Below the pieces are notes generated by a model, which was not told the origin of the DNA, made no database searches, and saw nothing but the letters and a program-made list of their open reading frames with translations. From contig NC_010296.1 in the NCBI RefSeq assembly GCF_000010625.1, positions 3,030,001 to 3,062,000 on the forward strand: 32,000 nt of DNA, in the 5' to 3' direction. Both the position numbers and the translations under genes were made by a program. Within the stretch, counting starts at the first letter, position 1, and each line of letters begins with the position of its first letter. This DNA comes from Microcystis aeruginosa NIES-843 (GTDB taxonomy: Bacteria; Cyanobacteriota; Cyanobacteriia; Cyanobacteriales; Microcystaceae). This document shows positions 1 to 32,000 of this stretch, piece by piece.

Positions 1-824
1 AGTAGTTTGGCTACTCTTGTCGGTGTGTCGATTGCTTGTCCTCGTCTGGTCGCCCAGTAAGTCCAATTTCCGTCATAAGGTGAGGCGTCGGCGCGTACTA
101 GGGTATGTCTGACAATTGGTGTCCAATTATGGAAACATAATTGATGACCGTCTTTGGTCTTAAATAACCAAGATTCGTGTCTTTCTTTCCCATTGCTGAG
201 TTTAACTGTATCCGGTCTAAAATAATTTCTCAGCTTTTCGTAGTTCGCTTTACCGCATCTTGATACTGTCCATGCCCTTAACATTAACCAGGTTGTATTG
301 TCTAGTTTATTGAAGGTATCCATAGATACTACTCCTGAGTAGTAGTTAGCCCAACCTCTAATGATTGGGTTTAGTCGACTAATCAGGGCTGATTGAGGTG
401 CTGTTTTGTGTTTTTTGATTACACCTTTAATCGCTTCTGTGTGGGTTTTAACTGCTTTTTGGCTGGGTTTGATGTGGGTTTTGTGACCAATTAATCGTTT
501 TGCCCCATCTTTCCCAGATTTGTATTTTCCTACTGGATATTGCCTGATATTGAATCCTAGAAAGTCAAAACCGGGTTCTTCCATTTTCCCATTGTATTCA
601 ATAGGTTTGAGTGTGTGACACACTCTGGTTTTTTCTGGTTTAAGTTCTAATCCTATCGGTTTTAACCATTCGGAAATGGCAGTTTTGCACTGTTCAATGA
701 TTTCGAGTGATGGGGAAATCACTACAAAGTCATCGGCGTATCTTATGAGAACAGCTTGATTAGTATCTTTCTTTTTGGGAAATAACGTTTCAATTAGTCT
801 CGCCATTCCATCCAGTGCGATGTT
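1..824 (-). pseudogene. Group II intron reverse transcriptase/maturase, C-terminal fragment, separated from its N-terminal part by the IS630 insertion
   Basis: My manual minus-strand translation gives ...NIALDGMARLIETLFPKKKDTNQAVLIRYADDFVVISPSLEIIEQCKTAISEWLKPIGLELKPEKT...ISRLNPIIRGWANYYSGV...DGNWTYWATRRGQ.... It contains the YADD RT motif and the RGWxNYY maturase (X/thumb) motif. The frame is still open at the window edge. Confidence 0.85.
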
Positions 825-825
825 A

Positions 826-1963
826 TACTTTGCACGGCTACAACTTGCATTTTTTACTCAAGGACAATAATATAGTTTAAGAGTCATAATTAGAAGCAAA
901 GCACTCATTAAAAACATGATTAACCTAGAATTCACGGAAGAAGAAAAGAACTCACTGTATTATGAAAGATTTCATCATCCCCATCCCCGGGTTCAACTGA
1001 AGATGGAAGTTCTCTGGTTAAAGAGCCAAAAGATACCGCACAAAAAAATTTGTCAGTTAGCAGGAATCTCGCCAAATACCTTATTAACCTATCTTCGAGA
1101 TTATGAAGAAGGCGGAATAGAAAAATTAAAAGAAATCAACTTCTATCGCCCTAAAAGTGAATTAGAGTCTCAAAAAGAAACGCTCAAAAAATACTTCGAG
1201 AAAAATCCACCAGCCACAATAAATGAAGCTGTATATAGGATAGAAGAATTAACGGGAATAAAACGAAGTCCTACCCAAGTTAGAAAATTTTTAAAATCAA
1301 TGGGAATGAAATGTTTAAAAGTAGGTTCTCTTCCTTCTAAAGCTGACCGGGATGAACAAGAGGACTACAAAGAAAAAAAGCTAGAACCCAGACTAAATGA
1401 GGCTAAAGAAGGAAAAAGGGCTGTTTTTTTTGTTGATGCCGCTCACTTCGTCATGGGAGCATTTCTCGGTTTTGTTTGGTGTTTTGAGAGACTTTTTGTT
1501 AAGTCACCGAGCGGGCGTAAACGCTTCAATGTTTTAGGAGCATTAAATGCAATAACTCATGAAGTTATTCTGGTTACGAATGACACTTATATTACAGCAA
1601 CTCAAGTCTGTGAACTTCTTAAAAAAATAGCTGCTTTAGGAATAACTATTCCCATCACTCTAGTCTTAGATAATGCCCGCTATCAAAAATGTAAAATTGT
1701 TGAAGAATTGGCTCTTTCTTTGTCAATAGAGCTACTCTATTTGCCGTCTTATTCGCCTAATCTAAATTTAATTGAAAGGCTGTGGAAATTGGTCAAAAAG
1801 AAATGTTTGTATGGTAAATACTATGAAAACTTTTCTGACTTTTCTTCAGCTATTTATGAATGTCTGAATGATGCCCACCTGAAACATAAAAAAGAACTGG
1901 ATTCCTTGCTCACTCTACGATTTCAGAAGTTTAATAAATCTCAGATTATGAACGTCTAAAGTA
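826..1963 (+). mobile_element. IS630-family insertion sequence, about 1.14 kb, nested inside the intron RT ORF
   Basis: Single transposase ORF. Imperfect terminal inverted repeats: left TACTTTGCACG, right (reverse complement) TACTTTAGACG. A TA dinucleotide is present on both flanks (824-825 and 1964-1965). Removing the element plus one TA restores the reading frame ...GVISPLLA|NIALDG..., a canonical RT motif. TA target duplication is the hallmark of IS630/Tc1-mariner. Confidence 0.85.
916..1959 (+). CDS. IS630-family DDE transposase, apparently intact
   Basis: 347-aa ORF with an N-terminal HTH-like region and a DDE triad in FFVDAAHF, LVLDNARYQK and NLIERLWK. The third acidic residue lies 35 residues after the second D by my count (DD34/35E-type spacing). 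The stop codon sits within the right terminal repeat. Confidence 0.9.
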   Translation: MINLEFTEEEKNSLYYERFHHPHPRVQLKMEVLWLKSQKIPHKKICQLAGISPNTLLTYLRDYEEGGIEKLKEINFYRPKSELESQKETLKKYFEKNPPATINEAVYRIEELTGIKRSPTQVRKFLKSMGMKCLKVGSLPSKADRDEQEDYKEKKLEPRLNEAKEGKRAVFFVDAAHFVMGAFLGFVWCFERLFVKSPSGRKRFNVLGALNAITHEVILVTNDTYITATQVCELLKKIAALGITIPITLVLDNARYQKCKIVEELALSLSIELLYLPSYSPNLNLIERLWKLVKKKCLYGKYYENFSDFSSAIYECLNDAHLKHKKELDSLLTLRFQKFNKSQIMNV

Positions 1964-1964
1964 T

Positions 1965-2711
1965 AGCTAGTAGTGGACTTATTACCCCTCCTTGTGGTGT
2001 CCCGGTTTCTGTTTCTTCAAATACACCGTTATCCAAAACTCCTGCTTTGAGCCATTGTTTGATGTCTCTTTTCAGGGAGCTTGGACAATGAATTTTGGAC
2101 AGTAAAAAGTCGTGATTAATTCGGTCAAAACACTTGGCAATATCAGCATCTAATACAAAGTAGCTACTTTGATTAATGGTGATGTATATCTTTGATATTG
2201 CGTCATGGGCAGACCTTCCGGGTCGGAAACCATAGCTGGTTCCTTCCATTTTTGACTCCCATTCTGGTTCAAGTGCCGATTTAATCAACGCTTGTCTAGC
2301 TCTGTCTTTAATGGTTGGTATTCCTAATGGGCGTTTTTCATCCCTGCCGGGTTTAGGAATCCATACCCTTCTTAGCGGTTTTGCTTTAAGTGTTCCTTTG
2401 ATTTCTTCGGTTAGATTTAGCCTTTGTTCTGGGGATATTGCTATCACTCCATCGACTCCTGCTGTTTTCTTTCCTTGATTATCTTGGGTTACTTTGCGAA
2501 CTGCTAATAGACGAGCATAGTATGATTTCGCCAATAGACGTTGCAACCTTCTAACCTTTGCATCCTGTCCCGATTTAGCCGCTTGGTATATCCTCTTTTG
2601 GAGCTTGAAAACATATCTTTGGACTTTTGCCCAATTGATAGTTTTCCATACATTCGTAGTCTTAGTGGTTTTCGGTTTCCCGAACCCTTTACCTTCTCTC
2701 GCTTTCGTCAT
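1965..2711 (-). pseudogene. Group II intron reverse transcriptase, N-terminal fragment (RT motifs 0-4), truncated by the IS630 insertion
   Basis: The ORF-track protein MTKAREGKGFGKPK...RKVTQDNQGKKTAGVDGV...RRVWIPKPGRDEKRPLGIPTIKDRARQ...SYGFRPGRSAHDA...VLDADIAKCFDRINH...GTPQGGVISPLLA then reads IL-stop from IS-derived sequence. These motifs are typical of group II intron RTs. Confidence 0.85.
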
Positions 2712-3471
2712 ATAGACTCCTACTAGACTCTATCCTTACAATCAAACCGTAACCTGTCAGCATATCCTGACTATTACTGTCAGGCGTTGGCTTTTGGTTA
2801 CATCTCACACCCTTAAAGGCTTGCGCTTACACTTATCGCTACTGGGTATTTCGACCGATACTCAGAGCCTAAAAGGGTTTATAACGTTCCGTTTATATGG
2901 GCATTCCATCTTTAGATTTGTCCTCTCCACCGGGGTACTTTAAAGGTCTGTGTGAGTGGGAAAGGTAAGACCCTCACTATTCCCCTTATTCTTTTGAATG
3001 TAGTGTGTCAACCTATTTCACTACTCAATGTTTACGATGGTTCAAGTCGGACATTTGGCTCACGCCTAATCTTGGATGGTTGGCAGTGGTCTCGGTTTGG
3101 ATGTTAGGTTACATCTAGGAGCCTTCCGTTCCCCGCTTCAGTCCCAGAGTTGTGACTTCTGAATCTGGGGGTGGCTATCGCCGTTACTCTCAGCTTTGTA
3201 ACGATTTGTGATTGATTGTTACAAAGTGTATTGACCTTGAGTCCCCTTGCCTGATTTGGTATCGGGTGATACTAAACGTCGGGACATATAAACAGTTATA
3301 AGGTTGGTCTGGGTTGACCTCTTAGATTCAGTCGGGGGACTGAAGACCTTACTAGGCGGTTATTTCGGGCATTTCAGCCCTATTTCATGCCTAAACGTTT
3401 CGCACTCATACATACATTATATGTATCTTAGAAGGTTGAGTCAAGCTCAAAACCCCTTCAGAGTATCACAC
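2712..3471 (-). ncRNA. Group II intron ribozyme, 5' portion (domains I-III and the start of IV)
   Basis: Non-coding sequence between the putative 5' splice site and the RT start codon. It contains many short complementary segments and only spurious ORFs (2541..2726 and 3304..3495). Its position matches group II intron architecture. I did not fold the secondary structure. Confidence 0.55.
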
Positions 3472-3641
3472 GGATCGCCTTACCTTCCCACTTAGAGGGG
3501 TATTCAGGGGGAATGACAACTGTGCCATGATGAAGAATCATTTTAAATTCAATCGCTTCCATTCGTTAAGTTTAATAAAGTGTTGTATCAAGTTTAACCC
3601 AATCAATCCATGGAGTTTTAGGGGATGAAAAAAAAGCAGCA

Positions 3642-3659
3642 AAAAAGCGATCGCTTTTT
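3642..3659. repeat. HIP1-centred 18-bp perfect palindrome AAAAAGCGATCGCTTTTT
   Basis: Read directly from the sequence. Further GCGATCGC copies occur at 12411-12418, 24502-24509 and 27240-27247. HIP1 is a cyanobacterial genomic signature. Confidence 0.8.
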
Positions 3660-3703
3660 CCCAATCAAATATAATTTAGGTAGAAAATTGCCGAAAAACC
3701 TCT

Positions 3704-4522
3704 ATGCTCAACGGGTACAAAATTATTGATGCTGATTCCCATGTCATTGAACCCCCCGCAATGTGGGGCCAATACCTAGAACCTAAATTTAGGGAATTTG
3801 CTCCTTCTGCTGACATGAAAATCAAAGGAGAACCGATTAGTCAAAAAATCTCCCCACAAGTCCAAGCAGAAGGGAATAAGCAGATGATGCAAGCTCATCC
3901 CCAGGCTTATCTCAATCGCTATAACCCAGAGTCCCATGTTCAAGCAATGGTACAAATGGGGGTAGATATGGCCTTTATTTATCCTACCTATGGACTGTGG
4001 TTATTTGCCATTGATAGCCTACCCGCCGAAGTGATGGGGGCTTTTGTCCGTGCCTATAATAGATGGTTATCAGAAGAATATTGTAGCTATGACCCGGCTA
4101 GACTGAAAGGAGTCGCTGCAGTCAATCAACATGATCCCGAAGATATGGTCAAAGAGCTACACCGCATGGCAAACTTGGGCTGGAAGGCGGTTTTTTTGCG
4201 CCCTAATCCCGTTAAAGGTAGAATTTTGAGCGATCGAGCCTATGAACCCTTTTGGACGGCCTGCGAGGATTTGGACATGGCTGTAGGAATTCATGAAGGC
4301 ACTCATAGCCGCTTACCCACCACTGGTGCAGATCGATTTAACACCCGTTTTGCCCTTCATGCTTGTTCTCACCCCATGGAGCAGATGATGGCACTGTTAG
4401 CCTTAATTGAAGGGGGGGTTTTAGAACGTCATCGGAGGCTGAGGGTGGCGTTTCTAGAGTCAGGGTGTGGTTGGCTTCCCTATTGGTTATGGAAGCTTGA
4501 CGAAGAATACAAAAGTTTATAG
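3704..4522 (+). CDS. Amidohydrolase-2 family protein (ACMSD/LigW-like metal-dependent hydrolase/decarboxylase fold), probably truncated at the 3' end
   Basis: The N-terminus YKIIDADSHVIEPP..MW..YLEPKF, the internal GIHEGTH, and FLESGCGWLPYWLWKLDEEY are typical of the family. The ORF stops right after the W..rlD..y motif. The C-terminal roughly 100 aa that normally carries the final metal-binding/catalytic Asp (D-Y-P-H-x-D region) is absent. No downstream frame continues it. Confidence 0.7.
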   Translation: MLNGYKIIDADSHVIEPPAMWGQYLEPKFREFAPSADMKIKGEPISQKISPQVQAEGNKQMMQAHPQAYLNRYNPESHVQAMVQMGVDMAFIYPTYGLWLFAIDSLPAEVMGAFVRAYNRWLSEEYCSYDPARLKGVAAVNQHDPEDMVKELHRMANLGWKAVFLRPNPVKGRILSDRAYEPFWTACEDLDMAVGIHEGTHSRLPTTGADRFNTRFALHACSHPMEQMMALLALIEGGVLERHRRLRVAFLESGCGWLPYWLWKLDEEYKSL

Positions 4523-4597
4523 TATGATGTAAAGAATCAGATTAAATTGAACTTAATCCAAGTATTTTCCCTATCAATCTCAGATTATTAAGATATT

Positions 4598-6700
4598 ATG
4601 ACTGAAAACCCCAATAATTATAGTTCTAACTTACCTTCTGGTTGTCCCTTGATCCCAGAATCAATCATGACTGCGAATAGATGTGAACACACGGAGCTTA
4701 ACTTAGAGATTGAAGGGCAATTACCAGAAGACTTGCAGGGTCATTTTTTTATGGTCGCACCAGTAGGAACGGTTGATTCTGGGGGTACCCCTTTTCCCGA
4801 TGGCGACTCATTGTTGAATGGCGACGGTATGATTTACCGACTCGATTTTGATTGCCCCGGTGAAGCAAAGATAACAACACGATTAGCTAAGCCCCCTGAT
4901 TATTATGCAGACAAGGCAACCTTCTTGAAAAGCCAATACCAAAAGTATAGATTTCGCAATCATGGAATTGTCCGCTTTTCTTACGCACTTGGATTTCGTA
5001 ATGAGCTAAATACAGCTTTTCTAGTTATGCCATCAGGAAAGGAAGATGTCCTAGATCGTTTATTAGTGACCTATGATGGAGGCCGTCCCTACGAATTAGA
5101 TACAGAAACCCTTGAAGTTGTTACACCTGTTGGCTGGAATCAAGAGTGGCGGGCCGAAATGAACAAACCACAATTTCCTTTCAAGACGATTTTGAGTACC
5201 GCCCATCCTGCTTTTGATAGTAATACGGGTGAAATGTTTACTGTAAATTATGGCAGAGCTATTATGAATCTGCTAAAGAGGCTCCCTTTTGCCATTGAAT
5301 TAGATGAACTCCCCAAAGACATTTACCAATTAATGAGGGCAATCATTGGTTTTTCTAATGCTAATATGTTGCGAAATATTTTTCAGTTGAATATTATGTG
5401 GGCTAAAGGTATTTTGCAACAGGCCATAAATGTAATTAAATATTTGCTTGGGGAAGATATTGAGAATTTTGTCTATCTGCTTCGCTGGGATGGGACAGGT
5501 AACTTAGAGCGTTGGAAGTTAAGACTTCCCGATGGTTCACCAGTAAAAATTGAACAAACCATCCATCAAATTGGAGTCAGCAAAGATTATGTGATTTTAA
5601 TGGACACAGCTTTTATTGTCGGTTTAGAGCAGTTAATAAACAATCCAATACCAGAGAATAAACAACTCGAAGAATTAATCAGAAACTTACTCGAAAGCCC
5701 GAATCGACCGGATTCATATATTTATATTGTACGTCGTAGGGAGCTCATCTCAGGACAGTACCCGATTGATTCTGACAAGGAAGTGACTGTCATCGCTAAA
5801 AAACTCATCATTCCTTTACCAGCTGCTCACTTTTTAGTTGATTACGAAAATCCTGATGGAAAGATTACGCTTCATGTTGCTCACATTGCTTCTTGGGATG
5901 TGGCTGAGTGGATTCGTAAATATGACTTATCGGCTTACCCACCCTATCATCCAATCGCCAAGCGGGTTTATTCTATGGAACCCAATGAGATGGATATTAG
6001 CCGTTTGGGACGCTATGTAATTGATGGAAACCGAGGAGAAGTCATTCAATCAAATGTTATCTACTCATCTCCCTATACTTGGGGAACGGGTTTATACGCT
6101 TACCGAGATCGATTATCATCAGGAAGGCAACCCAAACGACTTGATGATATTTATTGGATTTCCTTTGGACTTTGGCAGGAAACGATGACAAAGTTTCTCT
6201 ATGATTTATATAAAGATGCCCCCTACCGAGCAGTGCCTTTGGAGGATTTACTAAATTTAGCAAAACAAGGCGTTCCATCTTCCCTGTTTCGATTACATAC
6301 CCCAGATGATTCCCTGAAGATTGCCGATTCTTATCAGTTTCCTAGGGGATATATTGGTGGTTCTCCTCAGTTCATTCCTCGCCATACAAGCGAAGAAAAT
6401 TCTACAGAGGGTTACATCATTTGTAGCGTTTTTACCCCTCGTAGTAGCGAATTTTGGATTTTTGATGGGGGGGATCTGGCCAAAGGTCCTTTGACTAAGC
6501 TAAGACATCAGGATCTAAATTTTGGTTATAGTTTGCACACGGCTTGGCTTCCTACAATTGGTCGCCGTCAAGTGAGTTACAATATCCCTGTCAAATCGGA
6601 TTTTCAGCAGTTGGTAAAGGACAGTTCCCCCGATATTCAAAAACTTTTTGAAGATGAAATATATCCCTTCTTTCCATCAGATAATGGACATTTAGTGTAG
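4598..6700 (+). CDS. Carotenoid/stilbene cleavage oxygenase (CCD/RPE65/LSD) family protein, unusually long at 700 aa
   Basis: Family landmarks: [27 protein letters not shown], and four candidate iron-ligand His residues at about 203 ([13 protein letters not shown]), 323 ([15 protein letters not shown]), 411 ([10 protein letters not shown]) and 647 (GYSLHTAW). An extra segment of about 70 aa (residues about 220-290) lies between the first two His residues. Confidence 0.8.
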
Positions 6701-6714
6701 GAGATAAAGATTCG

Positions 6715-9700
6715 ATGCTCGCTCTTCCTAACTATGAGATTAATCACAAGATTTACGAAGGGGTTAAAAGCGTCGTTTATCGCGGTAAATCTTGTCAGAA
6801 AGAACAGCCCGTAATCATCAAAGTTCTCAAAGCTGAATATCCCTCCATAGAAGAGATCGTCTGTTGGAGACAGGAGCATGAAATTATTCAAAATTTAAAC
6901 TATGATGGGGTAGTTAAATCCTATGGTTTGGTTAACTATCGTCATGTTTTTGCCCTAATTCTCGAAGATTTTGGTGGTCAATCTTTAGCTAAATTTTTAA
7001 CAACCCAACACCTTTCTATTTCTCAGTTTTTAACCATTGCTATCTCCTTAGCAGACATCTTAATTAAGATTCACCAAGTTCCCATTATTCATAAAGACAT
7101 TAAACCCAGTAATATCCTCATCAACCAAGAAACAAAACAGGTTAAATTGACTGATTTTAGCATTGCTTCTAACCTAACATTTGAGCGGCAAACTATTACC
7201 AATCCTCGCTTTTTACAAGGAACACTGGCTTATATGTCCCCAGAACAAACGGGACGAATGAATCGCCGGATTGACTATCGCAGTGATTTTTATTCTTTGG
7301 GAGTGACCTTTTATGAAATGCTCACAGGAATGTTGCCCTTTAGATCTCAGGATTTGATGGAGTTAGTTCATTGTCATATTGCGAAACAACCTCCTCCTTT
7401 AGAACAATTCTCAGTTCCGCCGATGATTTCTAACATTGTTAGAAAACTAATGGCAAAAAATGCAGAAGAGCGTTATCAAAGTGCTGCTGGACTCAAATTT
7501 GATTTGGAAACTTGTTTATGTCAACTAGAAAAGCAGAGCCGGCTTAAGATTTTTGCTTTGGGAGAACGGGATTATCCCAATCAATTGCTGATTCCTCAAA
7601 AACTCTATGGAAGAAGTCAAGAAATAGTGAGATTACTAGAAGCATTCAAACGAGTAGCAAACCCAAAAGTAGCAGGAGTAGAAAAAGTTGAATCTGCCAT
7701 CGAAATAATGTTAGTCTCTGGTTATTCAGGAATTGGTAAGACATCCATTGTTAATGAAGTTCAAAAAGCAATTGTTGAAGCCAGAGGATATTTTATTAGG
7801 GGAAAATTTGAGCAGTTAAAACGCAATATTCCTTATCTAGCTCTGATTCAAGCATTTCAAGAATTAATTCGCCAGTTATTAACTGAAAATCAGGAGGAAA
7901 TTGAATCGTGGAAAGACGATATTATCAGGGCTATTACGCCAAATGCTCAAATTATTATCGATGTCATTCCTGAAGTTGAATTAATCATTGGTAAACAGCC
8001 AGAAGTTCCTCAATTAAACTCTCTAGAAGCTGAAAATCGTTTTAATCAAGTTTTTAAAGAGTTCATCAAGGTTTTTTGTACTCCTAATCATCCTTTGGTA
8101 ATTTTTCTTGATGATTTACAATGGATAGATTCGGCATCCCTAAAATTATTGCAACTTATAGTGACCGATAAAAGAGGCAAATATTTGTTTTTTATTGGTG
8201 CTTATCGAGATAACGAGGTTAGTTCAACTCATCCCTTAACCTTGATGCTAGAGAAACTAAAAACTACCCATTTAGTGATCAATCATCTTGAAATTCAACC
8301 CTTATATTATGACAATGTTCGACAATTAATTGAGGAAACTTTTAACGGTAAGGTTAATAGGGATGAGCTTAAAGATTTAGCCGAATTAATTTTTTATAAA
8401 ACCCAAGGCAATCCTTTCTTTATCTCTCAGTTTCTTAAAACTTTATACAGTGAAAATTTAATAACCTATCAAGTCAATATAGATCGTTGGATTTGGTCTA
8501 GTGAGGCTATACAATCTGTCGGTATTACTGATTATAATGTTGTGGAATTAATTGCTAGAAATATTGGTAAACTTCCTGAAAAAACGCAACAACTAATCAA
8601 ATTAGCTGCTTGTATTGGCAACTCTTTTAGTTTAGATTTATTGGCATTTGTTCAACAAAAATCTATCTCCGCTACAGCGAAAGAATTAGCGATAGCTCTT
8701 CAACAAGGATTTATTTTACCTCAGTCAGAAGACTATAAACTTCCTTTATTGTTTGATCAGATAGAATACCAACAGTTAAATTTAGAAAATGTAGAGATTA
8801 AATACAAATTTTTACACGATAGAGTACAGCAAGCAGCCTATTCACTTATTCCCGAATCAGAACGAAAAGCAAATCACTTGCAAATTGGTCAATTTCTTCT
8901 CAAAAAGACAACTACTCAAGCTCAAGAAAACAAATTATTTGACATAGTTAATCAACTCAATTTTGGGATTGATTTATTAAAGGATACCTCAGATAAAGAA
9001 CAGTTGTGTCAATTAAATTTAAGGGCGGGAAAGAAAGCTAAATCGGCTAATGCTTACCAAGCTTCAGTCAATTATTTACATTTTGCTTGTCAGCTTTTAT
9101 TATTAGATAGTTGGCAAAAGCAATATGAGCTTACCTTTAATATTTATCTTGAATTAGTAGAAGCTCACTATCTGAATACTAATCTAGAAACGGCTGATAA
9201 TCTCTGTGATTTTGCTTTACTGCACGTCCGAAGTCCTTTAGAACAAGTTAAATTTTACGAAATAAAGATTAAAATAAACTTGGCTAGAGGCGCAATAGAT
9301 TTAGCTCTAAATAACGGACAAAAAGCTTTAGAAATTTTAGGCATATCTTTAGTGGAATCACCACCACAAGCGTTAAACATTGAAAAATTAGCCAGATTAG
9401 GAGTGATGAAAGAACCTAATAAGTTGATGGCAATGAAGATTTTTAGTCTTATTTATGCTCCTGCTTGTTTTGCCGAAAGTTCTATAGCATTACCAATTCT
9501 CTATACTGAGATTACCCTATCCCAGCAGTATGGCAATTCACCCCCAGTCGTTTATGCTTATGCTGTTTATGGAATTATTGTCTCTTGGCTCATGTTAGAT
9601 ATTGATTTAGCTTATCAACTTGGACAATTATCTTTACGGGTTTTAGAGAAATTAAATGCCAAGGATTTTTGGTCGAAAGCTTATGTCTCAATTTCCATTA

Positions 9701-12426
9701 ATATAACCTATAAAAAACATCATATTAAACAAACGCTTGAACCCCTTAAGAAATCTATACAAAAGGCTCTGGAAGTTGGCGATCTTGAATTTGCTTGCCA
9801 TGGGGCCAATTTCTACTGCGATCATTTATTATTTGTAGGGAATAACTTAGAATTCGTTCACAATCAGCAAAAACAATATATTGATTTTATTGCTCAATAT
9901 CAGCAAGAACATCCCTTAAATTTAATCAAAATATGCGCCCAATTTGTTGAAATTTTAGTAAATGAATCAGTCGTCAAAAAATTGACGGGTACTATGCTCG
10001 ACGAGGAAAAGTCTTTAAGGCAGTTACTCCAAGTTAACAATCGAATTTCTGTCTTTAATATTTATTTTTATAAAGCTTGGCTTTGTTACTTGTTTAAAGA
10101 TTATCCTCAAGCAATAGAAAACACTAGGATCGCCCTTGAATATTCAGGTTTTGTGAAATCAGAAATTATTTTTACAGAACATAATTTTTATTATTCTTTG
10201 GCATTACTAGCTCAATATCCATCCCTCGACCAAAAAAATAAAAAACAATATCTTAAACAAGTCCAAGAAAATCATAAACTGATGAAATGTTGGCAGGATC
10301 ATGCCCCGATGAATTTTCAGCATAAATACAATTTAATACAGGCAGAAATAGCTCGTGTTTTGAGAAAACCTTTGACAGCAATGAAATATTATGATAGTGC
10401 TATAGCAGGAGCAAAAAAATATGAATTTATCCATGAAGAGGCTTTAGCCTATGAACGTGCCTCTGAATTTTATTTTACTTTAGGTAGAGAAGAAATCGGT
10501 AAACTATATCTCAGAAATGCCTATCATTGTTACATTCGTTGGGGTGCAAAGGCCAAAGTTAAACAATTAGAAGAAGAATACCCTCAATATTTATTAGGCA
10601 TCAGCAATCAAAACAAATCTAAAGGACTGAGTACCACCATTTCAACTACTGGTAATGATGGAGCAGTTCTGGATTTAACCACTATTCTCAAAGCCTCGCA
10701 AGCAATTTCTGGAGAAATTAAACTGGAAAATCTCCTAACAAATTTAATGAAAATTGTCATTGAAAATGCAGGAGCTCAGAAAGGTTGTCTGATTTTAGAA
10801 CAGGAAGGAAATTGGGTCATTGAAGCTCAAGGAACAATTGATCAAGAAACGCTTAATATCTTACAGCCGATTCCCATAGAATCTATCGACTATGATCATT
10901 CAATTCCTATCTTACCCACCAGTATTATTTACTATGTCGCTCGGACAAAAGAAACTATCGTTTTAAATGATGCCACTTCATCAGGTCAATTTACCAACGA
11001 TTCTTACATTATTGCTAAAAAAACTAAATCCATTCTTTGTACTCCTTTACTCAATCAAGGTCAATTAAAAGGAATTGTTTATTTAGAAAATAATTTAACA
11101 ACAGGCGCATTTACCTCAGAAAGGGTTGAACTATTAAATATTCTAGCAGCTCAAGCCGCTATCTCTATTGATAACTCAAGACTCTATCAAACCTTAGAAC
11201 AAAGAGTAGAAGAACGGACAAAAGAACTCACAAATACTTTAGAGGTACTGAAAGCAACCCAAGCAGAACTTATCTTTGAAAATGACCTGCTTAAAAGTGC
11301 TGAACAACCTCCCAAATTTGTCTATCAAGTGGGGGGCAGTTTACCGATGGATGCACCGAATTATGTGGTTCGACAAGCCGATCGCAATCTTTATAAAGCT
11401 CTCAAACAAGGTCTATTTTGCTATGTTTTAAATGCACGTCAAATGGGAAAATCTAGCTTAATGGTACGGATGATGAGCCAATTACAAAAGGAGGGAATTA
11501 GATGTGCAGTAATTGACTTAACTCGGCTAGGAACAGACAATATTACCCCCGAACAATGGTATAAAGGATTAGCCGTTGATCTGCTCCGCAGTTTTGGATT
11601 AATCAAACAATTGAAAACTTTTAAAGCTTGGTGGAATGAACAATTAGACCTGCCTCCTGTACAACGATTAGGACAATTTATAGAAAATTTTCTTCTAGTT
11701 AATGACGATTTTGATCAGCGGCAATCTAGACAATCGACTGTTATATTTATTGATGAAATTGATAGCATTTTGGGGTTAAAATTTGATGTCTCTGACTTTT
11801 TTGCTTTAATTCGTTCTTTTTATAACCAGAGAGCGATTCAACCTCAATTTCAAGAGCTAACTTTTGCCTTTTTTGGTGCTACCACACCTTCAGCTTTAAT
11901 TACTGACCCCCAGAAAACACCTTTTAATATTGGTAACGCTATTGAATTAGCAAGTTTTAAGGAACACGAAGCCCAACCTTTATTATATGGGTTAACAGAA
12001 AAAGTCAGCAATCTTCAGACCATGCTCAAACAAGTCTTAAGCTGGACGGGAGGGCAACCTTTCTTAACTCAAAAACTCTGTCAACTGATGCGGGATAGCG
12101 AGCAACCAATCCCCTCTAATCAAGAAGAACAATGGTTGGCCAACTTAGTAGCAGAAAAAATTATTCAAGATTGGGAGATGCAGGATCAACCCGAACATTT
12201 AAAAACCATTCAAGATCGCCTTCTTCAAAGTCCAAACCGACCCCAGTTATTAACCTTGTATCGACAAATCCTCCATCAAGAACCAATACAGATTGATAAC
12301 AATCCCTATTTACCTGAGTTATTTTTATCTGGATTAGTGGTAAAGCGTCACGGGAAAATGGACGTTCATAATCGGATTTATCAGACGATATTTAATAATG
12401 ATTGGCTTGAGCGATCGCTGTCTTAA
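6715..12426 (+). CDS. Multidomain signalling protein: Hanks-type Ser/Thr kinase, P-loop NTPase (AAA_16/STAND-like), helical/TPR-like region, GAF, coiled coil, and a C-terminal 'AAA-like' P-loop NTPase module
   Basis: Kinase motifs: [15 protein letters not shown] (7090..), DFS in place of DFG (7153..), AYMSPEQ. First P-loop GYSGIGKTS (about 7720) with [12 protein letters not shown]-like region about 10670-11195. Coiled coil [24 protein letters not shown]. Second NTPase from about 11323: [24 protein letters not shown]...[10 protein letters not shown] (Walker A, about 11431) and VIFIDEIDS (Walker B, about 11738). A GGAG RBS lies 14 bp after the upstream stop codon. Confidence 0.85.
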
Positions 12427-12447
12427 TACCATGGTTCAAAAATTTAT

Positions 12448-13785
12448 TTATACTGAACCAGTATATTGACTTATAAAGTACTTTTGATACAACTGACAAC
12501 TGACAATTGCTTTATTTTCTCTGAGTTTAATTAAACCCATACTATTAAGTTTATAAGCAATAATTGGATCGACTATTATTGGTTGATTACCTTGACAAAT
12601 CTGTTGAAAAACAGCGGCAAGTTCGGGTTGTTTTTGTAAAGTGACCCAGTGCAGCTGTAAATGAGAGGAATAAATTCCCGTTGATGTAATTGCTGATTTG
12701 ATTAAATCTGGCATCGTGATTTGCTCTTGGCTAAGATGATAAATCGCTAAATGAATCAAGGCAGGATGTCCCCCCACTAAGTCGATCAACTGTTGAATTT
12801 CGTTGGTTGCTAATTCATTTAATTGATATTTTTTTGCCAATTCTGCCACTTGTTCTTGACCAAAACCCTGTAACTCTATGGGTAATCCCACATTAAAAGG
12901 AGACTGTTCTAATCGCAGAGAAACATAAGATTCTGTGGATTGAACAATAATTAAACGTAATTTCTGCCACAGGGGAGATCGCTTAGATTCTTCATAACAA
13001 GCTCTGATTAAAGGTAAAAAATCTTCTGCTACTTTCGGATGTTCAAAGACTCGATGCACTTCGTCTAAAGCCAATACCAGTGGCTGTTTTATCTCTCGTA
13101 AAATATACTCTTCAAAATAAATTGTCCAACTCATTTTAATTCCTATATCTTCATCCCAATAATCATCTAATTTGGCTTCTAAATTCAACTGCCGAGCGCA
13201 ATTACGGCAGATCCAGCGTAAGAACTTGTTAAAATTTGCTATGATGTCTTGGTCTGCTTTTTGTAAATCTAAACTAACAATTTGATAACCGAATTGCTGT
13301 TGACAAGCCTCTAAAATTGTTAATAATAAAGACGTTTTCCCCCATTTTTTGGGAGCTTTAATGCGTACTAACGCCCCAGATTGTCCGATTTCCTCGATAA
13401 TTTTTGCTTCAAGTTTTGTTCGTTTTAGATAATAATAAGAATTATAGGGAACAGGAGCATCTGGGTATTCTGGACGCTCATTTTGGAGATATTCCTGACC
13501 GCAATACTGAAGCGATGTGGAGTTGGTAAAATGAGATTGTAGTCTAGATAAAAAATTTTTTTTATTGATCGTTTCTCCGATCAGTTGCGAGAGTCTATCA
13601 TAGAGTCCTGGGGCAACTACATTGGCAAGATAGCTGCTACTATAACCATTTTCTTGGGCAATTTCTTGATAGTTCTTTTTCTGCCAAAGTCCTCGCAATA
13701 ATAATTGTTCTGTGTCATTGAGACAGCGATTCTCAAGCTTGAGCAGTTGCCCATTAAGAATCTCTTGGATTTCCTCGAATTTCAT
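12448..13785 (-). CDS. HTH-like N-terminal domain + 'AAA-like' P-loop NTPase, paralogous to the C-terminal module of the 1903-aa protein
   Basis: Walker A APKKWGKTSLL, Walker B LVLALDEVH. The C-terminal ...AYKLNSMGLIKLRENKAIVSCQLYQKYF parallels ...[23 protein letters not shown] in the neighbouring gene. The N-terminal ~70 aa (LNDTEQLLLRGLWQKKNYQEIAQENGYSSSYLANVVAPGLYDRLSQLIGETINKKNF) resembles, from memory, the LuxR-like 'vWA-MoxR-associated protein N-terminal' module. The ORF track starts at 13872. I prefer the internal ATG at 13785 (MKFEEIQEIL...) because the first 29 codons look non-conserved. Confidence 0.75.
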   Translation of the reverse strand: MKFEEIQEILNGQLLKLENRCLNDTEQLLLRGLWQKKNYQEIAQENGYSSSYLANVVAPGLYDRLSQLIGETINKKNFLSRLQSHFTNSTSLQYCGQEYLQNERPEYPDAPVPYNSYYYLKRTKLEAKIIEEIGQSGALVRIKAPKKWGKTSLLLTILEACQQQFGYQIVSLDLQKADQDIIANFNKFLRWICRNCARQLNLEAKLDDYWDEDIGIKMSWTIYFEEYILREIKQPLVLALDEVHRVFEHPKVAEDFLPLIRACYEESKRSPLWQKLRLIIVQSTESYVSLRLEQSPFNVGLPIELQGFGQEQVAELAKKYQLNELATNEIQQLIDLVGGHPALIHLAIYHLSQEQITMPDLIKSAITSTGIYSSHLQLHWVTLQKQPELAAVFQQICQGNQPIIVDPIIAYKLNSMGLIKLRENKAIVSCQLYQKYFISQYTGSV

Positions 13786-14231
13786 TATTTTTGTCCAAGG
13801 TAAGAAGATTTGAAGAAATAGATTATTTGATTTTCCAGTTCCGTTGCAGCCAGAAACCCTGAATCTTGACATAACAGCACCGATTCAAAATAGAATTGGT
13901 ATATTTGACAAACAAGCTGACGAGAACCAGTAACCGACAAAATTGTGCGATGGCAACCCTGAGAGGGATTAGTTTCCCCCCTTGCTAGGAAATTATAGCA
14001 TTTCTTGTCAAGGTCAATTACACGGCAGCAATTATCTCTTGATCATTTCTATCAAAACCCCTAAGTCTTCCGCGTCTAACCCCTCGATAATCCTATTAAC
14101 AATTAGTTCGGAAAAATCCTCACAGGAGTTGACTAGACAGGGTTTTAGCAATCAGATGTACTGCATTTCAACTGCCTATTGGCAATTTTAGTACAGTGGC
14201 TGCTCCCAATCTTGCCAACAACTCTGAACAG

Positions 14232-15491
14232 TTACTGTTCATCCCTCAATACACTTGCTCCCAGAGCTTCTAGGGTTTCTTGCAGCATTTCAGCGCGAGA
14301 TACATTACCCTGATCTTTCAATAATTGTAGGCCTTTTTGCCAAATCTTGATCGCCTCATTATAACTACCGAAAACTATATAAGCAACCCCTAGATTTTGG
14401 TAAATAGTGGGATTATCCTGGTTTAACTTGAGAGCTTTTTTATAAGCTTTAATCGATTCTGGTAGCCGATGCAGTTGTTTGAGAACCAGTCCTAAATTAT
14501 AGTAACCATCGGCATAGCTAGGATCAATTTCTACGGTTTTCTCAAAGACAGATAAGGCAGCTTCGTAGTTTTCTGCTTCGTATAATAACCCACCGAAATT
14601 ATTATAAGCACCCAGTTTTAATTTATCTAAAATTGGCTGCTTAATCGCTTTAACAAAATGATCGGCTGATTGCTTAAATTCCTCCACTGAATAATAATAA
14701 TTAGCGAGATGATAATATAACTCGTATAAAATATGCGGATTAGAGCCATGGCATTTTAAACCATGTTTGAGCAGCTTAAAACCCTCTTTATCCCTGCCAA
14801 TCTTCAGATATAACCCTCCCAATTTACTACACACATAGGGATCGTGGGGATGTTGCTGATAAAAACCCTCCATCGCTTTTCTTGCCCGTTCAAACTTATC
14901 TAAGCTGGCTATTTTATCGACGGTGTAACCGTAGTGAAAGATAGCAATTTCTGGCAGTTCAACTATTTTCCAACCAGGTTCTTTTTTTAATAAAATGGCC
15001 ACATTATCATCAATAATTGAGTGATAGGGTCGGGTAAAAGTGACCTGAGGATGTCGGCGAAATAGCCGCGAAATTAGAGAATAAGGTGATTGTACGGCTC
15101 CGATTTCATGGCGGATTAAATTAATCACTAAATTTTCCTCTTTTTCCATTGCCCGACGCATTTTCGGTACGATAGCGGCATTTAATTCCTCATCAGCATC
15201 AAGGACTAAAATCCAATCGCCAGTAACATATTTTAAAGCCTCATTTCTGGCATCGGAAAAATTACCCCGCCAATCGTAGCTAGGAACTATGGCACCGTAA
15301 CTTTGAGCAATAGCAATCGTATCATCGGTCGAACCCGTATCCATAACGATCATCTCATCCACCACCCCTTTAACGCTATCCAAACAGCGCCGGAGATTTT
15401 CGGCTTCATTTTTGACAATCATGCAGAGACTAAGTTTAGGCATAACTTTACTCACTCTAGCGGTCAATCTTGAGGGATAGCGGCTAATCAA
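14232..15491 (-). CDS. Family 2 glycosyltransferase fused to C-terminal TPR repeats
   Basis: LSLCMIVKNEAENLRRCLDS...MDTGSTDDT...LVLDADEEL (GT2 fold with DxD), followed by several TPR-like repeats (...AEDYYNLG.., AIKIWQKGLQL..). The likely true start is the ATG at 15443 (MPKLSLCMIVKNE). The ORF-track start at 15491 is also possible. Confidence 0.8.
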   Translation of the reverse strand: MISRYPSRLTARVSKVMPKLSLCMIVKNEAENLRRCLDSVKGVVDEMIVMDTGSTDDTIAIAQSYGAIVPSYDWRGNFSDARNEALKYVTGDWILVLDADEELNAAIVPKMRRAMEKEENLVINLIRHEIGAVQSPYSLISRLFRRHPQVTFTRPYHSIIDDNVAILLKKEPGWKIVELPEIAIFHYGYTVDKIASLDKFERARKAMEGFYQQHPHDPYVCSKLGGLYLKIGRDKEGFKLLKHGLKCHGSNPHILYELYYHLANYYYSVEEFKQSADHFVKAIKQPILDKLKLGAYNNFGGLLYEAENYEAALSVFEKTVEIDPSYADGYYNLGLVLKQLHRLPESIKAYKKALKLNQDNPTIYQNLGVAYIVFGSYNEAIKIWQKGLQLLKDQGNVSRAEMLQETLEALGASVLRDEQ

Positions 15492-15516
15492 TAACCCACT
15501 GATTAGCGCTCACCGA

Positions 15517-18195
15517 TTATCGATCATCCTCTGAGTCTACCTTAAACCGTTCTACCGAAGAAAGCAGCTCCCGGGAGATACTCACCAATTTTTGCAGAGA
15601 ACCCGCCACCCGTTGGGATTCTTGGGAAGTTTCCTGAGCGGTTAACTCCACCGACTGCATAACTTGGGCGACATTGAGGGAATTTTCCCGTTGTTTGACC
15701 GTATCGGCGGTAATCGATCGCACCAGCGTATCGATGCGATTAGAAACTTGGATAATATCTTCTAGGGACTTCTTCGCCTGTTCCGAGCGCTCGGTGACAT
15801 CGATAACCTGTTGAATCCCTTCCTCCATCGCCGTCATTACCGAACCCGTTTCCGATTGGATATGTAAAACGATCTGTTCAATTTCCTTAAGCGATTTAGC
15901 GGCTCTATCGGCCAACTGACGCACCTCATCGGCCACAACCGCAAAACCGCGGCCCGCCTCTCCTGCTCGCGCCGCTTGAATCGAGGCATTAAGAGCCAAT
16001 AAATTGGTCCGCGAGGCAATCTGAGAGACTACCGCGACAATTTTCGAGATTTCCTGGGAAGCTTCCGCCAAACGCTTGACTTTTCGCGCCGTTTCTGATA
16101 CGGTCTCGCGGATTTGTAGAATTCCCGCCACGGTTCTTTCCACGGAATCGCCCCCCTTCAGGGCGGTAATCGAGGAAGTGCGGGCGACTTCTTCGGCTTC
16201 TCTGGCGTTTTCTGCCACCCGTTGAATTGAGTCGGTCATCATCTGTACCGAATTAAGGGTGACGGCCAATTCCTCCGCCATCCGCAGGGCATCGCTAGAC
16301 TGATTGCGGGCGAAAGATTCACTATTGGTACTGCCTTGATTCACCTGTTTGGCCGCTTTTTTCACCTGTCGGACAATTTCGCGCAGGTTTTGGATAGTCA
16401 AATTAAAAGCATCGGCCACCGCCCCTAAAACATCGGCGCTTACCTCCGCTTCCACGGTCAGATCTCCCCGAGCCGCTCCTTCCACATCATCGAGAAGTCG
16501 AATCACTTGCCGTTGTAAGTCTTCCCGTTCCCGTTCCGTTTCGGCGGCGCGGCGTTGGGCTTCCGTGGTGGTAGTTACCACCACCCGAGCCATCTGATTG
16601 AAACGATTGGCCAGTTGACCGAATTCATCTTCCGAGTAGATCGTCGCTTTAGCGTTAAAATTACCTTCCGAGAGATGATCGAATTGGCTTTGCAGATCGT
16701 TGAGACTGCGCTTAATCTGACTAATTAGCAACTGTAAACCTAGCCAAGTCAGGGCTAGGGTTCCCAGTCCGGTTAATAACATCGTGGTTAGTACCGGTTG
16801 ACTGAAGGGGGAAAGACTGGCTGAGGCTGGCGGTTTCGGGGCCGGTTTGGGGGCAACCTTTTCGGTTTTTGCCTGGCTATTCGGGGCTGGTTTGGCAGCC
16901 AAGAGCGTAGAAAGCCAAGAGGTGGTACTAACGGCAAAAATTATGATCACAGGGGTAATACCCGCTAAGGCCGCTAGGATTAGTTGTTTTTTGCCTAAAG
17001 AAGCGTTGACAAAAAAGCCTAATTTGCCCGGATTGACTTCCACCACTGGCTTGAGCAAGAGTTCGGAGGCATGGGTAAGATGACTATCTCTTTTGTCATT
17101 GGGGGTTTTTAGACGAGAAGGATTAAAACTAGGCTCTCCCACACCAGAACTGGCATTAAGGTGCGCACTGGGTTCGGGGAGAAAACCACCACTTAAAGCT
17201 TCCCCCCCCGAAGGGGTAAATAGCTCCCAGTCCCCCAGTCCTTGAACCGTATCCGTCAGAGCCAGTGGGGAAAAACCGTCTAAATCCTCATCATTGAGTT
17301 CTGGTTGCCCAAAATCTCCGGTTTCGTCTTCCTCGTCTCTTTGTTGAGTGACTCTGCCCTGATTAGGGCCAGTTTTTGCCCCTTGTGGGTGGGTCGATTC
17401 CAGGTCAATGGCAAAAGTGCTTTCTTCTAGGGTATCCCTATAGGATAACTCCTGATCTCTACCGGTGAGGGGATTTCCCCCCAGAGCAGAGGAAACCATA
17501 AAAGTGGCTTCTCCCGTTGACCCTAACTCACCGTCCCACCCTTCCTCCAGCGAGTCAATCTCCGCCGCTTCTAAAAAGGGGAAAGGGGCTTCCCCCTCCG
17601 CCGAATCGCTAGACCACTGGGAACCGTGAGAGCCAGGGCCCGGCAGGGTAAGGGAACTAAAGGCGGTTTCCTCCGATTCCTCAAAATCATCGTCATAGGA
17701 ATGGACTTTACTTACCGTAGGCTCGCTGGGATCCTCCTCATTGAAAAGACTACTATTCCAATCCAGCCCTTTTTTTTGTCCATCGGGGGCAGCCCCTTGC
17801 GACTTCCAGGAGCGAGAACGGTTAAAACTTTGACTTGGATCGAAAGCTGCCTCGCTGTAGGCAATGCTTTCCGTAGCAGCGATCGTAAAATCTCCCTCCT
17901 CGGCTTCAAAACGCAATTGCCGAATCTGATCGAGACCACGCTGGGCATAATCGACTAGATCGGAGCTAGTGGGAGAATTTTTAGCCAATTGCAGCACTTT
18001 TTCGTAACGTTCCTCCGCCAATCTGTATTGTTGTAGTCCTAGATGAATGTGACCCTGTAAAAGCATGACATTGGCATCCTCGGGATACTTGCTGATCATC
18101 TCTTTGACAATGACGGCGGCATCCTCAAGGTTGCCCTGGCAATAGGCGGTGTTAGCCTTTCTATAAAGTTTTGCGTATTCTGTCCCTGACGGCAT
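15517..18195 (-). CDS. pilJ: Methyl-accepting chemotaxis protein of the type IV pilus taxis system (PilJ/HmpD-like)
   Basis: It has the highly conserved MCP hairpin-tip motif [38 protein letters not shown]-like segment follows two hydrophobic helices. The N-terminus has TPR-like repeats and a long acidic low-complexity region. It sits downstream of CheY- and CheW-like genes and near hmpF. Confidence 0.85.
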
Positions 18196-18284
18196 TTGCC
18201 CCTCCCCTAGTAAAGTTAAATGAAGTAGTTAGTAGTTTCAAGAAAGAATTCCTATAAATCCTATTCTGCTATTTTTTTCAGGTT

Positions 18285-18815
18285 TTAAGCTGCCCAACGG
18301 GCAAAACGGAGTATGGCCAGATAATCGAGTAGTCTTAAGGTTTTTTTTGATTCTTGGCCCAGAATCCACTCTCCCTGCACATAGAGGGCGATCTGATCGG
18401 GAATACTGGCGGCACTACCTAGTTTATCTGGGTCGAGCCATTCCATATCTCCCAAACGTTCCACCGCTAAACCGAGGATCGTTTCCTCTTCTTTGATCGC
18501 AATTATGGGAATTTCGGCTCGATCGGTGTTTAAGCGGCTGCTATCCCCCAAAAATTGCCCGAGATCCGCCACCCAGATCACTTGACCCCGGAGATTGATC
18601 GTGCCGAGGAGCAAGGGTGAAGCATTGGGAATGGGGGTAATGCGATCTAGTGGTTGCTGTATTACCTCGCAAATTCCCACGGCACTAAGGGCAAACTCGT
18701 CCTGAGAGGGTAGATAAAATCGCAAGTACAGTTCACCGACGGGAGTTTGTAATTCCTGATTGTCGGGGGCGATATTTTGAGCGTTACCAGCAAAAAAATC
18801 GGCGTTGTTAAGCAT
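18285..18815 (-). CDS. pilI: CheW-like coupling protein (PilI/HmpC-like)
   Basis: 176-aa single CheW domain (..LRFYL...FALSAVGICEVIQ...ITPIPNASPLLLGTINLRGQVIWVADLGQFLG..). It lies between the CheY-like and MCP genes on the same strand. Confidence 0.85.
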   Translation of the reverse strand: MLNNADFFAGNAQNIAPDNQELQTPVGELYLRFYLPSQDEFALSAVGICEVIQQPLDRITPIPNASPLLLGTINLRGQVIWVADLGQFLGDSSRLNTDRAEIPIIAIKEEETILGLAVERLGDMEWLDPDKLGSAASIPDQIALYVQGEWILGQESKKTLRLLDYLAILRFARWAA

Positions 18816-18906
18816 GAGTTTAGTTCTCTTGCAACTAATAATTCGGGCGGCGTTTTTAGCTGTCTTGACCTATGCCATAGCTAGACTGTCCCCGGTGAGG
18901 GCGATT

Positions 18907-19272
18907 TTATCGGCGCAACAGTTGTTTAATGGTATAAATGAACTCAATCGGTTCAAAGGGCTTGACAATGTAGGCATCGGCTCCGATTTTCATGCCCCAA
19001 TAGCGATCAAAGACTTCCCCTTTCAAGGAACAAATCACCACCGGGACATTTTTGGTTTTTGGATCCGACTTGAGACGACGACACACCTCATAACCATTCA
19101 TGCGGGGCATGACGATATCGAGGACGACGAGATCCGGATTGGCTCTCTGAATATGTTCGAGGGCTTCCACCCCATCCGTGGCGATCGTGACCTTAATGCC
19201 GCTATTGCGGAGTAGATCACAGATCAGTTCCCTTTGCGTTTGGCTGTCTTCTACCAGCAATATTTCGCTCAT
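18907..19272 (-). CDS. pilH: Single-domain CheY-like response regulator (PilH/HmpB-like)
   Basis: 121-aa receiver domain: ILLVEDS (acidic pocket), DLVVLDIVMPRMNGYEV (phospho-acceptor Asp), ICSLKG, ADAYIVKPF. It is the first gene of the pilH-pilI-pilJ string. Confidence 0.85.
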   Translation of the reverse strand: MSEILLVEDSQTQRELICDLLRNSGIKVTIATDGVEALEHIQRANPDLVVLDIVMPRMNGYEVCRRLKSDPKTKNVPVVICSLKGEVFDRYWGMKIGADAYIVKPFEPIEFIYTIKQLLRR

Positions 19273-20152
19273 AACTCCCTACCTAGCTAGGCTGCCAAGA
19301 ACAACAATGGCAAAAGATGCCCGATAATAGTCCCCGTTGACCGGATGCTCGGAAATTTCTCTCATTTTTGCCTCCAACGCAATCTGAAATTTATCAGGGG
19401 TTTCTCTCTAAACAAGGACTTGATTCACCCTTTCGGGTTTCATCTCTATAGTTCCCAATTCCACCGTTAAAAACCACCGGCCAAGAGATTTTTTTCGGGT
19501 TTGGGGGTTGGGTGTGAGGTTTTAGGGTGTTGGGGTTTAGGATTTTAGTTGAAATTCCTCAGTAAAATACTGCGAATCTCGCTCTCATTGCAGCTTCCTT
19601 CCATAATTTCTCGGAATCTCCCCCAATAGACCCTATTTCTTTTAGTCTAGGACAAGCATTTATCTTACTTGTGAGGTACAAAGTATCGGGTTTTGGGGAA
19701 GGCTGGAACTGGGGAAGGCTGGAGCAGTAGCTGGTCGTCTGGGGATGATGCCAAATGCCGTCATACTTCATCTTGATGAGAAACGCTCTCTTACACCAAA
19801 TCCGTTTTTAATAGTGTGATTAACTCTCAAGTTATCAATTGTTTCTCCCTGCTCCCCACTCCGCATCTCCAGCGCTCCCTTCTCCCCACACCCCACTCTC
19901 CTATACCTTTTAAACAGGATTTAGTATTACCTCCTCTTGTCACTAATAATAAATCTGATAAGCTAATTATGTAACATATTTTTCAGTAAGCTTTACTGAA
20001 TTTAAACCAGCCCTAGAGATTTTTAGTACAAAAGTTCTAGCTCCCTATCTTTGCTTGTAGCTCTCATGCCGTCTTAACCGATAATTTAGATGTGTAGTCA
20101 GCTTATTCACAGCAGCCAGAGGTAAAAAGGGTCAGAAAACACGAGCCGATTT

Positions 20153-20368
20153 ATGAGATTGACTGCCGAATTTTTTGAGACTAGGACAGTACATTTGCGC
20201 TGAAAAATCTCCAAAAATTTTCCAGTGGGGAAGAGGGAAAATTGAGAACAAATGTATGAATCAAAAAGAAAAACTCGAATGATAGAAATTAAAAAATTTT
20301 TGGGATCGGATGGTTACACCGAAACCACAGACGGGCTGCTCCTAGCCTCGATCGCCAACTCTTTCTAA
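20153..20368 (+). pseudogene. Possible decayed N-terminal remnant of a DNA-3-methyladenine glycosylase (Mpg/AAG family) gene
   Basis: One frame reads MRLTAEFFETRTVHLR*KISKNFPVGKREN*EQMYESKRKTRMIEIKKFLGSDGY.... This loosely matches the family N-terminus (L..FF.r.t..lA..LLGk.LV ... G.IvEtEAYlG..D.A.H) but carries two in-frame stops and has no continuation. The match is weak and from memory. Confidence 0.2.
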
Positions 20369-20446
20369 AACCGATTACCGAAATAACACGGGAGCATGAA
20401 AGCCATTCTCTTTTTAAGCAATGGATGAAATGCGACTCGACGGGTT

Positions 20447-20593
20447 TTAACCCGTCGTATCCTTTTCCTCTAATTTTAGACTATCAATCCAGTCTTCGAT
20501 GAGTGCTGTTATGGTTTTGTCTTTCTGGGCAGCATATCAATATAGCTTATTTCTTCTGCGGTCAAAACGAATTGTTAATGATTTAGTCTTCAT
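20447..20593 (-). pseudogene. Possible frameshifted small ribbon-helix-helix (CopG/antitoxin-like) gene remnant
   Basis: The minus strand reads MKTKSLTIRFD, then a frame change, AEEISYIDMLPRKTKP, another frame change, and TITALIEDWIDSLKLEEKDTTG-stop. The concatenated peptide resembles about 50-aa RHH proteins. Two frame changes are needed. The stop codon lies in the loop of the CGACGGGTT..AACCCGTCG hairpin (20438-20457). Confidence 0.25.
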
Positions 20594-20745
20594 ACATATA
20601 TATAGCGTTTCCTATTCGCAAGAGGTACATTATCGATGTTGAAAAGCTTAATCAGCAAAGGTTTAATTATGCCCCACAGGTGTGAGAAATGCTATAATTA
20701 AGCTAAGACGTATTTAAACCGCTTATTCTTAGATTAGCCGAATCT

Positions 20746-20777
20746 CCCCCCCCACCCCCCCGACGTCGGGGGGGGGT
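20746..20777. repeat. Homopolymer palindrome C8-A-C7-GACGTC-G9-T, with a perfect 20-bp core at 20755-20774
   Basis: Read directly from the sequence. It could form a very stable hairpin or cruciform about 105 bp upstream of the tnpB-like ATG. Two copies of TGCCTCTTGC follow (20780-20789 and 20795-20804). Confidence 0.85.
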
Positions 20778-20881
20778 GTTGCCTCTTGCATGAGTGCCTC
20801 TTGCCTCGTCTCAACAAGAAATTTAAATTACGAACAGCTTAGTGCATTTATGTTAGTATAACATCAGGAGGTAAAAATACA

Positions 20882-22213
20882 ATGTATAGATGCCAGCAAA
20901 ATCTAATGAGCATGGATAAACATTTAAAGGCTATCCTTGAGTTAATTTGTGCTGAGTCTCATAAGCTGACTAACTGTGGAATTTATTATGCCCGTCAACT
21001 TTATTTAAAAACCCAGAAAATTATTGGCAAATTTGATTTAGAGAAAGAGTATAAAAACAACAAACACGATCAAGTTTTATCCTCTCAGGCAGCACAGCAA
21101 ATACTTAGAAGTGTTGCTGAGTCATTTAAATCATTTAAAGAGCTAAACCAGAAATATAGAAAGGGAGAGTTAACAGATGAGCCTCATCTACCTAAATACA
21201 TAAAAAAAGAAGGTCTGTTCCTTGTCACTTATCCCAAGCAAGCCCTAAAATGGGTTGATAATCAAATTGGAATCCCTTTAGGAAAAACTGTTAAGCAATG
21301 GTTTGGACTTGATAGCTTCTATTGGCCAATGACCTCCAATTTGAGGTTTCAAGAAATTAAGGAATTAAGAATACTGCCCAGAAATCATTGTTTTTATGTT
21401 GAGTTTGTTGATGAGAGTAAACCAGTCGAGATTGAGGTCAATCCCGATAATGTACTAGGTTTAGATCCGGGTTTAAACAATTGGCTAACAGGAGTTTCTA
21501 GTCTTGGTACTAGCTTTGTAATTGATGGAAGGCATCTTAAGTCTGTTAATCGTTGGTACCACAAGCAGGTAGCTACTCTCAAAGAAGGAAAACCTCAAGG
21601 ATTTTGGTCAACTCAACTCGCTAAAATCACAGAAAAGCGTAATCGAAAAATAAGAGATGCTGTTAATAAAGCAGCTAGACTTGTTATTAATCACTGTCTT
21701 GAGCATCAAAGGAACAAAGACCAAAAGGGGGAAGGTAATTTAGGCAAAAAGAACCATCAATCTTTTGTTTCAATTCCGACAGCAAAACTCAAAGAACGTA
21801 TTAGACAATTGTGTGAACATTGTGGGATTAAGTTTATTGAAACAGAAGAAAGTTATACCTCAAAAGCTTCATTTTTAGACAATGACTCGCTACCTAAATT
21901 TGTTGAAAAAACCGAAGGGTGGCAACCATCAGGAAAGAGAACAAAAAGAGGATTGTATCGGACTGCTCAAAATCAGTATATTAATGCTGATGCTAATGGG
22001 GCAGCTAACATAATTCGGAAAGTAAGCACAACACTTAATTTTGATTTAAGTCGAGTGTCTAGGGGCGTTTTGACTCGTCCTCAGAAATTCAAGTGCTGGT
22101 CAGCTAAAAAGACGCGAAGTCCGCTGAGAATCCTCCGTCATTTATGGGTCGGAGAAGTCAAAAAAACTTTTATTATGGAGGACAACTACTCGTGCTATAC
22201 CTTGCAGAAGTAA
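20882..22213 (+). CDS. tnpB: TnpB-like protein (IS200/IS605-family accessory protein, IS1341-type, with no tnpA). Probably a decaying copy.
   Basis: RuvC-like motifs LGLDPGLNNWLT and NADANGAANIIRK, plus the ETEESYTSKASFLDNDSLP block typical of a cyanobacterial TnpB-related subgroup. AGGAGG RBS at 20865-20870. There are no CxxC zinc-finger cysteines. Roughly 7-8 aa seem to be missing after INHCLEHQ relative to my recollection of relatives. The ORF tail runs 22 nt past the hmpF start codon. Confidence 0.8.
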   Translation: MYRCQQNLMSMDKHLKAILELICAESHKLTNCGIYYARQLYLKTQKIIGKFDLEKEYKNNKHDQVLSSQAAQQILRSVAESFKSFKELNQKYRKGELTDEPHLPKYIKKEGLFLVTYPKQALKWVDNQIGIPLGKTVKQWFGLDSFYWPMTSNLRFQEIKELRILPRNHCFYVEFVDESKPVEIEVNPDNVLGLDPGLNNWLTGVSSLGTSFVIDGRHLKSVNRWYHKQVATLKEGKPQGFWSTQLAKITEKRNRKIRDAVNKAARLVINHCLEHQRNKDQKGEGNLGKKNHQSFVSIPTAKLKERIRQLCEHCGIKFIETEESYTSKASFLDNDSLPKFVEKTEGWQPSGKRTKRGLYRTAQNQYINADANGAANIIRKVSTTLNFDLSRVSRGVLTRPQKFKCWSAKKTRSPLRILRHLWVGEVKKTFIMEDNYSCYTLQK

Positions 22214-23832
22214 AAAAACAGACTAGAGGTTTTATCGGTGGTTACAAAACCGAATTGAAACTATTGGCCTGTCAGCATAATGATCAGACGTGGAGTGCCA
22301 TACCGGGGGAAGATATCTTAACCTACGACGAAACTAACTCCCTGGGTGAAGGTGCGCTTCTCTTGGTAAATTTGAGCAATAATCGTCAACTGCAAGGAAA
22401 CCCGGAATTAGCGGGAGCGGAGATGGTGCGGCAACTGCAAAAGATTTCCCGTTTGATGGAGCGCAGCAAGAAAGATCAAGAGAAAATCGAGCAGTGGAAA
22501 CAATCCCTCACCTATCAAAGCGAGATTCTCAACCGCCAGAAAATGGAAATGGAGACAAGAATCGAGCAAATTGAACAAATAGAGGCAGAATTCGATTATT
22601 TAGAGCGCAAAAGACAAGAACTGGAAACCCTAAAACAACAATTAAACGAGCAACAGCGACACCTGGAAGAAGGACAAATAAATTGTAACTCCTACCCCAA
22701 TCTTTCCCCAGAAAAACAACAATTTATTCGCTCTCTAGCGGAGCGTTTAGCTAATAATCATGATCGGGGCAATTCTCCCTCACAAATTCTCCATTCCACT
22801 CTTGAATCTGTGCAGGAACAACAGACAATTTTAAATAGTTGTTGGCAGAGTTTAGAGGAGCAGAAAAAAACTGTAGAAAATCGTCAGGTCGCCAACGATG
22901 AAATGCTCGATTATCTCGAACAAAGAGCTAGGGAATTACAGACGAGTCGCAATGCTTTGGAAACGGCTCAAATACAATTACAAATACAAGAAACTGTTCT
23001 GAATCAAAAACAGGAATTATTCGAGCGCCTTAACCTCACCCTACAAACCACTGATTCTACTCGACAAATGCTCCTTCGTCTCCTGCAAGGGGAAGAACTA
23101 GATTTTGATGGTAAAATCGATCTAGAAGCTCTTGAAAAAATGCCTTTAGAAGAATTGGAGAGCTTAGTTAAGAACTTACAAACAGACCTCAAGCGCTGGG
23201 AAATTTTTGTCAACGACCAAGAGGAAGAATTAACTCTCCAATGCCAAACCGTGGAAGAATTAGAAGCAAGAATGGCCACAATAGATGAATCCGAGCGAGC
23301 TAATTTAGAATCCGAATTAGCCGAGGAACAGGAAAAAAAAGGAATGCTGGCGGCAACTTTGGTCGGACAAAGACGTAATCTCCAGGAAAGGCAAGCTATT
23401 CGCTCTCAACATCTGAAAATGCTGCAACGGAGACAGGGGATTTTATCCCCAGAAGATGCCCAAAAATGTAGCTTTGAACCATTGTTAATTCTGTTGGCCG
23501 ATAATTATCAAAATAATCTCCAAGAAAGTCAACGTTTAGCAGCAGAAATCAAGGGACTACAAGAGGATTTACCAAAAAACAGAGATACTATTGACGGTCA
23601 ATGGTCGGATTTAGAGCAAAAAACTCGTGAATTTGAAGAACAGGAGCGACAATGGCGCGATGCTAATCTGGCATTATTGCGTTTAAAAACTCAGGTACAA
23701 CAGTACGAAACTTTCCTGCAACCCGTGCAGGATCAACTCGATCAAATCCGTCAAAAACTAGAAACTATCTCCCAATGGTTGACACCCATGGAATCTAATG
23801 GTAGTGCCTATCATTACGCTATTAACAGTTAG
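22192..23832 (+). CDS. hmpF: Coiled-coil pilus motility/taxis protein HmpF-like
   Basis: From the GTG at 22192, with a GGAGGA RBS at 22177-22182: VLYLAEVKKQTRGFIGGYKTELKLLACQHNDQTWSAIPGEDIL...GALLLVNLSNNRQLQG...EKIEQWKQSLTYQSEILNRQ.... This matches my recollection of the conserved HmpF N-terminal domain. About 430 aa of Q/E/L-rich coiled coil follow. The ORF-track ATG at 22144 would overlap tnpB and adds non-conserved residues. Confidence 0.7.
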   Translation: MLYLAEVKKQTRGFIGGYKTELKLLACQHNDQTWSAIPGEDILTYDETNSLGEGALLLVNLSNNRQLQGNPELAGAEMVRQLQKISRLMERSKKDQEKIEQWKQSLTYQSEILNRQKMEMETRIEQIEQIEAEFDYLERKRQELETLKQQLNEQQRHLEEGQINCNSYPNLSPEKQQFIRSLAERLANNHDRGNSPSQILHSTLESVQEQQTILNSCWQSLEEQKKTVENRQVANDEMLDYLEQRARELQTSRNALETAQIQLQIQETVLNQKQELFERLNLTLQTTDSTRQMLLRLLQGEELDFDGKIDLEALEKMPLEELESLVKNLQTDLKRWEIFVNDQEEELTLQCQTVEELEARMATIDESERANLESELAEEQEKKGMLAATLVGQRRNLQERQAIRSQHLKMLQRRQGILSPEDAQKCSFEPLLILLADNYQNNLQESQRLAAEIKGLQEDLPKNRDTIDGQWSDLEQKTREFEEQERQWRDANLALLRLKTQVQQYETFLQPVQDQLDQIRQKLETISQWLTPMESNGSAYHYAINS

Positions 23833-23873
23833 GCTTAATTAGGGTTTGCGGCAAAAAGTTTTTCCTGGGGGCA

Positions 23874-23904
23874 GGGTGTGGGGTGTGGGGTGTGGGGTGT
23901 GGGG
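23874..23904. repeat. Tandem heptamer (GGGTGTG) x4.4, a G-tract microsatellite
   Basis: Read directly from the sequence. G5 lies just upstream (23867-23871). The core GGGGTGTGGGG recurs in inverted orientation at 19884-19894. Confidence 0.85.
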
Positions 23905-24530
23905 TTTTACCAGTTTTGAGGTGGCCAATTACCTAATTTTCAGGGAAAAAGTGCCTAAATTTCCCCCCGATCACTCCCAGATCCAGTACTTTTTGATTGA
24001 CAAAAGGTCTAAAAGTCTTACCCAACAAGGTTTTTAGATTTATTCAGCCAGCCCTAATTAGTGTTAGGGCTTCCTGAACAAATAATACAGGGCAATCCAA
24101 ACAAAGATTTCGCCGTTTTTGCCGTTAACGGAGGCAGGGGGTAGGGGGCAGCAGGCCGTTTTTGTAACGGGGATTTATGCCCCGCTCCAAAAACTTTTCG
24201 CCTTAAGGCGAGGTTTTAGACCCGATTTTTCCGATAACTTTTATAGCTTTTTATCTATGGATAAAATAATTTAGATCAATTTAACCCTAGGTTAGATGTG
24301 GTATAGACTAGGATTAGTAATTTATACTCAGATAGTTATGAGACAATCCGATCGAGAAATAATAATTTTAGCGGCTGTGGCCTCCCTCTTAGCGCGCTTT
24401 TTAGATAAAAAAAACTGATTTATGGGGTTAAAGTCCGGCAGAATTGGCAATCAATGCCGAGGAAAGATATCGATAGAATGCTTGTGACAGGGGCAGCAAT
24501 TGCGATCGCCTCGATGAGCGAAATTAAATC

Positions 24531-24755
24531 ATGAATATTATTGTAACCGGTCAGGTAAAAAGAATCGAAATAGGCACGGGAACTTGGGCATTAATTGCTG
24601 ATAACGGTCAAACCTACGAATTAATGGAACCTCCCGCCGAATTAACCCAAAAAAAGGCAAAAGTGACAGTTATAGGTCAAATTCGCTCAGATGTGATGAC
24701 TCTGGCCATGATCGGACCGGTTTTACAAGTGATCTCCTTTCAATCCTTGCCATGA
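24531..24755 (+). CDS. Small conserved hypothetical protein, 74 aa, probably a beta-rich single domain
   Basis: Clean ORF with protein-like composition (VTGQVKRIEIGTGTWALIADNGQTYELMEPP...KVTVIGQIRSDVMTLAMIGPVLQVISFQ). It resembles small cyanobacterial DUF proteins. No function is assignable. Confidence 0.55.
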   Translation: MNIIVTGQVKRIEIGTGTWALIADNGQTYELMEPPAELTQKKAKVTVIGQIRSDVMTLAMIGPVLQVISFQSLP

Positions 24756-25024
24756 AGCCGCAAAATACTGCTTAAAAACGGGCAAAAACTACTTTTTAAG
24801 CTTGTAATCTCGAAAAATTCCCGTAATTGTCCTTCAGCTATCCCAGAAAGAAAAATTGTCAAGAAGACCCTAAAGGTTGATTTTTTCGAGAATAATCTCG
24901 AAATTTTGAATAATAATACTACAATAGACAGCAACTTTGTCTTAGGAACATCGGAATCACCTAAACCGATCTATCGGATTGGTTTAACTCGTAGTTACCT
25001 AAGTTGGCGTGAGGAGAGGACTGA

Positions 25025-25834
25025 ATGAATTTGCGCGATAATGCTTTAACGATTCTGCAAGAAACGAGTCGAACTTTTTATATTCCCATAAGTCGTTTAC
25101 CAGATCGCCTGCTCGAGGCAGTAGCCTCAGCTTATCTCTGTATGAGGGCGATCGATGAAGTAGAAGACCATCCCGACCTAGATAACTTCAGTAAATCCCA
25201 GATATTAAGACAAATTAGCCTGAATTTACAAGCAGGTACTGAAAATTCCACCAAAGAGGACTTTGCTTTTGGCTTAGTCCATCGGGAGATTTTGCCGGAA
25301 GTAACCCTGAGAATTGGCGAATGGGCCCTGTTAGCACCGGATTCGATCGCCCCCCGGGTTTGGGATGCCACGGCGGCCATGGCCGATCGCATGGCCTACT
25401 GGGCTGGGAATAACTGGGATATTCGCACAGAAATAGAATTAGATCAATATACCTTTAGTGTGGCCGGTGCCGTGGGTTTATTGCTGTCTGACCTCTGGAA
25501 TTGGTACGACGGCACTCAAACTAATCGCAGTTATGCCATCGGTTTTGGTCGGGGTTTACAAGCGGTTAATATTGCCCGCAACCATGGCGAGGATCTGCGC
25601 CGGGGGGTAAGTTTTCTGCCCCAGGGTTGGACAATTAGTGATATTCATAATTATGCCCGTCGTAATCTGAAATTAGCCGATTATTACACTCAATCGCTGC
25701 CTAATGGGCCGGCACTTGATTTTTGTAAGATTCCCCTCGCTTTAGCCCATGGCACTCTCGAAGTCCTAGCTTTAGGTAAGGAAAAACTCAGCCGCAGCGA
25801 TGTCATCGCTTTGGTACAACAAATTACCCGTTAG
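25025..25834 (+). CDS. Squalene/phytoene synthase family (trans-isoprenyl diphosphate synthase, head-to-head) protein, short form
   Basis: SRTFYIPISRLP...AYLCMRAIDEVED (first Asp-rich motif) and GLQAVNIARNHGEDLRRGVSFLP (second motif region, reading N-H-G-E-D where the family usually has D-x-x-x-D). Confidence 0.8.
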   Translation: MNLRDNALTILQETSRTFYIPISRLPDRLLEAVASAYLCMRAIDEVEDHPDLDNFSKSQILRQISLNLQAGTENSTKEDFAFGLVHREILPEVTLRIGEWALLAPDSIAPRVWDATAAMADRMAYWAGNNWDIRTEIELDQYTFSVAGAVGLLLSDLWNWYDGTQTNRSYAIGFGRGLQAVNIARNHGEDLRRGVSFLPQGWTISDIHNYARRNLKLADYYTQSLPNGPALDFCKIPLALAHGTLEVLALGKEKLSRSDVIALVQQITR

Positions 25835-25852
25835 AAGAAATCAAAATTAAAA

Positions 25853-25899
25853 TTGCCCACGATCGCTCTTCCAAAGTCAGGAATCACAAGCGTGGGCAA
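25853..25899. terminator. Candidate bidirectional terminator hairpin between convergent genes
   Basis: TTGCCCACG (25853-25861) pairs with CGTGGGCAA (25891-25899), a 9-bp stem. The loop is long (29 nt) with a possible inner TTCC/GGAA pairing, and there is no clear U-tract. Support is weak. Confidence 0.3.
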
Positions 25900-25921
25900 C
25901 AAACCGGTGGCGTTCAGTAAC

Positions 25922-26404
25922 TTAGAACAAACCGAGAGTTAAAGATATATCGATGGGGAAAGTGGCACCAATACCTAACCAGATCGTGACCACAGTACCA
26001 AATAGGAAGATAGCGGTAGCGACGGGACGACGGAAAGGATTTTGGAATTTATTGACGCTTTCAATAAAGGGAACTAACATCAAGCCTAGGGGAACGCCGG
26101 CCATGCAAGCGATACCTAAGAGTTTGTTAGGAAGAATACGGAGAATTTGGAAAACGGGATAAAGATACCACTCTGGCAGAATTTCTAGGGGAGTAGCGAA
26201 AGGATCGGCAGGTTCACCGATCATGGTGGGATCCATAATCGCTAAACCGGTGCAGAGTCCGATCGTACCAAAGATAACTACCGGGAAGACATAGAGTAGA
26301 TCGTTAGGCCAAGCGGGTTCACCGTAGTAGTTGTGACCCATCCCTTTAGCCAACTTAGCGCGCAGAGCGGGATCGCTGAGATCGGGCTTTTTTAATGTGG
26401 ACAT
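25922..26404 (-). CDS. petD: Cytochrome b6-f complex subunit IV
   Basis: 160-aa protein [44 protein letters not shown]...[16 protein letters not shown]..., an unmistakable PetD sequence immediately downstream of petB. Confidence 0.97.
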
Positions 26405-26455
26405 GGATAATGTCTCCTAAAAATGATTTCGGATCGACAGAGATATTTTTCTGAA

Positions 26456-27124
26456 TTATAGAGGCCCAGAAATGCCTTGTTTACGGATCATCAAGAAATG
26501 TAGCAACATGAAGACCGCGATCGACCAGGGTAGTACAAAGGTATGTAAGCTGTAGAAACGGGTTAAAGTTGCTTGACCGACGCTTTCGCTACCGCGCATC
26601 AGGGTGACGAGTTGATCACCGACGACGGGAATAGCAGCAGGTACACCGGAAACAATTTTAACGGCCCAGTAACCCACCTGATCCCAGGGTAAGGAATAAC
26701 CGGTGACACCGAAGGTAACGGTGATTACGGCCAAGACAACCCCAGTGACCCAGGTTAATTCGCGAGGTTTTTTGAAGCCACCGGTCAGATAGACGCGGAA
26801 AACGTGCAGGATCATCATTAAGACCATCATACTGGCAGACCAGCGATGGATAGAACGAATTAGCCAACCAAAGTTGACTTCGTTCATGATGTACTGTACG
26901 GAGGAGAGGGCCTCTGCTACAGTGGGTTTGTAGTAGAAGGTCATGGCGAAACCAGTGGCAAACTGGATCACGAAGCACACAAGGGTGATACCACCCAGAC
27001 AGTAGAAGATATTAACGTGGGGGGGAACGTATTTGGTGCTGATATCATCAGCGATCCCTTGAATTTCTAAGCGTTCCTGAAACCATTGATAGGCTTTAGA
27101 ATCCGTTACTTGTTTGGTAAACAT
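26456..27124 (-). CDS. petB: Cytochrome b6
   Basis: 222-aa protein ...[37 protein letters not shown]...[55 protein letters not shown]..., a canonical PetB sequence. Confidence 0.97.
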
Positions 27125-27406
27125 CGCGTAACCAGTAAGAAAAATGAAAGATTTAAGGTGTGACCTTTAAAAAATGTAACACAGTTTTCAGGGCTAATTC
27201 TCGCTCTTGTCAGGTTTCTCCACCGGTGGGGATCAATTGGCGATCGCTAGACCCGAAAAACGTAACTTCCTAAAATTTCCCTTAAAATGTCTCCTAGACT
27301 ACAAAAAATCGGGCCAATTGTCCGACACTGGGAATAGGTAAGGTTGACAGCTAGTTACTGATTTGCTCACATTGACCTACATACGCCACTATTTAGGCGA
27401 ACGTTT

Positions 27407-27886
27407 GTGACCCTAAGAAAAGCCGTTGAGCTATGGGGATTACATCCCAATACATTAAGAGAATATGCCGATGAAGGGAAAATCAAAAGTATCAAAAACG
27501 AAGCAGGGCAACGATTGTACGATGTCCAGTCTTACGTCAATGGTGCAGCTAGAGCTTCCCTTGTTTGCTACTGCCGAGTCAGTTCCATCAAGCAACGAGA
27601 TGACCTTGAGAGACAAGTCAGCTTTATGCGCGGATTCTATCCAGAGGCAGAAATCATCCAAGACATCGCTAGTGGGTTTAACTTCCCAAGAAAAGGACTT
27701 AGAGCCACACTGGACAGATTATTGTGGGGAAATAAACTCACAATTGTTATGTCCACACTGGACAGATTATGCCGATTTAGATTCGAGCTTATACAGTACA
27801 TGGTCGAACAAAACGGTAGCAAAATCTTGGTTCTCGACCAAACTGTTCATAGTCCCGAATCAGAACTTACAGCAGACTTGTTATAA
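27407..27886 (+). pseudogene. tnpA: IS607-type serine recombinase (MerR-like HTH + resolvase catalytic domain) with a premature stop codon
   Basis: GTG start. HTH: LRKAVELWGLHPNTLREYADEGKI. Catalytic region: CYCRVSSIKQRDDLERQ. After ...ESELTADLL a TAA (27884-27886) interrupts the frame. The same frame then continues [25 protein letters not shown], which is the conserved C-terminal helix of these recombinases. This points to a single nonsense mutation. Confidence 0.75.
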
Positions 27887-27950
27887 ATACTTCACATCTT
27901 CTCTTGCCGAATGCCCGGACTCAGGAAGTACGCTCAAAAAATCAAAGAAA

Positions 27951-29051
27951 GTGCGGATTTATCCAACAACAGAACAGAAGAAACTGATGAAACACTGGTG
28001 GGGAGTATCTCGGTTTGTCTTCAACCAAACCATTAAATATCTACAGGAACCAGATAGAAAAGCTAATTGGAAGGCTATCAAGACGGGAATCATTAATGAT
28101 TTACCAGAATGGGCTAAAGAAGTCCCCTACCAGATTAAATCAATAGCAGTCAAAGACGCTTGTGAAGCCGTTAAAAATGCTCAAAGAAAATATCAAAAAA
28201 CTGGGGAAATCCAGAAAGTAAAATTCCGTTCCCGTAAAGATAAACAGCAATCCTGTTATATTCCTAAGTCAGCCATTTCAGAAAAAGGAATATATCACAC
28301 AAAATTAGGGCAAATACGCTTCACCGAATCACTGCCCGACAATTTTGGGGATAGCCGATTAGTATCCAGAAATGGACAATACTATTTAGCTATTCCCCAT
28401 GAGGTGCAACGATGCGAATCCGATAACCAAGGACGCATTGTCGCCCTAGACCCCGGTGTTAGAGATTTTCTGGCACTATTCTCGCCTAATAGTTTTGGCT
28501 CAATCGGGAGTCAGGATATAGGTAAAATCCAACGATTATGCTATCACCTTGATGATTTAATTTCTCGTTCTACCAAAGTTAATGCTAAAACCAGAAACCG
28601 TTATCGAAAAGCATCTAATCGACTAAGAAATAAAATCAGGAATTTAGTAGATGAACTTCATCATCAAGTTGCTAGATTCCTAGTTGATAACTTTGATGTG
28701 ATTCTTTTGCCTACTTTTGAAGTGTCAGAAATGGTTCTAAAAAATAGCAGGAAGATTCGCTCAAAATCTGTTAGACAGATGCTTAACTGGTCTCATTACC
28801 GATTTAAGCAATTTCTCAAGCATAAGGCTTTTGAGATGGGTAAATTAGTAATAGACTGCTGTGAAGCCTATACGTCGAAAACAGTTAGCTGGACTGGTGA
28901 ATTAATACATAACTTAGGTGGAAAAAAAGTCATTAAATCCAAGATTGATGGCAAGACGATGGATAGAGATATTAATGGCGCACGAGGAATTTTTCTTCGT
29001 GCTTTGGGAGATACCCCCTCTTTAAGAGACTCTCTTAGAGTGCATTGTTAA
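27951..29051 (+). CDS. tnpB: TnpB-like protein of the IS607-associated type. The ORF is intact but all four zinc-finger cysteine positions are substituted.
   Basis: [25 protein letters not shown] (typical N-terminus), [21 protein letters not shown] and [16 protein letters not shown] (RuvC-like acidic motifs). The expected YTSKTCSxCG...C..CG...DRD reads [34 protein letters not shown]. The start is inferred as the GTG at 27951. The ORF-track start at 27465 is an upstream read-through across tnpA in another frame. Confidence 0.75.
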
Positions 29052-29092
29052 TGTATGTTAGCAAAAAAGTATCGGTATGGAATGAGGTCAGC

Positions 29093-30529
29093 GTGCTATT
29101 AAATACCTACGATCCCGAAGGCTTCTACGACGAACTATTCTTAGATGATGGTCAACCTCGTCCCCACTCGTCCCCTTTAATCAAATGGTTGCAGAATCTG
29201 CCGCCCCGAGAACTTCAACAACACCGGGAAACCGCTCAGTCGGCCCTGTTTGAATTGGGGGTGACTTTCAATGTCTATAGCGACAATCAAGGGGTAGAAA
29301 AAATCTTTCCTTTTGATATTATTCCCCGAATTGTCGCAGCTGAGGACTGGGATTATTTAGAAAGAGGCCTGAAACAACGCATCAAAGCCCTCAATCTTTT
29401 TCTCTCCGATATCTATAATGACCAGTTAATCATTAAAGATGGCATTATTCCCCCCGAATTAATCGCCTCGGCGACGGGATTTCTGAAACCCTGTGTGGGA
29501 CTAAAACCCGCCGGAGGTATCTGGTGTCACATCACGGGAACCGATTTAGTCCGCGATAAAGATGGTCAATGGTACGTTTTAGAAGATAATTTGCGGGTTC
29601 CTTCCGGTATTTCCTATGTCCTCGAAAATCGTCGGGTAATGAAAAGCACCTTCCCCGATATTTTCCAGACAATGAATGTTAAACCGGTGGATGATTATCC
29701 TTCCCATCTGTTGGAAACTCTCCTTAATTTAGCCCCGCCCCAATTGCCTAACCCCACCGTGGTGGTTTTAACCCCCGGAACCTATAATTCTGCCTACTTT
29801 GAACATTCTTTTATTGCCCAACAAATGGGGGTAGAATTAGTGGAAGGGCGTGATTTAGTCGTCTTTGATGGTTATCTACAAATGAAAACCACCAAGGGAT
29901 TAAGACGGGTAGATGTGGTATATCGTCGCCTCGATGATGACTTTTTAGATCCGGCGGTTTTTCGTCCCGATTCGATGTTGGGTGTACCCGGATTATTAAA
30001 AGTTTTCCAGGAAGGCCGCGTCGCTTTAGCTAATGCCCCTGGTACGGGAGTCGCCGATGATAAGGTTATTTATGCTTTTGTCCCCGATATGATTCGTTAT
30101 TATCTGGGAGAAGAAGCGATTTTAAATAACGTTCCTACCTATCTTTGTTGGCGAGAAAAGGACTTAGATTATGTCTTAAATAATCTCGATAAGTTAGTTG
30201 TGAAAGCCGCTAATGAGTCGGGAGGTTATGGGATGTTAGTCGGTTCTCAAGCTACCCCCGAACAAAGGGCAGAATTCGCCCCACGCATTGCTGCTAATCC
30301 CCGCAATTATATCGCTCAACCGGTGTTAAGTCTTTCTAGAGTTCCCACTTTAATTGACACGGAAGTTGAAGGTCGTCATGTGGATTTACGTCCCTATATT
30401 CTCCATCGGGGTGATGAAATTTATGTGCATCCCGGGGGGTTAACTCGCGTGGCTTTGAAAAAGGGTTCTTTAGTGGTTAATTCTTCTCAAGGTGGTGGCA
30501 GTAAAGACACTTGGGTTTTAACCAAGTAA
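29093..30529 (+). CDS. Circularly permuted type-2 ATP-grasp protein (DUF404/DUF407-like)
   Basis: From the GTG at 29093 (GAGG at 29084-29087): [26 protein letters not shown]...[14 protein letters not shown]...[19 protein letters not shown]...[17 protein letters not shown]...[16 protein letters not shown].... This matches the family end to end. The ORF-track ATG at 29045 overlaps the tnpB stop and adds 16 non-conserved codons. Confidence 0.85.
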
Positions 30530-30643
30530 TCAAGACAATAATCAAAATTTTGCTGGGTTACGGCCAAAATTAAATCATGAGTCGAGTGCATAAATTATTT
30601 TCGCCCAATCCACCCTAACCTTTTCACTTTTTCCTGGTTAATT

Positions 30644-31645
30644 ATGCTTAGTAGAGTTGCCGATTCAATTTATTGGTTAAATCGCTATATTGAACGGGCA
30701 GAAAATGTCGCCCGGTTTATGGATGTTAACCTTAATTTAATGTTAGATGTACCTACCAGTGTTTTGCAACAGTGGGAACCTTTGGTTTTAACCACGGGAG
30801 ATTTAGAACAATTCAAGAAACGTTACGGCACAGCCACCGCAGAAAATGTGATCAATTTCTTGACATTTGACACGGAATATAGTAGTTCAATTATCTCTTG
30901 TTTGCGCTGGGCGCGAGAAAATGCTCGGTCAGTTCGCGAGATTATTTCTTCGGAAATGTGGGAACAGGTTAATGGTTTTTTCTTAATGGTAAAAGATGCT
31001 TCCTCTTACCATCCTCAAACTACTTTACCGAACTTTTTTACCCAAGTTAAATTGGCTAGTCACCGTTTTGCAGGGGTGATGGATGCAACGATGACTCATA
31101 ATGAAGGTTGGCATTTTGGCGTTATGGGAAGATTACAGGAACGCGCCGATAAAACCGCCAGAATTCTTGATGTTAAATACTATTATCTCTTGCCTTCCGC
31201 TCAATGGGTAGGAACTTCTCTAGACCAAATTCAATGGATTGCTTTACTGCGGTCGGTGAGTGCCTACGAAATGTATCGTAAATGTCAACGACGGATTACT
31301 CCTAGTGACGTGGCCGAATTTTTAATTCTTAATCGAGAATTTCCTCGTTCAATTCACTTTTGTCTGCGGGAATTAGACCACTGTTTGCATCAAGTTACAG
31401 GGACTCCTATAGGAACTTGGGGGAATTCGGTAGAAAGAAGTTTAGGGCGACTTTGTGCCGAAATGAGTTATCTAACTATCGAGGATGTTATTGAAATGGG
31501 ATTGCATGAATTCCTCGACCATATTCAAAAAAGAGTTAATGATGTGGGAATAAAAATGACAGAAACTTTCTTTGTTTTTAATCCCGAACTTGCCCCACCT
31601 CTGCCAGTAAATAACTTTCAATATCAATCCCAATTAACAACTTAA
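30644..31645 (+). CDS. Alpha-E domain protein (DUF403)
   Basis: MLSRVADSIYWLNRYIERAENVARFMDVNLNLMLD...GWHFGVMGRLQERADKTARILDVKY...SVSAYEMYRK..., a characteristic alpha-E family sequence. It sits between the ATP-grasp and transglutaminase genes. Confidence 0.85.
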   Translation: MLSRVADSIYWLNRYIERAENVARFMDVNLNLMLDVPTSVLQQWEPLVLTTGDLEQFKKRYGTATAENVINFLTFDTEYSSSIISCLRWARENARSVREIISSEMWEQVNGFFLMVKDASSYHPQTTLPNFFTQVKLASHRFAGVMDATMTHNEGWHFGVMGRLQERADKTARILDVKYYYLLPSAQWVGTSLDQIQWIALLRSVSAYEMYRKCQRRITPSDVAEFLILNREFPRSIHFCLRELDHCLHQVTGTPIGTWGNSVERSLGRLCAEMSYLTIEDVIEMGLHEFLDHIQKRVNDVGIKMTETFFVFNPELAPPLPVNNFQYQSQLTT

Positions 31646-32000
31646 TGCGTTATCACATTCGGCATCAAACCAACTATTTCTATAATCAACCCGTGATTTT
31701 ATCACCCCATCTGCTGCGCTTGCGACCAAAATCCGATGGTGGGCAAACTTTGCGAGAGTTCACACTCAAAATTAACCCAGAACCTTTAACAATAACTAAT
31801 ATTATCGACCTCGATGGCAATTCTTGTTTACAAATTTGGTTTAATCAACCGACGGAAGAATTATTGATTGATGTGGTCAGTGAAGTAGAAACCCATGGGG
31901 TTAATCCTTTTCAGTATTTGTTGGAACCTTGGGCGACCTGTTTACCCTTTGATTATCCCATTTCTCTCCACAGTCAATTACAACCCTACAGACAATTTTA
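31645..32000 (+). CDS. Transglutaminase-family protein, N-terminal part (continues beyond the window)
   Basis: The ATG overlaps the upstream stop (TAATG). My translation: MRYHIRHQTNYFYNQPVILSPHLLRLRPKSDGGQTLREFTLKINPEP.... This is the bacterial transglutaminase N-terminal domain pattern and the third member of the conserved triad. Confidence 0.8.
   Translation, partial: MRYHIRHQTNYFYNQPVILSPHLLRLRPKSDGGQTLREFTLKINPEPLTITNIIDLDGNSCLQIWFNQPTEELLIDVVSEVETHGVNPFQYLLEPWATCLPFDYPISLHSQLQPYRQF

Follow-up and report, generated by a model that had tools for sequence, protein, structure and literature searches.

The best reading of the three-gene block described here, which lies in a 32,000-nt stretch of Microcystis aeruginosa NIES-843 DNA (hereafter, the window), is an undescribed oxygenase-coupled STAND signalling module. 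The oxygenase gene and the adjoining kinase gene recur as a pair across many cyanobacterial lineages, and we therefore favor an enzyme-coupled sensory pathway over a recently imported island. We regard it as a roughly even proposition that the three genes constitute a cytoplasmic sensory pathway with a core conserved in cyanobacteria, this core being a divergent, non-haem-iron, alkene-cleaving dioxygenase of the CCO fold together with an AAA_16-type STAND transducer.

Gene content of the block and predicted proteins

The preliminary description of this DNA proposed an AT-rich block at positions 4523–14231 that contains only three genes, and both points hold. GC content was 36.4% in the block vs. 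43.0% in the remainder of the window and 51.4% in the PilJ-like gene to the right, and open reading frames were found at 4598–6700 (+), 6715–12426 (+), and 12448–13872 (−), with the Pfam domains RPE65; Pkinase, AAA_16, GAF, and AAA_35; and AAA_35, respectively. GC and GC3 were 34.8 and 26.9% for the kinase gene, 36.2 and 29.4% for the HTH-NTPase gene, and only mildly low, at 40.6 and 34.8%, for the oxygenase gene, so that the composition shift is real but mostly due to the kinase and HTH-NTPase genes. Low GC also occurred outside the block, in the GT2-TPR gene (39.8%) and the IS630 transposase (35.3%). The amidohydrolase gene at the left edge was confirmed to be truncated, aligning with residues 8–259 of a 356-aa homologue and with Pfam profile positions 2–203 of 289. 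The features of the window were as follows:

916–1959: IS630-type DDE_3 transposase, inserted into the group II intron remnant
1956–2711: group II intron reverse-transcriptase remnant, interrupted by the IS630-type transposase
3704–4522 (+): truncated Amidohydro_2 remnant in the left flank, outside the system (alignment to homologue)
4479–14070 (no strand): segment common to the M. wesenbergii MAG locus L008 as one block (blastn)
4598–6700 (+): RPE65/CCO-family dioxygenase, 700 aa, long and highly divergent (Pfam, AF2/Foldseek, conserved histidines)
5282–5425 (+): helical insert of the oxygenase, family-specific and fast-evolving, aa 229–276 (pLDDT, alignment, dN and dS)
6700–6714 (+): oxygenase stop codon, GGAG, and 14-nt spacer, followed by the kinase ATG (direct sequence reading)
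6715–12426 (+): signalling protein, 1903 aa, Ser/Thr kinase–AAA_16–helical–GAF–AAA_35 (Pfam, orthologues)
6733–7482 (+): Ser/Thr protein kinase domain, aa 7–256 (Pkinase E = 1.6e-37)
7600–8196 (+): AAA_16 NTPase of the MalT/PknK STAND type, aa 296–494 (AAA_16 E = 1.3e-41)
8197–10722 (+): helical "mid" region of about 840 aa, aa 495–1336, presumed STAND sensor/arm (orthologue conservation)
10723–11169 (+): GAF domain, aa 1337–1485 (GAF E = 2.4e-15)
11335–12396 (+): C-terminal AAA_35 NTPase output domain, aa 1541–1894 (AAA_35 E = 2.5e-32)
12448–13785 (−): partner protein, 445 aa, N-terminal helical HTH-type domain (PF26355) and AAA_35 NTPase (AAA_35 E = 3e-135)
20882–22213 and 27465–29051: IS605 OrfB/TnpB-like ORFs

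The junction between the oxygenase and kinase genes reads ...GTG TAG GAGATAAAGATTCG ATG, in agreement with the 14-bp spacing and GGAG described previously, and the GGAG (6700–6703) overlaps the oxygenase stop codon. Given this 14-nt gap and a 4-nt overlap of the two genes in two other genomes, the co-transcription proposed earlier is plausible.

The oxygenase scored 119.8 bits, in two stretches, against the RPE65 profile PF03055 (cut-off 27). Its AF2 model (pLDDT 85.7, pTM 0.88) matched LSD, ACO, CAO1, NOV1, NinaB, and RPE65 in Foldseek with E values of 1e-21 to 1e-17, target-normalised TM scores of 0.61–0.71, and identities of 10–17%, and these solved structures suggest that it is a seven-bladed beta-propeller. 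Residues H203, H323, H411, and H647 were invariant among 71 homologues; H203, H323, and H647 align with the iron-ligand histidines of NOV1 (motifs AHP, MHDFG, and LHGNW), and H411 is the candidate fourth ligand, assigned from order and invariance only. Residues 229–276 had a pLDDT below 50; this insert was missing from canonical CCOs and some family members, was variable or deleted in the alignment, and formed the peak of both dN and dS in the comparison with M. wesenbergii. The label carried by many records, lignostilbene-alpha,beta-dioxygenase (NF053778/NF053780), was rejected at 53.5 and 61 bits vs. cut-offs of 800 and 650, as part of scores of 53–61 bits against NCBIfam cut-offs of 650–800 for LSD, NOV2, and apocarotenoid oxygenases.

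In the kinase protein, the catalytic motifs of the kinase domain and of both NTPase types were intact. Kinase residues K36, E54, D128, N133, and D147 were kept in 46–50 of 53 linked orthologues, with a glycine-rich loop that was degenerate family-wide, and the AAA_16 Walker A (GxxGxGK[TS]) and Walker B (DD) motifs were invariant in all 53. These intact motifs, followed by a helical arm, place the protein in the AAA_16/MalT clade of STAND NTPases. The "mid" region of the window protein had no Pfam match, and its identity among linked orthologues was 25–57%. GAF was found in 44 of 50 orthologue C-terminal segments.

The reading frame of the partner protein may extend to 13872; since M. wesenbergii (L008) has a stop codon within this stretch, the true start is probably at 13785. 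Precomputed public annotation names PF26355 "vWA-MoxR associated protein N-terminal HTH domain," and from this name and the helical model, the N-terminal domain is a putative DNA binder. Foldseek matches of the partner AF2 model (pLDDT 84.5) included PAB2304, NLR resistosomes, CED-4, ORC/Cdc6, and MalT. Both the partner and the kinase C-terminus belong to AAA_35 (PF14516) by the profile matches given above and by fold, with GKT or GKS as Walker A and DE as Walker B, and the modelled AAA_35 fold is STAND/ORC-like.

Oxygenase–kinase linkage and variable outputs across cyanobacteria

Matches in GTDB species-representative genomes comprised 245 loci, all cyanobacterial, the 78 closest of which were analysed. 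Repeated linkage of the oxygenase subfamily to kinase/STAND genes, for which a gene-neighbourhood check had been suggested, was borne out: among the 72 of these 78 loci with enough sequence, 57 had a kinase-AAA_16-GAF orthologue 3′ of the oxygenase on the same strand, a count that takes in many closely related Microcoleus and Scytonema loci with no correction for shared ancestry. The intergenic gap had a median of 109 nt and was below 600 bp in 53 of the 57 linked loci, and the lineages sampled included Microcystis, Nostocales, Microcoleus, Spirulina, Lusitaniella, and Cyanobium. Four close kinase paralogues (46–48% identity) had no adjoining oxygenase and two others had one, an unlinked and a linked copy being present on the same 7.25-Mb contig; the unlinked paralogues formed a single clade in a neighbor-joining tree.

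Seven further loci had a second class of partner, in which a gene encoding two cyclase domains, AAA_16, and TPR, but neither GAF nor a kinase domain, lies immediately upstream of the oxygenase instead. The "mid" region was weakly homologous to the AAA_16-TPR region of these proteins (22–25% identity over 400–600 aa), whose arms gave weak TPR_MalT/TPR_12 Pfam matches below the curated cut-off. Given that these partners have no GAF domain, the common partner element is, by sequence comparison, the AAA_16/helical-repeat module, and the earlier suggestion that GAF acts as the receptor for the oxygenase product is unsupported.

Output domains varied at the C-terminus. Among 50 linked orthologues, 21 ended in SpoIIE (PP2C), nine in AAA_35, nine in a histidine kinase, eight in GGDEF, and three in a cyclase, and such a constant predicted sensor core with swapped outputs is typical of signal transducers. 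In two histidine kinase lineages (L055 and L088), the genes were ordered HK, REC, REC-PAS-AAA_35, putting AAA_35 in the terminal position of a phosphorelay; a separate AAA_35 gene lay downstream in seven of 10 loci of the histidine kinase type. The HTH-AAA_35 gene was present in 13 of 15 loci with AAA_35-type output vs. 0 of 32 with other outputs, and this tracking, together with the adjacency of oxygenase and kinase genes, supports the three genes as one unit.

The preliminary description also considered a STAND-type conflict system, a reading that these results weaken and that we consider improbable. Under it, the oxygenase or the STAND protein would detect an invader or damage cue in conflict or programmed cell death, and the AAA_35 assembly would activate effectors, namely the HTH domain in the present locus and, in loci of the Scytonema type, a caspase-like CHAT protease. 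Two types of STAND-like NTPase are indeed present, the N-terminal domain family of the partner was first described in vWA-MoxR conflict systems, AAA_35 partner proteins carry a CHAT protease domain in seven loci, the module is patchy among Microcystis species representatives (two matches), and the oxygenase alleles within Microcystis are mosaic and highly divergent. However, oxygenase dN/dS was below 1 in almost all segments, so that the allelic divergence resembles the effect of recombination rather than of diversifying selection. Gene order and core are also maintained between distant lineages, and ordinary second-messenger or phosphorelay domains (PP2C, GGDEF, cyclase, histidine kinase) make up 41 of 50 outputs. 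PADLOC-DB 2.0 gave no match for the oxygenase or the AAA_35 protein, and the kinase protein matched just the generic kinase-domain models PD-T4-6, mad6, and MkoA (aa 6–275).

Genomic context in Microcystis

The proximity of the block to mobile elements had been taken to fit horizontally acquired cargo. The elements are there (IS630-type, group II intron remnant, and IS605-like), but the conserved synteny of the genes does not agree with cargo. Insertion sequences abound in Microcystis genomes, which are known to be extensively rearranged, and mobile elements in the vicinity are therefore of little diagnostic value. The AT-richness likewise fails as a sign of horizontal acquisition: the GC content of the kinase orthologue was below that of its flanks in 44 of 46 genomes (mean difference, −4.2 points; oxygenase, −0.5), and low GC is thus a family trait. 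Composition was not atypical in the recipient only, as in a genomic island, and the AT-richness is, judged from these orthologues, a property of the gene family and no mark of recent import.

It seems very improbable to us that the genes are accessory cargo, neighbours by history only and with no shared function. Such a view could draw on the low GC of the block, the truncated gene at the left junction, the IS elements and intron remnant within a few kb, and a different right flank in M. wesenbergii, where flotillin-like genes (L008) stand in place of GT2-TPR/pilJ. However, the pair is found together in dozens of cyanobacteria that are only distantly related, and this conserved synteny largely refutes such a view. 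The family-wide low GC of the kinase gene also speaks against it; no tRNA was found in the window, no integrase among its ORFs, and no repeat pair bracketing 4479 and 14070.

The block matched the M. wesenbergii locus at 94% (4479–12426) and 95% (12422–14070), and the amidohydrolase remnant was frameshifted in another locus (L007) and deleted in L008. Many named Microcystis strains have the block, as four allele clusters; the genome scan matched two species representatives of the genus, and no empty site was recovered. An insertion sequence divides the kinase gene of M. ichthyoblabe FBCC-A1114, and the oxygenase of this strain is shortened; the module can thus be dispensed with, at least under culture conditions.

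Proposed pathway and relation to known systems

In the pathway we propose, the oxygenase would cleave a lipophilic alkene with O2, a carotenoid or apocarotenoid being the default guess. The helical sensor region of the STAND protein may read the cleavage product, or the oxygenase itself via direct contact, which would permit nucleotide-dependent switching or oligomerisation of the AAA_16 module. This switching would in turn activate the N-terminal Ser/Thr kinase and the C-terminal output domain, with a lineage-specific output via PP2C phosphatase, diguanylate cyclase, nucleotide cyclase, histidine kinase, or AAA_35. In Microcystis, co-occurrence suggests that the fused AAA_35 STAND-like NTPase co-assembles with the HTH-AAA_35 protein from the convergent gene, and the final response would thus probably be transcriptional.

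The wiring could also run in reverse, although we think this rather unlikely. The STAND kinase would then sense via GAF or the helical region, and the oxygenase would be its target, regulated by phosphorylation, for example on the variable insert. Phosphorylation would in that case switch formation of the cleavage product on or off, with the variable C-terminal domain as a second branch. Two elements are invariant throughout the main class, namely the kinase domain and the oxygenase, and the helical insert is family-specific, surface-type, and of low model confidence. A precedent is plant CCD4, the stability of which depends on plastoglobule kinases (review, PMC5133782). On the other hand, the cyclase-AAA_16-TPR class is paired with the same oxygenase family and has no kinase domain, and the insert is absent in several family members that are still kinase-linked, such as the Microcoleus types.

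Returning to a pathway in which the oxygenase makes the signal, we tentatively entertain, at well short of even confidence, phylum-wide enzyme-coupled small-molecule signalling, in which a CCO-type dioxygenase turns a pigment or lipid alkene into a signal read by a STAND kinase. If true, signal formation would report O2, light, or oxidative state directly to the STAND kinase, which would then act via c-di-GMP, cNMP, a phosphorelay, or transcription. Such a pathway would be the bacterial equivalent of hormone signalling by apocarotenoids in plants (ABA, strigolactone, beta-cyclocitral), and the STAND protein would be the first to have its own enzyme for ligand synthesis. Microcystis is a bloom-former with ecologically relevant apocarotenoid volatiles, and the module is a candidate for connecting the oxidative cleavage of pigments with gene regulation; it could tie into beta-cyclocitral-forming oxygenase activity, although the wide distribution of the family argues against this. 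To our knowledge, neither the whole AAA_35 family nor nearly all of the giant cyanobacterial kinase-ATPase-GAF proteins, which number in the thousands, have an assigned function, and we know of no input signal for them. A conserved, dedicated enzyme partner would be the first concrete, testable handle on the input of kinase-ATPase-GAF proteins, and our results suggest a role for AAA_35 proteins as STAND-like output modules that act in pairs. The oxygenases themselves form a large, structurally distinct clade of carotenoid-oxygenase-like enzymes, labelled "lignostilbene dioxygenase" in databases without support.

The oxygenase shares its predicted fold and four-histidine iron site with Synechocystis ACO, NOV1, LsdA, and RPE65, but has just the low identity to solved CCOs given above and is ∼200 aa longer, with the helical insert and additional C-terminal helices. 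It also differs from stilbene cleavers, having Leu96 and Arg134 at the positions of the Tyr/Lys pair of 5v2d, which we take to serve 4-hydroxyl activation (HMMER alignment, manual residue count). In addition, it has a dedicated STAND-kinase neighbour; in the literature searched, we found none reported for any CCO.

The kinase protein resembles HstK-type cbSTKIII, the cyanobacterial "dual" or "trifunctional" Ser/Thr kinase-ATPase-GAF-histidine kinases (PMC2176072), in its N-terminal Ser/Thr kinase, AAA_16, and GAF in the same order, an order shared by thousands of homologues. HstK-type identity was rejected, as the C-terminus of the window protein is AAA_35 where HstK has HisKA/HATPase_c. The protein also falls in oxygenase-linked sub-lineages, whereas the tested histidine-kinase paralogues that are not oxygenase-linked group in a clade of their own.

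By fold, AAA_35 is like sensor/helper NLR pairs and apoptosome-type STANDs (NRC resistosomes, CED-4/Apaf-1), and, as in NLR pairs, two distinct paralogous NTPases are co-inherited, one with an effector-type N-terminal domain (HTH or CHAT). The partner protein differs from these in having no sensor repeats, and the context here, as known from genes alone, is signal transduction, any role in immunity being hypothetical.

In MalT, the bacterial STAND protein studied in most depth, activity responds to a small-molecule inducer, and the enzymes MalY and Aes also control it by binding to it directly. The kinase protein shares with MalT, PknK, and the mycobacterial cyclase-ATPase-TPR proteins an AAA_16 NTPase followed by a long helical/TPR arm, but carries no LuxR-type C-terminal HTH on its own chain. 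Unlike in MalT-type systems, the output here would be a second NTPase domain and a separate HTH-NTPase protein, and the partner enzyme is a predicted dioxygenase.

Gene content and setting of the block

The block at 4523-14231 has a GC content of 36.4%, compared with 43.0% in the rest of the window, and contains exactly three ORFs, in agreement with the preliminary description, which had picked out an AT-rich stretch of three genes and whose by-eye domain calls (RPE65; Pkinase, AAA_16, GAF and AAA_35; an HTH-type helical domain with AAA_35) were correct. We also recovered the 14-nt spacing between the oxygenase stop codon and the kinase ATG, with a GGAG overlapping the stop codon, the truncated amidohydrolase on the left flank (roughly its last 95 residues are missing), and the mobile elements reported nearby.

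Genes of the block and mobile elements of the window
4598-6700, + strand: oxygenase, 700 aa, RPE65 domain
6715-12426, + strand: kinase, 1903 aa, with Pkinase, AAA_16, GAF and AAA_35 domains
12448-13785, - strand: third, convergent gene, AAA_35 behind a helical domain, publicly annotated as 'vWA-MoxR associated protein N-terminal HTH domain' (PF26355)
916-1959: IS630-family (DDE_3) transposase, abutting and truncating the group II intron reverse transcriptase ORF in which it is inserted
1956-2711, - strand: group II intron reverse transcriptase remnant (RVT_1 profile covered over 1-130 of 205)
20882-22213 and 27465-29051: two IS605 OrfB/TnpB-like ORFs

Promoter and terminator scans returned no more sites than in shuffled sequence. 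The oxygenase is identical to WP_050766297.1 (M. aeruginosa), and M. ichthyoblabe FBCC-A1114 matches the region at 98% identity. Elsewhere in the window, a 269-aa squalene/phytoene-synthase family gene (25025-25834) adjoins petB/petD, and a 562-aa ORF (22144-23832) has no Pfam match; no evidence ties these two or the IS605 ORFs to the oxygenase-kinase module.

Most of the GC drop comes from the kinase gene (34.8%, GC3 26.9%) together with the convergent gene (36.2%), while the oxygenase gene stands at 40.6% and the PilJ-like gene on the right at 51.4%. A reading of the AT-richness as a sign of horizontal acquisition did not survive comparison: in 44 of 46 orthologous loci the kinase GC lies below that of its own flanks (mean difference -4.2 points, against -0.5 for the oxygenase). 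Low GC is a trait of the kinase family, and we discarded composition as evidence of transfer. The window contains no tRNA in a tRNA scan and no integrase, a repeat search around the junctions gave no pair bracketing the block, and an Rfam scan of the whole window found nothing, including no intron RNA at gathering score.

The surroundings of the block are nevertheless plastic. M. wesenbergii shares the segment from 4479 to 14070, and in its genome the amidohydrolase body is deleted and the right flank differs. In M. ichthyoblabe FBCC-A1114 (locus L007), a 1.2-kb insertion (L007 15621-16837; window ~10214-10217) interrupts the kinase gene, its junction showing a 4-bp overlap, and carries a 297-aa ORF on the opposite strand, presumed to be an IS transposase, and a second insertion of 1.3 kb (L007 7614-8930; window ~3529-3533) lies upstream of the amidohydrolase. 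The oxygenase of this strain is shortened, with an annotated length of only 666 aa, and the module appears to be decaying there. Across Microcystis, the oxygenase falls into four allele clusters with 80-99% amino-acid identity. Compared with the M. wesenbergii MAG (window 4598-6700 vs L008 779-2881), its dS is mosaic, rising from ~0.03 (codons 61-120) to 0.5-0.9 (codons 181-420) and falling again to 0.08-0.17 (codons 421-600); dS of the adjacent kinase is ~0.10, and dN/dS of the oxygenase is mostly 0.1-0.6. This pattern looks like replacement of the central part of the gene, including a helical insert, by recombination with a divergent allele rather than positive selection.

The long oxygenase and its conserved partners

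The oxygenase does belong to the carotenoid cleavage oxygenase (CCO) superfamily, although as an extreme member. Among solved structures, its closest relative by sequence reaches E = 1e-10, and its model, built from 71 homologues and confident (pLDDT 85.7), superposes on lignostilbene dioxygenase, Synechocystis ACO, CAO1, NOV1, NinaB and RPE65 with TM ~0.7 (target-normalised) at 10-17% identity. Histidines 203, 323, 411 and 647 are invariant, and a profile search aligned three of these with iron ligands of NOV1, so that an active iron centre is likely. The extra length consists of C-terminal helices and a poorly predicted helical insert (aa 229-276), which is variable and missing from some family members. 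We rejected the database label 'lignostilbene dioxygenase', as NCBIfam scores reach about one tenth of the cut-offs; moreover, two residues of lignostilbene dioxygenase (LSD) that we take for the Tyr/Lys pair found in stilbene cleavers are not conserved, aligning with Leu96 and Arg134 (HMMER alignment; our own residue count).

More than 470 homologues of ~700 aa were found, cyanobacterial in every match carrying an organism name. Two such long domains are fused in a single ORF of ~1411-1463 aa in L046 (7823-12058), L055 (7715-12058), L070 (7778-12169) and nine further loci (L-numbers denote the cyanobacterial loci compared), and tandem oxygenase genes occur in L029, L036, L061, L063 and L073; we know of no precedent for a double-propeller CCO. 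In 9-11 closely related Microcoleus genomes (e.g., L048 2283-3497, L044 2814-4346), a pair of ORFs is located 4-5.6 kb upstream of the oxygenase. Both have an N-terminal GxGxxG dinucleotide-binding motif and by eye resemble amine-oxidase and phytoene-desaturase-like oxidoreductases; their position may be lineage synteny only.

Among GTDB species-representative genomes there were 245 matching oxygenase loci. Using the separate domains of the window proteins as queries, we searched the 78 closest, with oxygenase identities from 99% down to 40%, all of them cyanobacterial (Microcystis, Snowella, Halothece, Nostoc, Calothrix, Scytonema, Brasilonema, Microcoleus, Laspinema, Spirulina, Lusitaniella, Chroococcopsis, a Gloeobacterales MAG and Cyanobium). 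Whether the oxygenase subfamily recurs with kinase/STAND genes had been proposed as a check on the block, and it does: a same-strand kinase-AAA_16-helical-GAF gene follows the oxygenase in 57 of the 72 loci having at least 1.5 kb downstream. The gap is below 600 bp in 53 of these 57 (median 109 nt; a 4-nt overlap in two), and one further locus has the kinase upstream. This conserved pairing supports a functional unit, and pure hitch-hiking of neighbouring genes is highly improbable, with the conserved synteny arguing decisively against it. The linkage is also specific. The kinase family has thousands of members, and among six homologues with 46-55% identity, four lack an oxygenase neighbour and two have one; a linked and an unlinked homologue share one 7.25-Mb contig, and in a neighbour-joining tree the unlinked kinases form one clade apart from all linked ones.

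Seven further loci (L029 3622-7560, L061 3724-7635, L078 5968-9858, L063, L081, L036 and L059) have a second type of partner, a same-strand protein of ~1300 aa encoded immediately upstream of the oxygenase, often followed by two tandem oxygenase genes. It combines two nucleotide-cyclase (Guanylate_cyc) domains with AAA_16 and TPR. With kinase and GAF domains both absent from this cyclase class, what every oxygenase partner shares is an AAA_16 NTPase and its helical arm, and the earlier suggestion that GAF senses the oxygenase product is weakened. The same class weakens the main rival to the oxygenase-coupled sensor model given below, a reverse wiring in which the kinase controls the oxygenase, which we regard as unlikely. 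In the Gloeobacterales MAG (L073 4685-8254, - strand), a 1189-aa WD40-repeat protein lies beside two tandem oxygenases, and its N-terminus, at 33% identity, resembles the HTH domain of the partner encoded in the window. The WD40-repeat protein may represent a further STAND-type partner, here in a lineage that branches deeply.

Kinase outputs and the co-occurring AAA_35 proteins

Among 50 linked kinases, the C-terminal 470 residues contain SpoIIE/PP2C (21), AAA_35 (9), HisKA with HATPase (9), GGDEF (8) or nucleotide cyclase (3) domains. Such a combination of an unchanging input part with exchangeable outputs is the hallmark of a signal transducer. In the histidine-kinase (HK) lineages whose downstream genes were inspected, the kinase is followed by a receiver and then a receiver-PAS-AAA_35 protein, and 7 of 10 HK-type loci have a separate AAA_35 gene downstream; AAA_35 is therefore an end point of the pathway, whether as a fused domain or by way of a phosphorelay. 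Of the 15 loci with such an AAA_35 end point, 13 have the stand-alone HTH-AAA_35 gene, represented in the window by the third gene, and both of the others have short upstream flanks; of 32 loci with PP2C, GGDEF or cyclase output, none has it (Fisher p = 7e-10, relatedness of loci ignored).

The partner-protein model (pLDDT 84.5) matches PAB2304, an archaeal Walker ATPase, as well as NLR resistosomes, CED-4/Apaf-1, ORC/Cdc6 and MalT. By its fold, AAA_35 is thus an NTPase of the STAND/ORC-like type, and it lacks sensor repeats. Both AAA_35 copies, at the kinase C-terminus and in the partner, have intact Walker motifs. On the simplest reading of this co-occurrence, the regulated, kinase-borne AAA_35 would act together with the AAA_35 that bears the effector domain (HTH or CHAT), possibly co-assembling like sensor and helper NLRs. 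The glycine-rich ATP loop of the kinase (window 6754-6786, aa 14-24) is degenerate in the whole linked family (Y-E-G/S-x-x-T-V-V-Y-R-G) despite conserved catalytic Lys, Asp and Asn, and ATP binding by this domain may be atypical.

In Scytonema/Brasilonema-type loci (L055 3236-5824 and six similar loci, e.g., L057 4269-6857), the stand-alone AAA_35 partner is an 862-aa protein with an N-terminal CHAT (caspase-like) domain, which suggests a proteolytic output in these lineages. A role in conflict or cell death would be in keeping with the STAND modules, the CHAT partners and a partner domain family first seen in conflict systems (PMC7159879). Most outputs are, however, ordinary signalling domains, and PADLOC gave only generic kinase-domain matches, so that we dismissed membership of a known defence system and consider such a role quite improbable.

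Proposed signalling model and comparison with known systems

Our preferred model of the module, to which we give about even odds, is an oxygenase-coupled STAND sensor. It builds on the observed parts, intact motifs, conserved gene order, modular outputs and coupling to AAA_35. The oxygenase product, or the oxygenase itself, would control the AAA_16 switch, which would in turn drive the kinase and a lineage-specific output; in Microcystis, this output would be the AAA_35 pair ending in an HTH domain. The direction of signalling, the ligand, co-assembly and DNA binding are inferred.

For M. aeruginosa NIES-843, no more than two CCD genes are listed in a 2012 survey of CCDs in cyanobacteria, which seems to have overlooked the long oxygenase clade. 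Literature on CCOs (a review and the cyanobacterial survey), cyanobacterial STKs/HstK, AAA_35/PF14516, apocarotenoid signalling, lignostilbene with Microcystis, and conflict systems (Kaur et al., 2020) does not describe the pairing of an oxygenase with a (STAND) kinase, and neither the long CCO clade nor paired AAA_35 outputs turned up in the available literature. The individual parts are familiar: the oxygenase belongs to the CCOs, AAA_35 is an uncharacterised family that has a name in Pfam, and the architecture of the window kinase is a variant of that of the HstK-type 'dual kinases' (PMC2176072). For a very large family of signalling proteins that are still orphans, the pairing provides an input that can be tested.

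What the first reader, a model, noticed from the sequence alone, without database searches (positions are those of the whole stretch)
6715..12426. HstK-like kinase/STAND/GAF giant protein with its histidine-kinase output replaced by an uncharacterised 'AAA-like' NTPase module
Residues 1 to about 1500 are colinear with the cyanobacterial HstK-type sensors. The order is Hanks kinase, P-loop AAA_16, long helical repeats, GAF, then a coiled coil reading ..[24 protein letters not shown]... In that family the coiled coil normally continues into the HisKA H-box and an HATPase_c domain. Here I see no H-box, N, G1 or G2 motifs. After a short linker ([14 protein letters not shown], about 11280-11322) a complete second P-loop module begins. 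It reads [60 protein letters not shown]. This type is abundant but functionally uncharacterised in cyanobacteria. The swap point falls exactly where the dimerisation helix would start, which suggests modular domain replacement. The kinase keeps K, HKD and APE but has DFS instead of DFG. A single polypeptide carrying a kinase, two distinct NTPase switches and a GAF sensor is an unusual architecture. It resembles NTP-dependent conflict or signalling hubs rather than two-component signalling.
Basis: partly seen in the sequence, partly recalled or inferred. Interest (0 to 1): 0.75.

Follow-up and report, generated by a model that had tools for sequence, protein, structure and literature searches.

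The report
Sensor kinase with an NTPase output
This Microcystis gene encodes a real 1,903-residue signalling protein. It is built like the cyanobacterial HstK sensor kinases but ends in an uncharacterised "AAA_35" NTPase instead of a histidine kinase. The architecture is common in cyanobacteria, and it is almost always encoded beside a small DNA-binding AAA_35 partner, which suggests an undescribed way of relaying signals.

Summary
Window 6715-12426 (+) is one uninterrupted 1,903-aa ORF. Its domains are Pkinase, AAA_16 (a STAND-type NTPase), helical repeats, GAF, a coiled coil and AAA_35 (PF14516). There is no HisKA or HATPase_c.

Histidine-kinase (HK) relatives are colinear up to "LKATQxxL". 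They then run into the H-box, whereas this protein runs into "[24 protein letters not shown]".

The architecture is not rare. All 120 best database hits, spread across cyanobacteria, share it. The same scaffold also carries HK, cyclase or PP2C outputs.

- **A general output module.** This "S-type" AAA_35 also follows REC-PAS, PAS, GAF, Tll0287-like, Cache-HAMP and CHASE3-HAMP inputs. It also leads WD40 proteins.
- **A conserved partner.** 11 of 12 evaluable loci encode an adjacent "E-type" AAA_35 with an N-terminal HTH (window 12448-13785, minus strand). Elsewhere E-types carry CHAT or TIR domains.
- **A split version.** One Nostoc locus has an HK-type giant, a REC, a REC-PAS-AAA_35 and the partner.
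- **A natural recombinant.** Residues 1 to about 1230 plus the upstream RPE65-like gene come from one clade. The remainder comes from another.

Best reading: a sensor whose NTPase output acts through the HTH partner. The mechanism is inferred and untested.

The parts
6715..12426 (+). Giant gene, 1,903 aa: Pkinase, AAA_16, helical repeats, GAF, S-helix, AAA_35
6733..7482 (+). Hanks-type Ser/Thr kinase domain (residues 7-256). K36, E54, HKD128, N133, D147-F-S and SPE are present.
   Evidence: Column counts are: the catalytic Asp is lost in about a quarter of the family but kept here.
7600..8196 (+). AAA_16 STAND-type NTPase (residues 296-494). Walker A is GYSGIGKTS and Walker B is [10 protein letters not shown], both invariant. 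Motifs read by eye: 'KLYGRSQE' (hhGRExE-like) upstream of the domain and 'TQGNPFF' (GxP-like) downstream of it.
8197..10722 (+). Long helical (MalT/TPR-like) repeat region. Residues 801-1200 differ between clades (26-30% identity between clades A and B).
   Evidence: Weak TPR/ARM Pfam hits.
10310..10420 (+). Right-hand recombination junction inside the gene (about residues 1200-1235). Upstream of it identity to the Microcystis CP046973 allele is 21-56%; downstream it is 83-100%.
10723..11169 (+). GAF domain (residues 1337-1485)
11194..11298 (+). Signalling-helix coiled coil (about residues 1494-1528). It is homologous to the helix that leads into the DHp/H-box in HK-type relatives. The same helix precedes the module in REC-PAS-AAA_35 proteins.
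   Evidence: The AlphaFold2 model has a helix over fragment residues 2-30.
11320..12423 (+). S-type AAA_35 module (residues 1536-1903). It contains the conserved N-terminal motif [17 protein letters not shown], Walker A RQMGKSS, Walker B IDEID, 'GGQPFLTQK', and a C-terminal winged helix.
12448..13785 (-). Partner gene: E-type AAA_35 with an N-terminal HTH (HTH_VMAP-M9 in its orthologues). It is 445 aa from the Met that orthologues use; the ORF itself extends to 13872. It is convergent with the giant gene, 21 bp from its stop.
4598..6700 (+). Upstream RPE65/carotenoid-oxygenase-like gene (700 aa). It ends 15 bp before the giant gene. It is linked to clade-A giants in other genera.
3704..4522 (+). 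Amidohydro_2 gene remnant (272 aa, against 361 aa in orthologues). Its truncated 3' end marks the left-hand recombination junction at about 4510.

Best explanation
The gene encodes a cytoplasmic multi-input sensor of the HstK/PknK-like scaffold: Ser/Thr kinase, AAA_16 STAND NTPase, helical repeats and GAF. Its transmitter is not a histidine kinase. It is an ORC/Cdc6- and STAND-like NTPase of the AAA_35 family, called 'S-type' here, joined through the same signalling helix that normally feeds the DHp domain.

**Proposed working (inferred).** Input sensed by the N-terminal half and the GAF domain is passed down the coiled coil. This changes the nucleotide or oligomeric state of the S-type AAA_35. 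The S-type module then engages the adjacent, separately encoded 'E-type' AAA_35 protein, which carries an N-terminal HTH. Engagement would be by hetero-oligomerisation of the two NTPase modules, as in sensor/helper NLR pairs or Orc1/Cdc6. The result would be a switch in DNA binding or transcription.

On this reading the fused protein is a short-circuited form of a longer relay seen elsewhere: HK-type giant, then REC, then REC-PAS-AAA_35, then partner.

**Shown:** domain content, the junction, module recurrence, partner linkage, the fold, and motif conservation.

**Inferred:** the physical S-E interaction, the direction of signal flow, the transcriptional output, and the ligand.
For: 1. **Output position.** The same S-type module (50-64% identical) ends proteins whose inputs are REC-PAS, REC, PAS, GAF, Tll0287-like, dCache_1-HAMP and CHASE3-4HB-HAMP.
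2. **Alternative outputs on one scaffold.** Among 85 giants, 67 have HATPase_c, 7 AAA_35, 5 Guanylate_cyc and 3 SpoIIE. These types are interspersed on a rough NJ tree.
3. **Junction.** It lies at the start of the DHp helix.
4. **Partner linkage.** An E-type gene lies within about 6 kb in 11 of 12 evaluable AAA_35-giant loci, in varying orientation. Among the 80 scanned loci it occurs only where an S-type gene is present: 7 of 7 evaluable against 0 strong hits in 72.
5. **Split version.** L036 encodes the partner, YcaO, Amidohydro_2, an HK-type giant, REC and REC-PAS-AAA_35. The response regulator's PAS-AAA_35 part is 78% identical to the C-terminus of a PAS-type giant. The HK giant is 58-59% identical to clade-B AAA_35 giants.
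6. **Fold.** Both AAA_35 types are predicted to fold as an NTPase base, a lid and a winged helix. Best PDB matches are the archaeal ATPases 2fna and 2qen, Orc/Cdc6, and STAND proteins (NRC4, CED-4, MalT, Avs).
7. **Motif conservation.** Walker A and the Walker B Asp are invariant in both types; the Walker B Glu is invariant in the S-type and at least 90% conserved in the E-type.
8. **Other effectors.** E-type proteins elsewhere carry CHAT or TIR instead of HTH, again beside S-type genes. This fits a sensor-module/effector-module division of labour.
Against: - No experiment or complex prediction shows that S-type and E-type modules touch. Adjacency could equally reflect a kinase-substrate or co-regulation relationship.
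- Euhalothece (L006) has the giant gene with no partner within 6 kb.
- The HTH assignment for the window's own partner rests on precomputed Pfam hits to orthologues (94.6% identical in L004) and on a helical AlphaFold2 N-terminus. My Pfam copy gave no HTH hit.
- The contigs recovered for the short REC-, Cache- and CHASE3-AAA_35 proteins were too small to test whether they also have partners.
- The NJ tree has no support values.
- The kinase domain may be the true output and AAA_35 only an assembly domain.
Confidence: 0.5

Rival explanations
1. It is a STAND-type conflict or immunity system. The kinase-STAND-repeat half recognises an invader or a damage signal. The AAA_35 pair then triggers a defensive or dormancy programme, transcriptional here and TIR- or CHAT-mediated in relatives.
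For: - It carries two STAND-like NTPases, and structural matches include Avs and NLR resistosomes.
- Sister loci have E-type AAA_35 fused to TIR or CHAT, next to CHAT-TPR genes.
- The partner's HTH family is named after vWA-MoxR conflict systems.
- Within Microcystis the N-terminal 1,230 residues have been replaced by a 21-56% identical version. This is the kind of diversification seen in recognition modules.
- Transposase genes (IS630-like, TnpB) and a truncated group II intron RT lie nearby.
Against: - PADLOC matches only the generic kinase domain; the AAA_35 module, the partner and the upstream genes match nothing.
- The inputs that feed the module (REC, PAS, GAF, HAMP, Cache) are classic physiological sensors.
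- The locus is chromosomal and syntenic between strains and genera, next to metabolic genes (RPE65-like, Amidohydro_2, YcaO).
- The effector here is an HTH, not a toxin.
Confidence: 0.2
2. The kinase is the real output. The C-terminal AAA_35 only drives nucleotide-dependent self-assembly of the giant protein, which promotes trans-autophosphorylation. The adjacent HTH-AAA_35 protein is a phosphorylation substrate or an independent regulator.
For: - K36, E54, D128, N133 and D147 are intact in the window protein.
- STAND and AAA+ modules commonly act as oligomerisation switches (established knowledge).
- The module also occurs N-terminally to WD40 repeats and in tandem copies. That is compatible with a generic assembly role.
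Against: - About a quarter of family members have lost the catalytic or Mg-binding Asp while keeping both NTPases intact. Examples are L008 with GFN and L026b with HKH/HFD. The family's function therefore cannot depend on kinase catalysis.
- The module sits where transmitters sit, and it is the sole output of response regulators that have no kinase.
Confidence: 0.2
3. It is an artefact or a decaying gene: an assembly chimera or a fused pseudogene with no function of its own.
For: The gene is demonstrably mosaic. It sits beside a truncated Amidohydro_2 gene and mobile-element remnants.
Against: - The 5.7-kb reading frame is intact.
- The same mosaic allele is found at 95-99% identity in many independent assemblies.
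- All NTPase motifs are invariant across genera.
- The junction joins two homologous, colinear genes, so the architecture is preserved.
Confidence: 0.03

Closest known systems
HstK-family dual Ser/Thr-His kinases of Anabaena/Nostoc (cbSTKIII: Alr2258 HstK, Alr0709/Alr0710, All3691, All1625)
   Same: The N-terminal 1,520 residues are colinear: Hanks kinase, AAA_16, helical repeats, GAF and signalling helix. Identity is 39-59%. Zhang et al. 2007 (PMC2176072) had already noted that Tery_3863 (GAF only) and Tery_2857 (GAF plus cyclase) cluster with these kinases but lack HisKA.
   Different: There is no HisKA or HATPase_c, and an AAA_35 NTPase replaces them. There is no cognate REC in the window. 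The conserved neighbour is an HTH-AAA_35 protein.
STAND NTPases with kinase or HTH effectors (M. tuberculosis PknK, MalT/LAL regulators)
   Same: The AAA_16 NTPase plus MalT-like helical repeats has the same organisation. The partner model matches MalT, 8bob.
   Different: Those proteins have a single NTPase and a fused effector. This one has a second, unrelated NTPase at the C-terminus and a GAF domain between the two.
Archaeal 'ATPase_2' (PF01637; Sso1545 2fna, PAB2304 2qen) and Orc1/Cdc6 initiators
   Same: They are the best structural matches to both AAA_35 models: NTPase base, lid and C-terminal winged helix. There are weak Pfam ATPase_2 hits.
   Different: Sequence identity is only 13-16%. 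Those proteins are stand-alone DNA-associated ATPases, not transmitter modules of sensors.
Sensor/helper NLR pairs (NAIP-NLRC4, plant sensor NLR-NRC)
   Same: This is an analogy for the proposed mechanism. A ligand-activated sensor NTPase module engages a separate NTPase module that carries the effector. Structural matches include NRC4 and CED-4.
   Different: No homology beyond the P-loop/STAND fold. No evidence here of templated polymerisation. The inputs are bacterial signalling domains.
Bacterial enhancer-binding proteins (NtrC, NifA: REC or GAF, then AAA+, then HTH)
   Same: They are a precedent for REC or GAF domains controlling the assembly of an AAA+ output. NCBIfam nifA weakly hits the GAF region.
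   Different: There is no Sigma54_activat domain and no GAFTGA motif. The HTH is on a separate polypeptide. The AAA_35 is of the ORC/STAND type, not the clade-6 bEBP type.

Membership tests
HstK family / cbSTKIII dual kinases | N-terminal Hanks-type Ser/Thr kinase domain | tested here: met
   Pkinase 7-256, E 1.6e-37.
HstK family / cbSTKIII dual kinases | At least one GAF domain between the two kinase domains | tested here: met
   GAF 1337-1485.
HstK family / cbSTKIII dual kinases | C-terminal HisKA (H-box) plus HATPase_c | tested here: not met
   No Pfam or NCBIfam hit at E<=1. In the junction alignment the H-box is replaced.
AAA_35 (Pfam PF14516, 'AAA-like domain') | Score above the Pfam gathering threshold over the full model | tested here: met
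   112.4 bits against a cutoff of 27, model positions 4-330 of 331. The neighbour scores 450.6 bits.
STAND-class NTPase (applied to the AAA_35 module) | Walker A and Walker B intact and conserved | tested here: met
   G1578, K1579, S1580, S1581, D1680 and E1681 are invariant in 32 sequences.
STAND-class NTPase (applied to the AAA_35 module) | Helical lid with a GxP-type motif, followed by a winged-helix domain | tested here: inconclusive
   'GGQPFL' is invariant, and the model shows a lid plus a winged helix with a beta-hairpin. Foldseek hits both STAND and ORC/RuvB proteins at TM 0.4-0.5. The two cannot be separated with these tools.
STAND-class NTPase (applied to the AAA_35 module) | C-terminal ligand-sensing repeats after the NTPase | tested here: not met
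   The module ends the protein at residue 1903. WD40 repeats follow the module only in other family members.
Two-component system | Phospho-accepting His transmitter and a cognate REC receiver | tested here: not met
   Neither is present in the gene or in its conserved neighbours. Both are present only in the split relative L036.
Sigma-54 enhancer-binding AAA+ (NtrC/NifA) | Sigma54_activat domain (PF00158) | tested here: not met
   Not among the Pfam hits at E<=1.
Known anti-phage defence systems (PADLOC-DB v2) | Match of the system-specific components | tested here: not met
   Only generic kinase models (PD-T4-6, mad6) hit residues 6-275. There were no hits for the partner, the RPE65-like gene or Amidohydro_2.

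The most novel reading that the evidence does not exclude
S-type and E-type AAA_35 proteins together form a widespread, undescribed cyanobacterial signal-relay principle. A STAND/ORC-like NTPase module serves as the transmitter domain of response regulators, Cache/HAMP receptors, PAS/GAF sensors and HstK-type kinases. It activates a separately encoded cognate NTPase that carries the effector (HTH, TIR or CHAT). This would be a bacterial counterpart of sensor/helper NLR pairs, wired directly into two-component and Ser/Thr-kinase signalling.
Probability: 0.35. Interest if true: 0.85.

Novelty: new variant of a known kind. Interest (0 to 1): 0.62.

Why it matters
AAA_35 is a very large family: 9,331 representatives at 50% identity. 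The open literature searched here assigns it no function. Two results turn it into a concrete, testable hypothesis. First, it occupies the transmitter position behind nearly every class of bacterial sensor domain. Second, it is genetically paired with an effector-bearing sister NTPase.

If the hypothesis is right, it adds a new output and relay type to bacterial signal transduction. It would link classic two-component signalling to STAND/NLR-like assemblies. It would also explain the "HstK-like" genes long noted in Microcystis and Trichodesmium.

The natural split (L036) and fused (window) versions, together with the intragenic recombinant, give ready-made material for domain-swap experiments.

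Tried and rejected
- **Promoter and terminator scan of 3300-14300.** Counts did not exceed those in shuffled sequence, so it says nothing about operon structure.
- **PDB sequence search with the module.** Only spurious P-loop matches came back (RecA, Rpt3). Fold comparison was needed instead.
- **PADLOC.** Nothing beyond the generic kinase domain.
- **Literature.** 'PF14516' occurs in no paper of the library. 'AAA_35' searches mostly hit unrelated strings. The one relevant mention is a domain census of sigma-70-like proteins. The Kaur et al. 2020 conflict-systems paper does not mention AAA_35 or VMAP-M9 by those names.
- **Context look-ups for the short S-type sensors.** P0136, P0143, P0146, P0149 and P0180 returned contigs of only 2.6-5 kb. 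Whether they also have E-type partners stays untested.
- **Upstream 'unk340' protein of clade-B loci.** It has no Pfam or PDB relative.
- **HTH in the window's partner.** My Pfam copy did not detect it. The assignment relies on precomputed PF26355 hits for orthologues.
- **Is the 60%-identical Microcystis protein (P0012) a paralogue?** Rejected. It occupies the same chromosomal locus, and the low overall identity comes from the mosaic structure.

Full report
**1. What is in the sequence**

Window 6715..12426 (+) is one uninterrupted ORF of 1,903 codons. Pfam finds these domains:
- Pkinase, residues 7-256
- AAA_16, residues 296-494
- GAF, residues 1337-1485
- AAA_35 (PF14516), residues 1541-1894, at 112 bits against a gathering score of 27

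No HisKA or HATPase_c model appears even at E<=1. NCBIfam agrees.

The kinase keeps K36, E54, H126-K-D128, N133 and D147.

Full-length proteins at 99% and 95% identity occur in independent Microcystis assemblies. The ORF is therefore not a sequencing fusion. The flanks (petB/petD, an MCP-CheW-REC-HmpF cluster, transposases) are ordinary cyanobacterial chromosome. They are 92-94% identical to M. aeruginosa CP046973.

**2. The architecture is common, and the scaffold carries interchangeable outputs**

All 120 best hits in the 5.8-billion-protein collection have the same domain set, including PF14516. They are 50-99% identical over full length. They come from Microcystis, Nostoc, Trichodesmium, Okeania, Moorena, Crocosphaera, Halothece, Fischerella and others. 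A sub-group of about 2,060 aa has PAS domains inserted before the module.

A genome scan returned 80 loci. Most match only query residues 1 to about 1520. I scanned the last 500 residues of 85 such giants with Pfam:

| Output domain | Giants |
|---|---|
| HATPase_c | 67 |
| AAA_35 | 7 |
| Guanylate_cyc | 5 |
| SpoIIE | 3 |

On a rough neighbour-joining tree of the N-terminal 1,450 residues (no support values), the AAA_35 giants fall into at least two well-separated clades plus two singletons among HK types. The cyclase and PP2C types are also scattered. Output exchange on this scaffold is therefore recurrent, not a one-off.

Zhang et al. 2007 had already remarked that Tery_3863 (GAF only) and Tery_2857 (GAF plus cyclase) cluster with HstK kinases but lack HisKA (PMC2176072).

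**3. The junction**

Anchored alignments show colinearity through the GAF domain and the following helix:
- Window: ...[51 protein letters not shown]
- HK-type L036: ...[50 protein letters not shown]

The sequences diverge 8-10 residues after 'LKATQ'. That is at the start of DHp helix 1, some 17 residues before the phospho-accepting His.

The same helix ('LEQKVEERTQELTQTLEILKATQxKLIFENALL') precedes the module in REC-PAS-AAA_35 proteins. The coiled coil therefore travels with the module.

**4. What the C-terminal module is**

A search of 1.84 billion representatives with residues 1525-1903 gave 9,331 hits at E<=1e-3 and 4,188 at E<=1e-30.

The AlphaFold2 model (pLDDT 79.9) shows a long helix, then a low-confidence stretch that includes the conserved motif [17 protein letters not shown]. 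After that come an alpha/beta NTPase base, a helical lid and a winged helix. Foldseek's best PDB matches are the archaeal ATPase Sso1545 (2fna) and Orc/Cdc6. STAND proteins (Sr35, Avs4), RuvB and TnsC follow.

Walker A (RQMGKSS), Walker B (DE) and a GxP-like 'GGQPFLTQK' are invariant in 32 orthologues. Reading that motif as a STAND hallmark is my own inference from the literature on STAND NTPases.

**5. The module is a general transmitter**

Proteins carrying this same subtype (50-64% identical to the window's module) include the following:
- REC-PAS-AAA_35
- REC-AAA_35
- PAS-AAA_35
- GAF-AAA_35
- Tll0287-like-AAA_35
- dCache_1-HAMP-AAA_35
- CHASE3-4HB-HAMP-AAA_35

These are complete genes on their contigs. 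The module also occurs at the N-terminus of WD40 proteins (18 of 40 sampled) and as a tandem pair before CHASE2. I call this subtype S-type.

**6. A conserved partner**

The convergent neighbour (12448..13872, minus strand) is a canonical AAA_35 protein (450 bits) with an N-terminal extension. It is only 23% identical to the S-type module. Its orthologues carry Pfam HTH_VMAP-M9 (PF26355).

Its AlphaFold2 model (pLDDT 83.5) has a helical N-terminal domain and an NTPase, lid and winged-helix body. That body matches 2qen, 2fna, NRC4, CED-4, MalT, Orc/Cdc6 and Avs. I call this subtype E-type.

I built HMMs for both subtypes and ran them over all loci:
- An E-type gene lies beside the giant gene in 11 of 12 evaluable AAA_35-giant loci, in convergent, divergent or co-directional orientation. 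These are the window, L001-3, L004, L005, L007, L008, L009, L011, L012, L026 and L072. L006 lacks it.
- Among the 80 scanned genome loci, E-type genes occur only where an S-type gene is present (7 of 7 evaluable). There were no strong hits in the 72 loci without one.
- Partners are 40-58% identical between genera.
- In L032 the E-type protein carries CHAT instead of HTH.
- In L094 a TIR-AAA_35 and a GerE-like-HTH-AAA_35 sit beside a 2xS-type-CHASE2 protein.

**7. A split version**

Locus L036 (a Nostoc MAG) encodes, in order: E-type partner, YcaO, Amidohydro_2, an HK-type giant (Pkinase-AAA_16-GAF-HisKA-HATPase_c), a single REC, and REC-PAS-AAA_35.
- Residues 146-726 of that response regulator are 78% identical to the C-terminal 580 residues of the PAS-type giant of Nostoc carneum.
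- The HK giant is 58-59% identical over 1,575 residues to clade-B AAA_35 giants.
- The locus is syntenic with L007: YcaO, Amidohydro_2, unknown genes, AAA_35 giant, partner.

This is Rosetta-stone evidence that the S-type module lies downstream of the HstK-type sensor. The window's fused protein bypasses the His-Asp step.

**8. Mechanism proposed, and its status**

Shown:
- the domains and the junction
- recurrence of the module at the transmitter position
- partner linkage
- conserved NTPase motifs
- the ORC/STAND-like fold

Inferred:
- the coiled coil transmits GAF and N-terminal input to the S-type NTPase
- the S-type NTPase then engages the E-type partner through their NTPase modules
- that engagement switches the partner's HTH

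Precedents, by analogy only, are REC/GAF control of AAA+ assembly in NtrC/NifA and sensor/helper NLR pairs.

Rivals:
- A conflict system. TIR and CHAT relatives and the allelic replacement favour it. The PADLOC result, the physiological sensor inputs and the syntenic metabolic neighbours count against it.
- A model in which the kinase is the output and AAA_35 only drives self-assembly. Against this, 8-9 of 32 family members have lost the catalytic or Mg-binding Asp while both NTPases stay invariant.
- An artefact, which the evidence in section 1 excludes.

**9. Mosaic origin of this allele**

Compared with the same locus in M. aeruginosa CP046973 (L004), the flanks and window 10175-15451 are 92-94% identical at DNA level. 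The stretch from about 4510 to about 10400 is replaced.

Protein identity is 21-56% for residues 1-1200 and 83-100% after about residue 1235. The upstream gene differs completely: an RPE65-like protein of 700 aa here, against an unrelated 329-aa protein in L004. The Amidohydro_2 gene is truncated at the left junction.

Across genera, two deep clades exist:

| Clade | Upstream gene | DFG motif |
|---|---|---|
| A | RPE65-like | eroded (DFS, DFN or GFN) |
| B | 'unk340', with or without Amidohydro_2 | intact |

The repeat region (residues 801-1200) is only 26-30% identical between the clades. The window protein is clade A up to about residue 1230 and clade B afterwards. It is therefore a natural domain-swap chimera that persists in many strains.

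**10. Verdict**

The contrast it draws with two-component signalling is too strong.

The gene belongs to a widespread but functionally unstudied variant of the HstK scaffold. The main added value is the S-type/E-type AAA_35 pairing and the split relay. Together these give a specific, testable mechanism.

Noticed in passing
window 4510-10400 (compared with L004 = M. aeruginosa CP046973 2759276-2777062): Intragenic mosaic. The RPE65-like gene plus the first ~1,230 codons of the giant gene replace an unrelated 329-aa gene plus a 21-56% identical N-terminal half. The flanks and the 3' third are 92-100% identical. The upstream gene type co-varies with the repeat-region clade across genera.
   Followed up: yes
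window 3704-4522 (+): The Amidohydro_2 ORF is truncated to 272 aa, against 361 aa in Microcystis CP046973 and Nostoc UHCC 0702 (74-92% identical). It is probably a pseudogene left by the recombination event.
   Followed up: partly
window 4598-6700 (+): The RPE65/carotenoid-oxygenase-like protein is 700 aa long. Only residues ~21-218 and ~587-652 align to solved dioxygenases. The 'TAHPxFD' and 'SLHxxW' His motifs are kept, with about 370 divergent residues between them. Its substrate is unknown; its product could be the GAF ligand (speculation).
   Followed up: partly
alignment A3 columns for residues 128 and 147; L008, L026 (second copy): About a quarter of AAA_35-type giants are predicted pseudokinases (HxN in 8 of 32, GFx in 9 of 32), while the Walker motifs of both NTPases stay invariant. 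The clade linked to RPE65 shows an eroded DFG (DFS/DFN/GFN).
   Followed up: partly
window 11323-11370 (residues 1537-1552): The motif [17 protein letters not shown] is nearly invariant across thousands of S-type modules, and E-type proteins have a related one. Yet it is modelled with pLDDT<50 in the monomer. It may become ordered only in a complex.
   Followed up: no
L026 7086-12776 and 12822-18512: Tandem duplication of the giant gene in an uncultured Dactylococcopsis MAG. The second copy has a degenerate kinase active site (HKH, HFD).
   Followed up: no
L092 221-2578 and 2711-5146: Two membrane receptors with an S-type AAA_35 output sit in tandem: CHASE3-4HB-HAMP-AAA_35 followed by dCache_1-HAMP-AAA_35.
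   Followed up: no
L094 362-13236: This cluster runs CHAT-TPR, GerE-like-HTH-AAA_35, TIR-AAA_35, 2xS-type-AAA_35-CHASE2, DUF928, CHAT-TPR, then ShlB/TPS. It looks like a conflict-type version of the S/E AAA_35 pairing.
   Followed up: partly
window 12448-13872 (-) and homologues: Several NCBI and UniRef records name the HTH-AAA_35 partner 'serine/threonine protein kinase', although it has no kinase domain. The name was probably carried over from the neighbouring gene.
   Followed up: no
window 916-2711: An IS630-like DDE_3 transposase (916-1959, +) abuts a 5'-truncated group II intron reverse transcriptase (RVT_N plus partial RVT_1; 1956-2711, -).
   Followed up: no
window 14232-23832: GT2-TPR glycosyltransferase (14232-15491, -). 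A chemotaxis-like motility cluster follows: MCP with HAMP (15517-18195, -), CheW (18285-18815, -), a CheY-like REC (18907-19272, -) and HmpF (22144-23832, +). A TnpB/OrfB_IS605 gene (20882-22213, +) lies next to hmpF. In CP046973 a TnpB sits instead between the GT2-TPR gene and the MCP.
   Followed up: no
window 25025-31645: Housekeeping context: a phytoene/squalene-synthase-like gene, petD and petB (25922-27124, -), a second TnpB-like gene (27465-29051), and a circularly permuted ATP-grasp plus Alpha-E pair (29045-31645).
   Followed up: no
L036 3668-6073; L007 1-1678: A YcaO cyclodehydratase gene lies upstream of Amidohydro_2 in two Nostoc loci of the clade-B/HK type. This hints at a conserved small-molecule or peptide-modification context for the sensor.
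   Followed up: no
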